Positions 1-64,000 of a stretch of DNA of 64,000 nucleotides are shown piece after piece. Positions within the stretch are counted from its first letter, which is position 1; every line of letters starts with the position of its first letter. This DNA is from an uncultured Bacilli bacterium (GTDB lineage Bacteria; Bacillota_I; Bacilli_A; RF39; UBA660): contig CAKOKN010000002.1 of the NCBI GenBank assembly GCA_934091055.1, forward strand, positions 153 to 64,152. Reading direction: 5' to 3'. A program made the position numbers and the translations under genes. The notes beneath the pieces were generated by a model. It saw only the letters and a list, made by a program, of their open reading frames with translations, searched no databases and was not told the origin of the DNA.

Positions 1-446
1 ATCTTAGCAAGTCTAGCTTCAGTATAACGACTAGCAGCAGCACCATCACCATCAATAGAACCAAAATTACCATGTCCATCAACAAGTGTATGTCTATAAG
101 TAAAATCTTGAGCCATTCTTACCATAGATTCATAAATAGCAGAATCACCATGTGGATGATAATGACCCATAACAGCACCAACAGCATTAGCAGATTTCTG
201 ATATTTCTTATCAGGAGTCATACCCTCTTCATATAAAGTATATAAAATTCTTCTATGAACAGGTTTAAGACCATCTCTAACATCAGGAAGAGCTCTAGCA
301 ACAATAACACTCATCGAATAATCAAGAAAAGACTTCCTCATTTCACCAACAATATTAACAGCTACTTTTCTATCTCTTTCATGATTATTATCTTCTCCCA
401 TATCTTCTATATTTAAATTTTTATCTATATTCTTATCTTCCATCAT
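1..446 (-). CDS. gyrA: DNA gyrase subunit A, N-terminal ~148 codons (gene runs off the left edge)
   Basis: Absent from the ORF track because it is truncated. Reverse translation from ATG at 446 gives MMEDKNID...[42 protein letters not shown]...[19 protein letters not shown]...[20 protein letters not shown], the conserved GyrA N-terminus. GGAGG RBS at 451-455. Confidence 0.9.
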
Positions 447-453
447 AAACCTC

Positions 454-2044
<1,591 letters not shown>

Positions 2045-2065
2045 TTCTTATCACCTTCCTGCATC

Positions 2066-2089
2066 AAATTATTTCCCGGGAAATAATTT
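2066..2089. repeat. 24-bp perfect palindrome AAATTATTTCCCGGGAAATAATTT, copy 1
   Basis: Read directly. It contains the recF stop codon (2069-2071) and ends 21 nt upstream of the gyrB ATG, just before the gyrB RBS (2051-2060). Same sequence at 14991-15014; a one-mismatch copy at 17680-17703. Confidence 0.95.
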
Positions 2090-3160
2090 TCCATTATCTA
2101 TTCTATAAACATTTGCTTTATTTCTAATATCATTATCAATATTCTCAATATCAGTAGTAGTTACAATTACCTGTAGACTACTATCCAAATATTTTAATAT
2201 GTTATTTCTTTTATTTAAATCTAATTCACTAAATATATCATCTAATAACAAAATTGGCATTTCACCAACAACGATTTTAAATAATATTACTTCAGACAAC
2301 TTAAGAGCTAAAACAGCACTTCTAATTTGACCATTACTCCCATATGATGATAAGTTTCTACCATTCAAAGAAAAATAAAAGTCATCTCTATTAGGACCAA
2401 GTAAAGTCATCTTATATTGTATATCTTTATTTAAGCTTTTTTCCAAACTATCTCTAAATGTAAAATCCGCAATATTCGTATTAGATACATATTCTAATTT
2501 TAACCCTTGTACTCCCGTAATAGAAAAAAATAAACTATCTAAATTCTTATTTATATCATCTATCATTCTTTTTCTATACTTACAAACTTTTATAGATAAA
2601 TCACTATATTTGTCATTAATAACATTTAAATATTCAATATCACTATCTTTTTGAATATTAATTATCTTTAAAAATTCATTTCTTTGACGAAGTACAGTAT
2701 TATATTCATTTAATAATTTTAAATAATTTTTATATATCTGGCTTATTTCTATATTAAAATACTTTCTTCTAGAACTTGGACCTTCTTTAAACATTCTAAT
2801 GTCATCAGTACTAAATACTATAACATTCATAATCGATATATAATCACTTAATTTTTTTATTTCTTTGCCATTTATTCTTACATTTTTACCATAACCACTA
2901 AAAGCTACCTGTAAATCATAGCTTTTATTGTTGCTCTCCAAAATTCCTGATATAACAGCAAAATTCTTATCAAATTTAATCATTTCTTTATCATTATTAG
3001 ATAAAAAAGATTTAGTAACAGCAAGTACATATATAGATTCTAAAATATTAGTTTTACCCTGAGCATTATTTCCTATTATAATATTTAAACTTTTATTAAA
3101 ATTCAATTCCAAATTATCATAATTACGATAATTAATTAACTTAATTTTTTTAATTTTCAT
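2069..3160 (-). CDS. recF: DNA replication and repair protein RecF
   Basis: 363 aa. N-terminal LINYRNY...IIGNNAQGKTNILESI Walker A, ABC/SMC-like signature, C-terminal LLLDDIFSELD Walker B. Sits in the conserved dnaN-recF-gyrB context. Confidence 0.92.
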   Translation of the reverse strand: MKIKKIKLINYRNYDNLELNFNKSLNIIIGNNAQGKTNILESIYVLAVTKSFLSNNDKEMIKFDKNFAVISGILESNNKSYDLQVAFSGYGKNVRINGKEIKKLSDYISIMNVIVFSTDDIRMFKEGPSSRRKYFNIEISQIYKNYLKLLNEYNTVLRQRNEFLKIINIQKDSDIEYLNVINDKYSDLSIKVCKYRKRMIDDINKNLDSLFFSITGVQGLKLEYVSNTNIADFTFRDSLEKSLNKDIQYKMTLLGPNRDDFYFSLNGRNLSSYGSNGQIRSAVLALKLSEVILFKIVVGEMPILLLDDIFSELDLNKRNNILKYLDSSLQVIVTTTDIENIDNDIRNKANVYRIDNGKLFPGK

Positions 3161-3244
3161 TTAACAGTCTTTCTTTTGCTCATAATTTAACCTTTCATAC
3201 ATATATGTACCCCTATACATATTTATATTATACCACAAATACAG

Positions 3245-3280
3245 GCAAAAAAAAAGAAAAAAGAGCAAGATTGCTCTATT
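3245..3280 (-). terminator. Intrinsic terminator downstream of the ComK-like gene
   Basis: Hairpin AGAGCAA-GA-TTGCTCT (3262-3277). The A-run 3247-3261 gives a U-run on the minus-strand transcript. Confidence 0.6.
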
Positions 3281-3286
3281 TTTTCA

Positions 3287-3748
3287 TTAATTTTTCATAA
3301 CTTTTTTAAACATATCCAAAAGATACTTTTCTATCTTTATACATTTAGTAATTTGACTATCAATAGTAGTATAAGAAGCACTAATATTTAACACTTTTCC
3401 ACTTTTAAAATATATTTTAGTAATATTATTATCTTCTTTCGTATATCTATCAACATTATTATAAGATATCCAAACACATTTTTCGGAATTAGGCGAAGCT
3501 GTTGGAAAAAATAATAAATTTTTATATTCTGAAATAATAATAGGAGTTTTAATATAATAATTAAATTTATCGATAACAAACTGTCGCTGCAAATTATATG
3601 AATGTCCATACCATAAACAACTTTTTTTAATGAATTTTAACCCCGTACCAACTATATTTATTTTTCTATCCTTTTCCATTACTAATAATTTCCCATCACT
3701 ATCAGAAGTAAAACATAGAATATCTTCATTGATAATATAATTCTTCAT
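3287..3748 (-). CDS. ComK-like competence transcription factor family protein
   Basis: 153 aa from the ATG preceded by AAAGGGGGA RBS (ORF track starts 6 codons earlier). The segment IKTPIIISEYKNLLFFPTASPNSEKCVWISYNNV parallels B. subtilis ComK ISHKPPIMVDPSNQIFLFPTLSSTRPQCGWISHVHV (from memory). Size and layout fit ComK. Confidence 0.6.
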   Translation of the reverse strand: MKNYIINEDILCFTSDSDGKLLVMEKDRKINIVGTGLKFIKKSCLWYGHSYNLQRQFVIDKFNYYIKTPIIISEYKNLLFFPTASPNSEKCVWISYNNVDRYTKEDNNITKIYFKSGKVLNISASYTTIDSQITKCIKIEKYLLDMFKKVMKN

Positions 3749-3892
3749 AAATCCCCCTTTCCACATATAAAATATGTACCTGCTATTAAAGCATAAACAT
3801 TTGTCGAAAATTGTAGAAATATGTCGAACTATCTCAAAAATTAAAATTTAATACCTAAAAACATCATTTTTAGCTATTTAAAATCAAATTTT

Positions 3893-3932
3893 AACAAAAA
3901 AAAAGAAATATTAACCTTATTGTAATATTTCT
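3893..3932 (-). terminator. Intrinsic terminator downstream of dnaN
   Basis: 10-bp stem AGAAATATTA (3904-3913) / TAATATTTCT (3923-3932). The A-run 3895-3904 gives a U-run on the minus transcript. Confidence 0.6.
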
Positions 3933-3955
3933 TTTATTACCTTAAAATATAATTA

Positions 3956-5071
3956 TTAACAAGTTTTAATTGGTAAAACTAATTGAATTAAAGAATCATC
4001 TTCCTTATTCTTAATAACAATAGGAGAACTATCATTATTCATACATAAAGTAACACTATCTTTATTAAAGCTTTTTATAGCGTCTAACATAAACTTAGAA
4101 CTAAATGCAATATCAATTTCCTTATCTGAATTAACAGAAATCTTCTCTTCAACTCTACCAATTTCTGGTGAATTTGACGAAATCATAAGTTCATTTTTAT
4201 TTAAAGATAACTTAATAGTATTCTTCTCTCTATCTGAAGTAAGAAGTGAAGCTCTATCTATCATATTAAACAAATCATTAAATGAGCACTCAAGTTCAAT
4301 ATTAAAATCTTTAGGAATAATATTAGAAGTAGTTGGATAAGTACCAGATAATAATCTTGATAAAAATACGATATTATCATACTTAAACAATACTTTATTA
4401 CTAAACAAGTGTAATTCTAAAGTAGAATTATCATCATCTAGCATTTTAGTAAGTTCTATTAGGTTCTTACCAGGAATGACAATATTAACATCATTTTCAA
4501 TATTATGGTCTATTTTAACAATTTTTCTTGCTAAACGATATGAATCTGTTGCTAGTACCTCTAAATCTTGATTATTAATTCTAAAGTTAATACCAGTAAG
4601 TAAAGGTCTAGTCTCACTTTGAGAAATAGCAAAAACTGTTTGATTAATAAAATCTTTAAAAATACCTGTATTAATTATTATAGGCTCTTTAGTAACATCT
4701 AAATCTAAATTAGGAAATTCATTTGGATTAATTCCATTTAGATTAAATTCTGTATTATCAGTGCTAATTATCATTTTGTAGCCATCAATTACTTCGATTG
4801 ATATATCAATATTTGGTAATTTTCTAACTATTTCAACAATATACTTACCTCCTATAACTATGCTACCTAATTCATTAATACTTGTTAGTTTCTCTTTTGG
4901 AATAAAAGACCTAATTGAAACATCAGTGTCACTAGCATATAAATATAAACCATCTTCTTTTAAATCAAATTTAATACCTGTAAGTATTGGAATTAAATTT
5001 TTTGTTGATATAGCTCTTGCTGTATTATTTAAACTTTCTAACAATATTTCTTTTTTTACAATAAATTTCAT
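3956..5071 (-). CDS. dnaN: DNA polymerase III beta sliding clamp
   Basis: 371 aa with three-domain clamp-like layout (MKF...LLESL...VxRAISTKNLIPILTGIKF; C-terminal PIVIK...LVLPI). Lies immediately downstream of dnaA. Confidence 0.92.
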   Translation of the reverse strand: MKFIVKKEILLESLNNTARAISTKNLIPILTGIKFDLKEDGLYLYASDTDVSIRSFIPKEKLTSINELGSIVIGGKYIVEIVRKLPNIDISIEVIDGYKMIISTDNTEFNLNGINPNEFPNLDLDVTKEPIIINTGIFKDFINQTVFAISQSETRPLLTGINFRINNQDLEVLATDSYRLARKIVKIDHNIENDVNIVIPGKNLIELTKMLDDDNSTLELHLFSNKVLFKYDNIVFLSRLLSGTYPTTSNIIPKDFNIELECSFNDLFNMIDRASLLTSDREKNTIKLSLNKNELMISSNSPEIGRVEEKISVNSDKEIDIAFSSKFMLDAIKSFNKDSVTLCMNNDSSPIVIKNKEDDSLIQLVLPIKTC

Positions 5072-5108
5072 TTTATCATCCTCTTTCTTTATATTATTAT
5101 TATTATAC

Positions 5109-5209
5109 TGTTGATATTGTTGATAACTTAGTTAAATCCTTATTCTATATGTGCTTTTTTATCCACAGGACTTGTTGATAACTCCGAAATTATCCACTAT
5201 TTTTCCACA
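5109..5209. promoter_or_regulatory. oriC part 1: DnaA-box cluster in the dnaA-dnaN spacer
   Basis: TGTTGATA 5109-5116, TGTTGATAA 5118-5126, TTATCCACA 5159-5167, TGTTGATAA 5172-5180, TTATCCACT 5190-5198, TTTTCCACA 5201-5209. These are consensus or one-mismatch DnaA boxes. Confidence 0.8.
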
Positions 5210-5216
5210 GACTTGT

Positions 5217-6581
5217 TTATATTCTATTTTTTAACTCACTAATAACTGTCTGAAGTTGGCTATTTGTCTTTAAATCTTTCTCAATTTTTTGATACGCACT
5301 AATAATTGTTGAGTGGTCTCTTCCTCCAAAATAGGTTCCCATCTTGGGAAATGATTCATTAGTCATTATTCTGCATAGATAAATAGCTATTTGTCTGGGA
5401 TAATTAACATCTTTACTTCTTTTTTTACCTTTTAAATCTTCAATATCAATTTTAAAATATTCACACACAATACGTTGTATTCTATGGACATCATTTTTAT
5501 AAACACTTCGTTCGCTAACTCTGTCTTTCAGGGCATCTATTGCAATGTCAAGTGTAACTTCTCCTTTATTCATCATTAATGCATAGGCAAATACCCTAGT
5601 TATTGCTCCTTCGAGCTGCCGTACATCCGAATCATTGATATTGGCAATGTATTCAATAACCTCTATTGGTAGATTTTCTGCGGCCTCCTGATGGGAAATT
5701 TTTTTCTTAATGATATCAACTCTTAAATTAAAGTCAGGTGGCGTTATATTAGCAGTTAGTCCCCAATTAAACCTAGTAATAAGCCTATTTTCCAGCATTT
5801 TTAAATCATCTACTGACCTATCTGAAGCAATAATTATTTGTTTGTTAGAATCGTGTAATTGATTAAAGGTGTGGAAAAACTCTTCTTGTCCCTTAGTCGC
5901 AGTACCTAAAAACTGAATATCATCAATAATTAAAACATCAATATTTCTATATTTATTTTTAAATGAATCAATTTTGTCGAAATTACTTTTATCATTATTT
6001 CTAACAGCATAAATATAATCATTAACAAATTGTTCACTAGATACGTAAAGTACCTTTTTATTTGAATTTTCCAATATATAATTACCAATAGAATGCATCA
6101 AGTGTGTCTTTCCCAGTCCACTCTTACCATATAAAAATAGTGGATTGTATGCTTTGCCAGGTTTTTCAGCGACAGCTCTAGCAGCTGTAAAAGCAAATCT
6201 ATTGGAATCACCAACTATAAAGTTATCAAAAGTATACTCGCTCTTTAAATTAGCAGATAAATTACTTTGGTATGGTACTCCAGAGCTTTCTATTTCTGTC
6301 TTAGGAGCCTCTTCTTCATTTTTATCCTCAGTAATTTCGCTCTCTAATTTAAACTGAAAAGTAAAATTAGTTCCAGTAATAGAATTAAATATTTCCTCTA
6401 TTTCTTCCTTATAGTTCTCTTCTAAATGTTTTTTATGAAGGGACATAGGCACCAATATAATAGCAGTGTTTTTATCTATATTATATAATTTTGTATCTTT
6501 AAACCAAGTGTCATAGGATAAAGGTGAAATTCGTTCTCTAATTTTTGTTAAAAATTCATTCCAAATCATATCTACGTTCAT
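5217..6581 (-). CDS. dnaA: Chromosomal replication initiator protein DnaA
   Basis: 454 aa. AAA+ Walker A LFLYGKSGLGKTHLMHSIGN, Walker B VLIIDDIQFL, sensor/box VII, C-terminal DNA-binding domain (RQIAIYLCR...FGGRDHSTIISAYQKI). Confidence 0.97.
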   Translation of the reverse strand: MNVDMIWNEFLTKIRERISPLSYDTWFKDTKLYNIDKNTAIILVPMSLHKKHLEENYKEEIEEIFNSITGTNFTFQFKLESEITEDKNEEEAPKTEIESSGVPYQSNLSANLKSEYTFDNFIVGDSNRFAFTAARAVAEKPGKAYNPLFLYGKSGLGKTHLMHSIGNYILENSNKKVLYVSSEQFVNDYIYAVRNNDKSNFDKIDSFKNKYRNIDVLIIDDIQFLGTATKGQEEFFHTFNQLHDSNKQIIIASDRSVDDLKMLENRLITRFNWGLTANITPPDFNLRVDIIKKKISHQEAAENLPIEVIEYIANINDSDVRQLEGAITRVFAYALMMNKGEVTLDIAIDALKDRVSERSVYKNDVHRIQRIVCEYFKIDIEDLKGKKRSKDVNYPRQIAIYLCRIMTNESFPKMGTYFGGRDHSTIISAYQKIEKDLKTNSQLQTVISELKNRI

Positions 6582-6677
6582 TTTTCACCCTCCTTGTCTA
6601 AAAGACTGTACTTTTATTATATCTCAAATTTAAATTTTGTCTAGTAATAAATTTATTTCAACAGCTAAATTAACAGG

Positions 6678-6809
6678 TTATCCACAAGTTTTCCACAATA
6701 TAATACCATATAAAATAAGAAATTGGAAGAGTTATCCACAATTTTTATTTTTTTATTATAAACAGGTGTTGATAAAAGTTTTCCACAGACCTGTTGATAA
6801 TGTGGATAA
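6678..6809. promoter_or_regulatory. oriC part 2: DnaA-box cluster upstream of dnaA with an AT-only stretch
   Basis: TTATCCACA 6678-6686, TTTTCCACA 6689-6697, TTATCCACA 6732-6740, AT-only run 6741-6762, TGTTGATAA 6767-6775, TTTTCCACA 6779-6787, TGTTGATAA 6792-6800, TGTGGATAA 6801-6809. Confidence 0.8.
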
Positions 6810-6810
6810 A

Positions 6811-6838
6811 TAAAAAAAGCCTTGATTTTCAAGACTTT
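6811..6838 (-). terminator. Intrinsic terminator of the HerA-like gene
   Basis: Stem AAAGCCTTGA (6816-6825) / TCAAGACTTT (6829-6838) with one G-U pair. The A-run 6812-6818 becomes a U-run on the minus transcript. Confidence 0.55.
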
Positions 6839-6844
6839 ACTAGA

Positions 6845-8602
6845 CTAACTTTTCCACTGTATCATCCACTTATCGAAAACATTAGCATTAGAGCTTTGTG
6901 GAGTAGGATTTGGAAGTTGCATTTTAACTATCATAGGTATTTTCATCATCTTACCAAATGCCACACAAGTACCTGATTGTAGTGATTTTTGTTTTTCTAT
7001 TACATCACTACTAATATTTGGTACCATTTTCTCAATATATTCTAAATCACTAGGATGGTTAATCTTAAATATTATAAAATTACTACACTGAGACAAAACA
7101 GTTTCTGACAATTCTGTAGGTCTTTGTGTAATTAAATCCATAACTACTCCAAATTTTCTACCCTCTTTAGCAATTCTTTCAAAGATATTATAACCAAGTA
7201 TATCTATATCACTATCTCTTTGAACATATCTATGAGCTTCTTCTAGCATAATATGTATAGGCATACCACCTCTAGTAGGAAGACTCTTTAAGAAATTAAA
7301 GAGAATTCTAGAATATATCTTAACTAAATTTTTAGCAAATCTATCATCAATATTTTCCAATACGAAATTAATAATCTGTGCTCTCTTATTAGTACCTACA
7401 AGAATTAAACTAGATATAAATTCATTTATAGTAACAAACTTATCATATTCAAAATATTTTCTCATTGAACTATTAGCAATAGTATGAAGTTTAACTTTCA
7501 AAGCAGTAGCCTCACTATAAGACTTTTCATTAAGCAATAAACCCTCAGATATCAATGTAAAGTTAAGAGCTACTTCCAAATCATCAATAGTAAAATATGT
7601 AGGAACATAATCTTCTTTCCAAACAGTTTCATTATCTATAAACTTATTTATATATTCGCTAACTAAAATTCTTTCAACAAATTGTCCTTGACTATCAATA
7701 TCAAAACATTTCCTAAAAGATCTAGTATAACCGACACCTGGAACTTCAACATCTAAATTTAATTCTTTAGTATGACAGTTTGTTAGTATTGAAAATATTT
7801 GATCTCTTATTCTAGCAGATACTTGGTTAGAATACATAACAGATACAATTGCAGAAGCTATTAAATGATTTTTATATTTATTAGATTCTTCATCATTCTT
7901 AGCAAATAAAGAAACATAAGCAAGCATCTTTTCTATTACCATTATTTGAGAATAATCAGTTACATTAAGTAAATTAGCGTAATCATCAGTAGACATCAAC
8001 CATAATGGTATTTTAAGTAAATTGTCATTTTGTTCAGTATTAGTAGTAAACATTTTATAGTTAAAATTAAAATTATAGTTATTAATTGATCTAAAGGCAT
8101 TATCATATTCGTCAGTATTGTTAAATATAAATATAATACTATTAAATGGAATATAATTAGGCATAGTAAATAAGTTTTGAACTATTCTAGCTACACCATA
8201 AGTTTTACCAGAACCAGTATTTCCAAATATAGCAGTATGATTACTCCACATATCATCAATGTTAATTTTTATTGGACTATTATTGTATAAAGGTGATAAA
8301 CCAAGAAGCATATTTGTAGGATTATTATAACCAGTAAGTTCTGCTAATTCATCAGCATTTATAATTCTTATATTAGATGAAATACTTGGCTTTCTAATTA
8401 TACCATCATAGTATTTCCCATTATTAAATTCACCAAGAAAATTAATTTTTACTTCATCGTTATTAATTTCTTCAATTTCTCCTAGTATTTTTTTATTTTG
8501 TTCTTCAAAAACAACATTTAAATTAAGCAAATCATCTTTAATAACATTATCAATTTTGACAATTGCATAATTTTTACTAATAACTACTATTTCTTTAAAC
8601 AT
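6845..8602 (-). CDS. HerA/FtsK-superfamily ATPase (DUF87-like), orphan
   Basis: 585 aa. N-terminal barrel-like region, Walker A AIFGNTGSGKTYGVARIV, Walker B-like MPIHIMLEEAHRYV, and LITQRPTELS typical of HerA/FtsK-type ATPases. Confidence 0.7.
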   Translation of the reverse strand: MFKEIVVISKNYAIVKIDNVIKDDLLNLNVVFEEQNKKILGEIEEINNDEVKINFLGEFNNGKYYDGIIRKPSISSNIRIINADELAELTGYNNPTNMLLGLSPLYNNSPIKINIDDMWSNHTAIFGNTGSGKTYGVARIVQNLFTMPNYIPFNSIIFIFNNTDEYDNAFRSINNYNFNFNYKMFTTNTEQNDNLLKIPLWLMSTDDYANLLNVTDYSQIMVIEKMLAYVSLFAKNDEESNKYKNHLIASAIVSVMYSNQVSARIRDQIFSILTNCHTKELNLDVEVPGVGYTRSFRKCFDIDSQGQFVERILVSEYINKFIDNETVWKEDYVPTYFTIDDLEVALNFTLISEGLLLNEKSYSEATALKVKLHTIANSSMRKYFEYDKFVTINEFISSLILVGTNKRAQIINFVLENIDDRFAKNLVKIYSRILFNFLKSLPTRGGMPIHIMLEEAHRYVQRDSDIDILGYNIFERIAKEGRKFGVVMDLITQRPTELSETVLSQCSNFIIFKINHPSDLEYIEKMVPNISSDVIEKQKSLQSGTCVAFGKMMKIPMIVKMQLPNPTPQSSNANVFDKWMIQWKS

Positions 8603-8690
8603 AACTAGCCTCTCCTTCTATCATAATTAAATTATACCAAATAAATAAAAAAAAAGAAATACTTTTCATTTATTTCATTTCGCATTTTAT

Positions 8691-8755
8691 TGCTCACTGT
8701 TTTTGAAGCCTTAAGGTCTTCAAAAATAATTACTAAGCCTGTAGTCTTAGTAATT
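8691..8755 (+). repeat. Modular stem-loop repeat, locus 1 (degenerate 5' module plus 2 hairpins)
   Basis: TTTTTGAAG-CCTTAAGGT-CTTCAAAAA (8700-8726) and AATTACTAAG-CCTGTAGT-CTTAGTAATT (8728-8755). Lies between divergent gene starts. Confidence 0.85.
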
Positions 8756-8823
8756 TACATTATGTTTAATATAAATCGTTCAAAATATTTACAAAAAACT
8801 AATATTATAGTATAATTTCAATA

Positions 8824-10782
8824 GTGGTGATTTTTGTGAAAAAAGAAGTAAAAAAAAACAAAAATAAAGAAATAATTAAAAAATTTAAAATATTTTTTTC
8901 AAAATATAATTATATTCTAATATTAATACTACCATTTATATTAATGGACATATTAACAAAAATATTAGGAAACAAGATACATTTTTATGGAATAATAAGA
9001 CTAGTACCAACTCTATTTACGTTACTGTGGATAACATTTATGGTGGGTAGTTCATTATTTTTAGAGAAGAAGAAAGGAAAAATAGTCTATATAATATCAT
9101 TTATAATATCATTTGCCCTATTCATAACAAATAATATTTATTATTCTATGACAGATACATTTTTTGATTTTAGTTTATTGATGTTAGCATCTGAAGGATC
9201 AGAATACTTTCTAGATGCCATAAAAAATTGTAACATATGGGTGTATGTATCAGCTATAGCAGTGTTAATTACATTTATAATAGGCTTAAAAAAATATCCA
9301 AAAAGAGAAAAAACAAATTTAAAAAGTGTTATAAAAATATTTTTTGCATTCCTTATTATTCATTTTCTCTTACCATTTATGTATGGACCTGCAAATAATG
9401 AATTAACTTGGAGTACTTGGCGTAATCCAAGAAATATATATAATACATTTAATGATAATAATAAGAGTATGATGATAACAGGATTATATGAATATAGTTT
9501 TAGAAACTTTTATGTAACATTTATAAAAGCTAAAAAGACAACCAATGAAGAGGATTTAACATTTCTTGAAGAAGAATATGGTAAAGAAACAGAAGATACA
9601 ACAAATAAATATACTGCAAAATACAAAGATAAAAACTTAATAATTATTCAATTAGAAGGAACAGATAATTGGCTTATAACAAAAGAAGATACTCCAACGC
9701 TATATGAAATGATGAATAATTCAATAAACTTTACTAATCATTATTCATATTATAATGGAGGAGGTTCTACATTTAATTCCGAATTTGCAGTTAATACAGG
9801 TTTTATAACACCTCTTTCATATACACAAAATGCTTATACATTTAATAAAAATCATTTCCCATATTCACTAGCTCATCTATTTAAACAAGATGGATATGCT
9901 GTAAATGCCTTTCATATGAATACTAGTGAATACTATTCAAGAGGAACAAACTATAAAAACTGGGGATATGATAACTACTATGGATTAAAAGACTTAGGTA
10001 CTTATAACGATGATAGTTATACATTAGATAGAGAATTAATTTTAAATGAAACTTTTAGAGAAAAAATGTTTAGTGAAGAAAAGTTTGTAGATTATATAAT
10101 AACATATTCAGGTCATTTACCATTTACAACAGAAAAAGGAGTATGTAAAAAATTAGTAGAAGAAGATATTTTAAAAGAGCAGGATTTAGAAAAATTACCT
10201 GAAGATTATACGTTGCCTAGATTAACTGAAGAAGAATGTGCCAGAAGACAAGCAAAAGAAACAGATTATATGGTAGAATTATTACTTGATACATTAAAAG
10301 AAAAAGAACTACTAGATAATACAGTAATTGTAGTATTTACAGATCATTATCTATACACATTATCAGATCAAACAATATTAGATAAATATAAAGAAACAGA
10401 TAATAATTTAATTAATCATACACCATTCTTTATATGGAGTAATGAAGGAGAGAAAAAGAAGGTAAATGATGTAACATCGCAATTAAATGTACTTCCAACA
10501 CTATTAAATTTATTTGGATTAGAATACCATTCCAATTACTATATAGGAAAAGATGCCTTATCAGCAGATTATCAAGGTTATGTCTTCTTTAGTGACTATT
10601 CTTGGTATGATGGTAATATATATGTAGATGGAGGTACAGTAACAAATGGAAAAGAAATAGATCCATTAGCTCTTGAAGATAAAAACTATTATATAAATTA
10701 TATAATAAGAAAAAATGATTTAACACTAAAATATGACTACTTTAAAAAAATAAAACAAAATAAAACAGACAATGGTGTATAA
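8824..10782 (+). CDS. LTA synthase-family sulfatase-domain membrane protein (LtaS-like)
   Basis: 652 aa. Five N-terminal hydrophobic helices followed by a sulfatase-type domain (IIIQLEGTDNW, GGGSTFNSEFAVNTG, VVFTDHY). The true start may be GTG at 8836, after the GGTGA RBS. Confidence 0.75.
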   Translation: MVIFVKKEVKKNKNKEIIKKFKIFFSKYNYILILILPFILMDILTKILGNKIHFYGIIRLVPTLFTLLWITFMVGSSLFLEKKKGKIVYIISFIISFALFITNNIYYSMTDTFFDFSLLMLASEGSEYFLDAIKNCNIWVYVSAIAVLITFIIGLKKYPKREKTNLKSVIKIFFAFLIIHFLLPFMYGPANNELTWSTWRNPRNIYNTFNDNNKSMMITGLYEYSFRNFYVTFIKAKKTTNEEDLTFLEEEYGKETEDTTNKYTAKYKDKNLIIIQLEGTDNWLITKEDTPTLYEMMNNSINFTNHYSYYNGGGSTFNSEFAVNTGFITPLSYTQNAYTFNKNHFPYSLAHLFKQDGYAVNAFHMNTSEYYSRGTNYKNWGYDNYYGLKDLGTYNDDSYTLDRELILNETFREKMFSEEKFVDYIITYSGHLPFTTEKGVCKKLVEEDILKEQDLEKLPEDYTLPRLTEEECARRQAKETDYMVELLLDTLKEKELLDNTVIVVFTDHYLYTLSDQTILDKYKETDNNLINHTPFFIWSNEGEKKKVNDVTSQLNVLPTLLNLFGLEYHSNYYIGKDALSADYQGYVFFSDYSWYDGNIYVDGGTVTNGKEIDPLALEDKNYYINYIIRKNDLTLKYDYFKKIKQNKTDNGV

Positions 10783-10815
10783 AAAAATCATATCAATTGC
10801 GATATGATTTTTCTT
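10783..10815. terminator. Bidirectional terminator between convergent genes
   Basis: Stem AAATCATATC (10785-10794) / GATATGATTT (10801-10810), flanked by an A-run on the left and a T-run on the right. Confidence 0.6.
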
Positions 10816-12311
10816 TACTTATTTTTATTTATATCATCTATAGTAACTTTACTATCGTGAGGAATAGGTTTCCAAGTAACTTTCATAAATAAAGCAGCAT
10901 AAGTACTATATCTACCAATTATATCAAATGTAGGCCAAGTTAAAGTAAATAAAACTTTTTTCATAAAAGAAATTTCCTTAATATTCTTTCTTTCTACTAT
11001 AAATAAATATATAGCGGCCCACATGTTTTGAATATACATACCCAATCTATATAGTAACCTAAACCAAATAGAAATAAGCATTCCTACAAATAGAGCATTA
11101 ATTCCAGGATTTACAGTTATTTTAATTTCAAATAGACTTCTAAGGATTCTAGCTAGATAAGTACTACCACTAAATATATTACTACTATTAATACCAGTGT
11201 TATAGCAGTAGCAGCCATACATAATAACTACCACTAATAACCATCTAGTAATATTAAATACTGAAAATGGTGTAAGTTGCATTAAAGTATCAAAAGAAGC
11301 AAATCTATGTCTAATAGATTCAACGATAGATAACATAACACTTTTAAATGTTTTCTTTTCTTTAGTTTTTTCCTTTTCTCTCCATCTAGTCTTCAAAAAT
11401 AATTTACCAAAGAAAATGTTAATAAATAAATAAGTACCAGATTCAACAAAGGCAAGTAAATGACCTTTAGCCCATCTTGTTCTTTGTCTTAAAGCAACTT
11501 TTAAACTAATAGGTTGTTCATCATAGAACATTGCTTCATTTTGATAAGATATTCTATAACCTTGAGCTACAGCATCCGCAGTAAGTGCTCTATCTTCTGT
11601 AAGAGAAGTATAATGCCAACCATTTCTTACAATCTCACTAGTAAATAAGAACCCAGTTCCCTGTATATTAGTAGCTAATCTAAGTACTGATCTAGCTCTA
11701 TGATTACACCTAATAGATCTAATCCAATGTAGTGCATATGTAGAAGCAATCCAGTTTTCATCAAAGTTTTTAGTATTCCTATATGAAGTAACAATAGATT
11801 CTCCAGAGTCAAATGCATCATTCATTTTTGTAACATAATCACTTTTTAATAAGTTATCAGCATCAAATATAAAGTATCCTTCAAAACTCATTCTACCATA
11901 GTCTTCTTCTATTTTTTCTAGAAGATATTGAAGAGCAAAACCTTTTGTTTTATGTTCATTATCAAATCTCTCATAACAAATAGCGCCCTTTTCTCTAGCT
12001 ATTTCCGCAGTATTATCAGTACAATTATCTGCTACTACGAATGTAGTAAGTAGTTCACTAGGATAATCTTGTTTCTTTATGCTATCAAGTAGATTTCCGA
12101 TAACATTCTTTTCATTTCTCGCTGCTATTAGAATAGCGTATTTATGTTTCTTCTTCGCAGGTTTAAATTTTCTAGTAAAAAATAAACCAATAATCCAATA
12201 TAACGTTTTATATGCTAACATACAAGAAAGAATAGTACCCGTTATATTATATATTTTTCTCCAATCTAAATAATGTTCACCTATTGAACTTATAATATTC
12301 ATGATATACAT
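10815..12311 (-). CDS. Family 2 glycosyltransferase, membrane-integrated (processive type)
   Basis: 498 aa. AILIAARNEKNVIGNLLDSI...VVADNCTDNT, DADN (IFDADNLL), QRTRWAKG (QxxRW), C-terminal TM helices. Confidence 0.8.
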   Translation of the reverse strand: MYIMNIISSIGEHYLDWRKIYNITGTILSCMLAYKTLYWIIGLFFTRKFKPAKKKHKYAILIAARNEKNVIGNLLDSIKKQDYPSELLTTFVVADNCTDNTAEIAREKGAICYERFDNEHKTKGFALQYLLEKIEEDYGRMSFEGYFIFDADNLLKSDYVTKMNDAFDSGESIVTSYRNTKNFDENWIASTYALHWIRSIRCNHRARSVLRLATNIQGTGFLFTSEIVRNGWHYTSLTEDRALTADAVAQGYRISYQNEAMFYDEQPISLKVALRQRTRWAKGHLLAFVESGTYLFINIFFGKLFLKTRWREKEKTKEKKTFKSVMLSIVESIRHRFASFDTLMQLTPFSVFNITRWLLVVVIMYGCYCYNTGINSSNIFSGSTYLARILRSLFEIKITVNPGINALFVGMLISIWFRLLYRLGMYIQNMWAAIYLFIVERKNIKEISFMKKVLFTLTWPTFDIIGRYSTYAALFMKVTWKPIPHDSKVTIDDINKNK

Positions 12312-12387
12312 ACAACAACCTCACTTCAAAATACAAGTGTATTATATCATACATTAAATTAATAAACAAGTTTTATATTTTTTTCTT

Positions 12388-12441
12388 CACTCTAAGCCTG
12401 TAGTCTTAGAGTGTTATTTTAAGCCTCAGGTCTTAAAATAA
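12388..12441 (+). repeat. Modular stem-loop repeat, locus 2 (2 hairpins)
   Basis: CACTCTAAG-CCTGTAGT-CTTAGAGTG (12388-12413) and TTATTTTAAG-CCTCAGGT-CTTAAAATAA (12414-12441). Lies between divergent gene starts. Confidence 0.85.
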
Positions 12442-12495
12442 ACAATACTTTTGCATTATTTAGTCAAATATGTTATTATATAACCGGTGATAATT

Positions 12496-13638
12496 ATGCA
12501 TAAAATTGGTATAATCGCAGAATATAATCCATTTCACAATGGTCATTTATATCAAATAAAAGAAATAAAAAAAAGATATCCAGATAGCACAATAATATCA
12601 GTAGTATCTTCATCATTTACCCAAAGGGGAGATATTTCATTATTAAATAAATGGGATAAAACTAAAATAGAATTAGATCAAGGTATCGACTTAGTAATAG
12701 AACTGCCTTTTGTTTATTCTACTCAGGCTTCAGATATCTTCGCCGAAGGAGCAGTAAAAATACTAAATTATCTAGGTATAGACACTCTAGTATTTGGAAC
12801 TGAAAGAGATACCATTGAGGAATTAGAATTACTCGCAGATATTCAAATAAATAATAAAGAATATCAAGAAAAAGTAAAACAATATCTAAGTACAGGCTTA
12901 AACTATGCTACTAGTACTAATAAAGCTCTCGAAGATATAACAAATGTAAAAGTAGATACTCCAAATGATTTACTTGCACTATCATATATAAAACAAATAA
13001 AATTAAATAAATATAATATAAAATATACCAATATAAAAAGAACAACTTCATATCACGGAAGTGAAATAAAGAATAATATTAGTTCTGCTAGTAATATAAG
13101 AGAAATGTTTGCAAATAATCAAGATATTGATAATTTAATGCCATTTGATAAAAAGTATTTATATAAAGTAAGCATCAATAATTATTTAGATATATTAAAA
13201 TATAAAGTATTATCTGAAGATATTAATATAAATAAATATCAGACAGTAGATGAAGGTATTGAGGGAAGAATAATAGATAATATTACTAAAGTAACTACTT
13301 ATGAAGAGTTAATACAAAATATAAAAACTAAACGATATACATATAACAAAATATCTAGAATGTTACTACATATACTAACTAGTTTTACTAAAGAAGAAGC
13401 ATCAAATATAGATATAGACTATATTAGAGTATTAGGTTTCACTACCAAAGGTCAAGAATACCTAAGTAAAATAAAAAAGAATATAACTATTCCTATAATA
13501 ACAGGATATAAAAAAAATATATCTAAAGTATTAGATATAGAATATAGAGTTACTAAGATATATTCATTATTTACTTCCTCTAGTCTTATCAAAAAAGAGT
13601 ATCAAATAAAACCAATAATTAAAGAAAATAATGACTAA
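12496..13638 (+). CDS. tmcAL: tRNA(Met) cytidine acetate ligase (TmcAL/YlbM family nucleotidyltransferase)
   Basis: IGIIAEYNPFHNGHLYQIKE N-terminal HIGH-like motif, ~380 aa. Start placed at the ATG after the GGTGA RBS (ORF track starts at GTG 12487). Confidence 0.8.
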   Translation: MHKIGIIAEYNPFHNGHLYQIKEIKKRYPDSTIISVVSSSFTQRGDISLLNKWDKTKIELDQGIDLVIELPFVYSTQASDIFAEGAVKILNYLGIDTLVFGTERDTIEELELLADIQINNKEYQEKVKQYLSTGLNYATSTNKALEDITNVKVDTPNDLLALSYIKQIKLNKYNIKYTNIKRTTSYHGSEIKNNISSASNIREMFANNQDIDNLMPFDKKYLYKVSINNYLDILKYKVLSEDININKYQTVDEGIEGRIIDNITKVTTYEELIQNIKTKRYTYNKISRMLLHILTSFTKEEASNIDIDYIRVLGFTTKGQEYLSKIKKNITIPIITGYKKNISKVLDIEYRVTKIYSLFTSSSLIKKEYQIKPIIKENND

Positions 13639-14026
13639 ATATATTTTTAATTTTATCACTAAATAGAGAATTAATAATCTCTATTTTTTCATTATTATCT
13701 TTAGTAAATAATAGACTTGATAATAAACATAATTTATCTCTATTACCTCTTTTATATTTATTATATTCTTTCTTAACATTAATATATCTAGAGTTTTCAT
13801 CACTATCAATATCATTCAAAGTAAATATATAAGCCTTAAATCTATTACTATTCTTATTATCATAAATATTAAGAATAATATTATTATCTACGATTTTATA
13901 TTGAATATAGACATATTCTTCTTTTTTTAAATCAAAATCATATCCAAATATATCATTAACAAAATCATTAAGTAAATCATCATTAGTAATATCAATAAGT
14001 GCTAATCTAAACATTTCATCATTCAT
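13619..14026 (-). CDS. Hypothetical protein
   Basis: 135 aa ORF with GGTGAAG RBS. No recognisable motif. Its 3' end overlaps the tmcAL 3' end by 20 nt (convergent). Confidence 0.4.
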   Translation of the reverse strand: MNDEMFRLALIDITNDDLLNDFVNDIFGYDFDLKKEEYVYIQYKIVDNNIILNIYDNKNSNRFKAYIFTLNDIDSDENSRYINVKKEYNKYKRGNRDKLCLLSSLLFTKDNNEKIEIINSLFSDKIKNIFSHYFL

Positions 14027-14133
14027 AATCTTCACCAAACATAAGGTAACATATATATAATAGTAAAGTCAATAAAAAAAGAAAAATGTAACCAAATAGG
14101 TTACAAATTAAATGTAAAATTATTGTAAATAAG

Positions 14134-14955
14134 TTATTTCTGACAGTTAGGACAATAATAAGTACCTCTTCCACCTACTCTAATTTTTTCTATTTTAGTA
14201 TTACACTCTGGACAAGTACCTTTATCTTTTCCATGTACTAAAAGCTCTTTTTGAAATAGTCCGTGTACTCCATCTACAGAACTATAAGTTCTAATCGTAG
14301 TTCCTCCCATCTTAATAGCTTCTTCAAGAACACTTCTTGTATATTTAATTATATTATTAGCTTCCTCTTCAGTAATTAAATTACATTTTTTTAATGGATT
14401 AATCTTACATAAGAATAATATCTCATCAGCATATATATTTCCAATACCAACTATTATACTTTGGTCTAAGAGTACAGTTTTAATAGGTAGTCTTTTATTT
14501 TTATACTTATCAAGTAAATAGCGACTTGTAAGTTTATCATCCCAAGGTTCAAGACCAAGTTCTACTAAAGGTCCTATTTTACCAATATCTTTTTTTTTAA
14601 TAAGATACATTTTACCAAACTTTCTAGTATCTCTATATCTGAGTTCAGTATTATCATCTAGTTCAAATATAACATGTTCATGTTTATCTATACTATCGCT
14701 GCTCTTTTTAAAGAAATATTTGCCTTCCATTCTTAAATGAGAAAGAAGAAAATAATCATCTAAATCAAACATTAAAAATTTTCCTCTTCTTTTAATATTC
14801 TTAATAGTTTGATTAGCAATTTCTTTAATAAATTCATCTTTACTAGGATAAGCAATAATATTATCCCATAAAACTCTAGCTTTAATTATTTTTTTATTAT
14901 TTAATCTTAATTTTAAAGATTCTTTAACAGTTTCTACTTCAGGTAATTCTGGCAT
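14134..14955 (-). CDS. mutM: Formamidopyrimidine-DNA glycosylase
   Basis: N-terminal MPELPEVETV, H2TH region, C-terminal zinc finger CPECNTKIEKIRVGGRGTYYCPNCQ. Directly downstream of polA, as in Bacillus. Confidence 0.93.
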   Translation of the reverse strand: MPELPEVETVKESLKLRLNNKKIIKARVLWDNIIAYPSKDEFIKEIANQTIKNIKRRGKFLMFDLDDYFLLSHLRMEGKYFFKKSSDSIDKHEHVIFELDDNTELRYRDTRKFGKMYLIKKKDIGKIGPLVELGLEPWDDKLTSRYLLDKYKNKRLPIKTVLLDQSIIVGIGNIYADEILFLCKINPLKKCNLITEEEANNIIKYTRSVLEEAIKMGGTTIRTYSSVDGVHGLFQKELLVHGKDKGTCPECNTKIEKIRVGGRGTYYCPNCQK

Positions 14956-14990
14956 AATTTTTTATCACCTCTTTTGCTAAATTATTTTCC

Positions 14991-15014
14991 AAATTATTTC
15001 CCGGGAAATAATTT
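14991..15014. repeat. 24-bp perfect palindrome AAATTATTTCCCGGGAAATAATTT, copy 2
   Basis: Read directly. Lies 3 nt past the polA stop and 36 nt upstream of the mutM ATG. A partial duplicate of one arm (CTAAATTATTTTCC) is at 14977-14990. Confidence 0.95.
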
Positions 15015-15017
15015 TAC

Positions 15018-17597
15018 TTATTTTGCTTCATACCAATTATTTCCCAACTCAATATCTACATCTAATGGTACTTTAAGTTCAAATACCTTAGTCATTGTAT
15101 TATACACAATATCTTTAACTTTATCTATTTCATCATTATACACATTAAATATAAGTTCATCGTGTACTTGAAGTAACATCTTACTTTTTATATTTTCTTT
15201 TTCAAATATATTATTAATTTCTACCATAGCCTTCTTCAAAATATCGGAGGCACTTCCTTGAACTGGAGTATTAAGAGCCATTCTCTCGCCCATACTTCTT
15301 ACCATATAGTTAGAACTTTTAAGTTCCTCAATAACCCTCTTTCTATTCATAATAGTTTTAACATAACCATTTCTCTTAGCCTCATCTATTTCTTTATCCA
15401 TATAATCTTTAACTCCAGGATAAGTTTCAAAGTATTTATTAATAAACTCTTTAGCCTCTTTAACAGGAATACCAATATCTTCAGCTAGTCCATAACTACT
15501 AATACCATATAAAATACCAAAGTTAACAGCCTTAGCTTGTCTACGCATATTCTTTGTAACACCTTCCATAGGTACTTTAAATATATCCATAGCGGTTTTA
15601 GTATGAATATCAACACCTTCTTTAAAAGCATTAATCAAATCATTAACCCCAGATAAATGAGCAAATACCCTAAGTTCAATTTGCGAGTAGTCAGAGGATA
15701 GTATAACACTATTATCCTCTGGTATAAAAGCTTTTCTAATTAATCTTCCATATTCACTTCTCATAGGAATATTTTGTAAATTAGGTTCAATTGAAGATAG
15801 TCTACCAGTTCTAGTAAGTGTTTGCGTATAGATGGTATGAATTTTACCATCTTCTCTAATAGTATTAATAATACCATCTATATAAGTAGAATATAATTTA
15901 GCAAGAGCTCTATATTCCAATATTTTATTAATTATAGGATATTCCGTAAGTTTCTTAAGTACATCAATATCAGTAGCATATCCATTCTTATTTTTCTTAG
16001 CTCCAGGTAGTTTTAACTTATCAAAAAGTATTTCACCTAGTTGCTTAGGAGAATTAATATTAAACTCTTCACCAGCATAGTTATAAATATCTCTAGTTAG
16101 AATTTCCAATTTAATTTTAATTTCAGTACCCATCTCTTCAAGAACTTTCTTGTCTACTCTAATACCTTCAATTTCCATGTTAGCAAGAACTTTAGCAAGA
16201 GGCATTTCAATACTTTCAAATAAATAAATATTATCTTCCCTCTTCATATCTTCATATAATTTATCTTTAGTATTATATATAAACTTAGCCTTAAGAATAG
16301 CTCTTCTTATAGCCTCTTCACTAGTAACAACTTCTTTTTTATCATAACTAGGAATTTCTACTTCTAATTTATTTGCTAAGTAGCAGATATCATCTTTAGT
16401 TTCATAATTAAGTAAATAAGCACTAATCATAGTATCAAAATTAATATTAGGTACTTTAATACCATATTTATTAAATATCACAATTAATTTTTTATAATCA
16501 TAAGTAGCTAGATTATAATTAACGTCTAGAATATTAGTATTATCCTTAAATATATCATAGGGTATATAACAAGATAAAGTACTATTATATAAAGCAATAC
16601 CAAGTATTTCAGCATCATTATAATTACCAATAGTAGTATCTAAGTATATAGAGGTATCCTCATTAATCTTAACATCATTGATATCAGATATAACTCTAAA
16701 TTCTTCCTTTCTATCTTCTTCCTTTTTTACCTCACTAGTATTAATTTTTCTAAGAAGAGAATAAAAACCTAAATCATTATAAATATCTATTAATTCATCA
16801 GCCTTCTCACCCTTATATAATAAATCATCAAAAGTAATATCTAAAGGAACCTCTCTATATATAGTAACTAAGTCTTTGCTATAATAAGCATCTTCCCTAC
16901 CATCAATAAGTTTAATTTGCATAGCACCTTTAATTTTATCTATATTTTCATATATATTATCTATAGTTTTATATTCACTAACTAATTTAATAGCTCCTTT
17001 TTCACCAATACCTTTAACCCCAGGTATATTATCAGAAGCATCTCCCATCAAAGCTTTTAAATCTATCATATGAATAGGATCAAATCCATAAGTATCATTA
17101 AATGTCTTTTTATCCATCCAAATATAGTCTTTAGTTTTAAGTAGTTTAACTACTGTTTCATCACTAATTAGTTGTAGTAGATCTTTATCACTACTTACTA
17201 TTAAAGCTTCATACTCAGGATCTTTTTCACACCACATAGATATAGTGCCTATAATATCGTCAGCCTCATATCCTGCACATTCTAGATACTTAATTCCCAT
17301 CGCAGTAAGTATCTTTTTAGCTACAGGAAACTGTACTTTCAAATCATCAGGAGTCTCTCTTCTTCCATCTTTATATCTTTCATATTTTTCATGTCTAAAA
17401 GTTTTACCTATATCAAAAGCCACCATCATATATTCAGGTTTTTCTTCAGAAATAATTTTATTTATCATATTAACAAAGCCATATACTCCATTAGTAGGAA
17501 ATCCTTCTTTATTTCTCATTATATTACCTGTATAAGCTGTAGCATAATAACTTCTAAATAAAAGATTATTACCATCTACAAGTACTATTTTTTTCAT
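15018..17597 (-). CDS. polA: DNA polymerase I
   Basis: 859 aa. 5'-3' exonuclease N-terminus (LVDGNNLLFRSYYA), polymerase motifs A (SSDYSQIELRVFAH), B (RRQAKAVNFGILYG) and C (LQVHDELIF). Confidence 0.96.
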   Translation of the reverse strand: MKKIVLVDGNNLLFRSYYATAYTGNIMRNKEGFPTNGVYGFVNMINKIISEEKPEYMMVAFDIGKTFRHEKYERYKDGRRETPDDLKVQFPVAKKILTAMGIKYLECAGYEADDIIGTISMWCEKDPEYEALIVSSDKDLLQLISDETVVKLLKTKDYIWMDKKTFNDTYGFDPIHMIDLKALMGDASDNIPGVKGIGEKGAIKLVSEYKTIDNIYENIDKIKGAMQIKLIDGREDAYYSKDLVTIYREVPLDITFDDLLYKGEKADELIDIYNDLGFYSLLRKINTSEVKKEEDRKEEFRVISDINDVKINEDTSIYLDTTIGNYNDAEILGIALYNSTLSCYIPYDIFKDNTNILDVNYNLATYDYKKLIVIFNKYGIKVPNINFDTMISAYLLNYETKDDICYLANKLEVEIPSYDKKEVVTSEEAIRRAILKAKFIYNTKDKLYEDMKREDNIYLFESIEMPLAKVLANMEIEGIRVDKKVLEEMGTEIKIKLEILTRDIYNYAGEEFNINSPKQLGEILFDKLKLPGAKKNKNGYATDIDVLKKLTEYPIINKILEYRALAKLYSTYIDGIINTIREDGKIHTIYTQTLTRTGRLSSIEPNLQNIPMRSEYGRLIRKAFIPEDNSVILSSDYSQIELRVFAHLSGVNDLINAFKEGVDIHTKTAMDIFKVPMEGVTKNMRRQAKAVNFGILYGISSYGLAEDIGIPVKEAKEFINKYFETYPGVKDYMDKEIDEAKRNGYVKTIMNRKRVIEELKSSNYMVRSMGERMALNTPVQGSASDILKKAMVEINNIFEKENIKSKMLLQVHDELIFNVYNDEIDKVKDIVYNTMTKVFELKVPLDVDIELGNNWYEAK

Positions 17598-17679
17598 AAC
17601 CTCACCTAAGTCTTTCTATATATAATTATACTAAAAAAAAGACTTAAAATAAAGTCTTAATAAGATATTTTATATGTAT

Positions 17680-17703
17680 AAATTATTTCCCAGGAAATAA
17701 TTT
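17680..17703. repeat. 24-bp palindrome, copy 3 (AAATTATTTCCCAGGAAATAATTT, one central mismatch)
   Basis: Read directly. Lies 83 nt upstream of the polA ATG and abuts stem-loop repeat locus 3. Confidence 0.9.
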
Positions 17704-17706
17704 ATT

Positions 17707-17790
17707 AGTTCGAGCCTATAGTCTCTCACTATCATTAAAGCCTAAGATCTTTAATGAAAAATATGAAGCCTATAAATAGTCTTCATATTT
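17707..17790 (+). repeat. Modular stem-loop repeat, locus 3 (M1 module plus 2 hairpins)
   Basis: AGTTCGAGCCTATAGTCTCTCACT (17707-17730), CATTAAAG-CCTAAGAT-CTTTAATG (17733-17756), AAATATGAAG-CCTATAAATAGT-CTTCATATTT (17758-17790). Nearly identical to locus 8. Confidence 0.9.
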
Positions 17791-18415
17791 AAGTAATATT
17801 TTTAATATTTATTAGTCCATTATCATTATCAAATTCTAATTTAAATGTTTCTAAATAATTTGGTATACCATTAAAAAATACATTGTTATTATAACTATAG
17901 TCTTCGTTCAAAACGATATTACATCCCAGTTTTTTTAATAAAAATATAATTGAAGTAGCGTGACTTATTATAACAACTTTTTTATTTTTGTTTCTATTTA
18001 TTATATCAACAAGAGCATCATACATTCGACTACCAACTTCTTTTTGACTTTCTCCATTTGGTAATTTATAATTTTCATCTTCTAACTGTTTTTTTTCAAA
18101 ATTATCAGGTACTTCATCATAAGAATTAATAACTCCGTGTATTCTCTCGCCAAGTCTATTATCTATATTAACTTTTAAATTATGATTATACCCGAAGTAT
18201 TTAGCTGTTCCTAAACATCTACTATAGCCTGATGACCATACTTCATTAATATTATCAAATTCATCATTGATAGAAAACCAATTTGCCATTTTCTCCCCAT
18301 CTACACTCAGCGGTCTCCTCATATTATCAATTAAAACATTACTATCACCATTTACAATACCTAAATGTTCTTTAAAAGGCTTACTATGTCTAACTAGATA
18401 TACTATAGTACTCAT
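17789..18415 (-). CDS. Histidine phosphatase (phosphoglycerate mutase-like) family protein
   Basis: 208 aa. N-terminal IVYLVRHSKP (RHG-type motif) and VVIISHATSI near the C-terminal third. Its start overlaps the upstream stop by 1 nt (TAATG). Confidence 0.6.
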   Translation of the reverse strand: MSTIVYLVRHSKPFKEHLGIVNGDSNVLIDNMRRPLSVDGEKMANWFSINDEFDNINEVWSSGYSRCLGTAKYFGYNHNLKVNIDNRLGERIHGVINSYDEVPDNFEKKQLEDENYKLPNGESQKEVGSRMYDALVDIINRNKNKKVVIISHATSIIFLLKKLGCNIVLNEDYSYNNNVFFNGIPNYLETFKLEFDNDNGLINIKNIT

Positions 18416-19254
18416 TATTCTCTAATCACTTTCCCATCTAAATTACAAATATATGCATTCGGTAATTTACTTTTAATATAGTCTAATTTATAATTATCTT
18501 TTTCATATATTCTACCTACTAAGACGCCTTCAATAAATACTGGAGGAATACCAAATACAATAGCACTTTCTCTATTAGTAAAAAAGTCATCTCTAATATC
18601 ATTAATAAAATGATTATATATTTTATCAACTACAAAAGATTTTAGTATTTCTTTATCAAAGTCTAATCTAAAAATATCTCCTTCAAGTAGACTTTTAGCC
18701 TCTTTACTTTCCATATTAAGAATAAAACCAATTTGAACATAATCTTTTTGAAGATTAGGAAGAAATCTTGCCTCTTTAGTTTGCTCGACGAACCATTTAC
18801 TATAATCGTTATTTTTAATTTCATTTTCTATATCAGAAATAGCTATAAGTTTAGTTCTTTTAATTTCTTCAGCTGCTTCTGTTCTGTAACCATCACCAAC
18901 AAATTCAATAGTGCAGCCACTATAAAGATTAATATAATCAGATAGCATCATATCTTTTTGAATATTCCAGAATCCTACACAATAAGGATATTTTTGCCTA
19001 AATTCATTACTTCTAAAAGTACCAGCAGTAAATCCATCTTGTGCAATAATATCTAGTCCATCCATATTTTTATAGGTACCATGCATAAAAGTACCTTTCT
19101 TTAAATAAACATTATCCCCCAATTTATAACTATGTTTATCTAACTCAAAATTATCTTTATATTCATAAAACTTATTTATTTGATTAATTAATAACTCTTT
19201 AGTTTTACCTACGAAGTTATCATTAACATATTTTATATATTCTTCCTTATTCAT
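18415..19254 (-). CDS. Hypothetical protein (no recognisable domain)
   Basis: 279 aa from the ATG after the AGGTGA RBS. Translationally coupled to the downstream phosphatase gene. Confidence 0.5.
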   Translation of the reverse strand: MNKEEYIKYVNDNFVGKTKELLINQINKFYEYKDNFELDKHSYKLGDNVYLKKGTFMHGTYKNMDGLDIIAQDGFTAGTFRSNEFRQKYPYCVGFWNIQKDMMLSDYINLYSGCTIEFVGDGYRTEAAEEIKRTKLIAISDIENEIKNNDYSKWFVEQTKEARFLPNLQKDYVQIGFILNMESKEAKSLLEGDIFRLDFDKEILKSFVVDKIYNHFINDIRDDFFTNRESAIVFGIPPVFIEGVLVGRIYEKDNYKLDYIKSKLPNAYICNLDGKVIRE

Positions 19255-19271
19255 AAAAATCACCTAAATTG

Positions 19272-19709
19272 TTAATTTGAAATATTAAATTCTTCTTTCA
19301 TCATTTCGTATAACTTTAATCTTTCCTCTTTAGTAAAAATATCTTTCTGTCTTTTAAATTTACTATTCGACCATTTCCAGAAATTGTAACCAAAGTGTTT
19401 ATCAATATACACTTTATTAAACAAATTTAATTCCTTTTTATATCTAGGAACAAACCAAAAATGGACATGAGGAGTTTCATTGTCTCTGTATGCATTGTTC
19501 ATTAAGCAAGCTAAATTATACATTGTAGGATTAAATAATTTATTACATACTCTTTCCAACTCTTTTTCTAATACTCCAAGTTCTATCCATTCTTCACTAG
19601 TCATATCACTAATTTTTTCTTTATGACCAGAAATAATACAAGCACCTGGAAACTCTTGACACCAATCTTGAAATACTACTTCAAAATATTTACCCCTATA
19701 TAATTCCAT
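19272..19709 (-). CDS. HIT-like (histidine triad-related) protein with degenerate triad
   Basis: 145 aa. ETPHVHFWFVPRY resembles the HxHxHxx HIT motif, but the third His is replaced by Trp. Confidence 0.5.
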   Translation of the reverse strand: MELYRGKYFEVVFQDWCQEFPGACIISGHKEKISDMTSEEWIELGVLEKELERVCNKLFNPTMYNLACLMNNAYRDNETPHVHFWFVPRYKKELNLFNKVYIDKHFGYNFWKWSNSKFKRQKDIFTKEERLKLYEMMKEEFNISN

Positions 19710-19821
19710 TAAAATTTATCAGTCCCTTCTAAATGATACTATACACCAATTCTATGATAACATAAAAACATAAAAAAATTACACAAATTATTTAATGTTT
19801 ACAAAATTTTACAGATTTAAT

Positions 19822-19861
19822 AAATTAAAAAAAGTATTTTTTAAAAACTAAAAAATACTTT
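19822..19861 (-). terminator. Intrinsic terminator downstream of the VirD4/TraG-like gene
   Basis: 13-bp stem AAAGTATTTTTTA (19831-19843) / TAAAAAATACTTT (19849-19861), then a U-run on the minus strand. A second hairpin TAGTAAGG...CCTTACTA is at 19877-19903. Confidence 0.55.
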
Positions 19862-19989
19862 CTGCTTCTCTATATTTAGTAAGGTTTAATATAATCCTTA
19901 CTATTAACCTTTTAATAATTGGTCTATTAGTAATCAATCTTTTTGTTTTACATACCATTTTTTTACATCTTTTATCTAATATTAGTTTA

Positions 19990-21324
19990 TTACTTTATAA
20001 AAAATAATTTAATATCATTTTTTTCAAGTTTAGGTAATTCTAAAGATCCTTTTTTTATATTCCAATTAATTTCATAATCAGGAAGAACCTTAGTTTTAAT
20101 AGGCATCATCCTAGGTACTAAAATAACCTCATTAAAGAAATCTATAGTTTTTAATTCTTCAATTGAAATAAGAGGTCCTTTATTAGTATTACCGCATAAT
20201 TTACTTACTTCTTCTAAAGTATATAAATCATTTGCTAATAAATAAATAATATTATCAAAGCACATTCTAATTAATTCAGTATTTTTACTACCATAAACAT
20301 TATTTAAGTTAGTAAAGTTTTTAACAAAAGCAGTAATTTTAATATTAATTCCTCTAGCATAATTAAACTTACTATAAAAATCTACTATAGGTAATAAACT
20401 ATCAAATTCATCAATAACTAAGTTAAATCTTTCTTTTTTATTACCATATAATTGAACACTACAAAAGATTTGATCCAATAATATAGTAATTAAATTATTA
20501 ACATAACTTGAAATACCACTTATCACTATAATTGCAGTTTTTTCATTACCAATATTAGTTATGTCAAAGTCTGTTTTAGACATTGCATTAGATAATCTTT
20601 CTTTAGTAACAAACTTTTTAATTCTTTGATTAAATGTTACTAAAATACCAGCCTTTGTTTCAGGAACAGTACCAAGTGTATTAAACAAATATTGATATGT
20701 ACTAGAGTTTCTATCTATTGTATCAATAATATTTTCTTTGCTATTATTTATTTGCTCAGATAAAGAAACTACACTATTTAAATTAATTTCTTCTTCTTTA
20801 GCATTATCAAATAAATATAGAACAAGACCAACAAAATATTCTATCGCAGTATTTTCCCAGAATATATCAGAATTATCATTACTATCATGTAATAAATAAT
20901 ATCCAATATTTTCTAACATTTCAATAGCCTTATCCTTATTATCATTTTTATATAATTCATAAGGAAAAGTAAGTACATTATAATAGTTTCCTTTTTCTAG
21001 GTTAGCATAGTCTAATACTATAATATTATAATTATTATTTTTTAATTCACCACCTATCTCATCTAAAATTTCCCCTTTTACATCATTAATAAATAATGAT
21101 TCTCCAGCCTTAATAGCAAGTTTAATTTGTGGTAACATAACACTTTGTGTTTTACCACTACCAGGAGCACCAATAACAATAGTATGAGAATTATCATCTT
21201 TTATATATAATTTATTTTTATCATATCCCATTGGTATTCCTGATTTTTTGATATCTGAATTAATATCTACTTCTTTGAGAAATTTTAACATTTCCTCTTT
21301 AGTAGCCCATCTTGCATAATTCAT
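19990..21324 (-). CDS. VirD4/TraG-type (type IV coupling protein-like) ATPase without an N-terminal membrane anchor
   Basis: 444 aa from the ATG after the GAAAGGAG RBS. Walker A TIVIGAPGSGKTQS, FINDVKGEI, DIFWENTA, Walker B FNLVIDEFDSL, in the order typical of T4CPs. No hydrophobic N-terminal helices. Confidence 0.7.
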   Translation of the reverse strand: MNYARWATKEEMLKFLKEVDINSDIKKSGIPMGYDKNKLYIKDDNSHTIVIGAPGSGKTQSVMLPQIKLAIKAGESLFINDVKGEILDEIGGELKNNNYNIIVLDYANLEKGNYYNVLTFPYELYKNDNKDKAIEMLENIGYYLLHDSNDNSDIFWENTAIEYFVGLVLYLFDNAKEEEINLNSVVSLSEQINNSKENIIDTIDRNSSTYQYLFNTLGTVPETKAGILVTFNQRIKKFVTKERLSNAMSKTDFDITNIGNEKTAIIVISGISSYVNNLITILLDQIFCSVQLYGNKKERFNLVIDEFDSLLPIVDFYSKFNYARGINIKITAFVKNFTNLNNVYGSKNTELIRMCFDNIIYLLANDLYTLEEVSKLCGNTNKGPLISIEELKTIDFFNEVILVPRMMPIKTKVLPDYEINWNIKKGSLELPKLEKNDIKLFFIK

Positions 21325-21415
21325 TATATCATCTCCTTTCAAAAACATTATATTGCTAAAAATATATAAAAAGTTAAACAAAAATGGCTTTTTTATGATA
21401 AAATATATCTAGGAA

Positions 21416-21892
21416 GTGATTTTTATTTATTCTAACGAACTAGTATGTAATATTTTAAAATATATTAATAATAATATAAATACAGAAATTACTATAATAA
21501 ATCTAAGTAATATTTTTAGTTATGATAAAACATATATTATGAAAAAATTTAAAAAAGAACTAGGATTAACTATCGTAGAGTATATAAATAATAAGAGAAT
21601 ACTAAATAGCCTAAGTGATTATAAACTAAATACTACTATATTAAGAATAGCCTTATTAAATGGTTATAATAGTATAGAGTATTATTCCGAAATCTTTAGA
21701 AATTTAATAGGAGTCTCACCAAGAGTATATAAAAGATTTACAACTCCATTAAACAATTTAAATGAAGAAGTAACAAATACAATAAGAAATTCAATATCTA
21801 ATTTAATTAATATTGAAAATAAGATACAGAAATATTTAAGTAATCAAAAACCAAAAGAATTACCAGTCAGAAAATTATCAATATTTAAATAA
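21416..21892 (+). CDS. AraC-family HTH transcriptional regulator (short)
   Basis: C-terminal double-HTH signature (LSNIFSYDKTYIMKKFKKELG...ILRIALLNGYNSIEYYSEIFRNLIGVSPRVYKR). Divergent from the VirD4-like gene. Confidence 0.75.
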   Translation: MIFIYSNELVCNILKYINNNINTEITIINLSNIFSYDKTYIMKKFKKELGLTIVEYINNKRILNSLSDYKLNTTILRIALLNGYNSIEYYSEIFRNLIGVSPRVYKRFTTPLNNLNEEVTNTIRNSISNLINIENKIQKYLSNQKPKELPVRKLSIFK

Positions 21893-21976
21893 AAAACAAA
21901 AAATGCACATTTTTCTTAAAATTTTGTGCATTTTTATATATTTTTAGTACTACTTTGCACAATGATTGTGCATTTT
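21891..21976 (+). repeat. ~88-bp direct repeat, copy A, flanking the Fic gene (contains two TGCACA/TGTGCA palindromes)
   Basis: AAAAAACAAAAAATGCACATTTTTCTTAAAATTTTGTGCATTTTTATATATTTTTAGTACTACTTTGCACAATGATTGTGCATTTTT. Inverted repeats at 21903-21931 and 21956-21972. It fills the whole AraC-Fic spacer. Confidence 0.9.
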
Positions 21977-23064
21977 TATACAGAATCTTTTCCTAAAAAA
22001 ACATTATAAATAGATTTATATTTATATGCAAGTTTTGCATAAGTAGAGTCCTCCACTAAAATATTCATTTGTACTAATTTATCAATAGCAGTAGAAACAG
22101 CATTTCTTGAGACACCAGATAAATTTTCAATTTCTTTTTTAGTAAAAACGATTTGTTGCATCATAATGGGCATAATTCTATACATAACATTTCTTTTTAA
22201 TGGTTTTATTTTTTCCATATCTTCGTTATATATTTGTTTAATTCTATTAATTTTTGCTATATAATTTTCACATTGTTCAATAATACATTGTAAAAAGAAT
22301 TTTATAAAACCTAACATATTTCCTTTTCTACTTTCATTTAAAAATCTGTGATAACTGGGCTTATATAATTCAATTACTTCTGATAGAAATAGAATTGGTT
22401 CATCACCAGTAAGCATAGCAAGTTGAATAGGAATCAAAGCCCTACCTAATCTACCATTTCCATCTCTATAAGCATGAATAGTTTCAAATTGTGAATGTGA
22501 AATAGCTAAATTTATAAATATAGGATCAACGAAAGCATCATTCATATATTTAAATAAATTATTTAGTAGTATTGGAACTTCTTCAGGTACTGGTGGTACA
22601 AAAATAGCTTCGTTAATAGTACATCCTTTTGGTCCAATCCAGTTCTGAATATTTCTAATATGGCCTGGTTCCTTTTCATTACCTCTAACACTATCTAAAA
22701 GAATTTTATGTATATCATTAACAAATATTAAATTAATTTCTTTATTCTTTTTTAAATATTCTTTAGAATAATTGATAACACTTTTTAAATTTTGAATTTC
22801 CTTATTTTCATCTGTTTGAGGCATATATTTTAAATAATACACATCATCTTGTGAAATTTGTGTACCTTCAATCTGAGTAGATTTAAAACTTTCTGTAAGT
22901 ATAATTGAATCTAGGAAAAATTTTGAGTCAAAGTCCATATTTTTTAGACAAGCTTTATATTCTCCATATTTAGCATTAGCATCAGATATTAGTCTTAATA
23001 AATCCTTATCTATGGAGTATTCGATAGGTAACTCTTTTACTTTAATTGGTTCCATTTTCATCAC
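21976..23064 (-). CDS. Fic family protein (putative AMPylase) with N-terminal inhibitory motif and C-terminal winged-helix
   Basis: 362 aa. Fic motif HAYRDGNGRLGRAL (HxFx[D/E]GNGRxxR type). Upstream STQIEG matches the [S/T]xxxE[G/N] autoinhibition motif. C-terminal HTH-like LSGVSRNAVSTAIDKLVQMNIL. Confidence 0.9.
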   Translation of the reverse strand: MMKMEPIKVKELPIEYSIDKDLLRLISDANAKYGEYKACLKNMDFDSKFFLDSIILTESFKSTQIEGTQISQDDVYYLKYMPQTDENKEIQNLKSVINYSKEYLKKNKEINLIFVNDIHKILLDSVRGNEKEPGHIRNIQNWIGPKGCTINEAIFVPPVPEEVPILLNNLFKYMNDAFVDPIFINLAISHSQFETIHAYRDGNGRLGRALIPIQLAMLTGDEPILFLSEVIELYKPSYHRFLNESRKGNMLGFIKFFLQCIIEQCENYIAKINRIKQIYNEDMEKIKPLKRNVMYRIMPIMMQQIVFTKKEIENLSGVSRNAVSTAIDKLVQMNILVEDSTYAKLAYKYKSIYNVFLGKDSV

Positions 23065-23100
23065 CTCTGCAAAAATAATACCATAAAAAAATCAAAAAGT

Positions 23101-23160
23101 AAAGAAAAATGCACAATATACTTAAATTTTTGTGCATTTTTACAAATTTTGACATATTTT
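23101..23160 (+). repeat. Partial third copy of the Fic-flanking repeat (first palindrome only)
   Basis: AAAATGCACAATATACTTAAATTTTTGTGCATTTTT with ATGCACA 23109-23115 and TGTGCAT 23131-23137. Confidence 0.8.
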
Positions 23161-23187
23161 TTTTATAAAAAGTGCATAAATATCTAT

Positions 23188-23275
23188 AAAAAACAAAAAA
23201 ATGCACAATTTTCTTAAAATTTTGTGCATTTTTATATATTTATAGTACTGCTTTGCACAATGATTGTGCATTTTT
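23188..23275 (+). repeat. ~88-bp direct repeat, copy B, flanking the Fic gene
   Basis: Differs from copy A by about 3 substitutions and one 1-nt indel. Palindromes at 23201-23229 and 23254-23270. Confidence 0.9.
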
Positions 23276-23343
23276 TGACATTTCCAAATAATTTTGCATA
23301 TTTTTAATTAAAAAAATTTAATATCATATATAAACAATACATA

Positions 23344-23424
23344 AATTTAAAGACTATAAGGCTTTAAATTTTCAAATAAAGACATTAGGCTTTATTTGAT
23401 AGTGAGAGACCTTAGACTCGAACT
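23344..23424 (-). repeat. Modular stem-loop repeat, locus 4 (inverted orientation, 3 units)
   Basis: AATTTAAAG-ACTATAAGG-CTTTAAATT (23344-23370), AAATAAAG-ACATTAGG-CTTTATTT (23374-23397), AGTGAGAGACCTTAGACTCGAACT (23401-23424, reverse complement of the M1 module). Confidence 0.85.
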
Positions 23425-23463
23425 AAAAATAAAAGAAGCATATAATCTTATGCTTCTAACTAA

Positions 23464-26400
23464 TTAAAATAAACTAAGCTGACTAGTCTCAGGCATACCA
23501 CTAAATATACCCATACTTCTCATCTTTTCAATTAAAGTTTGCGATACCTTACATCTAGTTTGAAAGTCCTCAATACTAATAAATGGTGCTCTTTCTGCTT
23601 CTTTTTCAATATTCTTAGCAACAACATCACCTAGACCATCAATAGCTCTAAATGGAGGAATAATAGTCTTATCATCACCTACAGTAAATATCATACCCTT
23701 ACTCTTATATAAATCATAAGGAGCAACCTTAATACCTCTCGCAGCCATTTCTAATGCTACTTTCAAACATTCAGATACACCATTCTCCTTATTCGTAGCA
23801 TCATATCCTTTACCTTCAATCTCCGTAAGAACTCTCTTAATATCATCATAACCCTTAATCATAGCCTCTATATCAAAATCAGTAGCCTTAGTACTATACC
23901 AACTAGCATAGAAGTACGCAGGCATATGTACCTTATACCAAGCAATTCTAAATGCACTAATAACATAAGCAGCAGCATGTGCTTTCGGGAACATATACTT
24001 AATCTTAAAACAGCTATCAATAAACCAAGACTCAATACCAGCCTTTTCCATAGTTTCCTTATGCTTAGCCCAAGTTTCAGGATCCTTACTAGCTTTACCC
24101 TTACGAACAAACTCCATTATCTTAAATGCCTTAATAGGTTCTACACCGTGATACATAAGATAAACCATTATATCATCACGACATCCAATAACCTCTTTAA
24201 ATGGAACAATATTATTCTTAATAAGTTCTTGAGCATTACCAAGCCATACATCAGTACCATGTGATAATCCAGATATCTTAATTAACTCTGCAAAAGTAGT
24301 AGGCTTAGTTTCATATACCAAACTAATAGTAAATGGAGTACCAAACTCAGGAATACCAAGAGTACCAGTATCACACATAATCTGTTCGTTAGTAACACCC
24401 AAAGCTTTAGTAGAAGTAAATATACTCATCGTATCCTTATCATCAAGAGGAACCTTAAGAATATCCGTACCAGATAATTCCTGAATAAGTCTAAGCTGAG
24501 TCGGATCAGAGTGACCTAGTATATCAAGTTTAAGTAAATCCTGATCAATAGCGTGGTAATCAAAGTGTGTTGTCCTCCAAGCACTCGTCGGATCTTCCGC
24601 TGGAAATTGGAAAGGAGTAAAGTCAGATACATCCATATAATCAGGTACAACAACAATACCACCAGGATGCTGACCAGTCGTTCTCTTAACACCAGTACAT
24701 CCCATAGCAAGTCTCTCTATCTCACAAGACCTCTTATTAGTAATACCCTTATCTTCAAAAAAACCCTTAACAAAACCAAAAGCAGTTTTCTCAGCAACAG
24801 TACCAATAGTACCTGCTCTATAAACATTATCAACACCAAATAATACCTTTGTATATTCATGTGCAGATGCTTGATTCAAATCCGAAAAGTTAAGGTCAAT
24901 ATCTGGTACCTTATCAGCATTAAAACCAAGGAATGTAGCAAATGGCATATCCTGACCATCTTTATATAATCTCTCCCCACATACAGGACACATCTTATCA
25001 GGCAAATCAAACCCACTAGAATAAGTAGCACCTAAATCCTTACCATCATCATCCTTAAATATACTATGCTTACACTTTAAACATCTATAATGAGCAGGAA
25101 GAGGATTAACCTCCGTAATACCCATCATCGTAGCTACAAAAGATGAACCAACACTACCTCTAGAACCAACCAAAAATCCCTCATCATTAGAGTGTTTAAC
25201 AAGTCTTTGGGCAATTAGATATATCGGATCAAACCCACCTCCAATAACACCACCAAATAACTTCTTAACTTTCTTTTCTACGGTCTTATCAGTAAGTTCT
25301 CCGTCTTCCTCATTCCAGTGCTCTCTAGCATAATTAATAACTAGTTCGTTAACAGTATCATATCCGCTAATCAAAGTATTATGTAAATTCTCAAATAACT
25401 TACTCTCAAACTCTTCATTACTAATATCTGGGTATTCCTTTTTTAACTTTTCTTCCCAGCATTTATATACAATATTACCATATAACTCCGTAGATATTCT
25501 CTCTTCAATATTATGAGGTAAATTATCACCATACCAATCCTTAGCCCTATTAAATACAAGGTCAGTAACTACTCTAGGACAGTCCAAATAAGACTTACCA
25601 TCATCACTCTTAACCCTTGGTGAAAAAGGAATACCACCAGTATCAATAATAACCTCAATCTCCTCTACCATATCAAGAACCTTATTCGTATTAGTAACAA
25701 CTATCTCATAAGCCTCCTCTTCTCCGAGAAAAGCAAAATCATTAAGCATCTCTTTTGTAGTTCTAAAATGCTGTGAAGGAATTGAAGTAATACTACTCTT
25801 AGCAAGAGGATGTCTGCCACCACCAGGTACCTTCTGATTAACAATAATCTCTCTGTATATCTTGTCTTCTCTAGTAAAATGATGAACGTCCCCAGTAGCC
25901 ACAATAATCTTCCCAGCCTCACGAGTAGCAGTAATGATCTTCTTAATATGCTCTTTAATCTCAAACTCATCTTTAAAATCACTAGTCTGAATCAAATGAC
26001 CGTATACTTCCGGAGGCTGTACTTCAACATAGTCATAGAAGTTAATAATATTAGTAAGTTCTTCACCCTCTTTACTTCTAGCCTCAATAAATACTTCACT
26101 TTCGTAGCAGCCACTACCAATAATAAGGCCCTCTCTTAGTTCATTAAGCCTGCTTCTAAGTATTCTCGGAGTCTTATATAAATAAGTAGTATTAGCAAGA
26201 GATATAATCTTAAATAAATTTTTAAGACCCTTCTTATTAAGAGCAATAGCATTAAAATGATATGTTCTACCAAATTTATATATCTCATCTTTAGGAATAA
26301 GCTTATCTAAATCACTAATCTTACTTAAATTCTGCATAGTAAGTTTACTAATCATCTTATGAAATACATAAGCAGTACCTTCAGCATCATAATCCGCTCT

Positions 26401-28089
26401 ATGATGAGCATCCTCTTCCCAAGGAACATTATATCTCTTAACCAAAGCAGATAAACTATGTCTAGAATATCCTGTATCAATAGCTCTAGATAATTCTAAT
26501 GTATCAATAACCGTATTTTGAAATTCACCTAAATCATATTTTTTCATTGCACTAGAAATAAATGAAATATCAAATTTAGCATTATGAGCTACCATTGGTA
26601 AATCGCCAGTCCATTCTAAAAATCTCTTAGTAACATTTTCTTCATTATCTTTACCTTTAACCATCTCATCAGTAATACAAGTAAGCGCGGTAATCTTATC
26701 AGGAATATGTCTACCTGGATCAATAAGTTCATCAAATCTATCAATAATATTACCATCTTTAATCTTAACAGCACCAATTTCTATCATTTGGTCAGTACCA
26801 CCAGCATTAAAACCAGTAGTCTCAGTATCAAATACCACAAAAGTAGTACCTGATAGAGGTCTATCATCACTTCTAACTACAATATCGACAGTATCATCAA
26901 CTACCGTAAGCTCAGTACCATATAGTCCCTTAAAATGTTTACTAGGATCTTCTATTCCCTTATTATGACCAGATATAATACCATAAGCAATTGGAAATGC
27001 CTGACAACCACTATGATCTGTAATAGCAACCCCTCTATAACCCATATCAATACATTTATTTACCAGTTCACAAGTATGTTTACCAAGATCAACTCTAGTA
27101 ATACCATCCATTTGACTCATCATAGTATGTGCGTGAAGTTCTACTCTTTTAACAGGAGCATCATCCACTATCTTCTCAGCAGCAGGCTTCTCTATCTTTT
27201 CTACATCTTTATATCTCGTCGTAAAAGTAAGTTCATTAGAATACTTATCCATAGCTACTTTACCATAAAAGTTATACCAAGAACCAACCTTAAGTAAATC
27301 TTTAATTCTAGCATATTCATCATTATCTTTAGTAAACATCTTAACATAAATACTATCATTATTATCCGTAACCTTAAGAGTGATAATTTTATAACCACTC
27401 TTAGATTCAAACATATCGATGCCAAAGATAGTACCTTCTATAGTAATATTATCTACTTCATACATTAAATCTTTAATTGGAGTAATACTAGTATCCTTCT
27501 TAGGTCTAAAGTACTTCTTCTCTTCTGTTTTAACCTCACTAGCAGTCTCTTTCTTTGGGCTGACTACTTTAGGAGCCTCTACTACTTTTTCACGCTCTAT
27601 CTCTTTAAGTAATTCTTGTTCTTTTTCTTCTACTAAACTAAGTTCTAAACTCTTATTAAAACCATAATCTTTAAGACAATTATTAATATAATTAAGTTTC
27701 TCAATCAAATAAGAATTTTCTGCTTTATTATATACTTCAAATACATATTTATTATCTACTACATTAACATTTCTACCAATAAATACTCTATATTTATAAC
27801 TATCATTACTAAATATATTAATTAAATTATCTATATAATCATTAATATATTCATCATTATCTTCAGTTACTATAACACTAAGTTTAATATCTTCAATAGT
27901 ACTAAAATTAATCTTAATTTTATTAATAAGTTCAGTATATATATATACAGGTAGTATCTTATCATTTTCTATAATAAAATTCCATAATTTATTATTATCA
28001 TAGACTACTATTTTCTTAATACTAGCCTTTTCTAAATAGTCAGTATTCATACCAATTTGATCTAGTAATCTCTTCATTTTATCTTGCAT
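23464..28089 (-). CDS. polC: DNA polymerase III alpha subunit, PolC type
   Basis: 1541 aa. PHP motif VELHAHTMMS, inserted 3'-5' exonuclease FVVFDTETTG...HNAKFDISF...HRADYDA, zinc module CLKCKH...CPVCG, polymerase core PDIDLNF. Confidence 0.97.
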   Translation of the reverse strand: MQDKMKRLLDQIGMNTDYLEKASIKKIVVYDNNKLWNFIIENDKILPVYIYTELINKIKINFSTIEDIKLSVIVTEDNDEYINDYIDNLINIFSNDSYKYRVFIGRNVNVVDNKYVFEVYNKAENSYLIEKLNYINNCLKDYGFNKSLELSLVEEKEQELLKEIEREKVVEAPKVVSPKKETASEVKTEEKKYFRPKKDTSITPIKDLMYEVDNITIEGTIFGIDMFESKSGYKIITLKVTDNNDSIYVKMFTKDNDEYARIKDLLKVGSWYNFYGKVAMDKYSNELTFTTRYKDVEKIEKPAAEKIVDDAPVKRVELHAHTMMSQMDGITRVDLGKHTCELVNKCIDMGYRGVAITDHSGCQAFPIAYGIISGHNKGIEDPSKHFKGLYGTELTVVDDTVDIVVRSDDRPLSGTTFVVFDTETTGFNAGGTDQMIEIGAVKIKDGNIIDRFDELIDPGRHIPDKITALTCITDEMVKGKDNEENVTKRFLEWTGDLPMVAHNAKFDISFISSAMKKYDLGEFQNTVIDTLELSRAIDTGYSRHSLSALVKRYNVPWEEDAHHRADYDAEGTAYVFHKMISKLTMQNLSKISDLDKLIPKDEIYKFGRTYHFNAIALNKKGLKNLFKIISLANTTYLYKTPRILRSRLNELREGLIIGSGCYESEVFIEARSKEGEELTNIINFYDYVEVQPPEVYGHLIQTSDFKDEFEIKEHIKKIITATREAGKIIVATGDVHHFTREDKIYREIIVNQKVPGGGRHPLAKSSITSIPSQHFRTTKEMLNDFAFLGEEEAYEIVVTNTNKVLDMVEEIEVIIDTGGIPFSPRVKSDDGKSYLDCPRVVTDLVFNRAKDWYGDNLPHNIEERISTELYGNIVYKCWEEKLKKEYPDISNEEFESKLFENLHNTLISGYDTVNELVINYAREHWNEEDGELTDKTVEKKVKKLFGGVIGGGFDPIYLIAQRLVKHSNDEGFLVGSRGSVGSSFVATMMGITEVNPLPAHYRCLKCKHSIFKDDDGKDLGATYSSGFDLPDKMCPVCGERLYKDGQDMPFATFLGFNADKVPDIDLNFSDLNQASAHEYTKVLFGVDNVYRAGTIGTVAEKTAFGFVKGFFEDKGITNKRSCEIERLAMGCTGVKRTTGQHPGGIVVVPDYMDVSDFTPFQFPAEDPTSAWRTTHFDYHAIDQDLLKLDILGHSDPTQLRLIQELSGTDILKVPLDDKDTMSIFTSTKALGVTNEQIMCDTGTLGIPEFGTPFTISLVYETKPTTFAELIKISGLSHGTDVWLGNAQELIKNNIVPFKEVIGCRDDIMVYLMYHGVEPIKAFKIMEFVRKGKASKDPETWAKHKETMEKAGIESWFIDSCFKIKYMFPKAHAAAYVISAFRIAWYKVHMPAYFYASWYSTKATDFDIEAMIKGYDDIKRVLTEIEGKGYDATNKENGVSECLKVALEMAARGIKVAPYDLYKSKGMIFTVGDDKTIIPPFRAIDGLGDVVAKNIEKEAERAPFISIEDFQTRCKVSQTLIEKMRSMGIFSGMPETSQLSLF

Positions 28090-28179
28090 AATACCACCTA
28101 AACTTCCTATCTAATATTATACTAAAAAAAAGAAGTAAATTAAACCTCTTTACAATCTTTTTTACAAGTTTTTATTTTA

Positions 28180-28258
28180 AGTTCGAGCCTGTAGTCTCTC
28201 ACTACATAAAAAGCCCAGGTCTTTTTATGGTAATTTAGAGCCATTAAGTCTCTAAATT
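28180..28258 (+). repeat. Modular stem-loop repeat, locus 5 (M1 plus 2 hairpins)
   Basis: AGTTCGAGCCTGTAGTCTCTCACT (28180-28203), CATAAAAAG-CCCAGGT-CTTTTTATG (28205-28229), AATTTAGAG-CCATTAAGT-CTCTAAATT (28232-28258). Confidence 0.85.
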
Positions 28259-28273
28259 AATCTATTTATAAAT

Positions 28274-28294
28274 TATCAACAACACCTGTTGATA
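28274..28294. promoter_or_regulatory. Convergent DnaA-box-like pair TATCAACA-N5-TGTTGATA outside oriC
   Basis: TATCAACAACACCTGTTGATA read directly. Same architecture as 5160-5180 in oriC (TATCCACAGGACTTGTTGATA). Confidence 0.5.
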
Positions 28295-28315
28295 CATAAA
28301 AAATCACCCATTTAA

Positions 28316-28741
28316 CTATGAGTGATTTTCTTTTTCTAAATAATCTTTTATACCATTAGCAGATAAAGTAGCACATTTAATTCTTGAGGGTTGTTTACTA
28401 GTATCATCAAATACTAATAATTCTTTTAATACTTCTTTATCATATTCTTCTTCATTAATCATTTTTAAATAATTATCTATTAAATAAATACCTTCTTCTT
28501 TAGTTTTACCAATAAGTAAATTAGTAAGAATATTAGTAGAGGATATACTTATAACACAAGCTTCTCCTTCAAAAGATATATCTTTAATAATATTATCTTG
28601 AATCTTTAAATAAATATCTAAATTATCAATACAACTAACATTTCTTGTATTAATCTTAACATAACTATCATCACTAGCATATTTCTTATTAGGAGCTTGG
28701 TAATTATCTAAAATAATGCTTCTCTTTAAATCTCTATCCAT
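28316..28741 (-). CDS. sufU: Fe-S cluster assembly sulfur-transfer protein SufU
   Basis: 141 aa from the ATG overlapping the sufS stop (TAATG). Three conserved Cys contexts (NVSCIDNL, GEACVISISS, RIKCATLS). Confidence 0.85.
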   Translation of the reverse strand: MDRDLKRSIILDNYQAPNKKYASDDSYVKINTRNVSCIDNLDIYLKIQDNIIKDISFEGEACVISISSTNILTNLLIGKTKEEGIYLIDNYLKMINEEEYDKEVLKELLVFDDTSKQPSRIKCATLSANGIKDYLEKENHS

Positions 28742-29937
28742 TATAGTATTTCCTTCCATATATTATTACTATTTTTTAGTACATTGATAAGTAAGTCAAT
28801 TTCTTCCTTAGTATTATAAAAACTAAGACTAATTCTAACTGTATTACTAATATTAAAGACATTATCAAGTATTTTAGCACAGTGATTACCCGCTCTTACA
28901 CATATATTATATTTATCTAGGTATATCGCAGCATCTTGTGCAAATACTCCATTAATATTAAAAGCTACTATATTAGTATCTACATCTTTATTATATATAG
29001 TAATAAAATCAAGTTTAGATAGTTCATTAATTAAATACTTTCTTAAATCTCTTTCATACTTATTAATTCTATCGATGCCAATATTTTCTAAATAACTAAC
29101 TGCCGCACTAAGACCTAATACTCCTTCAATATTTGGAGTACCACCTTCAAGTCTTGTAGGTATCTCTCTTAATTCAACATAGCCATCCTTAGTAAACATA
29201 GCATTCATACCACCACCATAATTAAATGGTTTAACTTTATCTAGTAAATCAAATTTACCATATAAGACACCAATACCCGTAGGACCATACATCTTATGAC
29301 CAGAAAATACCATAAAATCAATATCTTCATCTTGAACATCTATCTTTTTATGTGCTATACCTTGAGCAGCATCTACGACCATAATTATATTATTATCATG
29401 GGCTAATTTACTAATTTCTTTAATAGGTCTCTCATCACCAATTACATTAGTAGTATAAGCAAGAGATATAACTTTAGTTTTATTAGTTATAGCTTTTCTA
29501 ACATTATCAATACTAACTTCATTGTTATCATTAAGTTCAATATATTTAACTTTAATACCTATCTCTTTTTGTAATATAAACCAAGGTATAATATTTGATG
29601 CGTGTTCACTAAGTGTAATAAGTACCTCATCATCTTTCTTTAAATAATCTTTAAAAAAACCAGAAACAATAATATTCATACCATTAGTGGTACCATCAGT
29701 AAAAACAATCTCCGAACTTTCTTTAGCGTTAATAAAATCTCTAATTTTTTCTCTAGCTTCTTCATATAAATTATCAACAGTGGCACTTAGTTTATAGTCG
29801 CCTCTATGAGCATTCGCAGTATATTCATTATAATACTTTATTATAGCATCTCTTACTACCTTAGGTTTCAAGGTAGTAGCTCCATTATCAAAATATATAA
29901 TATTCTTCTTTAAAATTTCAAAATCATCTCTATTCAT
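28741..29937 (-). CDS. sufS: Cysteine desulfurase SufS
   Basis: 398 aa. PLP-lysine context FSGHKMYGPTG and active-site Cys RAGNHCA. Confidence 0.92.
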   Translation of the reverse strand: MNRDDFEILKKNIIYFDNGATTLKPKVVRDAIIKYYNEYTANAHRGDYKLSATVDNLYEEAREKIRDFINAKESSEIVFTDGTTNGMNIIVSGFFKDYLKKDDEVLITLSEHASNIIPWFILQKEIGIKVKYIELNDNNEVSIDNVRKAITNKTKVISLAYTTNVIGDERPIKEISKLAHDNNIIMVVDAAQGIAHKKIDVQDEDIDFMVFSGHKMYGPTGIGVLYGKFDLLDKVKPFNYGGGMNAMFTKDGYVELREIPTRLEGGTPNIEGVLGLSAAVSYLENIGIDRINKYERDLRKYLINELSKLDFITIYNKDVDTNIVAFNINGVFAQDAAIYLDKYNICVRAGNHCAKILDNVFNISNTVRISLSFYNTKEEIDLLINVLKNSNNIWKEIL

Positions 29938-30702
29938 CTATTCACCTCCTATTTTATCTAAAATATTAAGTATTCTACCTCTTGTTTCCATATCAGGGTT
30001 AATATTAGAAAGAAGTAATCCCTTAATAATTAATGTAGTAGCAGTCTGATAATCAATTCCTCTAGACATTAAATAGAATAGACTTTCACTATCTATATTA
30101 CCAATAGTAGAAGAATGAATAGCAATAGTACTATTATCACGTGTAAACATATTAGGATTAATCTTATTATTAGATTCTCCTAGACTAATAATTTTTGTCT
30201 GCTGATTTAAGTAGCAGTCCTTTATTCCATTTTCTACATAACTATTTATATCAAATATATTAGAACTATTATTTTTAGCTACAGTTCTATTAAATATATC
30301 TGAAGAAGTATTCTTATTTAAATGGTTAATATTTATAGTATATTTATCATTATTACTACTGATACTAGAAAAATTATATTTAATATTTGAGTCTTCTCCA
30401 TTTAAATTTATTTCTACTTGTTCTAGAGTATTAGTGTTATTATAAAAATTATTTAATATTAATGAAGATTTTTTACCTAAATTATATGCTTGCTTTAAAG
30501 TAACATCTTTTAAGCAAGAATACTCAAATAAATTAATACATAAATTATCATTAATATTTATTTCAATATCTAAATTATCACTTTCAATAAATTCAATTAA
30601 ATAGTTTCCATTATTAGAAAAAGAAATAGTATTATCACATATTATGACATCATCATTATCAAAGGGAATAATTTGATTTCTAACTACTTTTATTTTATTC
30701 AT
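29938..30702 (-). CDS. sufD: SufB/SufD-family Fe-S assembly protein, short form
   Basis: 254 aa. C-terminal IAIHSSTIGNIDSESLFYLMSRGIDYQTATTLIIKGLL is the SufB/D signature region. Much shorter than typical SufD. Confidence 0.7.
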   Translation of the reverse strand: MNKIKVVRNQIIPFDNDDVIICDNTISFSNNGNYLIEFIESDNLDIEININDNLCINLFEYSCLKDVTLKQAYNLGKKSSLILNNFYNNTNTLEQVEINLNGEDSNIKYNFSSISSNNDKYTININHLNKNTSSDIFNRTVAKNNSSNIFDINSYVENGIKDCYLNQQTKIISLGESNNKINPNMFTRDNSTIAIHSSTIGNIDSESLFYLMSRGIDYQTATTLIIKGLLLSNINPDMETRGRILNILDKIGGE

Positions 30703-31465
30703 TTATCTCATCACCAGTTATAATATTTTTCTCATTTTTATAACTATAATATCCATTTTTTTCTATATCTATTGCTAAATCATAATTTCCTGTCTTAGTA
30801 ATTGTTCCCTTATTCATTATATGTACATAATCTGGTTTCAAATATTCAAGAATCTTTGGATGATGAGTAATAATTAAAATAGAAGTATTAGGATTCTCTT
30901 CTTTATATTTTGCAATATTTTCTCCGACTATTCTAAGACTATCAACATCAAGACCAGAATCTACTTCATCTAAAATAATAAATTTTGGTTTTAAAAGCTT
31001 AATTTGCAATACTTCATTTTTCTTTTTTTCTCCACCTGAAAAACCTACATTTAGACTACGATGAATTAAATCTTTATTCATAGAAAGTTCTTCTGCACCC
31101 TTTTCACATTTTAAAATAAAATCATATAGACCTATTCTTTTATTATTTACCGAAGACATTGCAGTTCTAAGAAAATCTTGATTAGAAACACCTTCTATTT
31201 CCATAGGGTATTGCATAACTAAAAAAATACCTTTTTTTGCTCTCTCGTCAGTAGATAAAGGAATTAAATTATCTCCATCAAAGGTAATACTACCATTAGT
31301 TATTTTATAATTAGAGTCTCCCATAATTACTCTGGATAAAGTTGATTTACCAACTCCATTAGGTCCCATTATAACATTTATCTCTCCATCATTAATAACT
31401 AAATTAAAATTATTTAAAATTCTTTTATTATTTACTGCTACATCTAAGTTTTCAATTTTTAGCAT
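30695..31465 (-). CDS. sufC: Fe-S cluster assembly ATPase SufC
   Basis: Walker A GPNGVGKST, signature FSGGEKKK, Walker B FIILDEVDSGLD, H-loop ITHH. Confidence 0.93.
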   Translation of the reverse strand: MLKIENLDVAVNNKRILNNFNLVINDGEINVIMGPNGVGKSTLSRVIMGDSNYKITNGSITFDGDNLIPLSTDERAKKGIFLVMQYPMEIEGVSNQDFLRTAMSSVNNKRIGLYDFILKCEKGAEELSMNKDLIHRSLNVGFSGGEKKKNEVLQIKLLKPKFIILDEVDSGLDVDSLRIVGENIAKYKEENPNTSILIITHHPKILEYLKPDYVHIMNKGTITKTGNYDLAIDIEKNGYYSYKNEKNIITGDEINE

Positions 31466-31562
31466 ACTTATCCCTCTTTCCTAAATATTATAACACTTTT
31501 ATTTAATTTTGAAAATAAAAAAGACACTAATATAAATTATATTAATGTCGTAAATTTGTTTT

Positions 31563-33185
31563 TTAATATTTTTTCTTATTAGAAAGAAATCTAAGTCTTC
31601 TTATTCCTTTTGCTTCAATTTGTCTTACACGTTCACGAGTAATACCAAGAAGGTTACCTATTTCTTCTAAAGTACAAGCTCCACTTCTATAACTATCAAT
31701 AATATCTGTTACTTTTTCAGGGGTTAATTCATTATATACATCAGTCTTATTATAATTGGCTCTAGCACAATAAATAAGCTTTCTTAGTTCATCATCAGAT
31801 ATAGGGAAGCCCATTCTTAGGACTAAAACTAATTTAGCTCTAATACCTAAATGATTAAGAAGCTCAGTAAGCATATCTCTAGTTGCTACAACATCATACT
31901 CTTCTTCAGGAGTAGGTTTACCATCAGGAATAAGATCACCAAATTCAGTATCACAGTCATCATTATTTCTTACTAAATCATTAAGTGATGGGATATGTGA
32001 CATACTAATTGCATTTAAAGCATTTTTTACACTAAGTTCATTAGTATCTAAAGCCTTAGCAATTTCTTCAATACTAGGAGTTCTATTCTCTAAAGTTTCA
32101 ATCTCTTTTGTATATCTTCTGATTTTTAAAATTATTTCATTTAAATGAACCGGAAATCTTATAGTATTAGATTGATCTGCTATAGCTCTAGTAATAGCTT
32201 GTCTAATCCACCAAGTAGCATAAGTAGAAAACTTATTACCCTTTGTTACATCAAACTTTTCAACAGCTCTCATAAGTCCACCATTACCTTCTTGAACTAA
32301 GTCAAGTAAAGGCATATTTGCACTACGAGCAGTATATTTTTTTGCTATAGCAACTACCAATCTTAAGTTACTTTCAACAATACTATTTCTTAAATTGATG
32401 TATTCAAAAATACTATCTAGCTCTTTATCTAAATTGTTATAAAAGAATTCTTCATCATTTTCTTTAGCTTTATCAATATCATATTTATAAGTACCAGCAA
32501 TTACCTTATCTGCTACTTTCGCATCTTTTCCAGGTAAACTACCTATAATTCTACTTAATCTTCTTTTTTGCTTTGAAGTAGAAAAAGATCTAAAAAATTT
32601 ATCAGGATCCTGAAGTGTTAGTTTACCATCAGACCAAATGCCTACTTTTATAGCCTCCCTACAACTATCAAGCTTTGTAAAGATTTCTTTTTCTTGTTGT
32701 GCATTTAAAAGAGGTATATTCCCAATTTGTCTAAGATATAGTTTAATACTATCACTAACCATTGGTATATTCTCTTCAGTATATTCATAATTATTCTTCT
32801 CATCATTACTATCTATTAATCCTAAGTAAGAAAAGATATGTTCGTATTGTTTGATTACTGAAGTATTTCCCTTAGTGGTTTCTAATAGTTCACTAAAATA
32901 ATTAATAACATTGTCAAGTCCATATTTATTTACTAAAGTTTCACAATTATCTTCTGATAATTTTTTACCATCTATTTCAATAGATATCAAAAATACATAG
33001 TACTTATCAATGAAGCTTTTTATAGATTTTTCATCTACTTCTAATAATAATTCTTTGAATAAACTAAATACTTGTTCCTTTCCATATTTTTTTACAAGTA
33101 AAGTATAATATTTGTAGTTTATTGATTTTTTAGATTTAATTTCGTTTAATAATTCTTCTTTAAAAACAGAGTTAGTTCCTTTCAT
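31563..33185 (-). CDS. sigA: RNA polymerase sigma-70 family factor (group 1-like) with lineage-specific insertions
   Basis: 540 aa. Region 1.2 IKLYLRQIGNIPLL, region 2 LRLVVAIAKKY...DLVQEGNGGLMRAVEKFD...FSTYATWWIRQAITRAI, region 3 IRFPVHL, region 4.2 TLEEIGNLLGITRERVRQIEAKGIRRLR. Confidence 0.85.
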   Translation of the reverse strand: MKGTNSVFKEELLNEIKSKKSINYKYYTLLVKKYGKEQVFSLFKELLLEVDEKSIKSFIDKYYVFLISIEIDGKKLSEDNCETLVNKYGLDNVINYFSELLETTKGNTSVIKQYEHIFSYLGLIDSNDEKNNYEYTEENIPMVSDSIKLYLRQIGNIPLLNAQQEKEIFTKLDSCREAIKVGIWSDGKLTLQDPDKFFRSFSTSKQKRRLSRIIGSLPGKDAKVADKVIAGTYKYDIDKAKENDEEFFYNNLDKELDSIFEYINLRNSIVESNLRLVVAIAKKYTARSANMPLLDLVQEGNGGLMRAVEKFDVTKGNKFSTYATWWIRQAITRAIADQSNTIRFPVHLNEIILKIRRYTKEIETLENRTPSIEEIAKALDTNELSVKNALNAISMSHIPSLNDLVRNNDDCDTEFGDLIPDGKPTPEEEYDVVATRDMLTELLNHLGIRAKLVLVLRMGFPISDDELRKLIYCARANYNKTDVYNELTPEKVTDIIDSYRSGACTLEEIGNLLGITRERVRQIEAKGIRRLRFLSNKKKY

Positions 33186-33326
33186 AAAATCCCCCCTTCG
33201 GTCTTTACAAGCGTGTATTTTATCATATTAATTAAAAAAAGTCAAATATAACTTAATAGATGGTGTAAAATCATTCTAAATTATGTAAAAAAAAAGTTAT
33301 ATCTAGTTTTAAATATAACTTTTAAT

Positions 33327-34289
33327 TTAACATTGATTGTTTTTTTGTTTGTATTCTCCTGCTAAAGTATCTAAATCTTTAATAAGTAAATCAGTTTGTT
33401 CCCAAGTTTTGATTTTTGCACCAGACGCATATATATGACCTCCGCCACCATAATTACTAGCAATTTCATTTACATATGGTCCAACAGATCTTATATTAAC
33501 TCTAATTAGATTACTCTTAATATCTTCTGATAAAAATACCCAAATTATAATTTCGTCGACAAATTTTAAATCATTAATCATATTACCTGCAGCAGCACTA
33601 TCAACACCATACTCTTTCATTATTTTGTCAGTAAGCTTGATATATGCAACCCCATTATCAGTTAAAGTTAAGTTTTGATAAATATATCCTTCAAATCTTA
33701 TTTCTGATAAAGGTCTTCTATATAGATTTTTATATAATGAAGTAAAATCAATATTAGTCTCTTGAAGTAGTCTAGTCACTAAGGCAAAAGTTTTAGTACT
33801 AGTATAGTCGTGTAAGAATCTATCAGTATCACCAACTATACCTAAATATAATTTTTCCCCTTGCTCTTTTGTTAAATTAATTTTATTTTCAAAAGCAAAT
33901 TCTAATATCAATTGACAAGAACTACAAGATGTATCATCTATATATTCAATATCACTATATTTTTCAATAAAAGGATGATGATCTATTTTTATTACAAAAT
34001 CAAAATCTTTAATATTCGCAGAATCTATTCTTTTAACATCTGGCGTATCTAAAACTATGAGTAGTGCCTTATCTTGTATTTTATCAATGTTATCGAGAGT
34101 TCCAAAAAACTTAAATCTACTCGCAGGATTACCTACAGCATAAACTTTCTTTTCAGGAAACAAACCAGTGATAATACTTTTTAATGCAAACTGAGAACCA
34201 AGTGCATCAGGATCAGCACCTATATGTCTAGCAATAACTATAGTATTATATTTCTTTATTTGTTTATATATTTGTCTATAAGTATTCAT
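33327..34289 (-). CDS. nrnA: DHH/DHHA1 phosphoesterase, NrnA-type oligoribonuclease / pAp phosphatase
   Basis: 320 aa. ARHIGADPDALGS, IKIDHHPF (DHH), C-terminal GGGGHIYASGA (DHHA1 GGGH). Confidence 0.85.
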   Translation of the reverse strand: MNTYRQIYKQIKKYNTIVIARHIGADPDALGSQFALKSIITGLFPEKKVYAVGNPASRFKFFGTLDNIDKIQDKALLIVLDTPDVKRIDSANIKDFDFVIKIDHHPFIEKYSDIEYIDDTSCSSCQLILEFAFENKINLTKEQGEKLYLGIVGDTDRFLHDYTSTKTFALVTRLLQETNIDFTSLYKNLYRRPLSEIRFEGYIYQNLTLTDNGVAYIKLTDKIMKEYGVDSAAAGNMINDLKFVDEIIIWVFLSEDIKSNLIRVNIRSVGPYVNEIASNYGGGGHIYASGAKIKTWEQTDLLIKDLDTLAGEYKQKNNQC

Positions 34290-34290
34290 A

Positions 34291-35475
34291 TTATCCTTGT
34301 AGTATTAATGAGTAAGTATCTTTTGCAATCATTAATTCTTCGTTTGTAGGAATAATATATGCGGGTATCTTAGAGTCATCACTAGTAATTTTTTGTTCGA
34401 TTCCTCTTACATTATTAGCTTCTTCATCAATCTTAATTCCAAGTACAGCAAGTTTATCAATAACTTGTTTTCTAGTTGTTATAGAATTTTCACCAACACC
34501 CGCAGTAAATACAATAGCATCACATCCACCAAGTAAAACATAATACTTAGCGATGTATTCTACAATTCTCTTAACATACATTTCTTGGGCAAGTTTACAT
34601 CTTTCATTACCACTTTTAATTCCTTCTTCAATGTCTCTTGAATCACTACTGATACCACTTATTCCTAAAAGACCACTTTGTTTATTTAATGCAGTGTCCA
34701 TTTCTTTAGGAGACATACCAGTTTTTTCCATTACATAAGTAACAACAGTAGCATCCATATCACCACATCTAGAACCCATAATCAATCCAGCATTAGGAGT
34801 AAGTCCCATAGAAGTATCTACACACTTACCATCTTTTACAGCACTAATAGAAGCTCCATTACCAATATGGCAAGTAATAAGTTTAGTATCAGTTCTTCCT
34901 AGAATCTCGTTCATTCTTTGAGAAACATACTTGTGACTAGTACCGTGTGCCCCATATTTTCTAACAGCATATTCTTTATACCAAGCATAAGGAACTGCAT
35001 ACATATATTCAACTTCATCCATAGTTTGATGGAAAGCTGTATCAAAAACAACAGTTTGTAATGCTTGAGGCATAACTTCTTTAGCAGCTTTAATACCTAC
35101 TATAGCAGCAGGATTATGTAGTGGAGCCAAAGAAGACAACTCATCTATTTTTTCAACTACATCATCAGTAGCAATTTCAGTCTTATCAAAATAAGCACCA
35201 CCTTGAACTATTCTGTGTCCTACACCCTTAATCTCATCTAAAGACTTAACAATATTATTGTCAATAAGCTCTTTAATTAATATTTCAAAAGCTTCTTTGT
35301 GAGTAGGAAGTTCTACTTCTTTCTTAATTTTTTCTCCATTTACTTTAATAGTATAAAAACTATTATCAATACCAATTCTTTCAAATACACCACTGATAAG
35401 AACATCTTCACTAGGCATTTCAAAACCTGTAAATTTTAAAGATGAACTACCAGCATTAACTGATAATATTATCAT
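34291..35475 (-). CDS. ackA: Acetate kinase
   Basis: 394 aa. MIILSVNAGSSSLKF N-terminus, GHRIVQGG, YGAHGTSH, FTAGVGENS. Confidence 0.95.
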   Translation of the reverse strand: MIILSVNAGSSSLKFTGFEMPSEDVLISGVFERIGIDNSFYTIKVNGEKIKKEVELPTHKEAFEILIKELIDNNIVKSLDEIKGVGHRIVQGGAYFDKTEIATDDVVEKIDELSSLAPLHNPAAIVGIKAAKEVMPQALQTVVFDTAFHQTMDEVEYMYAVPYAWYKEYAVRKYGAHGTSHKYVSQRMNEILGRTDTKLITCHIGNGASISAVKDGKCVDTSMGLTPNAGLIMGSRCGDMDATVVTYVMEKTGMSPKEMDTALNKQSGLLGISGISSDSRDIEEGIKSGNERCKLAQEMYVKRIVEYIAKYYVLLGGCDAIVFTAGVGENSITTRKQVIDKLAVLGIKIDEEANNVRGIEQKITSDDSKIPAYIIPTNEELMIAKDTYSLILQG

Positions 35476-35556
35476 TATAACACCTCTTTCTCCTATATAT
35501 TATAGCAGATTTCTTTTTATTTAGGAAGAAAAAAATAACAATTATATAATTAATTA

Positions 35557-36174
35557 TTATTTAACCCTCTTTCTAACATATGCTTTTTCAGAAATCTTGC
35601 CATCATTTTGAATATTATTATTATTTACATTACTTCTATAAATATATTTATTAGAGTTTCTTTCTCTCTTTTTTTTAATTATTAATTCTTTTTCTTCGTT
35701 CATTGTATCAAAAGAATTAATTAAGTTTTTATTAATTTTTGCTAGTTTTTTTCTTTCAATTCTTTTTTTATTAGAGTAATCATCTATTTTTTTATCTAAA
35801 AAAGAAATATGTTTATCAATTAAATTAATATTATAAGCATTATTTTTAATAAACATAATTGAAGAAAAAACACCCAATATTGAAGAAGTAACAGAGAATA
35901 CTGAAATACCAAATAAAGTAATGCCTGCTGTTACAGCAGTAGCCACAATAGATATAAAGAATTTATTAACTTTTTTAATCTTCTTTATATCATTAAGTTT
36001 AGTATTCTTTTCTTCCTCTAAGGAATTAATACTAACATTTATACTGTCAATAATATCACAAATATTTGCATATTCATCCTTTGTTATATCAAAAGTCATT
36101 TTGGCAGCATTCATTCTATTTTCAATAATGTTAATTTCATTATTTAATTCATTATTAGTTAAACTTTTATTCAA
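35557..36174 (-). CDS. Hypothetical coiled-coil membrane protein
   Basis: 205 aa. Coiled-coil-like Lys/Asn/Glu-rich ends with two central hydrophobic helices (FFISIVATAVTAGITLFGISVF..., ILGVFSSIMFI). Confidence 0.5.
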   Translation of the reverse strand: MNKSLTNNELNNEINIIENRMNAAKMTFDITKDEYANICDIIDSINVSINSLEEEKNTKLNDIKKIKKVNKFFISIVATAVTAGITLFGISVFSVTSSILGVFSSIMFIKNNAYNINLIDKHISFLDKKIDDYSNKKRIERKKLAKINKNLINSFDTMNEEKELIIKKKRERNSNKYIYRSNVNNNNIQNDGKISEKAYVRKRVK

Positions 36175-36294
36175 TAATTATTCCCCCTTTCTCTTTTGAC
36201 AACCAAATGATACAACATTTATATTTGTTTGTCAACCTTTTTAGATAATAAAAAAATAAAAAATTCCAGCAGTCTCTTCTGCCAGAATTTTTCG

Positions 36295-37911
36295 TTATTC
36301 CATATCATTTATTAAGACAGGAAGTATTTGCTTTTTCCTAGAAACAATACCCTTTAAGAAGTGACCTTCTTCCATATCTTTTATATTAAATGCATCTTCC
36401 AAAATATTTTTTGCTCTATCACTATAAAGTACATAAGTACCATTATCAAGAATATCAGTAATAAATAAGCATACAAACAAATAATTATTCTTTTCACTAA
36501 CTGTATTTAATAAAGAAATATAATCTTCTTTTTCATCAAGAACCTCTTTAATATCAGTAGTAATTACTTGTCCTAAACCAACACTACGACCTTTAATAAC
36601 ATAGTTTTTATAATCTTTATATAATACTTGCTCTCTAGTCATACCTTTAAGTGAAGAACCAAATTTAATCATTTTATAACCATAATCTTTAAAATTAACT
36701 TTAGCAATCTTACTAAGATCACGAACAGCTATCTCATCATCCTTAGTAGTAGTAGGACTAGTAAGAATTAAAGTATCAGATAATATACCAGATAACATAA
36801 GACCTGCTATATACTTTGGTATAGTAATTCTATGTTCCTTATATAAACTATATATAATAGTATTAGTACTACCAACAGGCATATTTCTAAAATTAATAGG
36901 CATATTAGTACCAATTGTTCCAATGTTATGATGATCTATTATTTCAATTATATTAGCATCCTCAATTCCAATAGCACTTTGTTCATAAGAGTTATGATCC
37001 ACCAATATAACATTCTTCTTGCAGGTAAAGTCAACATCAGATAATCTAATAATACCCTTACATTTACCTTGCTTATTAATAACAGGATAATAACTATATC
37101 TAGTCTTAGTAACTAATTTAATAAAATCATTCATAGCTTCATTATCATCTACACAAAGACTTTCCTTATTACTTAGAATAGTAGTAACATTATTACAAAG
37201 ATTAAATACTTTAGTAGTCTCTAATGTATTATAAGGAGTAACAATTATATTAACACCATTCTTTTTAGCAGCTTCTAAATGTTCTTTTTTTATTTCTCCA
37301 TTACCAGTAATAATAAGTAATTTAATACCACTATTAACAGCATATTCAATTATACTATGACGATTACCAACTATTAAAATACTATCTTTATCAAGATTGA
37401 TTTCTTCAATAAAAGTACTACTCTTAAAAGATGCTACAAGTAAATTACCACATATATCATCATCAAATTTAAGTAGAGAATTACCTTTTATAACATTGCA
37501 AATATTATCATAAGTAGCATCTATATAACTATAATTAAAAGAAAATTGATCTTTAGCAATATCCTTCATACTAAGAATACCAAGTAAATTCTTTTCATTA
37601 TCTACGACAGGTATTTTACTAACACCTGCTTTATTCATTTTATAATAAGCATCATATATAGAACTTTTTTCACTTATAGTATAATTCTTAGTATAATTTA
37701 AATCCTTGATCTTAATATTAACATCATTTAAGAACATAGGCTCATTTACTCCAAAATAATTAAGAGCAAATTTAGATTCTAAGTTAATAGAACTAAGTAC
37801 TGCAGGTACTGTATTCATACCAAGTTTATTCTTTAAATAAGACAAAGTAATAGCAGCAGTTACACTATCAGTATCAGGATTTCTATGACCGAATATATAT
37901 ATTTTTTCCAT
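36295..37911 (-). CDS. ppaC: Family II (Mn-dependent) inorganic pyrophosphatase with CBS-domain insert
   Basis: 538 aa. IFGHRNPDTDS, CBS-like segments (ISKIPVVDNEKNLLGILSMKDI), VDHNSYEQS (DHH), GILSDTLILTSPTTT (DHHA2). Confidence 0.85.
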   Translation of the reverse strand: MEKIYIFGHRNPDTDSVTAAITLSYLKNKLGMNTVPAVLSSINLESKFALNYFGVNEPMFLNDVNIKIKDLNYTKNYTISEKSSIYDAYYKMNKAGVSKIPVVDNEKNLLGILSMKDIAKDQFSFNYSYIDATYDNICNVIKGNSLLKFDDDICGNLLVASFKSSTFIEEINLDKDSILIVGNRHSIIEYAVNSGIKLLIITGNGEIKKEHLEAAKKNGVNIIVTPYNTLETTKVFNLCNNVTTILSNKESLCVDDNEAMNDFIKLVTKTRYSYYPVINKQGKCKGIIRLSDVDFTCKKNVILVDHNSYEQSAIGIEDANIIEIIDHHNIGTIGTNMPINFRNMPVGSTNTIIYSLYKEHRITIPKYIAGLMLSGILSDTLILTSPTTTKDDEIAVRDLSKIAKVNFKDYGYKMIKFGSSLKGMTREQVLYKDYKNYVIKGRSVGLGQVITTDIKEVLDEKEDYISLLNTVSEKNNYLFVCLFITDILDNGTYVLYSDRAKNILEDAFNIKDMEEGHFLKGIVSRKKQILPVLINDME

Positions 37912-37921
37912 AAGTTCCTCC

Positions 37922-38383
37922 TTAATATATCTTTTTGTTTTTATCTTGATATTCTCTAAATAGACTTAAGCAATCATCACGACTTAATTCTATTAAATCT
38001 AGGATATCATTATCTTTATTTTTAATATAATTATATATAAAATCATCTCTAAAGCCAATGTCTTCAGCATCTTTTAAGTTTGTACCATAATATACCTTCT
38101 TAATATTAGCCCATATTATAGCAGACAAACACATAGGGCAAGGATAACCAGTTGCATAAAGAGTACATCCTGATAAATCATATGTACCAAGAGCCTTACC
38201 AGCTTTTCTAATAGCCACAACTTCTGCATGTGCAGTTGCATCACAGTCTTCTAGTACTCTATTTGAAGCAACACTAATAACCTTACCATTACTATCAGTA
38301 ACAACTGCTCCAAATGGTCCACCTTTATTCTCATTCATTGTCTTTCTAGCTTCTTCAATCCCTAGTTTCATTATATCATTCAT
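37922..38383 (-). CDS. guaD: CDA-fold nucleoside deaminase, guanine deaminase (GuaD)-like
   Basis: 153 aa. GGPFGAVVTD, TAHAEVVAIRKAG, PCPMCLSAIIWA, GFRDDFIY. Collinear with B. subtilis GuaD as I recall it; a TadA-like role is not excluded. Confidence 0.65.
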   Translation of the reverse strand: MNDIMKLGIEEARKTMNENKGGPFGAVVTDSNGKVISVASNRVLEDCDATAHAEVVAIRKAGKALGTYDLSGCTLYATGYPCPMCLSAIIWANIKKVYYGTNLKDAEDIGFRDDFIYNYIKNKDNDILDLIELSRDDCLSLFREYQDKNKKIY

Positions 38384-38455
38384 TTTATATACCTTCCTAC
38401 ATTAATTATTGTACCAAATTTCTAAGAAAAAATCTATAATTATTTATTTTTTTAT

Positions 38456-38509
38456 CACTCTAAGTCTAAGATCTTAGAGTGTTATTTTTAGCCTATAGTC
38501 TAAAAATAA
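38456..38509 (+). repeat. Modular stem-loop repeat, locus 6 (2 hairpins)
   Basis: CACTCTAAG-TCTAAGAT-CTTAGAGTG (38456-38481) and TTATTTTTAG-CCTATAGT-CTAAAAATAA (38482-38509). Same stems as locus 2 with different loops. Confidence 0.85.
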
Positions 38510-38516
38510 ATCATTC

Positions 38517-39794
38517 TTATTTATTATTATTATGCAAATATTTAATAGCAGTCTTACTACCAACTTCTCCTAAAAAATCATTATATACATCTTTAATATT
38601 AGGGTTTTGTGAAGAATTTCTAATTTTCATTTTCTTATCACTCTTATACAATGCTTTCATTCTTTTAAGTTTTATATCATTAGTAAGAGGATAAATACGA
38701 GGTTGTCCTCCTCCTGAAGTACATCCGCCTTCACAAGTCATAACTTCAATAAAATCATAATATACTTCATTATTTTTAATCTTTTCAATAACTTTTCTGG
38801 CATCTCCAGTACCATTAATAACACATAACTTTAAGGTAGTTCCATTAATAGTTACTTCTGCCTCCTTAATATTAGATAAACCTCTAACTACTTTAAAATT
38901 AAGAAGCCTTCCTTTAGGATATCTTTTATTTAATATATGATATACCTCTCTTATAGTAGCTTCCATAACACCACCTGAAGAACCAAATATTAAGCCACTA
39001 CCACTACCTTTGCCTAATAAGCTATTATAAGTACCATTTTTAAGCGTAGCAATATTAATATTATTTTCTTTCAAATATCTAGCAAGCTCTCTAGTAGTCA
39101 CAACTAAGTCAATATCTTGATATTTAAACCTTTCCATCTTCTTACTAGTACAAGGAACAATAGCAATACTAATTATGTCTTCTTTTTTAATGTTATTTAT
39201 CTTACTAAAATAATTTTTAATTATAGCTCCTTCCATAAATATAGGACTTCTGCAGGTAGATAAATTATCTTTATATTCAGGATAAAACATATCAACAAAT
39301 TTTACCCAAGAAGGACAACAACTAGTAAACATAGGTAAGTTCTTCTTCTTTTTAATTCTCTCAATTAATTCATTAGCTTCTTCCATAACTGTAAGATCTG
39401 CTCCAAAAGTAGTATCAAAAACATAATTAACTCCTATCATTCTAAGCGCAGTTATCATCTTTCCTTCAACATTAGTACCAACTTTCATACCAAATTCTTC
39501 ACCTAAAGCTACTCTTACTGCAGGAGCAGTTTGTACAACTATTGTTTTACCACTATTTAAATATTCTTTTAACTTATTATTTTCATCTATTTCAGATATA
39601 CATTTCTTAGGACATATAACAGTACAACTACCACAATTAATACAAGGATAATCTAAATCACTATATCCATAAACACCAACATTAATCTTACAAATATTCT
39701 TACATATTCCACATTCATCACATTTAGTTTTATCAAACACAATAGAGGGATTATCTAAACTAATATTTACTCTTTTATCACTAATATCTTTCAT
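38517..39794 (-). CDS. [FeFe]-hydrogenase catalytic subunit (monomeric, two N-terminal 4Fe-4S motifs)
   Basis: Ferredoxin motifs CDECGICKNIC and CINCGSCTVICP. H-cluster motifs FTSCCPSWVKF, VPCTSKKME, EVMTCEGGCTSGGGQP. Start set at MKDISD after an AAGGA-like RBS. Confidence 0.9.
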   Translation of the reverse strand: MKDISDKRVNISLDNPSIVFDKTKCDECGICKNICKINVGVYGYSDLDYPCINCGSCTVICPKKCISEIDENNKLKEYLNSGKTIVVQTAPAVRVALGEEFGMKVGTNVEGKMITALRMIGVNYVFDTTFGADLTVMEEANELIERIKKKKNLPMFTSCCPSWVKFVDMFYPEYKDNLSTCRSPIFMEGAIIKNYFSKINNIKKEDIISIAIVPCTSKKMERFKYQDIDLVVTTRELARYLKENNINIATLKNGTYNSLLGKGSGSGLIFGSSGGVMEATIREVYHILNKRYPKGRLLNFKVVRGLSNIKEAEVTINGTTLKLCVINGTGDARKVIEKIKNNEVYYDFIEVMTCEGGCTSGGGQPRIYPLTNDIKLKRMKALYKSDKKMKIRNSSQNPNIKDVYNDFLGEVGSKTAIKYLHNNNK

Positions 39795-39875
39795 AATACC
39801 AACATCCTTATTTACATAATTATACCACAAAAAGTATAAAAAAAATATCTAGTAAAACTATTACTAGATAAAAGT

Positions 39876-40436
39876 TTATAATTTATGATATTTCTTTAAA
39901 ACTAATTTTCTCGCATCTTCTTGATTATTCTTAATAGCCTTAATAAAGAATTCTTTTTGGATATTATAATACTCTTTCTCTTTATAATATGGAGTAGGAT
40001 TAATAATAGTATTAGCCTTCTCAAAAGAATCACAATCTTTAATATTTACTTTTTTTGCAAAAGTTTGCTCTAAATCTTGATATAATCTATAATCAGCTTT
40101 TTTATCATTATACTTAACTCTAATATCATATGAAGAATGTACTATATCAACATTATCTGAACATCTAAATGTTCCAAGATAAATATATATTTTATTGGTA
40201 TCTTTTTCCTCTATTGAATAAATATATTTATTATATACAGAACAAATAACTTGATCTGTATTATCATAGTTAAGTGCAGTACTACACTTAGATAATCCCA
40301 TTAAATAAATGTACTCACTAACATTAGGGTCCTCCTCAAGTTCTTTAATTCTTTGAACTTTAGCATTTTGTTTTTCATTATTTGCTTTCTTTATTGCAAC
40401 TTCCTCTCTTATTTGTTTTAAAAGTTCTTCTGTCAT
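39876..40436 (-). CDS. Hypothetical protein
   Basis: 186 aa from the ATG after the GGAGGG RBS. No recognisable motif. Confidence 0.45.
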   Translation of the reverse strand: MTEELLKQIREEVAIKKANNEKQNAKVQRIKELEEDPNVSEYIYLMGLSKCSTALNYDNTDQVICSVYNKYIYSIEEKDTNKIYIYLGTFRCSDNVDIVHSSYDIRVKYNDKKADYRLYQDLEQTFAKKVNIKDCDSFEKANTIINPTPYYKEKEYYNIQKEFFIKAIKNNQEDARKLVLKKYHKL

Positions 40437-40697
40437 TATATACCCTCCATAACATAATTTTAACATAAAGAAAAAACTATTACTAGTCTATTCTTCAAAA
40501 TTAATAGGAAGTTCGTTATCATTGGGTCTATCCAAAAAATAATTATTTTGATATTTATGAAATCTATTAACCATAATATTATTTATAGGTATTTTTATAG
40601 GTATTAAAGTATAATCTTATTTAAAACAATGAATTAAGTGGCAAATTTTATGTAATAAATTATAATTTATAGTATAATAAAAAAGAGGTGATATTAT

Positions 40698-42440
40698 ATG
40701 GAATTTAAAGATAAATTTAATGAACTACTTAATAAATTAAACTGTACATCAAGGAAACTATCCGTAGAATCTGGAATATCAGAATCAGTAATAAGCAGAT
40801 ACAGAAGTGGAGAAAGAACTCCAAAGAGTGATAGTAAACAAATAAAAAAAATAATCGAAGCCTTATATAATGTTTCACTAGAACAAAAAAGTCCTAAATA
40901 TACTAGAAAAGACATCGAAAAAATATTAATTAATTCACTAAAAGAACAAAATCCATTTGATTATGATAATTTAAGTAAAAATTTAAATGAATTAATTTTG
41001 GCATTAAATATAAATATAAATGATATGTCTAAGTATATAGTTTTTGATTCTTCACATATATCAAGAATTAGATATGGTAAAACAAAACCTTCTGACCCAT
41101 TAGAGTTTAGTACTAAAATAGCAAACTATATAATGTCAAAGTATAATGGTAATGAAGATAAAAAAGTATTAAAGGAATTAATAAATTGTCAAGATGAAGA
41201 ATTACAAGATAAAAAAATATTTGAAACAATATATAATTATTTAACTAATAGTACTAGTAGTCCATCTAAAGATTATATAAATGATTTTTTAAATAATTTA
41301 GATAACTTTAATTTAAACAACTATATAAAAGCTATAAAATTTGATGAATTAAAGGTTCCTAATCTACCATTTTATATTATAAAGAATAAAACATACTATG
41401 GTATTGAAGAAATGAAAAAAGGAGAACTAGATTTCTTTAAAGCTACTGTTTTATCAAAAAGTAAAGAGGATATCTTTATGTGTAGTGATATGCCTATGGA
41501 AGATATGGCTAAAGATATTGATTTTGGTAAAAAATGGATGTTTGCTATAGCGATGTCATTAAAGAAAGGATTACATATAAATATAATTCATAATTTAGAT
41601 AGACCATTTAATGAAATGATGTTAGGTTTAGAAAGTTGGATACCAATATATATGACTGGACAAGTATCACCATATTATTTAAAAGAAGTAAAAAATACTC
41701 CATATAATCACTTAAATTATGTTTCAGGAGTAGCAGCCTTATCAGGAGAATGCATAAAAGGTTATCATAATAAAGGTAAATATTACTTAACAAGTAACAG
41801 TAGAGAACTAGAATATTATCAAGAAAAGAAAGATTTACTTTTAAAAAAAGCTAATTCATTAATGGATATCTATAATGAGTTAAATATAAATAAACTAAAA
41901 GCATTTCTTTTAAAAGATACTAAAGTAATCGCAGATAGAAAAAGAATTTTATCTTCATTACCATTATTTACAATTAATGATGAACTATTACTTAAAATAT
42001 TAAAGAGAAATAAATTAAGTAAAGAAGAAATAAAAAAGATAGTAAATTACAAAAAAGAAGAAGAAAAAAATATTAATATAATATTAAAGAATAGTATTAT
42101 AACTGATAACATTTTTATCGAAGAAAAAAGCACTTTTGATAAAGATAATATATACTTATCATTAGAAAATATCTTTTACAAAGATAAAATAAAATATACT
42201 TATGAAGAATATAAAGAACATTTAAAAAATACTAGAGATTATTCAAAGAAAAATAAAAACTACAAAATAAATATAAATAATATTAAAACATTTAATAATA
42301 TATCTATAAACATAGTAAAAGATAATTATGTTGTAATAACTAAACAAGACTTTCCTACTATCCACTTTATAATTAGACACCCAAAGTTAATTGATGCAAT
42401 AAATAATTTTAATCCATTGGTAATAGAAAAAGATCTATAG
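40698..42440 (+). CDS. Tandem XRE-type HTH protein with large uncharacterised C-terminal region
   Basis: 580 aa. HTH 1 LNCTSRKLSVESGISESVISRYRSGERTP; HTH 2 LNININDMSKYIVFDSSHISRIRYGKTKP. The remaining ~430 aa have no recognisable motif. GAGGTGA RBS. Confidence 0.6.
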   Translation: MEFKDKFNELLNKLNCTSRKLSVESGISESVISRYRSGERTPKSDSKQIKKIIEALYNVSLEQKSPKYTRKDIEKILINSLKEQNPFDYDNLSKNLNELILALNININDMSKYIVFDSSHISRIRYGKTKPSDPLEFSTKIANYIMSKYNGNEDKKVLKELINCQDEELQDKKIFETIYNYLTNSTSSPSKDYINDFLNNLDNFNLNNYIKAIKFDELKVPNLPFYIIKNKTYYGIEEMKKGELDFFKATVLSKSKEDIFMCSDMPMEDMAKDIDFGKKWMFAIAMSLKKGLHINIIHNLDRPFNEMMLGLESWIPIYMTGQVSPYYLKEVKNTPYNHLNYVSGVAALSGECIKGYHNKGKYYLTSNSRELEYYQEKKDLLLKKANSLMDIYNELNINKLKAFLLKDTKVIADRKRILSSLPLFTINDELLLKILKRNKLSKEEIKKIVNYKKEEEKNINIILKNSIITDNIFIEEKSTFDKDNIYLSLENIFYKDKIKYTYEEYKEHLKNTRDYSKKNKNYKININNIKTFNNISINIVKDNYVVITKQDFPTIHFIIRHPKLIDAINNFNPLVIEKDL

Positions 42441-42466
42441 ACTTTAAAGTTAATAGATCTTTTTAT
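42427..42466 (+). terminator. Intrinsic terminator of the HTH gene
   Basis: Stem AAAAGATCTAT (42427-42438) / ATAGATCTTTT (42453-42464) followed by T residues. The stem overlaps the stop codon. Confidence 0.55.
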
Positions 42467-42580
42467 TAATTATCAAATTTTTCTAGGCAATGTATATATT
42501 CAATTGTTGAGTCTTTTAAATGTTATTATTATCTTCTCCAACAACATATATTTTTAATTTTAAATTTAGTCATAATTATT

Positions 42581-43264
42581 TCATATCTCAATCCATTGAT
42601 TATTTTTCCATATCATATTAAAGTTTTTAGAATTCTTAGCTTCCTTTTTCCATATATAATGTTCAACATCAGCTACATTTAATTCAAGTTCATTGCACGC
42701 TATTTCAAACAATTCAACTGCATACTTGTCATTTACTTTTCTGCCAACTATTTCTGATATTTTATTTTTAATATGGACATCAGGTTTAACAGTATTAGCT
42801 CCTAAAAGCATTCTAATGTATTGAAATGTTGTAAAACCAATACCCGTGACATTAAAATCATTATAATCTTTAATGCTAGATTGACTTGCCCACCTTCTTA
42901 ATGAGAGTAATTCATTTCTACATTTATATAAGTTTGCTATTTCAATAAATCGATTACACAAATTATATAACATTCTGACTCTATCTGGATGATTATAATT
43001 CCAACAATCTTTAAATTCATCAATTCCAACGCTCTCTATCAGCTTACTCAAGTCCTCTAGTGTCATTATATCTGGATATTTGTTTTGAAAATAAGTAATT
43101 CTAGGAACAACAAAAGTATAATATTTTCTGTTTATAGATAAAACAGCATCTAGACATACTAATACAGCATTTTCATAATTGCCAAGTGCCTTTTCTTCTA
43201 CATTATCTATATTAATATCTGATAAATACTCTTTTAATAAAAATAAATCCTTTTCTTTTTTCAT
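42581..43264 (-). CDS. Hypothetical protein with helix-hairpin-helix / EndoIII-like motif
   Basis: 227 aa. VTGIGFTTFQYIRMLLGANTVKPDVHI resembles the HhH plus downstream Asp (xVDTH) arrangement of HhH-GPD glycosylases. Ends in TGA. Confidence 0.35.
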   Translation of the reverse strand: MKKEKDLFLLKEYLSDINIDNVEEKALGNYENAVLVCLDAVLSINRKYYTFVVPRITYFQNKYPDIMTLEDLSKLIESVGIDEFKDCWNYNHPDRVRMLYNLCNRFIEIANLYKCRNELLSLRRWASQSSIKDYNDFNVTGIGFTTFQYIRMLLGANTVKPDVHIKNKISEIVGRKVNDKYAVELFEIACNELELNVADVEHYIWKKEAKNSKNFNMIWKNNQWIEI

Positions 43265-43286
43265 GTGCTTTAATTCCTTTAATAAA

Positions 43287-43889
43287 TTAATAACTTTTAT
43301 TAGGGCTAATATAAGGTTCGTATGTGTTTTTATATTTATTTATAGTTTCACTAACATTAAACCAATAAACATTTGTTAGTATTCCATCAGATGGATCTAC
43401 CTCTGTTCTTTCAAGCTTGCCACCTAATGCTTTTAATGTTCTATCTGATCCAATATTATTAACATCACAATCTAACATAACCTCGTCGAGACCTAGCTTT
43501 TGTGCTTCAATCAAACCTAAATATAAATTTATTTTATTATAGCCTTTTCTTCTTTCTGTTGGTCTAATTCCATAACCAATATGACCTCCAAATTGTAACA
43601 TTGACTCATTTAAATTCCATCTAACATTAATTGCACCAACAATTTTATCATCATTTTCTCTAATAAGTAAAAATGTTTTTGATTGGCATCTCCCAAATTT
43701 TTCTGCATATTCTTTATTTTCCATATTTAAACATCTTTGTAGGGCCTGTTCAAAAGTGTAACCATCAAATATTTTGTTTAATGATCCAATCCCATTCGTA
43801 TCAGAATTATATTCAGCAAGTTCATTAATGTATTCCATTATCTCACTTTTTCTTCCAATTGAGGGCTTTTCTAAATAGAATTTTTCCAT
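43287..43889 (-). CDS. GNAT family N-acetyltransferase
   Basis: 200 aa. GYGIRPTERRKGYNKINLYLGLIEAQKLG acetyl-CoA-binding-type motif (R/QxxGxG/A-like) and VMLDCDVNNIGSDRTLKALGG. Confidence 0.7.
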   Translation of the reverse strand: MEKFYLEKPSIGRKSEIMEYINELAEYNSDTNGIGSLNKIFDGYTFEQALQRCLNMENKEYAEKFGRCQSKTFLLIRENDDKIVGAINVRWNLNESMLQFGGHIGYGIRPTERRKGYNKINLYLGLIEAQKLGLDEVMLDCDVNNIGSDRTLKALGGKLERTEVDPSDGILTNVYWFNVSETINKYKNTYEPYISPNKSY

Positions 43890-44051
43890 AATATTTCTTT
43901 CTAATACTCCTTCTTTAATTAATAACTATTATTTAATCAAAATGTCCACACAACCAAAATTATGTGGACAAATTGTAATCTTTTCTTCATTATTAAATCG
44001 TTTTTTGTAATTCAAAATTTTGAAATCATTTGTTTTATAACGAATTGTAAA

Positions 44052-46550
44052 TTATTTACCACAGCATTGTTTATACTTCTTTCCACTGCCACATGGACAA
44101 GGATCATTTCTACCAACCTTAGTACTCTTCTTTTGTACCTTAGTGTGGTCTTTACTATCGTTAGTAATAGCATTCTTAACAACCTGTTTTCTTTCAATAT
44201 TCTGTCTTATCTCAGACTTCAATAAATAAATACTAATATCTCTATTAATTCTAGCAAGCATTTCATCAAATAGTTGGTAACCTTCCATAGTATATGCCTG
44301 AAGTGGACTAGTATTAGCATAACCTCTAAGACCAATACCATCTCTTAAATGACTCATCGTAGAAATATGTTCCATCCAATAATTATCAATAACTCTAAGA
44401 GAAATAGCTTTTTCAAATTCATCTCTAACTTCCTCAGGAATATCTTCTAATTTCTCTTCATAATCCTTAACAGCATTATTATAGATAATATCAATTACCT
44501 CCTCAGGATGCCTATTATTAATTTCTGCTAGAGTAATTCTATATTTTCTAAGTAAATTCTCATTAACAGCCTCAAGTATTTCACTATAATCATTTTCCTT
44601 AAGTTTATTATTATCCACTAAATGTGAATTAACAATATCACTAATGTAATTTTTAAATCCTTGAAGAACAGACTCATGTATAGAATCATTATCAAGTATT
44701 TCATTTCTCTTGCCATAAATAATTTCTCTTTGATTATTCATAACATCATCATAGTTAAGAAGTTGTTTTCTAATATCAAAGTTATTACCCTCAACCTTTG
44801 TTTGAGCAGACTCAACAGTTTTAGAGAACATTTTATTTTGGATAGCTTGTTCTCCAGTAAATCCTAAGTTTTCCAACATACCTCTATATCTATCTGAACC
44901 AAATCTAACCATCAAATCATCTTCAAATGATACATAAAATTGAGTAAATCCAGGATCTCCTTGTCTTCCACTTCTACCTCTTAACTGATTATCAATTCTT
45001 CTAGATTCGTGTCTTTCACTACCGATAACACACAAACCACCAAGTTCTTTAACACCTTCACCAAGTTTGATATCAGTACCACGACCAGCCATATTAGTGG
45101 CAATGGTAACAGAGCCTTTTTCTCCAGCTTTAGCAATAATTTCAGCCTCTCTTGCGTGGTTCTTAGCATTTAGTACCTCGTGGGGAATTTTCTTTTTAGT
45201 AAGCATCTTACTAAGTAATTCTGAAGTTTCAATAGCAATAGTACCAACAAGTACTGGTTGTCCTAATTTATGTCTTCTTTCTATTTCTTTTACAATAGCA
45301 GAATACTTTCCTGCTTTACCAGGATATAATAAGTCTGTAGCATCCTCTCTAATAACAGGTTTATTTGTAGGAATTTGAATAACAAACATATTATAAATAT
45401 TTCTAAATTCCTCTTCTTCTGTTTTAGCAGTACCAGTCATACCAGCAATTTTATTATACATTCTAAAGTAGTTTTGGAAAGTAATTGTAGCCAAAGTTTT
45501 AGTCTCTTGTTGAATTTTAACACCTTCTTTAGCCTCAATAGCTTGATGAAGTCCATCTGAGAAAGCTCTACCTTTCATAAGTCTACCAGTAAATTGGTCT
45601 ACGATAACAACTTCACCATCTTGTACAACATAATCAACATCTAAACTCATAGTATAATTAGCTTTAAGTGCTTGATTAATATGATGTACTAAAGAAGTAT
45701 TATTAATATCATATAAATTATCTAAATGAAATCTCTCTTCTGCCTTTCTACTGCCTTCTTCAGTAAGACTGACAGCTTTAGTTTTTTCATCCATAATATA
45801 GTCCTCATTTTCATTTAAACTTTTGACAAATCTATCAGCATCCATATATAGATTAGCGGATTGCATAACTCCACCAGATATAATAAGAGGAGTTCTAGCT
45901 TCATCTATTAGAATAGAGTCAACCTCATCGACAATGCAGTAGTTAAGAGGTCTTTGTACTCTATTTTCTTTTTTGACAACCATATTATCTCTTAAATAGT
46001 CAAAACCAAGTTCGTTATTAGTACTATATAAAATATCACAATTATAAGCTTCTTGTTTTTCTTTGAAAGATAACTCTCTTAAATTAAGTCCAACAGTAAG
46101 ACCTAGAAATCTAAATATACTACCCATCCACTCAGAGTCTCTGGTAGACAAGAATTCATTAACTGTAACTATATGAACACCTTTACCTGTTAGAGCGTTT
46201 AAATAAGCAGGAAGTACACAAGTAAGTGTTTTACCTTCACCAGTTTTCATCTCTGCAATATTACCATAGTGAATAGCAAGACCACCTAGTAATTGGCAAT
46301 AGAAAGGCTTCATACCTACACATCTATAAGCTGCTTCTCTAGCAACAGCAAAAGCTTCAACTAATATATCTTCAAGAGTTTCTCCTTCTTCTAATCTTTT
46401 CTTAAATTTATCAGTATAACTAGCAAGTTTTTTATCAGATAATTTACTCATTTCTTCATCTAATGCATCTATTTGATCTGCTAGTTTACTAAATCTATAT
46501 AACTCTTTATACTCATTATCAAATAATTTCTTAAGTGTTTTAAACATCAA
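44052..46550 (-). CDS. secA: Preprotein translocase ATPase SecA
   Basis: 832 aa. MKTGEGKTL Walker [32 protein letters not shown]-terminal zinc motif [14 protein letters not shown]. Confidence 0.97.
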
Positions 46551-46633
46551 ATCATCTCCTAGATAATATTTTACTATATTTTAACTAAAAAAACTAGTAA
46601 ATATTTAATATTTACCATATTTTATTATAGTTT

Positions 46634-46716
46634 CACTTCGTGTCTATAGTCACTCAGTGTTTTTTGAAGCCAAAGGTCTTCAAAAAAGAGTTTTAAAGCC
46701 TAAGGTCTTTAAAACT
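46634..46716 (+). repeat. Modular stem-loop repeat, locus 7 (diverged M1 plus 2 hairpins)
   Basis: ACTTCGTGTCTATAGTCACTCAGT (46635-46658), TTTTTTGAAG-CCAAAGGT-CTTCAAAAAA (46660-46686), AGTTTTAAAG-CCTAAGGT-CTTTAAAACT (46689-46716). Confidence 0.85.
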
Positions 46717-46837
46717 TTAAAGTTATTAATGGTCATTATTACTAAAAAACAAGTCATAATGTGAAGTCGCAGTATAAATATAGACACAAAAAAACAAGTC
46801 TACATTTTTTTGTTATAATAAAATTGAAGGTAAAAAT

Positions 46838-46981
46838 ATGACAAGAATAAGAAAAGAACCAAATAGATATTGGTCAAAAGAAGAAAAGATAAAAATAATT
46901 AATGAAGTATTATTAAATTATAAAATCAATCTATCAACAGCCATTGTGGATAGACTAATACCCAAATTAATTCATATATGA
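46838..46981 (+). pseudogene. Possible remnant of an IS3-family transposase OrfA N-terminus (47 codons)
   Basis: My translation is MTRIRKEPNRYWSKEEKIKIINEVLLNYKINLSTAIVDRLIPKLIHI*. The RxYSxEEKLKIIxE-type start is typical of IS3/IS150 OrfA HTH proteins, but it stops after ~30 matching residues. No inverted repeats identified. Confidence 0.3.
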
Positions 46982-47021
46982 TATAATAATAATATAAACT
47001 ATTAGAAAGGAAGTAAACACT

Positions 47022-47918
47022 ATGAACATAAACTTAGAACTATATAAAACTTTTTATTATGTGGCTAAAAATGGTAATATAACAAGAGCGGCTAATGAAA
47101 TGATGATAAGTCAGCCAGCAATAAGTAAAAGTATTAAGACATTAGAAAATCAAATGGAAGTTAAACTTTTTGTTAGAAAAAGAGAAGGCGTAATATTAAC
47201 TGATGTGGGAGAAACCTTATATAAGAAAATAAAAGAAGCAATGGAATTAATTGAGTCTGCTGAAAATGACATAAAAGCTTTAACAAGTATGGAAATGGGA
47301 GTTATCAATATAGGAGCTAGTAAGACCATTTTACATGAATATTTAATGCCATATATAAAAAAATTTCACAAACAATATCCTAAGATAAATATTAGAATTT
47401 TTACGGATAAGACGGAAGAACTTATAAAAAAATCAAAGATTGGTTTAATTGATATAATATTCACAAATATGCCATACACTATTCCAAAAGAATTTAAAAT
47501 ATATAAATTAATGGAACTGCACGATTGCTTCGTGGCCAACGAAAATTTTAATTATCTAAAAGATAGAAAATTAAAACCAAGTGATTTAGAAAAACTACCA
47601 TTATTAGTATTAACAAAGGGAGCTACGACTAGGATAAGACTAGATGAATATTGTACTGAAAATAAAATAACAATACATCCAGAAATGGAGTTTGGTAGTA
47701 ATACACTTATAAAAGAATTTACTGAAGCAGGTTTTGGAATAGGAATGCTAACATATGAACACGTAAAAAAAGAATTAGATGATGGTACTCTATTTAAATT
47801 GAATATAGAAATACCACTTAAAGAAAAATATTTAGCGATGATCAACAATCCAGAAAATAGAAGTTTAATAACCAAAAACTTTATAAATTATATAAAAGAC
47901 AACACTAGTAATAGCTAA
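47022..47918 (+). CDS. LysR-family transcriptional regulator
   Basis: 298 aa. N-terminal LysR HTH LYKTFYYVAKNGNITRAANEMMISQPAISKSIKTLENQMEVKLFVR plus a substrate-binding-type C-terminus. Confidence 0.88.
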   Translation: MNINLELYKTFYYVAKNGNITRAANEMMISQPAISKSIKTLENQMEVKLFVRKREGVILTDVGETLYKKIKEAMELIESAENDIKALTSMEMGVINIGASKTILHEYLMPYIKKFHKQYPKINIRIFTDKTEELIKKSKIGLIDIIFTNMPYTIPKEFKIYKLMELHDCFVANENFNYLKDRKLKPSDLEKLPLLVLTKGATTRIRLDEYCTENKITIHPEMEFGSNTLIKEFTEAGFGIGMLTYEHVKKELDDGTLFKLNIEIPLKEKYLAMINNPENRSLITKNFINYIKDNTSNS

Positions 47919-49723
47919 TGTTGTCTTTTACCTTTTTTAATATTATTTTCCTCAATTTCATAAATAGAAGCATTCACAAATCTATGAAGTTCAATTAAAT
48001 ATCTAATTGTAGAGGCGTAATCTATATAATCATCATAATTTAATGATCCATCATTGCTTTTTGATAAAGTCAAATCTAAATTATCATCAAATACAGTGTT
48101 ATATATTTCAGCAAATTTTTTATTTATATAAGTTTTAATGTTTTTAATATTTGCAATGTTGTCGCGAATGTTAATAGTAAAAACTTTATTTACCTTACCA
48201 ATAGATATTTTAAATTCACCACTAATAGATATATTAGAATCATCGATAATACTAAAACTAAAATTATATGGTTCGCTGTTATAGTGTTTGTCTTTTTGGT
48301 CAATTAATTTTTGGAAGTCCCTTTTAGATATAGAATAAAAGGTATTTAAAACGTTTACAATATTATTATCAATAGTAGCAGCATTTTTCATAATTACAAG
48401 AATATTATAAATAAAATCTTCATAATTAATATTTGAAGTTAATATTAAATTAATTAAATATTTTGGTAATTTTCTTTGAAAATCATCACTAGCATAACCT
48501 CCATTTAGATGACTAGTATTTAGAATATCCATAATGTTTTTTTGAAAAATCTTGTTACTATTACTTCGAGCATTTTTAATTTGAAATGTTACTTTTTTTA
48601 AGCCATCAATAAGAGTTTCATTAGGAGTTCCATCAAAATTAGTATATCTATCATCAAAGTCATATATTATACCATTATTATTACTATCAGCAAGTTGTTC
48701 TTTTCTTTTCTCTTGCATTTGATCTTGAGAGACAATGGTACTTCTTGAATCTATAAATGTAACATTTGTAGTAAATGTTGTTTGAACTTTAGTTAAATTA
48801 GAGTTAGAAACATTTATATAATTTTTTAAATCTACGCTATTTAGTGCTACTATAGAATATAAACGATAGCATCCTAGTGTATCATCAAATATGGAAATAA
48901 GACCTAAATATCCATCAGTATTAGGAATATTTACAAGACTCATAATCTTTTTTTTAGATTGGTTGCAGACATATGTTAAAGTTTCAGTAGCACGTGAAGG
49001 AACTAAGCCACTTCCAATATTAATACTACTTAAAAGTAATTCTAAACAAGATCTCTTATAACCAATTTTATCAGTGTTATCTTTGTTTTCAAAAGAACTG
49101 TTTTGACTAATATCTATAAATAAATTATCAAACCAAGTTTGTTTAAAATTGCTATCAGTTAACATTGCAACAATTAAGTCAAAATAATTATTATAGTTAA
49201 CATTGTTGCTAGCTAAATAATTAGTCATCTCAGTATTTAAACTATTTCTAATACTGCTCACACTAGGTAATCCAAATAAATGAGGAATATTTTGCCTATC
49301 AATATAAATTCTGTAAGAATTTTCAGTTTGTGTAACAGTTAAGTAGTGTTCACTATATCTATCAACTGTGGTTTTAGCAGTTCTAAAATCATCTCTAATG
49401 GCCCTTTTTGCCAAAATAGGTTCTAAACTAGTATCAGATTTTTCAAGAACTTTTTTTCTAGTGTTTTCTCTATTTTGCATTGAAAATGAAGATAATATAG
49501 AAATATTAGGATCCGCTCCCTTGCTTTTAGTATCATCTTCACCAAGTAAGTTATCTGAATTTAAGCCAGTAGCATTTTGTGAAGTGTTTTTTGCATAGTT
49601 ATTGACGGTTAAAGGAGTATAGGTGGTTATTATTCCAAGGCTCATTAAAATTTCTAGCGAAGACATATCGGGAATATTATTATACCTTATTTGAAATTTA
49701 TTAATGGAACTAATCGAAGACAT
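47915..49723 (-). CDS. Large hypothetical protein (602 aa), second gene of an uncharacterised pair
   Basis: Long uninterrupted ORF. AAGGAGAG RBS embedded in the last codons of the upstream gene, with a 3-nt gap. No TM helix, signal peptide or catalytic motif recognisable by eye. Confidence 0.6.
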   Translation of the reverse strand: MSSISSINKFQIRYNNIPDMSSLEILMSLGIITTYTPLTVNNYAKNTSQNATGLNSDNLLGEDDTKSKGADPNISILSSFSMQNRENTRKKVLEKSDTSLEPILAKRAIRDDFRTAKTTVDRYSEHYLTVTQTENSYRIYIDRQNIPHLFGLPSVSSIRNSLNTEMTNYLASNNVNYNNYFDLIVAMLTDSNFKQTWFDNLFIDISQNSSFENKDNTDKIGYKRSCLELLLSSINIGSGLVPSRATETLTYVCNQSKKKIMSLVNIPNTDGYLGLISIFDDTLGCYRLYSIVALNSVDLKNYINVSNSNLTKVQTTFTTNVTFIDSRSTIVSQDQMQEKRKEQLADSNNNGIIYDFDDRYTNFDGTPNETLIDGLKKVTFQIKNARSNSNKIFQKNIMDILNTSHLNGGYASDDFQRKLPKYLINLILTSNINYEDFIYNILVIMKNAATIDNNIVNVLNTFYSISKRDFQKLIDQKDKHYNSEPYNFSFSIIDDSNISISGEFKISIGKVNKVFTINIRDNIANIKNIKTYINKKFAEIYNTVFDDNLDLTLSKSNDGSLNYDDYIDYASTIRYLIELHRFVNASIYEIEENNIKKGKRQH

Positions 49724-49726
49724 ACA

Positions 49727-50737
49727 TTATGCTCTCCTTTGCTTTTTAGGCTGAGGCTCACCAGAAAGTATTTCTTTTTCTTTTTTTGTCATTAATTCAG
49801 ATAAATCAACTTCTTTTTTAATACTTTTTGTATTCATAATAAAGCTGTTAATATAAACATCATTATTTTCTTCAAAATTTATTTTAAAGTCTTCTTTGAC
49901 ATTCATATTTAAAAAAGATATAACTTCATTCATCATCAAGAATAATTTATTTCTATTCATATCATTAGCATTACCCCAAAAGGTAACTATAACCTTATTG
50001 TTAGTACCGCCTAATGTTTCTAACAAGTATAATAGTGTTGTTACAGAATATGGGTTTTGAATAAGAAAAGTTTTACCATCATCTATTTTTTCTACATTAT
50101 CTTTAGTTACCTTAAATAACATCTTATCTTTCTTATATAGAATAGAATTATCCTCTCCGAGAGTACTTGCATATGGTGAAATAAGATTTTTTCTTTCTTT
50201 ATCAGCAGCATCTAATTTTCCTTTATATAACTCTATTACATCATCATTTTTTGGATCTATGCCCATCTTTAATAAATGGTCAACATATATATCGATCATA
50301 TTGTAATTGATTAAAGTCCATTGTTTAAAGTTATTATCTGAAGAAAACAAAGTATTGGAGTTGCTTATGTTATTATCAATAATATATTTTACAACATTTG
50401 ATGGATCATAACCTAACTTATTACAATAAAGAATATATAATTCTAAAGCGTATTCCATTGTATTACTGATTTTATAATCACCAAGTCTATTTAATTTATA
50501 ATCATTATTATATATATCATACTTACTTGTGTCTAAATTATGTTTATCATTAATTATGTTTTTACTTGTTTCTGTGTAATCACCAGGATCTATAATATTA
50601 TTTATATTGTAATCATCATTCATATTATTACTTGAATTATAATTACCTATATTTGTGTCTTCATCTTTAATTTTTCTATTAACATTAGCCCAATTGTTTT
50701 CTTGCGATATTTTGTAATTTATTGAATTTCTTTCCAT
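49727..50737 (-). CDS. Hypothetical protein (336 aa), first gene of an uncharacterised pair
   Basis: AAGGAGAG RBS 8 nt upstream of the ATG. Asn/Asp-rich N-terminal ~90 aa, basic tail KKQRRA. No recognisable motif. Confidence 0.6.
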   Translation of the reverse strand: MERNSINYKISQENNWANVNRKIKDEDTNIGNYNSSNNMNDDYNINNIIDPGDYTETSKNIINDKHNLDTSKYDIYNNDYKLNRLGDYKISNTMEYALELYILYCNKLGYDPSNVVKYIIDNNISNSNTLFSSDNNFKQWTLINYNMIDIYVDHLLKMGIDPKNDDVIELYKGKLDAADKERKNLISPYASTLGEDNSILYKKDKMLFKVTKDNVEKIDDGKTFLIQNPYSVTTLLYLLETLGGTNNKVIVTFWGNANDMNRNKLFLMMNEVISFLNMNVKEDFKINFEENNDVYINSFIMNTKSIKKEVDLSELMTKKEKEILSGEPQPKKQRRA

Positions 50738-51023
50738 AATTTTAAATCACTCTCCTTCTTTGAAAATAACTAAATCTAGATAAAAATATTATATCATACA
50801 AATTAAATAGTTAAAATACATATTAATTATGCAAGATATAACTTTATGTTATGGTAAATACATATTAATATATATAATTCATTATACCAAAAAAGAATTA
50901 TAATATCAATATCAGTAAAAGCCTTATATAACTAAAAGTTATAATTAAAATAACAAATATGTATTTTACTTATATAATATACAATGATATAATACAAACT
51001 GATTTTCAGAAAGGAGGAAATTT

Positions 51024-51242
51024 ATGGGCAATTTAAATAATAAAAACAAAGAAGTATTAACAGATGCAGAAATAATAAAAATCATTAAGGTTCTATTGGA
51101 AATGTTAGAATATAGAAGAAGATTAGAAATAGAATATCCAAATATAATTTCAACCAGTGAACTAGATAAATACAAAAATAATATAAACAATGATGATAAG
51201 TACACAAAAATTAAAAAGAATAATTATATAAGTTATAAATAA
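51024..51242 (+). CDS. Small hypothetical protein (72 aa)
   Basis: Strong RBS GAAAGGAGGAAATTTATG. Predicted helical and charged. Divergent from the 336/602-aa pair. Confidence 0.5.
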   Translation: MGNLNNKNKEVLTDAEIIKIIKVLLEMLEYRRRLEIEYPNIISTSELDKYKNNINNDDKYTKIKKNNYISYK

Positions 51243-51325
51243 TAGAGGATAAAGATGAAAGAAATTAAAAAATTATATTTGTGTTTATGATGAAAAGCCA
51301 CGAATAAAAAGGAAGAAGGTATAAA

Positions 51326-51916
51326 ATGAGAAAAGAAGAATTAATAAAGCTTAAAGAAAAATTAGAAATGGAAAAAAGAAATCAAAGTAAATACGTTTTA
51401 GTTGATGATACAGGAATTTCAGGAGATAATCACTTTACATTAGAAGAAATTAAAAAAAGAAATGATGAAAAAGAGCTTGTCAAAAATATAGAAAAATTAT
51501 TTGAAGAATTAATACATCATTATTCTGATTTGGATATAGCATATGACTCCATAAACTTGTTAATAAGTTATGCCTTATTTTATAAAAAATATGATTATTT
51601 AAAAAAAGAAAGTTATCCAGAAAATTTTAAACCACTATATGATTATATCTGTTTAAGAATAAGTTACTTTTATTGTTCTGAAAGAGAAAAAGAATATGAA
51701 GAGGATCCAACAGACATATTAGTTAAATATGATAAGGAATATATTATGACTTTAAGTAGTTTTAAGAGAACTCTAGTAGAAAGAGGTTTTGACATATCAT
51801 TAATACATGATTTTAAAGAGGTTGAAGAGTATATATCAAATGAAGAAATACTATGTGCTAAATTACCGATTAATTTTTCCAGTACTAATTCAAAAACAAA
51901 AAAATATGTGAGATAA
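51326..51916 (+). CDS. Hypothetical protein (196 aa)
   Basis: RBS AAGGAAGAAGG upstream of the ATG. No recognisable motif. Followed by a clean terminator. Confidence 0.5.
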   Translation: MRKEELIKLKEKLEMEKRNQSKYVLVDDTGISGDNHFTLEEIKKRNDEKELVKNIEKLFEELIHHYSDLDIAYDSINLLISYALFYKKYDYLKKESYPENFKPLYDYICLRISYFYCSEREKEYEEDPTDILVKYDKEYIMTLSSFKRTLVERGFDISLIHDFKEVEEYISNEEILCAKLPINFSSTNSKTKKYVR

Positions 51917-51938
51917 AACGAAACTCACATATTTTTCT
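51900..51938 (+). terminator. Intrinsic terminator
   Basis: Stem AAATATGTGAG (51902-51912) / CTCACATATTT (51924-51934) followed by TTTT. Confidence 0.65.
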
Positions 51939-51939
51939 A

Positions 51940-52002
51940 TATCAACAGCTTCTGTGGATACATAAACTCTCAAAGAAAAAGTATCAACAATTCCTGTTGA
52001 TA
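51940..52002. promoter_or_regulatory. Two convergent DnaA-box-like pairs (21-bp palindromes)
   Basis: TATCAACAGCTTCTGTGGATA (51940-51960) and TATCAACAATTCCTGTTGATA (51982-52002), centres 42 bp apart, between two convergent gene ends. Confidence 0.5.
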
Positions 52003-52010
52003 CTCTAATA

Positions 52011-52538
52011 TTATTTAGTTTCAATTAAACCATAGTCGCCATCTTTTCTCTTATAAAGTACACATACCTTATCAGTATCCATATCTTTATATACAAAGAA
52101 AGAGTGCCCTAATAGTTCCATTTCAAGTATAGCCTCTTCTTCATCCATAGGCTTCATTTCTATATTTTTCCTTTTAACTACTTTTTCTTTAGATTCTTCA
52201 TCTTCAAGAATTTCATAGTCAAAGTTGAATTCTTTAACATTCTCTTTAACATTTCTATTTAATCTTGTTTTATTCTTTCTGATTTGTCTTTCTAGCTTGT
52301 CTGTAACTAAGTCAATAGCGGCATATAAATCATCATTTTCTTCCTCACTTCTAAGAATAAACTTACTAGTAGGAATAGTTACCTCTACTATTTGATTATT
52401 GCCTCTAACTCTAGCAAGTACATTAGCAGTAATATCATCATCCTTAAAATATTTTTCAAGTCTTCCTAATTTAGATTCAGTGTAGTCTTTAATGGCGTCT
52501 GTAATCACCATTCTATCACCACGAATATTGTATTTCAT
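52011..52538 (-). CDS. hpf: Ribosome hibernation promoting factor, long form
   Basis: 175 aa from MKYNIRG. N-terminal RaiA/HPF fold (ITDAIKDYTESKLGRLEKYF) and C-terminal dimerisation domain (KPMDEEEAILEMELLGHSFFVY...YKRKDGDYGLIE). Confidence 0.9.
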   Translation of the reverse strand: MKYNIRGDRMVITDAIKDYTESKLGRLEKYFKDDDITANVLARVRGNNQIVEVTIPTSKFILRSEEENDDLYAAIDLVTDKLERQIRKNKTRLNRNVKENVKEFNFDYEILEDEESKEKVVKRKNIEMKPMDEEEAILEMELLGHSFFVYKDMDTDKVCVLYKRKDGDYGLIETK

Positions 52539-52623
52539 ATACATCATCCTTTCTAACTATAGTATAACAAATTACTAATAAAAATTAAATAGAATTAAGT
52601 AAAATAACATAATTTAACATAAT

Positions 52624-53538
52624 TTACTTCCAAAGATTATAATTATATTCACCATTATCTACTAGATTTTTAATGGCACTTCTAACTGAAGGAGTATCCT
52701 CTTTATAAGTAACTCCATACCAACTAGCAGTAGTATTAATAACTTTAGTAGTTACTTTATTTTCCTGAATTAGTTTTTCTAAAACATCTGGAATTAAGTA
52801 TTCACTAGTTAAAAGATTATCTTTATTCTCTTCGAGGAATATAGGGAATCTATCTTCTATATGTTTAAATATACTAGGAGTAAATAATAAGAAATTCATA
52901 CTTACTGTGGCATTGTCATCAACATTAAATTCTCCTCTTCCATCTAAAGGTTTAGCAACAATGACATTATTAACTCTCTCAACTTTACTTTCTATAATTG
53001 ATTTTAAATAATCATTTTCATCTACTTCACATACACCTCTTTTAACAGAACCATTCTCAGTTAATGTATTAGATACCATATAACCAATCATTCCATAATT
53101 ATTAGAGTTACTATCAACATTAACTAAAAAGTTATATGCTTTAATAAATGCATCTCTTCCATAAAAATCATCAGCATTAATCATAGCAAATGGTTCATTC
53201 ACTACATCTTTGCAGCAAAGTACTGCGTGAGCAGTTCCTAAAGGTTTTGTTCTATCACTAGGTAGTTCATATCCTATAGGTAAGTTATTTAATTCCTGAA
53301 AGGCATATTCTACCTTAATGTGAGGCTCTACTCTTGCTCCTATTGTTTCTTTAAATAAATCATAATTCTCTCTCTTTATTAAGAATACTATTTTGTTAAA
53401 ACCAGCCTTAATAGCGTCATAAACGGAATAGTCAATAATAAACTCATCACTAGGACCCATAGGTTCAATTTGTTTAAGACCTCCAAAACGACTACCCATA
53501 CCAGCAGCCAAAATAACTAAAGTAATATCTTTTTTCAT
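52624..53538 (-). CDS. Sugar-phosphate nucleotidyltransferase family protein
   Basis: 304 aa. N-terminal VILAAGMGSRFGGLKQ (GxGxRx nucleotide-binding loop) and a GT-A-like NTP-transferase layout. Substrate unknown. Confidence 0.7.
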   Translation of the reverse strand: MKKDITLVILAAGMGSRFGGLKQIEPMGPSDEFIIDYSVYDAIKAGFNKIVFLIKRENYDLFKETIGARVEPHIKVEYAFQELNNLPIGYELPSDRTKPLGTAHAVLCCKDVVNEPFAMINADDFYGRDAFIKAYNFLVNVDSNSNNYGMIGYMVSNTLTENGSVKRGVCEVDENDYLKSIIESKVERVNNVIVAKPLDGRGEFNVDDNATVSMNFLLFTPSIFKHIEDRFPIFLEENKDNLLTSEYLIPDVLEKLIQENKVTTKVINTTASWYGVTYKEDTPSVRSAIKNLVDNGEYNYNLWK

Positions 53539-53791
53539 CTTTCCTCCTTAAAGCAATAAATTTATGTTTACTTTTTGCTTATAGCAAATTAAAACATACT
53601 ACTTTCAACTTGATTATATCAAAGAAAAATTAAAAAGTTAACCCTTTTTGTTTAAAAAACTAAAAAAAGTAACATTATATAAAAGAATATTCGCAGATAT
53701 TCATACGAGAGAAGATCTTTCTCTTTTTTCTTTTTAAAAATATTTATTTATTTCTTATATTTTGATATACTTTAATTAGGAGGTAGAAAAT

Positions 53792-54148
53792 ATGGATATA
53801 TTTTGTAAAATTATTAATGGAGAAGTACCATCATATACTATATATGAAGATGATATAGTTAAAGTGTTTCTAGATGTAAATCCTAATCATTTAGGACATA
53901 CTCTTATAGTACCTAAAAAGCATTATCAAGATTTTTTTGATATCGATGATGTTACTCTTCATCATATATTAAAAGTAGCCAAAGAAGTAGCGGAACTATT
54001 GAAAGAAAGATTAAATTACGATGGTATTTCATTATGTGAAAATAATGGTTTAGGTCAGGAGGTTAAACACTTTCACCTACATTTAATACCAAAATATAAT
54101 AATGAAAAAAAATTAACTTTAGAAGAAGTATATAAAAAATTAAAGTAG
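53792..54148 (+). CDS. hit: HIT family (Hint-like) nucleotide hydrolase
   Basis: 118 aa. Canonical triad VKHFHLHLIPK and GHTLIVPKKH. Confidence 0.9.
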   Translation: MDIFCKIINGEVPSYTIYEDDIVKVFLDVNPNHLGHTLIVPKKHYQDFFDIDDVTLHHILKVAKEVAELLKERLNYDGISLCENNGLGQEVKHFHLHLIPKYNNEKKLTLEEVYKKLK

Positions 54149-54166
54149 GTTTATGCCTACTTTTAA
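54142..54166 (+). terminator. Intrinsic terminator of hit
   Basis: AAAGTAGG-TTTATG-CCTACTTT followed by T residues. Overlaps the stop codon. Confidence 0.55.
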
Positions 54167-54214
54167 TATTGGAAAAAACTATCCGAAGATAGTTTCATAT
54201 ACTTAAAAGATATT

Positions 54215-54316
54215 TTAATATAAGAAAGCAGATCCTAATATAATAGCAAGTAAAATATATAAAACAATAACGATTAAGAAGCCATTACTTCCCTTACATG
54301 AACTATTTGTAGACAT
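54215..54316 (-). CDS. YjcZ-like small hydrophobic peptide (33 aa)
   Basis: Not in the ORF track (too short). My translation is MSTNSSCKGSNGFLIVIVLYILLAIILGSAFLY. GGAGGTG RBS at 54322-54330. Confidence 0.5.
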   Translation of the reverse strand: MSTNSSCKGSNGFLIVIVLYILLAIILGSAFLY

Positions 54317-54334
54317 TATTTTGCACCTCCTTTA

Positions 54335-54424
54335 TTATATCCAAGCGCCTAGTATGATTATTAGTAGAATAAATAATACTAAAACAATTGCAGCAGAAGA
54401 ACCACAAGTTCCACAGTTACCCAT
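54335..54424 (-). CDS. YjcZ-like small hydrophobic peptide (29 aa)
   Basis: My translation is MGNCGTCGSSAAIVLVLFILLIIILGAWI. GGAGGAA RBS at 54431-54437. Resembles the Gly/Cys-rich head plus (A/I)LIVVLFILLIIxG tail of the YjcZ sporulation peptide family. Confidence 0.5.
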   Translation of the reverse strand: MGNCGTCGSSAAIVLVLFILLIIILGAWI

Positions 54425-54553
54425 AATACATTCCTCCTTTTTTTCTATTCACATTATTTTATGGAAAAATATAAAAAAGGTGTCGGATTATATCTAATAT
54501 AAAATTCAAAAGATTAAAAACTATGGTAATTAACCCATATTTCTAAAATAACC

Positions 54554-54582
54554 TTGAAATTTTTAACTATTTTTGATATTAT
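54554..54582 (+). promoter_or_regulatory. Candidate sigma-A promoter of prsA
   Basis: TTGAAA (54554-54559), 17-nt spacer ending in TGA (extended -10), TATTAT (54577-54582). Lies ~28 nt upstream of the RBS/ATG. Confidence 0.4.
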
Positions 54583-54609
54583 ATTAATGTATCTTTGAAA
54601 GGAGAATAA

Positions 54610-55692
54610 ATGATGACAAAGAAAAAAGAAAAGGAAATAAACATACCAGAAAAGAGTAAAAAAGAAAAGAAAAATAAGAATAGCAAAAATATGAAACAGG
54701 ATAAATTATATAAATTTTTTGATTTTGTAGATAAATATAGATTAGCTATTTATGGTGCAGTCGGAGGAGTTCTTGTAACAATACTAGTAGTTATACTTAT
54801 TTGGCCTGAACGTATTGCTAAATTAAAGGATGGTACAGAACCAGTTGTAAAAATAGATGGAATGACAATAAATGCAGAGACTTTATATGAAGATATGAAA
54901 GATATGTATTCAATTACTGCTTTATTAGATAAAATAGATAATAAAATACTTGAAGAAAAATATCCTGAGACAGATGAAATGAACGATGAATTACAAAGCC
55001 AAGCAGAAAGTTATTATAGTGCTTATGAACAATATTATCAATTAAGTAAAGAAGACTTTTTAACTAAACAAGGTTTTGGAAGTGAAAAAGCTTTTATTGA
55101 ATATTTAAGACTAAATTATCGTAGAAAACAATATGCTGAAGATTATATTAAGAGTCAAGTAACAGATAAAGAGATCGAAGACTATTATAATGATAAAGTA
55201 TATGGTGATATAAATACTAAACATATCTTAGTAAAAGTTGAAAGTGATGCAACAGATGATGAAAAGAAAAAAGCAGAAGACTTAGCTAAAGAAATTATAG
55301 CTAAATTAGATGAAGGTAAATCATTTGATGAAGTAAAAGAAGAATATAAGGATTCTACTACTTATGAAGAGTTAGGATATAAATCATACAATGCTAATTT
55401 AGAGTCTGCTTATATGGAAGAAATGCAAAAACTAGAAGATAATAGTTATAGTAAAACTCCAGTTAAAACTTCATATGGTTATCATATAATCTATAGAATA
55501 GATCAAAAAGAAAAACCTAAATTAGAGGATATTAAAGATGAAGTTATAGAGTCAATTGCTACACAAAAGTCAGCAGATGATGCTAATCTTTCATATATAG
55601 CTTTAGATAAGATGAGACAAGATGCTGGATTAAAATTTGATGATACAGTTCTAGAAGCAAAATATGAAACTTATATGAAACAATATAAATAA
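54610..55692 (+). CDS. prsA: Foldase PrsA-like peptidyl-prolyl isomerase (parvulin type), membrane anchored
   Basis: 360 aa. N-terminal Lys-rich segment plus TM helix (AIYGAVGGVLVTILVVILIW). Parvulin domain INTKHILVKV...SYGYHIIYRI. Confidence 0.8.
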   Translation: MMTKKKEKEINIPEKSKKEKKNKNSKNMKQDKLYKFFDFVDKYRLAIYGAVGGVLVTILVVILIWPERIAKLKDGTEPVVKIDGMTINAETLYEDMKDMYSITALLDKIDNKILEEKYPETDEMNDELQSQAESYYSAYEQYYQLSKEDFLTKQGFGSEKAFIEYLRLNYRRKQYAEDYIKSQVTDKEIEDYYNDKVYGDINTKHILVKVESDATDDEKKKAEDLAKEIIAKLDEGKSFDEVKEEYKDSTTYEELGYKSYNANLESAYMEEMQKLEDNSYSKTPVKTSYGYHIIYRIDQKEKPKLEDIKDEVIESIATQKSADDANLSYIALDKMRQDAGLKFDDTVLEAKYETYMKQYK

Positions 55693-55696
55693 TAAA

Positions 55697-55727
55697 TAAA
55701 AATGGTATCAACTAAATACCATTTTTT
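55697..55727. terminator. Bidirectional terminator between prsA and the convergent gene
   Basis: AAAAATGGTAT-CAACTAA-ATACCATTTTT, with an A-run and a T-run on either side. Confidence 0.6.
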
Positions 55728-56352
55728 AATTACTAATTTTATTAAACATTTTTACAGTTTTATAGAAGTCTTGAAACTTCTTATTCCAATTATATTTAAT
55801 CTCTTTAATCAAAGTCTTCTTAATAATATCAATATCTTGTTCTTCTTTTTCAAAATAATCATAGTATAAATATTTCAAATTAATAAGAGAGTTTTCTTTA
55901 GATATATATCTAATAAGAAAATCTTTCTTTTCTTTCTCAAGTCTATTTATATTAAATATTCTTCTTTTTTGATTTTTAATTATACCAATATTATATTTAT
56001 TATTATCATTAACTTCGTCAAGAACTTCTTCTTCTTCATCTAGTAGAAGGCTACTTCTTTTAATTAAGTTACCCTTGTCATTAAATAGAAGGCCCATAGC
56101 TTCTTTACCATTGGTAATAAGACAAGAAGGTCCAACCTTAAGTTTAGTGTAGGTACTAGTTTTGTCTTTAATACTTCTTATAAAATCCTGATCTACAGTA
56201 ATGATATTATATTTCATCGAAGTATAAGTATTATTATCAACAAGAAAAAAAGGGATCTTTTTAATATTTATAATATTATCACTTTTATACCACTCAAAAA
56301 AATTATAATAGTCCTTATTAAAATTTAGTACTACATCATAAATATAATTCAT
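55726..56352 (-). CDS. Hypothetical protein (208 aa)
   Basis: Uninterrupted ORF. Its start overlaps the upstream 69-aa ORF stop by 4 nt (ATGA). No motif recognised. Confidence 0.5.
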   Translation of the reverse strand: MNYIYDVVLNFNKDYYNFFEWYKSDNIINIKKIPFFLVDNNTYTSMKYNIITVDQDFIRSIKDKTSTYTKLKVGPSCLITNGKEAMGLLFNDKGNLIKRSSLLLDEEEEVLDEVNDNNKYNIGIIKNQKRRIFNINRLEKEKKDFLIRYISKENSLINLKYLYYDYFEKEEQDIDIIKKTLIKEIKYNWNKKFQDFYKTVKMFNKISN

Positions 56353-56558
56353 TTTTTATCGTCTCCTTTAAGTGTTATAGATAGTGTCATCATAATTATA
56401 CCAATTATACTATAATAACATTCTATTCTTCTGATAATAAAATTAACATAATTAACAAAATTATACCCCATTGTAAGTAAATTTAAATATAAAATAATGT
56501 AGCTGCAGCCTATTACTGTTAATCCAAATCCCAGTAAGAATATAATTGCCCTTACCAT
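56349..56558 (-). CDS. Small membrane protein (69 aa, two TM helices)
   Basis: Hydrophobic segments AIIFLLGFGLTVIGCSYIILYL and YYSIIGIIMMTLSITL. Translationally coupled to the next gene. Confidence 0.45.
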   Translation of the reverse strand: MVRAIIFLLGFGLTVIGCSYIILYLNLLTMGYNFVNYVNFIIRRIECYYSIIGIIMMTLSITLKGDDKK

Positions 56559-56614
56559 ATTTCCACCTACTAAATACTATGTAAATATATTAGTAATATA
56601 ATAAAAAAAGAAAA

Positions 56615-57253
56615 TCAATCTTTTGATTTTCCCAAAAATCTTAATAAGTCTATAAATACATTTATAAAGTCTAAGTACAATTGAAATGCACCATATATAG
56701 CAAGCTTATCTTCATCTATATCATACATTCTTCTTTTTACTATATTAATGTCATATATTATATATCCCAAGAAGATAATTAAACTTATAACACTAGTGGC
56801 CATATCTAGGAAATTACTTTTGAATATTAGAGCGTTAAGTATAATAAGAATAAGCTCTCCCAGTAGACCAAATAACAATATAGTACCTATTTTAGTTACA
56901 TCTCTTTTTGTTACATATCCATATATAGCAAGTAGGATAAATACAATTGAAGTAGCTAAAAAAGTAATTGCTATAGAAGATATTTTGAATGACAAGAATA
57001 TAAATGATAATGTAAGTCCAGTAAGGAGTGAGTATATAATATATAATACAATAGAAGCTGTTTTAGATATCTTTCTAATAAAGAAACTAAATATAAAAGC
57101 TACTACAAGTTCTAATATTATAATAGGAGCCATACCAATACTTAATATCTTAGTTAATAATACTGTATTAGTAGATAAATAATAGCCTGCTCCAAAAGAT
57201 ATTAATAGACCGATAGCTAACCAAAGAAATACTTTATTAAATATTTTATCCAT
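56615..57253 (-). CDS. Bax inhibitor-1/YccA family membrane protein
   Basis: 212 aa, ~7 TM helices. C-terminal AIYGAFQLYLDFINVFIDLLRFLG is typical of the BI-1 family. Confidence 0.8.
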   Translation of the reverse strand: MDKIFNKVFLWLAIGLLISFGAGYYLSTNTVLLTKILSIGMAPIIILELVVAFIFSFFIRKISKTASIVLYIIYSLLTGLTLSFIFLSFKISSIAITFLATSIVFILLAIYGYVTKRDVTKIGTILLFGLLGELILIILNALIFKSNFLDMATSVISLIIFLGYIIYDINIVKRRMYDIDEDKLAIYGAFQLYLDFINVFIDLLRFLGKSKD

Positions 57254-58334
57254 CTAATTCATCTCTTCTTTCATTATTTATTTTATCAATTTCAACACCA
57301 CTTATAACATCAAATTTCTTTGATATCTTTTCAGTAGTAATATAAACACTTTCTACATCTTTATTAACAGTTTGAATACTTTTAGCAAGTTTATCCCATC
57401 TTTCTTTGTATCTAGAAAACTCAACGCCAAGTTTATTTAGTTCTTCGTGTATTATTGAAGTATATTTGTCTCTTTCAATATTTTTAATAATCATTTGAAT
57501 AACTGTTAAAGTAGATATAAGCGTAGTAGGAGACGTAATCCAAACTCTCTTTTTATAAGCATACTCTATAATATCTTGATGATATGCATTTATTTCAGCG
57601 AATATAGCTTCTGCTGGTAAAAACATTATAGCTTGATTAGAGGTAACTCCTTCAATTATATATTTGCTACTTATGGCATCGATATGTTTTTTAACATCAA
57701 TTTTGAATTGTTTTTCATACCTATCTCTTACATCTTGAGGTATCTTTTTATCTACCATCATTCGATAGTTCTCTAATGGGAACTTAGAGTCTATAGCAAC
57801 AGTACCAAGTGGTTTAGGAGCAAATAAAACAGAATCTGCAATAGTACCATTAGGAAGAGTATATTGAATAGAATATATTTTATCATTCTTTTCTCCAAAT
57901 ACACTAGATAATATATGTTTAAGATTTACTTCTCCAAATATACCTCTACTCTTTTTATCAGTTAAGATACTCTGAAGGGAAACTATGTCATTAGATAAGT
58001 TATCTATTTTTTTCTGTGCTTCATCTATCTTACTAAGTCTTTCTAGGACATTAGTAAACGTTTTGTTAGTCTTTTCAAAGTTTTGATCCAGTCTTTCATT
58101 AACTTTATCATTTATTTGACTAAGTTTTTTCTCCATACGATCATTAAGTCCATTGAAGTTATCATTCATAGTCTTCATAATATCTATTTGAAAGCTTGAT
58201 AGTTCTTTTACTGTATTAGTCTCTAGATTACCCAGTCTTTCAGTTATCTTTCCTTCATTTACATTTTTACTAATAGCTATAATGACTAATATAATAACTA
58301 TTATTAATAGTCCAATTATTATATAATCGAGCAT
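57246..58334 (-). CDS. rmuC: DNA recombination protein RmuC
   Basis: 362 aa. N-terminal TM helix, long coiled coil, C-terminal RmuC nuclease-like region (AIDSKFPLENY...AIMFLPAEAIFAEI...VWITSPTTL). Confidence 0.85.
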   Translation of the reverse strand: MLDYIIIGLLIIVIILVIIAISKNVNEGKITERLGNLETNTVKELSSFQIDIMKTMNDNFNGLNDRMEKKLSQINDKVNERLDQNFEKTNKTFTNVLERLSKIDEAQKKIDNLSNDIVSLQSILTDKKSRGIFGEVNLKHILSSVFGEKNDKIYSIQYTLPNGTIADSVLFAPKPLGTVAIDSKFPLENYRMMVDKKIPQDVRDRYEKQFKIDVKKHIDAISSKYIIEGVTSNQAIMFLPAEAIFAEINAYHQDIIEYAYKKRVWITSPTTLISTLTVIQMIIKNIERDKYTSIIHEELNKLGVEFSRYKERWDKLAKSIQTVNKDVESVYITTEKISKKFDVISGVEIDKINNERRDELDG

Positions 58335-58439
58335 ATTTATACCTCCTTATTTGCATAATAAAAGTATATCATATAATTACTTTTTAGTAAATAAAAATAG
58401 TATAAAAAACAAACATTTGTATACAAGTATATTTATATT

Positions 58440-58524
58440 AGTTCGAGCCTATAGTCTCTCACTATCATTAAAGCCTAAGGTCTTTAATGAAAAATATGAA
58501 GCCTATCAAATAGTCTTCATATTT
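58440..58524 (+). repeat. Modular stem-loop repeat, locus 8 (M1 plus 2 hairpins)
   Basis: AGTTCGAGCCTATAGTCTCTCACT (58440-58463), CATTAAAG-CCTAAGGT-CTTTAATG (58466-58489), AAATATGAAG-CCTATCAAATAGT-CTTCATATTT (58492-58524). Differs from locus 3 by 1 substitution and a 1-nt indel. Confidence 0.9.
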
Positions 58525-58528
58525 AAGT

Positions 58529-59092
58529 TCATTTAAGCAAACCTTCAAAGTATTTTGAAATTTCTTTTACTCTTGATTTAAATATTAACATATCAATAAC
58601 ATCTGATACTGAATATACAATTAACACAATACCAAGCATTGTAGTAATCATAACAGCAGTTACATTAGGATTAATAATTAAAAGAATACCACATATCATC
58701 ATTAGTATAGATGTAAATAAAGATATAATATAATTATTATCAATATCTTTAATAACTAAAGATAGTCTTGTTTTAAATGCTCCATTAATTATAAAGAATA
58801 TACCTAAAACAATTGGAAGAATACTTTCAAAAATATCAGGATTTAAGAAAATAACAATACCAAATAGAATAGATAAAATACTACTAGTCATTTGGAAAAA
58901 ACATAATGCTGGATTAATTGTAAAGCTATCAATTAGATTAAATATTCCATATAGTAGTAGGAAAGATCCAATCATATAAGAAAATGTGTCAAGTGATGCT
59001 TTAGGCCAAACTATTAATAGTATACCAATAAGTGCAAATAAACAAGATAGTACTATTGATAAATTAATATACTTGTTCATTGATTTTACCAT
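58529..59092 (-). CDS. HdeD/DUF308-like membrane protein
   Basis: 187 aa. Six hydrophobic helices in repeating pairs (LLLYGIFNLIDSF, ILGIFFIINGAF, GILLIINP). Confidence 0.55.
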   Translation of the reverse strand: MVKSMNKYINLSIVLSCLFALIGILLIVWPKASLDTFSYMIGSFLLLYGIFNLIDSFTINPALCFFQMTSSILSILFGIVIFLNPDIFESILPIVLGIFFIINGAFKTRLSLVIKDIDNNYIISLFTSILMMICGILLIINPNVTAVMITTMLGIVLIVYSVSDVIDMLIFKSRVKEISKYFEGLLK

Positions 59093-59168
59093 TTACTATT
59101 CTCCTTTCTATTATTATTATAACGCAAAATAATTAAAAAATTAAGTACAAGCTTTAAGAAATAGTCTA

Positions 59169-60545
59169 TTAATTGTTAACTCCGTGTCTAACACTAGGAG
59201 TATCATTGGTTATTGCCTTAAATGAATATCCCTGTTTTTTACCATAATCAATAATATTTTTAAGAGTATTCACAGTAGCAGTATGACTACCAGAGTCGTG
59301 CATAAGAACTATATTAGTTTTACTATGTGATAGTCCATTAATTACATTATTATATATTTTAGAACTATTAGCACCGTCTCCTCCTGCATCGTTTGAGTCA
59401 ACATTCCAATCAAAGTAATTATAACCTCTATTAACTACTTCACTTGTCAATCTAGTCATAATACCACTAGAATAGTGTTTACTAACGACATTAGAAGATC
59501 CTCCAGGAAATCTAATTATTTTAGGATGTATACCTATAGAATTATAGACACTATCACTAACATTATTTAAGTCAGTAAAGTAGTTATCTACACTAGAATA
59601 TACATAGCTATAACTATGTGTATAAGTATGTAAAGCTATAGTATGTCCACTATTATAAGCTCTTTTTACATACTCGCCACCTCTTGTAACAAAGAAAGTA
59701 GCTTTAATATTTTCTTCATCTAATATATCAAGAATTCTACCAGTTAAGTTACTAGGGCCATCATCAAAAGTTAGGTATATAACTCCATTACCATAGTAGG
59801 ATGGTCTACTTTTAACAATGATTTTGCGGGTAACTTCTTTTATATTATTACTACTATCAGCAACTGCATATTTAATTTCATATACCCCTGCTTTAGATGT
59901 ATCAACATTTCCTTCAGTTTGAACTTTATCAGTGATATCACCATCACAGTTGTCACTCGCGGTATAACCATTTTCATCATAGCTAGATCCGACATAAATA
60001 GTAATTACATTTCCACCCTTTAGTGTAAGTGAAGGACTTTCTTGATCCTCAAAAATAATCTTTCTTTCTACTCTAATTTGATTATGTGAAGAATCTTCTA
60101 CTTCATACCAGATACTACTATCTATCTTATTAGTATTAACTTTCCCAGTAATATCACCATCATAATTATCTATGGCTTCATACCCTTCTTCTTCATAATC
60201 TTTTAAAGGACAAACATAAGAAGGATTATTTCCCTTAAGAGTAATCAAGGGTTTAGCCTTATCTACTACATTAATAGCTATTTTTTTATTAACTCTATAA
60301 AATAGATAATTAACTCTACATTCTATATATGATGTGCCTACTTTATTTATATCTACCTTATTATCTATTATTAGTTTATTATTAAGATTAGTAAATAAAT
60401 TATATGCTTTTACTTTAGGAGTATATGTTGTACCTACTGCGACTTCTTTATTACTTACTTCTATATTAGGATATAATACTGTGTATATAAGCATAAAACT
60501 AGTTATAAATATTAATAATAAAAATAATCTCTTTAATACATTCAT
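59169..60545 (-). CDS. Secreted polysaccharide deacetylase (NodB domain) with two Ig-like DUF5011-type repeats
   Basis: 458 aa. N-terminal signal/anchor, repeats with DNYDGDITGKV and DNCDGDITDKV, NodB motifs IYLTFDDGPS and ALHTYTHSY. Confidence 0.8.
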   Translation of the reverse strand: MNVLKRLFLLLIFITSFMLIYTVLYPNIEVSNKEVAVGTTYTPKVKAYNLFTNLNNKLIIDNKVDINKVGTSYIECRVNYLFYRVNKKIAINVVDKAKPLITLKGNNPSYVCPLKDYEEEGYEAIDNYDGDITGKVNTNKIDSSIWYEVEDSSHNQIRVERKIIFEDQESPSLTLKGGNVITIYVGSSYDENGYTASDNCDGDITDKVQTEGNVDTSKAGVYEIKYAVADSSNNIKEVTRKIIVKSRPSYYGNGVIYLTFDDGPSNLTGRILDILDEENIKATFFVTRGGEYVKRAYNSGHTIALHTYTHSYSYVYSSVDNYFTDLNNVSDSVYNSIGIHPKIIRFPGGSSNVVSKHYSSGIMTRLTSEVVNRGYNYFDWNVDSNDAGGDGANSSKIYNNVINGLSHSKTNIVLMHDSGSHTATVNTLKNIIDYGKKQGYSFKAITNDTPSVRHGVNN

Positions 60546-60596
60546 CTACTACCACTTCATTCTAAACATTATTATAACAGATTTTCTATATAATTT

Positions 60597-61304
60597 CTAT
60601 TCTAAGACAGTATTTTTATTGGGTTTTACATATTTTTTGTATATCTGTAATTTATTACCATCATAAGTAGCTAAAAGTATCTCATTATATGTTTTATAAC
60701 CCTGTTTTTTAATCTCCTTTAGGAGCCATTTTTCATCTTTTCCAATTGCAGTTATATTATTTCCCATTACTTTTCCATCAATAATTATATTCGCAGTCAA
60801 TACTTCTTCTGTTTTTTTAATTTTCATATCTTCTTTAGTCACAGGTTTATTTTTCTCTTTAGGCAAAAAACTAATACTACCATTTATTTCCATAATAGCA
60901 TAATTTATATCATCTATATTAAAATAGCCGTTAGTACGAGCTTCCGCTAAAAGATCATTAACATCTAACTTTGATTTTTTTAAGCCAGACTCTATAATAT
61001 TTCCTTTTTCTATAAGAAGAGTTGGCACTCCAGTAAAAAATCTTCTAGCTTTGATACTTTTTTGTGTAACTATAGATATTAGATAAGATATAATGCCATA
61101 TACTAAAAGGCATAGAATACCCGATAAGAGGTTTTTATCTATATCTAAAGATATATCCGCGGCTATTGATCCAATGGTTATACCAACGATATAATCAAAT
61201 AAACCAAGTTGGGATATTTGTTTCTTACCGAGCATCTTAGCTATAAAGAATAAAATTATTAGTACTAGTATTGTTCTATAAAAGACATTACATAATTCTT
61301 GCAT
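60597..61304 (-). CDS. YetF/DUF421 family membrane protein
   Basis: LGKKQISQLGLFDYIVGITIGSIAA N-terminal membrane part plus a soluble C-terminal half. Start set at MQELCN after the GAGGTG RBS. Confidence 0.7.
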   Translation of the reverse strand: MQELCNVFYRTILVLIILFFIAKMLGKKQISQLGLFDYIVGITIGSIAADISLDIDKNLLSGILCLLVYGIISYLISIVTQKSIKARRFFTGVPTLLIEKGNIIESGLKKSKLDVNDLLAEARTNGYFNIDDINYAIMEINGSISFLPKEKNKPVTKEDMKIKKTEEVLTANIIIDGKVMGNNITAIGKDEKWLLKEIKKQGYKTYNEILLATYDGNKLQIYKKYVKPNKNTVLE

Positions 61305-61343
61305 ATAAAAACACCTCACTTTTATTATGAGATGTTTTGTTAA

Positions 61344-61712
61344 TTATATACTATTAATATTATTTATTATCATTGTTATAAAAATTACTATCAGTAGTAT
61401 AACGCAGTGTCTTTTAAATATATTGTTAAGAAACACAATTGTTGTCTCTTTATTTAGCACAATATCTTTTATAATACTAAATATAAATATTATCATACAA
61501 ATAAATAAAGGAATACTTAGCACATTATATTTAGTTGCTGTAATAAGATCAAAACTAAGAATAGATTTAAAAGCTCTAGTAAGTCCACATCCAGGACAAT
61601 TAATGTTTAAGTATTTTTTAAATACACAGACAAGTTTAATTTTACTACTAATAGCTATAGAGACAAATATTATTATGCTAAATAATATTAATAAGTTTTT
61701 TAATCGTTTCAT
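61344..61712 (-). CDS. DUF2752-like membrane protein
   Basis: 122 aa with the CPGCGLTRAF motif. Preferred over the overlapping plus-strand ORF 61327..61737, which has no motif. Confidence 0.6.
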   Translation of the reverse strand: MKRLKNLLILFSIIIFVSIAISSKIKLVCVFKKYLNINCPGCGLTRAFKSILSFDLITATKYNVLSIPLFICMIIFIFSIIKDIVLNKETTIVFLNNIFKRHCVILLIVIFITMIINNINSI

Positions 61713-62050
61713 TAGTCTTTTAATGGATTACCATTAGCATCTGTATTTATAGAACCAGTAAGTATCATAATTCCTTCAACTAATCCCCATATTCCAGATA
61801 TAGGACTAAGTATACCACAAGATAGAACAGTAATTAATAATTGACCTACTGCCTTTCCTGTATTGCCTAAGTAAAAGTTATGAACACCAAAAGCACCAAG
61901 TAAAATACCCAATAGACCAGCAGCTATTTTAGATTTAGCATTTGGATCAGCATTTACACTAGCTCCTTTGTTTACTTTAACTCCACAATTTAAGCAAATA
62001 TCTTGTTCATCATTTAATTCTTTACCACAATTAGCGCAATATTTAGCCAT
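61712..62050 (-). CDS. Zinc-ribbon plus TM2-domain membrane protein
   Basis: 112 aa. N-terminal CANCGKEL...CLNCG zinc ribbon and TM2-type GLLGILLGAFGVHNFYLGNTGKAVGQLLI. Confidence 0.7.
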   Translation of the reverse strand: MAKYCANCGKELNDEQDICLNCGVKVNKGASVNADPNAKSKIAAGLLGILLGAFGVHNFYLGNTGKAVGQLLITVLSCGILSPISGIWGLVEGIMILTGSINTDANGNPLKD

Positions 62051-62087
62051 ATAAATTCCTCCTTTATACTAACTTAATTTTATCATA

Positions 62088-64000
62088 TTAAGATAGATTT
62101 GTAAATTTGTTTATAACACTTTGAAGAAGTTCTTTTTCTTTAGCCAAGTCTTCTCTTTCTTTTTCAACTATATTCGAAGGAGCTTTGTTTACATAGTTTA
62201 CATTACTAAGTAGCTTCTCTCTTCTTGCTATAGAGTTTTCTAAATTTTCTTTTTCTTTCAATAGTTTTTCTCTTTCTTCTTCAACATTCTTACTATTATC
62301 ATATATTATATCTATTTCAAGACCATTATATTCAACCGCAGTAATATTATCACTTTCTTCGTTAGTAATTTTATCACTAAGTTTTAAAAGATTTACTATT
62401 ATTTTTTCATCTTCTTTATCATTGATTTTTGTTATAACTTTATATTCACTACCTATACCAAGATCTTTCTTAGTATTTCTAAACTTAGTAACAAATTCTA
62501 ATATACTATCAATATTAGTATCAAAGATTTCTTTTTTATTATATTCTGGATAACTAGATATCATAATAGATTCTGCATCTTTAACAGGAAGTGAAGTATA
62601 TATCTCTTCAGTTACATACGGCATAAATGGATTTAACATCTTTATCATATCTGTAAGTACTCTAAGTAATACACTTTTAGTAGTATTATCATCATAGAAC
62701 TTAGATAATTCAATATATTTATCACAGAAGTCTTGCCATATAAAGTTATATAGTGTAGAGCCTGCTATATTAAAGTCATATTTATCCATACTCTTAGTAA
62801 CTAATTTAATAGTTTCATTTAATTTAGTTAAAATCCACTTGTCTTCTTTTTTAAGATTATCTAGAGTATAATCATCAGAAGTAAATCCCTCCAACTTCAT
62901 TAAAACAAATCTAGAAGCATTCCATACCTTATTTATGAAGTTCCAAGTAGACCTAACTTTTTCTTCATCATATCTTAAATCCATACCAGCAGCAGTATTA
63001 GTAGTTAAGAAAAATCTAAGAGAATCTGCACCATAAGTGTCTATTACATCCATTGGATCTATACCATTTCCAAGGCTTTTACTCATTTTTCTTCCTTGCT
63101 TGTCTCTTATAAGACCGTGTATTAAACAATCTTTGAATGGCCTTTTTCCTAAGAATTCAAGTCCTTGGAAGGTCATTCTATTTACCCAGAATGGTATTAT
63201 ATCATAACCAGTAACTAATACATTATTAGGGTAATATCTCTTAAGCATTTCTGTTTCAAGAGGCCAACCTAGTGTACTAAAAGGCCATAGGGCTGAAGAA
63301 AACCAAGTATCAAGTACATCAGGATCTTGTACCCATCCCTCTCCTTCTGGAGCTTCTAATCCAACATAAACTTCATCACCTTTATACCAAGCAGGTATTC
63401 TGTGACCCCACCATAATTGTCTAGAAATACACCAATCATAAGTTATTTCCATCCAGTGGTTCATTGTTTTTTCATATCTTGTAGGAACAAAGTTAACTTT
63501 AGTATCTTTATTCTTTTGATTTTCAAGAACTCTATCTGCTAAAGGACGCATCTTAACAAACCATTGTTTTGATAAGTATGGTTCTATCATAACATCAGAT
63601 CTATCTGAAAAGCCAACATTATGATTGATAGGTTCTATTTTAATTAATAGATTACTATTCTTTAAGTCTTCGACTACTTTATCTCTACATTCAAATCTAT
63701 CTAGACCTTGATAAGTACCAGCATTTTCATTCATAGTACCATCAGTATTCATAATAATAATTCTCTCTAAGTTATGTCTATTTCCTACTTCAAAATCATT
63801 AGGATCGTGCGCAGGTGTTATTTTAACAACACCAGTACCAAATTCCATATCAGCGTGCATATCAGCAATTACTGGTATTTTTTTATTTAAAATAGGTAAT
63901 ATAACATTCTTACCAATATATTTCTTATATCTATCATCATCAGGGTTAACTGCTACAGCAGTATCTCCAAATAGTGTCTCTGGTCTAGTAGTAGCAACTT
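62088..64000 (-). CDS. valS: Valine--tRNA ligase, C-terminal ~637 codons (gene runs off the right edge)
   Basis: The reading frame stays open to 64000 (ATTRPETLFGDTAVAVNPDDDRYKKYIGK...IPVIADMHADMEFGTGVVKITPAHDPNDFEVG). KMSKS motif RKMSKSLGN. C-terminal coiled coil. Confidence 0.95.
   Translation of the reverse strand, partial: VATTRPETLFGDTAVAVNPDDDRYKKYIGKNVILPILNKKIPVIADMHADMEFGTGVVKITPAHDPNDFEVGNRHNLERIIIMNTDGTMNENAGTYQGLDRFECRDKVVEDLKNSNLLIKIEPINHNVGFSDRSDVMIEPYLSKQWFVKMRPLADRVLENQKNKDTKVNFVPTRYEKTMNHWMEITYDWCISRQLWWGHRIPAWYKGDEVYVGLEAPEGEGWVQDPDVLDTWFSSALWPFSTLGWPLETEMLKRYYPNNVLVTGYDIIPFWVNRMTFQGLEFLGKRPFKDCLIHGLIRDKQGRKMSKSLGNGIDPMDVIDTYGADSLRFFLTTNTAAGMDLRYDEEKVRSTWNFINKVWNASRFVLMKLEGFTSDDYTLDNLKKEDKWILTKLNETIKLVTKSMDKYDFNIAGSTLYNFIWQDFCDKYIELSKFYDDNTTKSVLLRVLTDMIKMLNPFMPYVTEEIYTSLPVKDAESIMISSYPEYNKKEIFDTNIDSILEFVTKFRNTKKDLGIGSEYKVITKINDKEDEKIIVNLLKLSDKITNEESDNITAVEYNGLEIDIIYDNSKNVEEEREKLLKEKENLENSIARREKLLSNVNYVNKAPSNIVEKEREDLAKEKELLQSVINKFTNLS

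Follow-up and report, generated by a model that had tools for sequence, protein, structure and literature searches.

What are the short tandem hairpins that recur in the intergenic spacers of an uncultured member of the Bacilli, and what could have kept their shape? The window, that is, the whole 64,000-nt stretch of DNA that was analysed, has a G+C content of 26% and carries the majority of its genes on the minus strand. Among their products are PolC, PolA, SecA, an [FeFe] hydrogenase, and LtaS-like and peptidoglycan deacetylase proteins, and a dnaA-dnaN-recF-gyrB cluster is present as well, a gene set that assigns the window to the low-GC Bacilli. The genomes closest to it, with 93-97% DNA identity across 11-34 kb, are assemblies of uncultured bacteria from the human gut that bear the labels Clostridium sp. 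CAG:302, "uncultured Tenericutes" UMGS1185, and "uncultured Bacilli" (Hadza and Nepal samples). One flanking protein of the window has entries in 286 blocks of the assembly collection, and in other genomes a range of about 8 kb was read around each hit. To our knowledge, small structured repeats, which are well studied in Proteobacteria and pneumococci, have hardly been described in uncultured genome-reduced gut Bacilli, a group which is common in human metagenomes.

A sequence-only reading of the window had proposed 21 hairpins in eight intergenic loci. All eight loci are present where it had placed them, and the 21 hairpins were recovered as 16 generic units and five hairpins of a second type, named module 1 (Table 1). 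The generic units were found with a covariance model, R1, which was built from 40 distinct units and run over the entire window with filters off. Its 16 hits (E 2e-7 to 0.012) all fall inside the eight loci; outside them no hit had an E value below 1, and no extra copy was found in the window. Moreover, the apex AGCCTNNRGTCT occurs nine times against 0.12 expected, a number reached in none of 100 shuffles, and the 24-nt module pattern gives four matches at three or fewer mismatches where none is expected. The observation of a family of small, non-coding hairpins is thereby confirmed.

Some details of that reading needed revision. It had five loci starting with the same 24-nt module, which is exact for 17707, 28180, and 58440; the other two copies deviate, as the one at 23401 has three mismatches and the one at 46634 is a diverged but compensated variant (CACTTCGTGTCTATAGTCACTCAGTG). 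In addition, locus 8691 retains only the tail of module 1 (TGCTCACTG). Its description of stems and modules shuffled among loci was borne out by the presence of CACTCTAAG at 12388 and 38456, of TTTTTGAAG at 8699 and 46660, and of a whole array at both 17707 and 58440. It was also right that one locus is inverted, with all units of the 23344 locus on the minus strand and the other seven arrays on the plus strand.

Table 1. Modules and units of the eight hairpin arrays, in order along the window. Stem arms and apex are separated by hyphens; CM, covariance model R1.
Feature	Position	Strand	Evidence and remarks
Remnant of module-1 tail, TGCTCACTG	8691-8699	+	sequence
Generic unit, stem TTTTTGAAG/CTTCAAAAA, apex CCTTAAGGT	8699..8727	+	CM 28.7 bits, E 2e-4
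Generic unit, AATTACTAAG-CCTGTAGT-CTTAGTAATT	8728..8755	+	CM 34.3 bits
Generic unit, CACTCTAAG-CCTGTAGT-CTTAGAGTG	12388..12413	+	CM 26.1 bits; kept in orthologous spacers of L046, L076, and L081
Generic unit, TTATTTTAAG-CCTCAGGT-CTTAAAATAA	12414..12441	+	CM 39.9 bits; stem against relatives is a compensated double change
Module 1, AGTTCGAGCCTATAGTCTCTCACT	17707..17730	+	exact pattern match
Generic unit, TCATTAAAG-CCTAAGAT-CTTTAATGA	17731..17758	+	CM 35.5 bits
Generic unit, extended apex, AAATATGAAG-CCTATAAATAGT-CTTCATATTT	17759..17790	+	CM 29.7 bits; folds; end overlaps the stop codon of gene 17789-18415
Generic unit, AAATTTAAAG-CCTTATAGT-CTTTAAATTT	23343..23371	-	CM 32.5 bits
Generic unit, apex CCTAATGT	23372..23399	-	CM 35.2 bits
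Module 1, inverted locus, AGTTCGAGTCTAAGGTCTCTCACT	23401..23424	-	3 mismatches to pattern; directly follows the PolC terminator (23457-23434)
Module 1, AGTTCGAGCCTGTAGTCTCTCACT	28180..28203	+	exact match
Generic unit, CATAAAAAG-CCCAGGT-CTTTTTATG	28204..28230	+	CM 26.9 bits
Generic unit, TAATTTAGAG-CCATTAAGT-CTCTAAATTA	28231..28259	+	CM 27.9 bits
Generic unit, CACTCTAAG-TCTAAGAT-CTTAGAGTG	38456..38481	+	CM 22.2 bits
Generic unit, TTATTTTTAG-CCTATAGT-CTAAAAATAA	38482..38509	+	CM 39.0 bits
Diverged module-1 variant, CACTTCGTGTCTATAGTCACTCAGTG	46634..46659	+	sequence; GAG/CTC changed to GTG/CAC, compensated
Generic unit, TTTTTTGAAG-CCAAAGGT-CTTCAAAAAA	46660..46687	+	CM 39.0 bits
Generic unit, AGTTTTAAAG-CCTAAGGT-CTTTAAAACT	46689..46716	+	CM 39.7 bits
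Module 1, identical to the 17707 copy	58440..58463	+	exact match; in 10/10 conspecific metagenome contigs
Generic unit, near-identical to 17731-17758	58464..58491	+	CM 39.4 bits
Generic unit, extended apex, near-identical to 17759-17790	58492..58524	+	CM 29.6 bits

The arrays share one plan. Each consists of an optional 24-nt module 1 and then one or two units in a single orientation, and the modules are 24-33 nt long. The lower stem of a generic unit consists of 6-10 bp which are A/T-rich and variable in sequence. Its top is invariant and asymmetric. An A-T and a G-C pair are followed by a mismatch, usually C.T and rarely T.T, then by a C-G pair and at least four loop bases; longer apices, such as CCTATAAATAGT, lengthen the inner helix. 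In module 1 this top sits on a stem of three pairs (GAG/CTC), beyond which are an internal loop (TC/TC) and another three pairs, and the 22-nt core of the module is TTCGAGCCTNNRGTCTCTCAC. The polarity ascribed to the units in the sequence-only reading is evident from the covariance model, as the right strand beats the opposite strand by about 14-21 bits (mostly about 18) for every unit that has a reverse-strand hit.

The same reading had suggested that both the structure and a specific apex are constrained, and several lines of evidence agree with it. In 40 distinct units, which had been preselected for at least six of eight outer pairs, 93.9% of cells are paired and 110 two-sided changes were counted against 30 in shuffles. 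When this preselection was dropped, 40 of the 46 apex matches outside module 1 were found to have at least six of the eight outer pairs. The stem of the second unit at locus 12388 has two changes against its relatives, which compensate each other, and in a conspecific module 1 an A inserted in the 5' arm is accompanied by a T in the 3' arm, which adds one base pair. The C.T (rarely T.T) mismatch is kept in 40/40 units, while in one conspecific contig it was changed to C-G. Stems which vary and remain paired, together with a mismatch that is left unrepaired, fit recognition of a distorted tip and not selection for stability alone. Module 1 also covaries over 68 variants: pair 3-26 is AU in 23, GC in 20, and GU in 17, pair 5-24 is UA in 55 and CG in 5, and changes from T-A to C-G occurred in separate lineages. 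The variant at 46634 contributes the single UA pair at columns 9-20 in this count.

Both as RNA and as DNA, the arrays fold much better than shuffled sequences (z -4 to -8); the hairpin pair at 8691, for example, has a DNA folding energy of -13.3 kcal/mol (z -6.3). Module 1 alone reaches just 0 to -1.1 kcal/mol as DNA and, being unstable by itself, is conserved as a sequence. The strand given in the sequence-only reading carries pyrimidine-pyrimidine mismatches, and the other strand carries A.G and tandem GA/AG mismatches. Wobble counts (5 G.T against 4 A.C) do not identify the structured strand, and folding energies favour opposite strands in the gut family and in the staphylococcal family described below. 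On the acting strand and molecule, DNA or RNA, energy and wobble statistics diverge between families.

In the window, arrays occupy none of seven convergent spacers, three of seven divergent spacers, and five of 37 tandem spacers. The divergent loci are 8691, 12388, and 46634, where the sequence-only reading had counted two. Over the window and 45 related loci, many of which are orthologues, the flanking genes are antisense/antisense to the array in 25 cases, sense/sense in 14, divergent in 11, and convergent in 2; counted as independent loci, five lie between divergent genes and four are of the '++' type. Arrays are thus not tied to transcription, as sense, antisense, and divergent placements all occur. 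The commonest context puts the reverse complement of the array in a 3' UTR, 0-20 nt after the upstream stop codon and before a separate terminator. For each of the seven '+' arrays in the window, the start codon of the leftward gene lies 72-111 nt downstream of the array end, and module 1 is on the side facing the promoter. At 8691 and 12388, promoter-like hexamers for both flanking genes were seen by eye outside the array; the promoter scan confirms only the two on the plus strand, and its hits are not enriched in this region. Bona fide 16-bp Noc-binding palindromes lie in the same spacers as arrays.

Array orientation follows gene strand and GC skew in 38 of 59 arrays, which are not independent of each other, and this is a bias and not a strict rule; strict replication polarity was rejected on the same count. 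A promoter of their own for a small RNA was also rejected, since the hexamers upstream of module 1 vary between loci (by eye) and promoter-scan hits are not enriched.

Further analysis of related gut genomes revealed arrays at the same loci, with 80-97% identity. Those upstream of polA and polC keep their position even where the coding sequence is only 76-86% identical, and there the identity of the arrays is 79-98%. In most orthologous comparisons the arrays are conserved as well as or better than the coding flanks, and similarly to the promoter spacer. Near-identical versions of one array are present at 17707 (84 nt) and 58440 (85 nt), and individual units turn up again at other loci, which indicates that dispersal happens but is rare. 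An empty site was sought for the 58440 copy: 10/10 conspecific contigs carry the array, and the nearest other species (Clostridium sp. CAG:710, RmuC 85%) has a different neighbour gene there and hence offers no orthologous empty spacer.

Gene-content breakpoints were found to cluster 1-20 nt past the 3' ends of three arrays, at loci which were chosen for their nearness to arrays, so that the denominator is biased. Directly beyond the 17707-17790 array (17791-17794), close relatives (93-97% identity) have at least four gene contents: three genes in the window, the same three with a nested 0.7-kb cassette in L049, none in L051 and L081, and other genes in L046 and L076. At 23344, a 52-nt segment stands against a 412-nt replacement 16 nt past the 3' end, and at 28180 a 2.6-kb insertion lies 13-20 nt past the 3' end in three genomes, L025 and L003 among them. 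In the more distant L021, just one array separates neighbouring polA and polC genes, so that the whole 5.5-kb island sits at that flank. A nearby Fic indel is explained by its own direct repeats of about 50 nt. Indels are generally tolerated in spacers.

The core of module 1 is not restricted to the gut lineage. A scan of species-representative genomes for the core returned 81 loci, about half of them in gut relatives. The other carriers are Staphylococcus (cohnii, arlettae, kloosii, edaphicus, ureilyticus, and caeli), Mammaliicoccus, Caryophanon, Lysinibacillus, Ureibacillus, and Lacticaseibacillus songhuajiangensis, and more than 120 metagenome loci have the same core. Copy number appears low, with about eight module-1 arrays in the CAG:302 assembly and two to six exact cores per staphylococcal genome; a few staphylococcal copies are on plasmids. 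In Staphylococcaceae and Planococcaceae, the identical 22 nt form the tip of an imperfect hairpin of about 100 nt (-45 kcal/mol, z -5.6) whose arms are genus-specific. In most aligned loci, judged by eye, a terminator-like hairpin precedes this element by about 10-20 nt, and the context of the element is convergent in 15 cases, sense in 5, antisense in 6, and divergent in 0. G.U pairs in this family are commoner on the upstream read-through strand (109 vs 65). A degenerate copy was found between the mvaS remnant and the dru repeats in the SCCmec hypervariable region.

The metagenome scan yielded a further build in Granulicatella-like bacteria (GluRS 81% identical to that of Granulicatella balaenopterae), an element of about 175 nt with a terminal stem of about 40 bp, within which lie module 1 and a hairpin rich in G+C. 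This element occurs preferentially at gene 3' ends and was found 0 times between divergent genes. In Lacticaseibacillus, the module lies inside a 750-nt non-coding repeat. The 22-nt core is therefore identical in four differently built repeat families across the Bacilli, each with genus-specific stems, in hosts that range from 25% to 55% G+C. An identical core in such different surroundings is hard to explain without a conserved reader.

Neither the window nor six loci of other taxa gave an Rfam hit at the gathering threshold, and permissive thresholds added only chance microRNA-like matches (E 0.2-7). Literal sequence strings, taken in both orientations, matched no paper among those searched, and keyword searches for staphylococcal or enterococcal repeats gave no match either; the staphylococcal or Granulicatella-type elements may be described in papers outside this search. 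A tRNA or T-loop origin was considered because GTTCGAGCC mimics a T-loop. It was rejected, as ARAGORN finds nothing, the would-be T-stem bases are bases of the variable loop, and the alternative GAG/CTC hairpin covaries. A phage or plasmid origin was also set aside, the exact core being present in no viral contig and in none of the phage records, and nearly absent from plasmid collections. With a shorter core pattern, two such elements appeared in contigs of a viral collection, and the remaining hits were apparently chance matches in unrelated sequence. The resemblances to CIRCE, Xer/dif, oriT nick sites, and restriction sites are partial and apparently do not fit in spacing or conservation. 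No Y1/HUH transposase or RAYT was found beside the elements in the window, at the 81 genome loci, or at the metagenome loci. Clustering of all ORFs within 2-2.5 kb of the elements, around the genome-scan hits and the Granulicatella-type metagenome hits, likewise showed no recurrent neighbour, only synteny.

The sequence-only reading had compared the arrays to BOX or REP/BIME elements, and this holds as a likeness of kind but not as membership, as the defining features of REP are lacking or were not found. Like REP, BIME, and REPIN sequences of Enterobacteria and Pseudomonas, the arrays are short extragenic imperfect palindromes which cluster in mosaics, occupy orthologous spacers, and take their polarity from a conserved imperfection. 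However, the units of every array have one orientation, whereas BIMEs alternate. The 5' GTAG tag of REP is absent; the 5' flanks of the arrays are variable and T-rich, and GTAG occurs as one loop variant only. REP sequences are conserved throughout within a species, while the arrays conserve the tip alone. RAYT genes are flanked by their repeats, and none was found in the window or in the hit neighbourhoods (about 8 kb each). REP copies number from tens to hundreds; the copy number of the arrays is apparently low, with eight loci in 64 kb here but only about eight exact module-1 hits in CAG:302. The host here is a low-GC lineage of the Bacillus class. The staphylococcal relative of about 100 nt resembles a REPIN in being a long hairpin of two inverted arms.

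BOX elements of Streptococcus pneumoniae have a fixed first module and tandem internal modules, are intergenic and non-coding, occur in the Bacilli, and have no identified dedicated transposase, all of which the arrays share. BOX modules are 45-59 nt long and sequence-conserved, and the pairing of boxA with boxC makes the structure. The array modules, by comparison, are 24-33 nt long and are self-contained hairpins, with no evident likeness to the BOX consensus. The Granulicatella-type relative, with its long terminal stem and its position at gene 3' ends, is MITE-like, whereas the window arrays lack both terminal inverted repeats and target-site duplications. Known examples of MITEs are Correia, RUP, and the enterococcal EFAR element. 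The eukaryotic iron-responsive element (IRE), phage boxB, IS608 end hairpins, and integron attC sites follow the same logic, in which a variable stem presents a fixed distorted tip and an unpaired base gives strand specificity, but none has sequence likeness to the arrays. In attC, the R''/R' boxes (RYYYAAC / GTTRRRY) are at the base of the hairpin, while the arrays are conserved at the tip and variable at the base, and the proteins scanned near arrays include no integrase. Rho-independent terminators are also hairpins near gene ends, and the Staphylococcus relatives lie 10-20 nt after one; the arrays differ in having no consistent U-tract and in their conserved mismatch and apex.

From these comparisons, the reading we tentatively prefer, with confidence that stays short of even, is that the arrays are non-autonomous, modular palindromic repeats of the general REP/BIME, BOX, or NIME kind, the asymmetric tip of which is read by a putative protein on a folded single strand. 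The mismatch, the polarity, the variable stems, the tandem accretion, and the nearby hairpins resemble systems in which a protein reads a folded single strand, namely REP/RAYT, the ends of IS200/IS605, and attC. The element would act in single-stranded form, be it as DNA undergoing replication or repair or as a transcript. The lower stem would then present the tip to a putative protein specific for both sequence and structure, and the leading candidate class is a HUH/Y1-type nuclease that works on single strands, like those of REP/RAYT and IS200/IS605. In this lineage the arrays are old and vertically inherited, and they occupy promoter-containing spacers beside core genes. They spread rarely, by whole-array duplication or unit replacement, and their 3' flank appears to be a preferred breakpoint for gene gain and loss. 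Anatomy, polarity, covariation, orthologous conservation, duplication, the clustering of breakpoints, and the sharing of the core between taxa are established here; folding in vivo, the binding protein and its class, and any mechanism of mobilisation are inferred. The evidence against a single-strand reader is that no transposase or partner was found, that copy number looks low, that orthologous sites are stable and no empty site was seen, and that orientation shows only a bias with skew.

The same hairpins could instead act as cis-acting RNA in untranslated regions, where they would shield the 3' ends of mRNAs from exonucleases or serve as binding or processing sites for a conserved RNA-binding protein that recognizes the tip. 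The IRE and boxB have a conserved loop, a mismatch, and a variable stem, and the commonest context of the arrays places their reverse complement in a 3' UTR ahead of a separate terminator. On that strand the A.G and tandem GA/AG mismatches are stable non-canonical pairs, the fold is better in 38 of 44 arrays, and the staphylococcal G.U excess is on the read-through strand. However, the orientations relative to transcripts are mixed (25 vs 14), there are five independent divergent loci, the families differ in which strand is favoured, and there is no Rfam match beyond chance even at E < 10. At two of the divergent loci, read closely, both promoters seem to lie outside the array and to point away from it, so that no flanking transcript would be expected to cover it. 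About half of the loci agree with a role as RNA in 3' UTRs, and the divergent or '++' loci do not; as an account of the arrays it is unlikely. That the arrays are intrinsic terminators, ordinary or factor-assisted, in a genome rich in A/T is very improbable. Hairpins do lie near stop codons at several loci, some reverse-complement units end in U-rich stems, and one of the 10 generic units between 8.5 and 28.4 kb (12388-12413) passes the terminator-like scan. The convergent spacers are nevertheless empty, and canonical T-run hairpins separate from the units adjoin the arrays at 17707 and 28180 (by eye) and at 23344 (confirmed by the scan). In most units the T-runs are 5' and the A-runs 3', or a U-tract is missing, and a conserved mismatch is not a feature of terminators. 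The sequence-only reading had been correct in not regarding them as plain terminators, with three loci between divergent gene starts.

It is also quite unlikely that the arrays are promoter-upstream DNA elements, such as targets of a regulator or nucleoid protein, or A/T-tract DNA which, being curved or prone to cruciform formation, would tune or insulate the adjacent promoter. A site read in double-stranded DNA leaves the complementary variable arms and the kept mismatch unexplained, four independent '++' loci are oppositely oriented to the downstream promoter, and the relatives in Staphylococcus and Granulicatella-like bacteria avoid divergent spacers entirely. The distance of 72-111 nt from the seven '+' arrays to the leftward start codon, with module 1 facing the promoter, speaks for such elements, as do the preference for divergent over convergent spacers in the window, the similar conservation of arrays and promoter spacers across species, and the Noc-binding palindromes nearby. 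Recombination sites or hot spots, loosely similar to attI/attC, at which cassettes would be gained or lost and hairpins would be read by a recombinase or simply stall replication forks and provoke slippage, are decidedly unlikely. This explanation draws on the four or more gene contents and the nested cassette at 17707, the replacement at 23344, the insertion at 28180, and the island at the single polA-polC array of L021. On the other hand, the loci compared were selected near arrays, the Fic indel has its own repeats, the junctions share just 5-12 nt of A/T-rich microhomology with no common core sequence, and no integrase was found among the proteins scanned near the breakpoints. Microhomology alone and the lack of an integrase there suggest a hot spot for illegitimate recombination and not a defined attachment site.

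Under the preferred reading, of a folded single strand recognized at its tip, the search for a reader is made experimentally tractable by the cultivable carriers Mammaliicoccus sciuri and Staphylococcus cohnii. The degenerate copy beside the dru typing repeats of SCCmec places one relative in a heavily sequenced locus. Array flanks coincide with gene gain and loss in close relatives and, if this holds genome-wide, they would give a handle on accessory-gene exchange. It is conceivable, though doubtful, that the 22-nt module is the recognition element of a candidate trans-acting system common to the Bacilli, the partner of which may be a domesticated single-strand nuclease or recombinase or a conserved RNA-binding protein. 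At least four repeat architectures, unrelated to each other, carry this module, the arrays of the gut RFN20-like bacteria being one of them. In the gut lineage, the module would then have been co-opted beside the promoters of core genes, where it would mark sites of gene-cassette turnover.

The 16-bp palindrome TATTTCCCGGGAAATA, published as the site that Noc binds in Bacillus subtilis (PMC7383237), occurs three times in the window against 0.03 expected, with two copies perfect and one carrying a single mismatch. One copy lies within 17669-17700, a 32-nt stretch whose presence or absence distinguishes the window from its CAG:302-type relatives (gut genomes labelled Clostridium sp. CAG:302 and their kin), and it is found 6 nt away from an array, that is, an intergenic set of tandem hairpin units with a conserved asymmetric tip. 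Another copy in the relatives adjoins the array that starts at 12388.

Locations of the palindrome and of the larger staphylococcal repeat
Feature	Location	Length
TATTTCCCGGGAAATA palindrome	window 2070-2085	16 bp
TATTTCCCGGGAAATA palindrome	window 14995-15010	16 bp
TATTTCCCGGGAAATA palindrome	window 17684-17699	16 bp
Repeat with hairpin	L014 (staphylococcal) 4058-4385	~330 bp
Similar loci	Staphylococcus sp. ACRSN, S. edaphicus, S. caeli	

On the minus strand, dnaA, dnaN, a comK-like gene, recF and gyrB form a row at 454-6844. The split of gyrB into two ORFs that overlap (1307-2044 and 454-1323) suggests either a frameshift or an error in assembly. Within the window the cumulative GC skew shows no turn at dnaA, and an origin placed there would leave nearly all genes to its right head-on. 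Immediately upstream of dnaA a HerA/FtsK-like ATPase is encoded (6845-8602), whose scores against anti-phage and repair HerA models were sub-threshold.

Hairpin repeats of the staphylococcal type, about 100 nt long, have a tip carrying the 22-nt core of array module 1. One with a degenerate tip is found in the mec region of S. aureus plasmid NZ_AP024743 (L082, 3001-3100), directly 3' of the mvaS-remnant terminator and followed at once by the dru repeats, which lie upstream of ugpQ-maoC-mecA. At several loci in staphylococci this hairpin forms part of the larger repeat, which has inverted GTCTGGGACATAAA sequences as its borders and contains in addition a terminator, a promoter-like TATAAT and an ORF of ~40 codons.

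The RmuC gene (57246-58334) has no homologue with identity between 98% and 86%, and the closest species other than its own is Clostridium sp. CAG:710, at 85%. In contrast, the 11-34 kb region is 93-97% identical to CAG:302-type genomes; therefore the window halves differ in their nearest relatives, a difference that could stem from recombination, from loss of the gene in CAG:302 or from a chimeric assembly.

Two arrays facing each other flank a 5.5-kb accessory segment (17791-23343), which encodes a histidine phosphatase, an orphan VirD4/TraG-type coupling protein, an AraC-type regulator, a Fic-family protein and two functionally uncharacterised proteins, of which one has a HIT-like HVHFWFVPR motif. 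In the more distant genome L021, polA adjoins polC with a single array separating them. The Fic-family gene (21976-23064; region 21950-23340) is flanked on both sides by ~50-nt direct repeats containing the palindrome TGCACAATCATTGTGCA, of which more copies lie within 23065-23340; these palindromes resemble operator sites. The close relatives L049 and L051 lack this gene, which fits a deletion between the direct repeats.

Follow-up and report, generated by a model that had tools for sequence, protein, structure and literature searches.

The window analysed here is a 64-kb stretch of DNA (64,000 nt) in which hpf and secA are separated by 5,460 nt, in agreement with the 5.4 kb given by an earlier sequence-only reading. 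That reading also placed hpf next to secA in Bacillus, Staphylococcus and Listeria, and the two genes do adjoin in most Firmicutes. Among 47 secA loci with an hpf gene found, 39 carried a co-directional hpf less than 1 kb upstream of secA, and in the outgroups nearest to the array-bearing clade (L088, L125, L158, L003 and L004) the gap was 74–147 nt and free of palindromes. Both flanks are well conserved, with 80–99% amino acid identity for hpf across 80 metagenome loci and 94% between SecA of the window and that of L001. Comparison with the nearest genome delimited a variable segment at 46730–51975. The following features were identified:

44052–46550, minus strand: secA, with seven SecA Pfam domains; conserved right-hand flank of the hotspot
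46634–46716: multi-hairpin repeat, a copy of a dispersed ~90-nt family; conserved frame upstream of secA
46717–46736: terminal-palindrome remnant, right half only; arrays of relatives end in an intact TATCAACATATACTGTTAATAACTTAG
46737–46931: species-specific segment of 195 nt, between the terminal-palindrome remnant and the right-border palindrome
46838–46981, plus strand: orf47, 47 codons, with a translation that overlaps the palindrome at 46932–46952
46932–46952: right-border palindrome TATCAACAGCCATTGTGGATA, a third palindrome absent from the sequence-only reading
47022–47918, plus strand: LysR-family regulator, with HTH_1 (PF00126) and LysR_substrate (PF03466) domains
47892–47931: hairpin where the LysR gene and p602 converge with their 3' ends, from the terminator scan
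47915–49723, minus strand: p602, a near-orphan large protein with few homologues
49727–50737, minus strand: p336, with residues ~95–309 homologous to a ~203-aa family adjoining the LysR gene in relatives
50738–51023: divergent control region, with the best promoter-like sites in both directions
51024–51242, plus strand: p72, a small protein with a 47% homologue at the equivalent relative position in L164
51255–51290, plus strand: 12-codon remnant of a 65-aa gene, intact (F20) in L084 and L081
51326–51916, plus strand: p196, homologous (32–34% at the amino acid level) to a ~187-aa family of the LysR-linked cluster
51940–51960: left-border palindrome TATCAACAGCTTCTGTGGATA, from palindrome comparison with relatives
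51978–52006, minus strand: intrinsic terminator of hpf (first palindrome, 51982–52002, plus a T-run), from the terminator scan
52011–52547, minus strand: hpf, with a Pfam S30AE and a C-terminal domain; conserved left-hand flank of the hotspot

The coupled pair of large genes described earlier was borne out: p336 and p602 lie 3 nt apart, p602 is translationally coupled to p336, and the pairing is retained in four other contigs at 34–55% amino acid identity. The two small divergent genes, p72 and p196, likewise lie on the strand opposite to p336 and p602. The description of the cargo as ORFan applies to p602 and p72, which are near-orphan, but not to p336 and p196, whose diverged homologues occur throughout the wider lineage. 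For p602, 2 homologues were found among 5.8 × 10^9 proteins and 3 representatives among 1.84 × 10^9, and no family, PDB or fold match was obtained. The AF2 model of p336 is confident only at residues ~198–315, and no fold match of p336 reached significance. The LysR gene and p602 overlap by 4 nt, and the control region contains a 51-nt imperfect inverted repeat (50802–50852 / 50928–50978). A 128-nt deletion scar lies at 51279–51283, where the blastn alignment with the conspecific L081 breaks; across the island the two are 96.75% identical, against 98.25% in the flanks. Foreign composition was not observed, as neither tetranucleotide distance nor GC3 departs from the flank values; the composition of the island is native to the genome.

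The secA-side edge had been interpreted as repeat and IS debris. The stem-loop locus at 46634–46716 is real, with compensatory change in 7 of 16 predicted pairs and no match in Rfam. It is one of five copies in the window (the others lie at 17703–17794, 23339–23426 in reverse complement, 28163–28224 and 58440–58530) and occupies the same position at the empty sites of L086, L087 and L094, which shows that it is no debris of the island. The adjoining 195-nt segment was matched by blastn-short only in the conspecific L081 and L084, and contains the first 31 codons of orf47 together with promoter-like sites. We consider that orf47 is probably not a gene. It had no Pfam match even at E ≤ 10, its C-terminal half (residues ~24–45) is the translated palindrome at 46932–46952, and its apparent matches in relatives are other palindromes. 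Its resemblance to an IS3 OrfA is unsupported. That an IS3-family element or an integrase brought in a classical mobile island and left orf47 as a remnant is very improbable and largely refuted: the island showed neither IS inverted repeats nor a target duplication, and no terminal inverted repeats, direct repeats other than the palindromes, tRNA or integrase, and no integrase or transposase domain was found in window ORFs of at least 110 aa. The species-unique segment at this edge would suit such an element, as would a homologous p336–p602 pair that, in the unrelated contig L165 alone, adjoins a transposase with an rve domain.

The comparison of relatives placed the insertion in a different setting. 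Across 49 related human-gut loci the hpf–secA gap ranged from 74 to 5,589 nt, and about 27 protein families were found there in differing combinations. Related uncultured gut bacteria have about two dozen alternative gene sets at this site. Sister species had empty sites or unrelated cargo, and within these 49 loci the window cargo was shared only with the conspecific assemblies L081 and L084. Of the acquired island first proposed, the cargo-specific insertion between a conserved gene pair stands, while the edge debris, the private regulator and the uniformly ORFan cargo do not; what had been read as the boundary of an island is the invariant frame of a cassette hotspot. Each cassette is flanked by 21-bp palindromes, and each cassette family keeps one orientation in a near-fixed relative order. 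Cassette F1 matches PADLOC PDC-S22 (4e-117) and F9 matches PD-T7-4 (8.5e-14), and further cassettes encode a CdiA_C toxin domain, a CPBP protease domain, or an HTH protein with a metallophosphatase. These comparisons draw on metagenome assemblies, which are prone to break or mis-join at repeats, and the architectures recur across independent samples.

The palindromes follow the consensus TATC[C/A]ACA-N5-TGT[T/G]GATA. Six strict matches were found in the window versus 0.07 expected from shuffles, and their density was 229 in 168 kb downstream of hpf versus 27 in 853 kb elsewhere. Both of the DnaA-box-like palindromes first noticed at the hpf side are present (51940–51960 and 51982–52002), with the roles of left border and hpf terminator, respectively; the terminator palindrome after the hpf stop codon is kept in all array-bearing relatives. 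At the other end, the array tails of relatives align on TGTTAATAACTT, and the window retains CATTAATAACTT alone. The spacer is exactly 5 nt in 68 of 72 unique sites and free in sequence, with near-invariant half-sites. The C/A half-site combination occurs 24 times versus once in the reverse order, and the resulting mismatch is uncompensated; recognition by a protein is therefore favoured over hairpin pairing.

The palindromes may primarily be paired DnaA boxes, forming a DnaA-binding cluster for replication control, or operators or insulators for adjacent genes, with recombination as a by-product of the repeats; we regard this as a tentative possibility, and it is compatible with the other explanations. 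The 8-mer half-sites TATC[C/A]ACA equal both variants clustered on either side of dnaA (TTATCAACA and TTATCCACA, at 5003–5221 and 6679–6801), converging pairs with a 4–5-nt spacer also lie beside dnaA (5160–5180 and 6780–6799), and palindromes stand upstream as well as downstream of cassette genes. As with the DnaA-box clusters outside oriC in Bacillus subtilis, the locus is intergenic and within ~45 kb of dnaA. Here, however, the candidate boxes, assigned by sequence, form strict converging pairs with a 5-nt spacer and keep to the borders of cassettes. Only 32 of 144 cassette half-sites have the T with which the 9-mer box begins, whereas the dnaA-side boxes mostly begin TT, and a palindrome at every cassette border is left unexplained.

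The palindromes coincide with recombination breakpoints. Internal homology breakpoints fell within 40 nt of a palindrome centre in 70% of cases versus 9.5% at random, and in L127 versus L126 and in L140 versus L130 the switch falls inside the palindrome. Some cassettes are 99–100% identical between species or loci with secA ~90% identical. Between L097 and L103, identity is 98–100% from mid-hpf through cassettes F2–F1, with 68–81% in the neighbouring core gene and ~90% in secA outside this tract, a pattern that indicates a tract of recombination, one of whose crossovers lies within hpf. A ComK homologue encoded at 3287–3766 suggests natural competence. We therefore favour, as the probable reading, a single 5-kb cassette at 46932–51960 in a hypervariable hpf–secA site, which would be exchanged by recombination in palindromes or flanks and would carry a variant of a LysR-anchored gene cluster. 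At 21 bp, the palindromes are short for RecA-dependent recombination, which counts against this explanation. So do the single orientation and near-fixed order of the cassette families, since much of the combinatorics could then be differential deletion, not exchange.

A dedicated integron- or pdif-like platform, on which a recombinase encoded elsewhere in the genome would insert and excise circular cassettes at the 21-bp palindromes or at ~64-bp double-palindrome units, seems rather doubtful. The near-invariant half-sites with a spacer of near-constant length but freely varying sequence, their polarity and uncompensated mismatch, the switches inside palindromes and the single orientation of cassettes, as directional sites predict, would all be expected of it. 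However, neither the 64-kb window nor the ±10 kb around the 80 related loci examined yielded an integrase, resolvase or transposase, the sites are unlike attC (55–140 nt) or Xer sites (11-6-11), the DNA examined had no cassettes outside this locus, and at least one exchange crossed over within the hpf coding sequence, which makes it homologous and not site-specific.

The regulator had been considered private to the island. Instead, the LysR protein is 69–76% identical to more than 100 protein clusters and is the best-conserved member of the set, and its gene adjoins diverged p336 homologues in 8 of 8 contexts examined, most of them with p196 homologues too. The cluster, present throughout the wider lineage, comprises the LysR gene, p336-like and p196-like genes and a large fast-evolving protein, and judged by homology the window cargo appears to be a rearranged variant of it. 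In L169 and L171 (SecA 70% identical), secA is directly preceded by a homologous LysR / large-protein / p336-like / p196-like cluster, so the secA-side position may be old rather than newly acquired. An ancestral module kept in the window species and lost or replaced in its sisters by inter-palindrome deletion, with nothing acquired, would also agree with the native composition and with the nearly fixed orientation and order of cassettes. We nevertheless judge it unlikely. In L169 and L171, the 8 kb to each side of the LysR gene showed no hpf, and the genes stand in a different order; the nearest outgroups have short, palindrome-free gaps; the cluster occurs at unrelated loci, in L176 beside the suf genes together with an integrase element, in L173 and L179 beside an amidase; and no long master array was present among the 49 loci.

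The cassette hotspot that we favour shares features with several known systems. In the minimal mobile elements of Neisseria, variable cargo is flanked by core genes and homologous recombination occurs in the flanks (PMC3898611, PMC1797815). Defence-island hotspots and these elements resemble the present site in that the same core gene pair flanks alternative cargo or an empty site and in exchange through the flanks; ComK is encoded here and the cargo is partly of defence type. They differ in that 21-bp palindromes also delimit cassettes here, so that sub-cassettes would recombine independently, and in the host, an uncultured gut Bacilli lineage. The intergenic mosaic elements of Neisseria consist mostly of non-coding repeat blocks of 50–150 bp between copies of dRS3, a 20-bp palindrome at which phages also integrate. 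A discussion of dRS3 is given in PMC1797815. Both systems have variable-centre palindromes of ~20 bp that separate variable blocks and mark breakpoints near variable genes, but the sequences are unrelated, and the blocks here are whole genes with promoters, with no phage link found. As described in PMC6449649 and PMC13141974, the pdif (dif) modules of Acinetobacter have their own promoters, short palindromic recombination sites and no recombinase of their own, and are likewise discrete gene modules in differing combinations. The pdif sites are 28 bp (11-6-11), served by XerC/XerD, alternating in orientation and mainly plasmid-borne, whereas the sites here are 8-5-8, nearly all of one polarity and chromosomal. 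Integron arrays also place single- or few-gene cassettes between imperfect palindromes on one chromosomal platform; unlike them, the cassettes here lack an adjacent integrase, are bounded by sites of 21 bp, face both ways and carry their own predicted promoters.

The fixed frame of the site runs from hpf through its terminator palindrome and a border palindrome to the cassettes, and from these through a border palindrome, a terminal palindrome and the dispersed hairpin repeat to secA; the site itself encodes no recombinase. From evidence that is comparative throughout, we infer the following mechanism of exchange. The likeliest route would be homologous or short-homology recombination after DNA uptake, with deletion, palindrome by palindrome, as an additional route. 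Within the window cargo, the LysR protein would control the p336–p602 and p72–p196 operons. From the neighbouring cassette types at the hpf–secA site we infer, with low confidence, that this set may act in inter-genome conflict, for instance phage defence; the window cargo itself gave no supporting PADLOC, PHROG, Pfam, PDB or fold match. The host represents a genus of uncultured low-GC human-gut Bacilli, and the variable site is specific to this lineage, in which related species would acquire, lose and trade cassettes through recombination with endpoints at the palindromes or within the conserved genes to either side.

The hpf and secA genes lie 5,460 nt apart in the window, whose GC content is about 25%. 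The features of this interval are listed below; the ORFs, the stem-loop locus and the two hpf-side palindromes were found at the positions assigned to them by the sequence-only reading.

44052-46550, minus strand, secA (Pfam)
46634-46716, stem-loop locus, one of five window copies of a dispersed repeat of about 90 nt
46932-46952, palindrome 3 (right border)
47022-47918, plus strand, LysR gene (PF00126, HTH_1, 4.7e-18; PF03466, LysR substrate-binding, 1.1e-30)
47915-49723, minus strand, p602 (602 aa)
49727-50737, minus strand, p336 (336 aa), 3 nt from p602
286 nt between p336 and p72, divergent control region
51024-51242, plus strand, p72 (72 aa)
51326-51916, plus strand, p196 (196 aa)
51940-51960, palindrome 2
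51982-52002, palindrome 1
52011-52547, minus strand, hpf (Pfam)

Conservation of the gene pair was surveyed in 80 secA loci from GTDB species representatives, with 10 kb searched for hpf. The gene was present within this distance in 47 loci, and in 39 of the 47, Bacillus, Enterococcus, Paenibacillus and Clostridium among them, it was located upstream of secA on the same strand with a gap below 1 kb. The nearest outgroup loci also displayed short gaps (L003, 87 nt; L004, 147; L088, 74; L125, 88; L158, 134). Adjacency is thus the normal state, and the premise of the sequence-only reading holds. Its observation was largely correct: accessory DNA does occupy a conserved gene pair, and it was the boundary features and the regulator that had been misread.

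The genome nearest to the window, the human-gut MAG L001 (SecA 94% identical in amino acids), is collinear with it by blastn at window 44053-46729 and 51976-56599, which places the variable segment at 46730-51975. In L001, this segment holds one 481-aa gene unrelated to the window cargo. A scan of metagenome contigs for Hpf yielded 80 human-gut loci with Hpf 80-99% identical. The window's genes were present only in two conspecific assemblies, L084 and the Logan contig L081 (both Hpf ~99%); empty sites and alternative cargo were observed elsewhere. Identity between the window and L081 is 96.75% in the island and 98.25% in the flanks, and a 65-aa gene that both L081 and L084 carry intact is truncated in the window by a 128-nt deletion at 51279-51283. 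The compositional deviation looked for in the island was absent by both measures, with tetranucleotide distances of 0.139-0.157 in island windows against a window mean of 0.145 (sd 0.032) and GC3 of 0.13-0.19 in island genes against 0.12-0.22 in core genes. This native composition indicates that the cargo stems from the same gene pool, with no distant donor involved.

Among the 49 loci having both genes, the gap spans 74-5,589 nt, and its ORFs group into approximately 27 families (F1, F2 and so on) in various combinations, including F7-F3, F3-F5, F4-F5, F7-F3-F5, F4-F5-F11, F24-F7-F3-F8, F3-F5-F8-F9 and F2-F1-F12. These cassettes are set in a fixed frame. On the hpf side, the hpf stop codon is followed by palindrome 1 (GTATCAACA-N5-TGTTGATAC with a T-run), about 20 nt, palindrome 2 and then palindrome-separated cassettes. 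The secA side comprises a penultimate palindrome and, some 22 nt on, the terminal palindrome (TATCAACATATACTGTTAATAACTTAG), followed by the dispersed hairpin repeat and the secA promoter. Six empty sites of 239-248 nt retain just palindrome 1, the terminal palindrome and the hairpin repeat. Orientation is constant within every cassette family, and relative order is nearly fixed, locus L156 being the exception. Conserved flanks, alternative cargo and empty sites among relatives were therefore all found in these 49 loci, as in a core-flanked hotspot. The evidence is wholly comparative and comes from metagenome assemblies; identical architectures in independent samples argue against an assembly artefact. 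Since the window island lacks an internal palindrome, it represents a single 5-kb cassette. Here the terminal palindrome is half destroyed (46717-46736), and a 195-nt segment unique to the window's species (46737-46931) lies between its remnant and the right border.

Two small features had previously been taken as debris at the island edge. The stem-loop locus lies upstream of secA whether the site is empty or occupied, and it is therefore part of the frame. The other window copies of this repeat are located at:

17703-17794
23339-23426
28163-28224
58440-58530

The repeat consists of a conserved box and two or three hairpins with covarying stems, compensatory double changes being seen in 7 of the 16 predicted pairs, and is intergenic, upstream of polA, polC, secA and rmuC. 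No Rfam match at gathering thresholds was obtained in the whole window, the repeat included. Two related-strain contigs terminate at the copy beside polC. The second feature, a 47-codon ORF (46838-46981) read as an IS3 OrfA start, has no Pfam match at E<=10 and no transposase similarity. An IS3 remnant was rejected, as the C-terminal half of this ORF is palindrome 3 in translation and it has no transposase HTH domain. IS terminal inverted repeats and a target duplication were not found, the palindromes being the only flanking repeats.

The palindromes are strongly concentrated at this site. The window contains 6 strict palindromes versus 0.07 in shuffles, and the related loci contain 229 in 168 kb downstream of hpf versus 27 in 853 kb elsewhere. 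In non-redundant arrays, 70% of internal homology endpoints fall within 40 nt of a palindrome centre, compared with 9.5% of random positions, and the median distance to a palindrome is 21 nt versus 227 nt. In two pairs of loci that differ by one cassette (L127/L126 and L140/L130), the homology switch lies inside a palindrome. In a set of 72 unique palindromes, the arms show almost no variation, and the spacer, 5 nt long in 68, is freely variable. Arm position 5 is C or A, a choice that is frequently uncompensated and is polar (AA 33, CA 24, CC 13, AC 1). This pattern argues for a recognised sequence and not for selection on a hairpin. Ordinary terminators were considered as a full explanation, and palindrome 1 does pass a terminator scan. 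It is the only one that does, and the conserved arms with uncompensated C/A mismatches and the location of sites upstream of genes also contradict this explanation. In viral contigs, the extended palindrome pattern gave 0 matches, and a degenerate pattern gave scattered single matches in unrelated contigs that were judged to be chance; p336 relatives were not found in viral contigs either.

The sequence-only reading had described the palindromes as resembling DnaA boxes, and the replication genes in the window allow a direct comparison:

3956-5071, minus strand, dnaN
5217-6581, minus strand, dnaA

The dnaA flanks hold clusters of TTATCAACA and TTATCCACA boxes, with converging pairs at 5160-5180 and 6780-6799, and the cassette palindromes are built from the same two 8-mers. 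Relative to the 9-mer TTATNCACA box, positions 2-9 match in the palindromes and position 1 is T in just 32 of 144 half-sites, unlike the boxes around dnaA, which mostly start with TT. By these 8-mers, the likeness appears real. The DnaA-box clusters extend over window 5003-5221 and 6679-6801. As further observations on this region, gyrB, recF (2069-3160), the comK homologue, dnaN and dnaA are all on the minus strand, as is almost every gene between 10.8 and 64 kb; a fork starting from an origin beside dnaA would meet these genes head-on. GC skew tracks gene orientation without a switch. The replication origin may lie elsewhere, or the region may be rearranged. The gyrB gene is split into overlapping ORFs at 1307-2044 (ATPase part) and 454-1323 (Toprim and C-terminal part), by either a frameshift or an assembly error.

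Between loci that share only ~90% identity in secA, cassettes F1, F2, F3 and F7 show 99-100% identity. When loci L097 and L103 are compared, the gene preceding hpf is 68-81% identical, the stretch from mid-hpf through F2-F1 98-100% and secA ~90%. Judged by this identity profile, the tract is a recent between-species transfer with one crossover inside hpf, and a crossover at this position points to homologous recombination. The near-identical cassettes and this tract thus add homologous exchange in the flanks to the hotspot features. A ComK homologue is encoded at window 3287-3766. The single orientation and near-fixed order suggest that palindrome-by-palindrome deletion is probably behind much of the diversity. 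The preferred mechanism would combine homologous or short-homology recombination with deletion. A site-specific recombinase encoded in trans is a possible alternative; integrase, resolvase and transposase domains were absent from window ORFs of at least 110 aa and from annotated neighbours.

Variable hotspots between core genes are well known, and the palindrome-framed site is akin to core-flanked hotspots, to pdif modules and to the dRS3-bounded mosaics of Neisseria. With integrons it shares variable cassette combinations separated by a repeated site. However, an intI tyrosine recombinase adjoins integron arrays, and PF00589 was detected here neither in window ORFs of 110 aa or more nor among the annotated neighbours in L081 and L167. 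The attC sites of integrons measure 55-140 nt with an R''/L''...L'/R' structure, in contrast to the 21-bp 8-5-8 palindromes. Integron cassettes are also mostly promoterless and co-oriented, whereas the cassette families occur on both strands and, in a scan of the window, its divergent operons have consensus promoter-like sites between them. The pdif/dif sites are 28 bp long, with 11-nt XerC/XerD arms and a 6-nt centre versus 8-nt arms and a 5-nt centre (68/72), and they alternate in orientation around each module, while the asymmetric sites here are nearly all of one polarity (C/A 24, A/C 1). Literature searches returned nothing relevant on cassettes flanked by DnaA boxes or on a hotspot between hpf and secA. 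As far as these searches show, no hotspot has been described whose sub-cassettes are each bounded by a 21-bp palindrome that is conserved and polar and that matches DnaA-box variants of the organism itself. In a more far-reaching proposal, which we consider improbable, the converging DnaA-box-like 8-mer pairs would be recombination sites read by a recombinase acting in trans or by DnaA or another DnaA-box-binding protein, which would organise cassette capture, insulation and exchange. In functional terms, the site would then be a chromosomal integron analogue of uncultured gut Bacilli without an on-site integrase, serving a genus-wide pool of defence and conflict genes.

Several cassette families have recognisable content. 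F1 is a KilA-N protein with a full-length match to the PADLOC candidate PDC-S22 (4e-117), F9 (DUF4145) matches PD-T7-4 (8.5e-14), F22 carries a CdiA_C toxin domain, F24 is a CPBP/Rce1-like protease, and F2 combines an HTH with a metallophosphatase. On the basis of these matches, the hpf-secA site may be a candidate defence/conflict hotspot. F6 (481-500 aa, the L001 cargo) and most other families gave no match. A KilA-N cassette with 88% DNA identity to F1 was also observed in the more distant relative L170 (13297-14227), with an adjacent palindrome (13304-13323), in variable DNA after the large protein downstream of a LysR gene. At the position of this DNA, L169 and L171 have secA, which was not found in the stretch of L170 examined. 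The presence of this cassette in L170 indicates that it crossed genus-level boundaries.

The window cargo itself is sparsely represented in databases. A search of 5.8 billion proteins yielded two homologues of p602, a search of 1.84 billion yielded three representatives, and p336 gave six clusters. The p336-p602 pair was identified in four more contexts: in L164 together with homologues of p72 and p196 arranged as in the window, in L163 with a p196 homologue, in L165 next to an rve transposase, and in L082. Searches of Pfam, PHROGs, PADLOC and NCBIfam with p602, p336, p72 and p196 returned nothing; one weak, short PglX-like match of p196 (E 1.6e-4) was judged spurious. The AlphaFold2 model of p602 (3 sequences; pLDDT 46) was discarded. 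That of p336 (7 sequences; pLDDT 53) is confident solely at residues ~198-315 and had no Foldseek match in the PDB at E<=0.001.

The LysR gene, previously proposed as a private regulator of orphan cargo, differs from these genes in having matches in more than 100 clusters at 69-76% identity. Its neighbourhood was examined in eight contexts (L169-L173, L176-L179). All eight contain genes for a ~368-aa protein, a ~318-aa Sigma70_r4 protein, often a ~187-aa protein, and a ~203-aa protein, all divergent from the LysR gene, which is convergent with a gene for a fast-evolving 413-742-aa protein. The ~187-aa family is homologous to p196 (32-34% in amino acids, E ~1e-23), and the ~203-aa family to p336 residues 95-309 (23-30%, E 1e-8 to 1e-11). 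The regulator is thus not private, as it has p336-like and p196-like neighbours in relatives, and the description of the cargo as ORFans applies to the near-orphans p602 and p72 and not to p336 and p196, which have diverged LysR-linked homologues. Between p602 and the large LysR-linked protein, only the NIPHxxGxP motif is shared; hhalign of p602 with the 559-742-aa family aligned this 21-column motif alone at 20% probability, too little to establish homology. When profiles of p602, p336 and the 559-742-aa family were searched against PDB sequences, no meaningful match was obtained.

The cluster lies directly upstream of secA in L169 and L171 (SecA 70%), next to suf genes and an integrase-bearing element in L176, and next to an amidase gene in L173 and L179. 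The LysR gene is the conserved anchor of a lineage-wide, location-changing cluster, of which the window holds a rearranged variant. The Sigma70_r4 and ~368-aa partners are absent from the window, where the LysR gene is convergent with p602, so that the divergent arrangement with a regulated operon is not found there; in relatives it is divergent from the p336-like/p196-like operon. The control region shared by the two divergent operons contains a 51-nt inverted repeat and strong promoter-like sites. We tentatively suggest, with more doubt than confidence, that both operons are under the control of the LysR protein and that the set has a role in conflict with phages or plasmids. This suggestion is made because a conserved regulator is consistently found with partners that evolve very fast, as would be expected of a conflict system, because the site also houses defence-type cassettes, and because the cluster often relocates beside integrative elements.

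Other variable sites were observed in the window. A fourth perfect-class palindrome (TATCAACAACACCTGTTGATA) lies at 28274-28294, just downstream of a NifU-like gene and beside a dispersed-repeat copy, the same frame as at the empty hpf-secA site. In L176, the position after NifU carries the integrase-bearing element and the LysR cluster. The NifU-side site may be a second hotspot. Downstream of secA, a second variable region (39812-44051) encodes three proteins, one of 580 aa that starts with an HTH_3 domain, an unknown one of 227 aa and a GNAT-like one of 200 aa; the L001 counterpart of the region (12496-17470) has different genes, with palindromes at 15627 and 17271. A HerA/FtsK-like ATPase gene (6845-8602) adjoins dnaA. 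Remnants of a conjugative element may be represented by three other genes, which encode a coupling protein of the VirD4/TraG type (19990-21381), an HTH protein of the AraC type (21416-21892) and a Fic protein (21976-23064). The polC region (22000-30000) is the sole tetranucleotide and GC outlier of the window (GC ~31% vs ~26%). An RmuC-family gene is located at 57246-58334, some 5 kb away from the array. The E. coli RmuC protein restricts inversions at short inverted repeats; the closeness here is probably coincidental.

We regard the palindrome-framed cassette hotspot as a more interesting result than the island as such, with the LysR-anchored cluster as a separate lead. Should the palindromes prove to be genuine recombination sites, a new system of cassette exchange would be defined in a prevalent but uncultured lineage of the human gut. 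Mining of the accessory gene pool of this lineage would then also have a simple sequence handle; the pool contains many unknown families as well as two matches to anti-phage genes, known or candidate.

Follow-up and report, generated by a model that had tools for sequence, protein, structure and literature searches.

Within a 64,000-nt stretch of DNA from an uncultured Bacilli bacterium (the window; GCA_934091055.1, CAKOKN010000002.1:153-64152), two adjacent genes, here called A and B, are intact, translationally coupled and conserved as a pair, and the central domain of B shows conserved motifs and a consistent, sub-threshold similarity to the predicted RNase family PBECR4. Judging from its sequence, a phage-type RNase domain (PBECR4-like) that has diverged very far is probably concealed in B. 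The reading that we prefer, and hold tentatively, is that of a lineage-restricted module in which a BECR RNase in B has A as its partner and is gated by a LysR-type regulator.

A coupled gene pair under purifying selection

Both genes lie on the minus strand, each with its own Shine-Dalgarno sequence:
49727..50737, minus strand: gene A, 336 aa, intact ORF
47915..49723, minus strand: gene B, 602 aa, intact ORF
50750..50757, minus strand: Shine-Dalgarno sequence of gene A, AAGGAGAG, 12 nt before the ATG
49732..49739, minus strand: Shine-Dalgarno sequence of gene B, AAGGAGAG, 8 nt before the ATG

The gap between the genes is 3 nt (49724-49726) and the AAGGAGAG of B is embedded in the last codons of A (Q-R-R-A-stop), so that A is translationally coupled to B on the same mRNA. 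At 26.5% GC, the chance of meeting no stop is ~9e-14 over the 336 codons of A and ~5e-24 over the 602 codons of B; A and B are therefore not chance ORFs. Furthermore, both are intact in 16 of 16 conspecific contigs and evolve under purifying selection (dN/dS of 0.15 for A and 0.24 for B), which bears out the initial annotation in its claim of a real two-gene unit. Neighbouring genes have dN/dS values of 0.04-0.07, the constraint on A, B and the divergent genes C and D (see below) being 3-5 times more relaxed.

The compositional traits described from the sequence at the outset are all present: A has a variable, Asn/Asp-rich N terminus (aa 1-~78) and a PKKQRRA tail, and the N terminus of B is Ser/Asn-rich. 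The proteins of the locus are strongly N/K/I/Y-rich overall. As had also been proposed, TM helices are lacking, with no TM-like 19-residue window in either protein (maximum KD 0.88 for A and 1.24 for B). At full length, neither A nor B gave an above-threshold domain match against Pfam, PADLOC, PHROGs, NCBIfam or PDB sequences. To this extent the earlier view of two proteins devoid of recognizable domains stands; it does not hold for the central domain of B taken separately.

A putative PBECR4-like domain in B

B begins with a conserved peptide (aa 1-45), followed by a linker that is both acidic and variable, the central PBECR4-like domain and a C-terminal region of ~300 aa. Outside the PBECR4-like block, the C-terminal ~300 aa included, no match to anything known was found. 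The relevant features are:
48824..49372, minus strand: putative BECR-fold (PBECR4-like) RNase domain, B aa ~118-300, placed by Pfam, hhalign and the alignment of the His
49280-49282, minus strand: codon of His148 of B, in NIPHLxGLP, invariant in five B lineages
48854-48856, minus strand: codon of Ser290 of B, in YxLxSxVAxN, invariant in five B lineages

Among 24,736 models, PBECR4 (Pfam PF18813; model length 188, gathering cutoff 27 bits) was the top or only Pfam match for five of the six domain sequences and the sole family to recur across them. The best match, given by the orthologous domain of lineage L003, has an E-value of 1.3e-5 and 26.1 bits and covers model positions 18-169 (152/188). 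Other domains of the B family yielded E-values of 1.2e-3, 1.7e-3 (the consensus, model positions 8-155), 0.043 and 0.18, all in the same register, with bit scores of 19.6 for P0002, 19.2 for the consensus and 14.6 for the window's own B domain. No B-family sequence reached the 27-bit cutoff, 26.1 being a near miss, and a Pfam scan of the full-length window B returned no PBECR4 match; searches of PHROGs and NCBIfam gave nothing consistent for the domain.

Comparison of the B domain with 11 genuine PBECR4 proteins by hhalign gave a score of 31.3, or 33.3 without a ~37-aa helical insertion that follows the His helix in B. The shuffle null was 13.5 +/- 2.7 with a maximum of 25.1, none of 200 shuffles reaching the B score (P of 5.7e-4 and 1.8e-4; 6.6-8.5 sd above shuffles). 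Only ~23-36 columns around the His motif are aligned with confidence, at a probability of 29-48%. In a reciprocal HMM search of 106 sequences, B segments took ranks 1-4 and the fifth segment rank 7, the small PBECR4 HMM built here scoring B at 5-8.5 bits only.

His148 of B is aligned with the invariant His of PBECR4 by both hmmsearch and hhalign. The literature on this RNase group describes an active-site His in the N-terminal (pre-alpha) helix, and His148 is predicted to be helical. In B as in PBECR4 proteins, a beta-hairpin is followed by N(F/I)xHLxG(I/L), the H-L-x-G of which is an invariant signature of PBECR4, and two phage PBECR4 proteins carry the B motif as NIPHLLGI and NIPHLFGL. It is the best-conserved block of B in the five-lineage alignment that is matched, and the order and spacings of the motifs are collinear, the later shared blocks being [FW]FxD, K.D.T, K(K/R)I(L/M)xL and Y/P...S/T-hydrophobic-L-N. 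Ser290 is found in the last predicted strand, where PBECR4 has P.[ST].L.L and the confident alignment stops short; from motif collinearity judged by eye, it is probably the second catalytic residue.

The AF2 model of B aa 118-300 has a pLDDT <50 and, at this low confidence, runs beta-beta-beta, helix (His148), helices, beta-beta-beta (Ser290), an order compatible with BECR. A Foldseek search of this model against the PDB returned no BECR structure, and there is no solved structure of a PBECR4 relative. If the central domain is a very divergent member of the PBECR4/colicin-like BECR group, it would most likely be a metal-independent endoribonuclease. To our knowledge, the RNase activity of the PBECR4 family has so far only been predicted. 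Our results lead us to withdraw the statement that B has no nuclease signature, given a match that is sub-threshold but consistent and exclusive to this predicted RNase family.

Gene A

The body of A (aa ~80-336) is conserved across homologues, which share 50-56% identity. The gene has no family or fold match, and its predicted model is confident only for aa ~150-318; the C-terminal domain weakly resembles IF3-C/Alba RNA-binding folds in a fold search that gave no significant match. Structure prediction and fold search left both A and B without a significant fold match. A is unlike known immunity or antitoxin proteins and unusually large for such a role, and shows no similarity to the genes adjoining genuine PBECR4 genes. 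None of the HTH, RHH and AbrB models matches it. Residues 98-120 show a helix-turn-helix-like pattern when judged by eye.

Divergent genes and a mirrored regulatory region

On the other side of A, genes are read away from it, so that C, E (where present) and D run in one direction and A and B in the other:
51024..51242, plus strand: gene C, 72 aa, basic (pI 9.1)
51326..51916, plus strand: gene D, 196 aa, acidic
51243..51325: scar of gene E (465 aa), deleted in this strain
50738..51023: divergent regulatory region between A and C, 286 bp, architecture conserved across lineages
50838..50852: palindrome P2, ATAACTTTATGTTAT (T-N11-A dyad), centred ~64 bp upstream of the predicted A-proximal start
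50928..50942: palindrome P1, ATAACTAAAAGTTAT, centred ~65 bp before the start predicted for the C promoter
50788..50819, minus strand: predicted A-proximal promoter, with -35-region element GTATTTTAA (50811-50819) and extended -10 TGATATAAT (hexamer 50788-50793)
50881..50909, minus strand: distal sigma-70-like promoter facing A, TTGATA-17-TATAAT with TG, 11/12 match
50965..50993, plus strand: predicted C promoter, TTTACT-17-TATAAT with TG, its -35 inside the conserved ATATGTATTTTACTTAT

C is conserved beside A-B in lineages L002 and L003 (49-52% identity), and D in L003 (39% identity, E 3e-43), its start being also found in L002. Their dN/dS values are 0.22 for C, with a frameshift in 1 of 16 strains, and 0.25 for D, with a premature stop in 1 of 16. 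Full-length copies of gene E are found in L024 and L002, and four other strains keep a remnant of 65 aa in frame; the gene is under loss within this species. A and B are thus never disrupted in the 16 contigs, and C, D and E are sometimes broken or deleted. No family match was found for C, D or E, the sole PADLOC match of D being a weak one to PglX (E 1.6e-4) that is probably compositional.

The region between A and C is read in both directions through the same series, mirrored: a palindrome, 18-19 nt, a GTATTTTAC-type -35 element, 17-18 nt and TATAAT. The promoters of the two divergent units have one -35-region element in common, which is unusual and conserved. The element and spacing of the A-proximal promoter are also found in L002, L003 and L007, as are the positions of the palindromes (four lineages in all), and the TGGTATAAT of the distal A-facing promoter is kept in L003 and L004. 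ATAAC-N5-GTTAT has two matches in the 64 kb, both in the A-C region, where 0.33 would be expected in the window. The co-conservation of C and D, with identical promoter architecture, argues for placing them in the same regulon as A-B. The conserved unit is A-B with divergent C and D, optionally E, and the operator/promoter region, that is, four to five genes; the two-gene operon first described is real as a coupled pair and too narrow as a description of the unit.

A LysR-type gene adjoins B on its other side:
47022..47918, plus strand: LysR-type regulator (HTH_1 and LysR_substrate), convergent with B
47892..47931: hairpin with a 17-bp stem, across the overlapping stops of B and the LysR gene

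The LysR gene overlaps the stop of B by 4 nt, has a dN/dS of 0.04 and is intact in 16 of 16 contigs. The hairpin probably terminates transcription from both sides and would thereby close the A-B operon. P1 and P2 are dyad-symmetric T-N11-A boxes, and such a dyad is the signature of LTTR proteins (PMC11495319). The classical LTTR site is a T-N11-A dyad near -65 (ATAC-N7-GTAT for BenM); the -64/-65 spacing seen here refers to starts predicted from the conserved -10 hexamers of four lineages. As in LTTR systems that act on closely spaced divergent promoters, such as ThnR (PMC4834489), there is one dyad box per divergent promoter and an adjacent LTTR gene. By this analogy the LysR protein is a candidate binder of P1/P2, and box geometry together with a LysR gene adjoining B makes it the likeliest one; C or A could be alternative binders. 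On the other hand, the LysR gene lies downstream of B and converges on it, whereas the classical arrangement is divergent, and binding and starts are here predicted only. LysR linkage is visible in one species only, and the -35-region element common to both promoters has no described counterpart.

Distribution and genomic context

A and B are adjacent in all five carrying lineages (L001-L004 and L007), and a B homologue lies directly downstream in 5 of 5 other-lineage contigs with an A homologue, confirming that the pair is conserved as a unit. These lineages are few, all of them uncultured, low-GC, human-gut Bacillota; A-B was found in 0 of 185,579 GTDB species representatives, and phage, IMG/VR and plasmid collections held no relatives. 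Searched exhaustively with HMMER, 1.84 billion representatives yielded only three relatives of B, and PADLOC gave no match, in keeping with the proposal of an undescribed system. In lineage L004, an IS element stands in place of the C-D side, and A-B persists.

The coordinates confirm the surroundings reported before, namely the convergent LysR gene and these flanking genes:
52011..52538, minus strand: hpf
44052..46550, minus strand: secA

The module occupies the same hpf-secA site in every conspecific contig examined and its GC3 equals that of its neighbours (native composition). These neighbours are housekeeping genes, and no association with mobile elements, phages, plasmids or defence islands was found. 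The fixed site, native GC3, housekeeping flanks and missing phage, plasmid or defence link do not support the earlier reading of the context as an island of defence or conflict genes. With such fixation, flanks and composition, a domesticated function fits as well as conflict.

Carriage of the B locus by a phage, plasmid or conjugative element was rejected, as it is chromosomal, at hpf-secA and fixed in the species. So was a known anti-phage defence system, A and B being without PADLOC match and among housekeeping neighbours.

Proposed mechanism and comparison with known systems

In the mechanism that we propose, A-B would form the invariable core of a module that is fixed in the chromosome and restricted to few lineages, the RNase effector being the central domain of B (aa ~118-300). 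Catalysis would involve His148, on the helix after a small beta-sheet, and probably Ser290 in the last strand. A may be a stoichiometric partner of B that works as an inhibitor, in the manner of immunity proteins, or else as a specificity subunit, such that the RNase activity of B would be freed only under particular conditions. LysR, bound at the ~-64/-65 dyads, would activate both divergent units, the module being switched on by a small-molecule or stress signal. We thus infer that B acts as an RNase with A in the role given here, that LysR controls the locus and that its purpose is conflict- or toxin-like, as opposed to housekeeping RNA processing. The further step of seeing in A-E and their mirrored operator-bearing promoters an undescribed, signal-gated, RNA-targeting conflict system, in which a divergent BECR effector lies between two novel domains, has four partners of new fold or family and was domesticated in a small clade of gut Bacillota, is a doubtful one.

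Stand-alone PBECR4 examples are WP_002301358.1 of an E. faecium plasmid, Orf87 of the lactococcal prophage phiLC3 and gp50 of phage 50101. They share with B a predicted metal-independent endoRNase chemistry and low-GC Gram-positive hosts. Known PBECR4 proteins are single-domain, of 170-300 aa, and reside on plasmids or prophages, whereas B is chromosomal, fixed and 602 aa long; it has an extra ~117 aa at the N terminus, ~300 aa at the C terminus, the ~37-aa insertion, a score under the Pfam cutoff and a large, unrelated upstream partner. Colicin D-ImmD, CdiA-CT/CdiI and BECR-Tox2/BECR-Imm2 resemble A-B in that a BECR RNase stands beside a domain-less, family-specific partner and both members diverge fast. 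In these pairs, however, a small immunity gene usually follows the toxin gene, and it is the tip at the C terminus of a secreted or delivered protein that acts as the toxin, whereas A is upstream with 336 aa and the RNase-like domain of B is internal; neither A nor B carries a secretion signal or a delivery domain. Polyvalent proteins (Iyer et al. 2017), which host genomes are known to capture, also contain a PBECR-type domain inside a larger multidomain protein, but B has none of their MPTase, MuF, portal, ArdC or other domains, stands apart from virion and conjugation genes and is without relatives on phages or plasmids.

Should B prove to be a working BECR RNase, it would represent a new architecture for this fold, with an internal catalytic domain between two novel domains and a large, unrelated, co-translated partner. 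LysR-type gating would then replace the autoregulation or delivery machinery of known BECR systems, and PBECR domains, known from phages and plasmids, would turn out to serve in a fixed chromosomal regulon as well. The locus yields four or five protein families without detectable relatives, and a compact operator/promoter design, conserved across species, that is directly testable. Since the carriers are few uncultured gut lineages, generality is limited and experiments depend on heterologous expression.

Alternative readings

It is unlikely that A-B is a classical self-contained toxin-antitoxin or abortive-infection pair, with B as RNase toxin, A as labile antitoxin autoregulating through the palindromes, and C, D, E and LysR as bystanders. 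The pair does share with type II systems its adjacency, 3-nt gap, embedded ribosome-binding site and conserved pairing, in the antitoxin-first layout typical of them, and the HTH-like stretch of A and the persistence of A-B beside the IS element of L004 are as expected. BECR RNases are common as toxin-antitoxin, immunity-paired and defence effectors, some stand-alone PBECR4 genes following a small HTH-like gene at a 4-nt gap and others being in moron position after a phage lysin. However, both proteins are far above the size of toxin-antitoxin components, no HTH model matches A, PADLOC is silent, the locus is single and fixed in the species, with no copy on a mobile element, plasmid or phage, and the co-conserved C and D have the same promoter architecture. 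The type II variant with a small DNA-binding antitoxin and a small toxin was rejected on the 336 and 602 aa and the lack of HTH, RHH or AbrB domains.

A domesticated, lineage-specific cellular function, be it in RNA processing, ribosome-associated or other, with the PBECR4-like domain co-opted or RNA-binding within an ordinary LysR regulon, is improbable to a similar degree. The syntenic hpf-secA site, native GC3 and purifying selection agree with it, LTTR-type control typically serves metabolic and stress regulons, A has the weak IF3-C/Alba likeness of its C-terminal domain, and some PBECR domains (MuF) are inactive and RNA-binding, host capture being known too (Iyer et al.). Nevertheless, the spread is extremely narrow (~5 lineages, none among GTDB representatives), constraint is looser than in the neighbours, E is under loss and C and D are occasionally disrupted, and the N termini are variable and of low complexity; furthermore, the invariant putative catalytic His and Ser argue against a purely inactive domain.

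Coming back to the RNase reading of B, we consider it quite improbable that the PBECR4 similarity is a spurious effect of a short HLxG beta-hairpin in a biased protein, all five proteins being true orphans with, for example, a structural or scaffold role: sub-cutoff scores, ~30 confidently aligned residues, missing fold support, the silence of PHROGs and NCBIfam and N/K/I/Y-rich composition would fit this, but one orthologue spans most of the model, the same family recurs for five of six sequences, the hhalign score stands well clear of the shuffles, and the match falls on the family-invariant signature and the most conserved block of B, with collinear motif order and spacing.

Genes A and B and their selective constraint

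The initial annotation had singled out two ORFs of 336 and 602 aa, separated by 3 nt and preceded by identical RBSs, the second of which is embedded in the first gene. Coordinates and sequence agree with this layout:

49727-50737 (-): gene A, 336 aa
47915-49723 (-): gene B, 602 aa, 3 nt from A
50750-50757 (-): RBS of A, AAGGAGAG
49732-49739 (-): RBS of B, AAGGAGAG, within the codons for A's final residues (…Q-R-R-A-stop)

That both are very likely real genes is borne out by the chance probability of such open frames, computed at 26.5% GC (~1e-13 for A and 5e-24 for B), and by their dN/dS values (0.15 and 0.24, respectively). The neighbouring genes for PrsA, RmuC, an NTP-transferase, LysR and SecA have values of 0.04-0.07; A and B are clearly under purifying selection, with a constraint 3-5 times more relaxed than that of their neighbours. 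Both were intact, as was the LysR gene, in all 16 contigs of the window's species, which come from human-gut metagenomes, Hadza samples among them. The low-complexity N-termini of both proteins and A's basic tail are present as first noted, and neither protein has a TM-like segment or a signal peptide.

A putative PBECR4-like domain in B

The proteins had been described as lacking any recognisable domain. This holds for full-length searches, for A and for most of B, but probably not for the most conserved block of B. When each B-family member was scanned separately against Pfam, one fragment gave a weak match on this block to PBECR4 (PF18813), a predicted phage-type RNase family with a BECR fold. 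With the query limited to the block (aa 100-310 of the window's B), PBECR4 was the top or sole Pfam family for five of six sequences, in a constant register.

Pfam matches of B-family blocks to PBECR4
L003 orthologue (another lineage): E 1.3e-5, 26.1 bits (cutoff 27), model 18-169 of 188
P0002 (B-family sequence): E 1.2e-3, 19.6 bits
B family consensus: E 1.7e-3, 19.2 bits, model 8-155
B of the window: E 0.043, 14.6 bits
L002 (another lineage): E 0.18

All B-family sequences missed the curated cutoff of 27 bits, the best reaching 26.1. Even at this sub-threshold level, the consistent register across five of six sequences overturns the earlier statement that B bears no nuclease signature.

We compared B with the genuine PBECR4 protein of E. 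faecium E8202 plasmid_2 (PMC11134301) and ten diverse plasmid/prophage homologues. An H-L-x-G motif and one Lys are invariant in these eleven proteins; NIPHLxGLP is invariant in B across the five-lineage alignment, and NIPHLLGI and NIPHLFGL occur in two phage PBECR4 proteins. Alignment of the five-lineage B domain with the eleven proteins by hhalign scored 31.3 (P 5.7e-4), and 33.3 (P 1.8e-4) once the ~37-residue insertion of B was removed, while 200 column-shuffled controls scored 13.5 ± 2.7 (maximum 25.1). The confident alignment spans only ~30 residues, and extension past the His block gave no confident alignment. The eleven proteins were also made into a small HMM, which ranked B segments 1-4 and 7 among 106 sequences, with only 5-8.5 bits, and aligned His148 of B to the PBECR4 His.

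[quoted passage not shown] In the 2026 BECR classification (bioRxiv 10.64898/2026.08.28.747851) the active-site residues lie on the pre-alpha element and the terminal β4, and extra strands precede the His-bearing pre-alpha element of PBECRs. Our low-confidence model of B shows three strands, the His148 helix, a helical insert and three further strands, the last of which bears the invariant Ser290. Taken together, these similarities suggest that the central domain of B is probably a remote homologue of PBECR4. A reading of RQNIPH in B as the HEPN Rx4-6H motif was dropped because the Arg is not conserved.

Stand-alone PBECR4 genes of the temperate lactic-acid-bacteria phages D4840, TMW 1.1447 P1 and 50101 (L033, L034 and L035) occupy the moron position, immediately behind the lysin gene at the end of the genome, and the one on L. 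salivarius pCTN1046 (L029) is preceded, with a 4-nt gap, by a 165-aa HTH-like, coiled-coil gene. No similarity was found between A and the genes flanking genuine PBECR4 genes.

Searches of the remaining sequence

Searches with full-length A, B and D (a 196-aa gene divergent from A) against Pfam, PADLOC, PHROGs and NCBIfam gave nothing credible, and sequence and profile searches of the PDB gave 0 matches. Similarities of A to Phage_head_fibr (E 0.006) and of B to GH114 (E 0.22) were rejected, as they did not recur in distant homologues. Consensus sequences of A-N, A-C, C, D, E, B-N and B-C had no match in Pfam, domain segments and consensus sequences yielded no consistent PHROGs family, and phages and plasmids searched by tblastn with the B domain gave nothing usable. 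All of A, C, D and E, together with the first 117 aa of B and its C-terminal ~300 aa, stayed without a match in every tool, segments and consensus sequences included.

AlphaFold2, run on shallow alignments, yielded a pLDDT of 53 for A, of which only aa ~150-318 are usable at moderate confidence, and of 45.5 for B, where only aa ~390-596 reach moderate confidence. Foldseek found no match at E <= 1e-3 in PDB or BFVD; IF3-C/Alba/methyltransferase-like matches to aa ~150-318 of A were discarded as non-significant (TMq ~0.17). Profile and fold searches, the kind of check initially proposed, left A unmatched and gave no fold match, but did yield the sub-threshold PBECR4 similarity in B. By eye, aa 98-120 of A (50378-50446, LELYILYCNKFGYDPSKVVKYII) resemble a helix-turn-helix, which is also predicted there at low confidence; HTH profiles did not match this segment.

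A constant A-B core with more dispensable genes C, D and E

Word-indexed searches over 5.8 billion proteins, in which matches were dominated by low-complexity words, returned one near-identical cluster each for A and B among the matches listed, and further relatives numbering at least one for B (41% identity) and at least five for A (50-56%). An exhaustive HMMER search with the B profile, covering 1.84 billion representatives, retrieved only 3 proteins and confirmed that B relatives are scarce. No further lineages turned up in the GTDB species representatives, in IMG/VR or in JGI metagenome contigs, where one fragment from the same species was the sole match. In every contig of another lineage that carries A (L001-L004 and L007), B is directly downstream: the survey of homologue co-occurrence shows that A-B is a conserved unit, and that its family is tiny. 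Where B seems interrupted in L004 there is a scaffold gap (runs of N), and its reading as a pseudogene was rejected. In L007, B has a 1-nt frameshift at a T5 run (~1640-1660), explicable either by an assembly error or by pseudogenisation. An rve-family transposase (L004, 106-1065) takes the place of the C-D side immediately upstream of A.

Two genes are divergent from A:

51024-51242 (+): gene C, on the upstream side of A, 72 aa, pI 9.1
51326-51916 (+): gene D, 196 aa

Homologues of C (49-52% identity) and of D (39% identity, E 3e-43) hold the equivalent positions in L002 and L003, so that the original description of a two-gene unit was too narrow. A 461-aa gene, E, lies between C and D in L002. 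Within the window's species the C-D interval is polymorphic. It measures 1411 bp in L024, with a full 465-aa E (11215-12612); 211 bp in four contigs (L006, 7683-7880; L017; L018; L022), where an in-frame internal deletion has left a 65-aa remnant of E, joined at a repeated 'KLIH'; and 83 bp in the window (51243-51325) and eleven other contigs, where E is wholly absent. The three states coexisting in one species record the loss of E as it happens. In one strain (L018) the reading frame of D stops prematurely at codon 171; C is altered in two strains (L019 and L011), by a 1-nt frameshift in one and a 3-nt indel in the other. Since E is polymorphic and C and D are occasionally disrupted while A-B is intact, A-B stands as the constant core of the unit, with C, D and E the more dispensable parts. 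The K/E-rich N-terminus of D (51326-51550) weakly matches the PADLOC PglX model (E 1.6e-4), a similarity that is probably compositional or coiled-coil-like and not homology.

Divergent promoters and the LysR gene

The A-C intergenic region (286 bp) has a design that is conserved between lineages with protein identities of only 35-55%. Each divergent direction has an ATAAC-N5-GTTAT palindrome, a spacer of 18-19 nt, an element overlapping the -35 that is common to both promoters (GTATTTTAC within ATATGTATTTTACTTAT), 17-18 nt and a TATAAT. The 64-kb window contains exactly two such palindromes, both in this region, against a chance expectation of 0.33. A third promoter, strong and sigma-70-like, faces A from between them. 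LysR-type boxes are usually placed near -65, and in the window, L002, L003 and L007 the palindrome centres are 64-65 bp upstream of the starts predicted from the -10 hexamers. A dyad-symmetric T-N11-A box characterises LysR-type regulatory sites (PMC11495319). The LysR gene, correctly reported as convergent with the pair, adjoins B and shares with it a probable terminator hairpin with a 17-bp stem, an adjacency known from contigs of the window's species. From this arrangement we infer that LysR may control both divergent units through the palindromes; alternatively C, small and basic, or A could bind them.

A chromosomally fixed module

Retrieval via hpf recovered the order hpf, D, [E], C, A, B, LysR, a 47-aa ORF and secA at all ten distinct conspecific places, and no empty-site (island-less) allele was seen among them.

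Within 46551-47021: 47-aa ORF between LysR and secA, called consistently by gene callers in all conspecific contigs

GC3 is 0.13-0.18 in A-D, in line with 0.16-0.21 in SecA and hpf, a compositional-island test on the module was negative, its flanks are housekeeping genes, and PADLOC and phage/plasmid/IMG/VR searches detected no phage, plasmid or defence-system signal at the module. The module is not a variable island, and the defence-island context first ascribed to it does not stand.

The reading we favour, though somewhat short of probable, is that of a chromosomally fixed, regulator-gated module. B would be its effector, a putative divergent BECR RNase; A, as co-translated partner, would control or direct this RNase, with C, D and E in an accessory role. 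The data speak for a conflict role and a domesticated one alike: the narrow distribution, the relaxed constraint and the decay seen in E, C and D point to conflict, and fixation, native composition and LTTR-type control to domestication. As a rival reading, a domesticated role in cellular RNA processing or in a stress regulon is rather unlikely. We give the same small weight to a self-contained toxin-antitoxin or Abi-like pair. Weaker still, given the short alignment and sub-cutoff scores on one side and the constant register and shuffled controls on the other, is the account in which the PBECR4 match is spurious and all the proteins are true orphans. If the BECR assignment of B holds, the module combines a known effector fold with a novel architecture, partner and regulation, and does not form a wholly new category of system. 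Its candidacy as an undescribed system survives in weakened form, shorn of the no-nuclease, two-gene-unit and defence-island claims.

Across the 64 kb, no Rfam family reached its gathering score (no riboswitch, T-box, leader or tRNA-like match). A strain-variable hotspot does exist beyond secA, on the side opposite to the module (~40700-44050 in the window; ~18600-20500 in L015-L019). Strains differ there, among other things, by a tyrosine integrase with ParA, by several acetyltransferases, by a phosphodiesterase and by a protein of 580 aa that faintly matches HTH_3. Elsewhere in the window, a 1541-aa ORF (23464-28089, -) is a PolC-type DNA polymerase III (PDB 9qpc and 3f2b, E=0), which identifies the host as a Bacillota-type organism.
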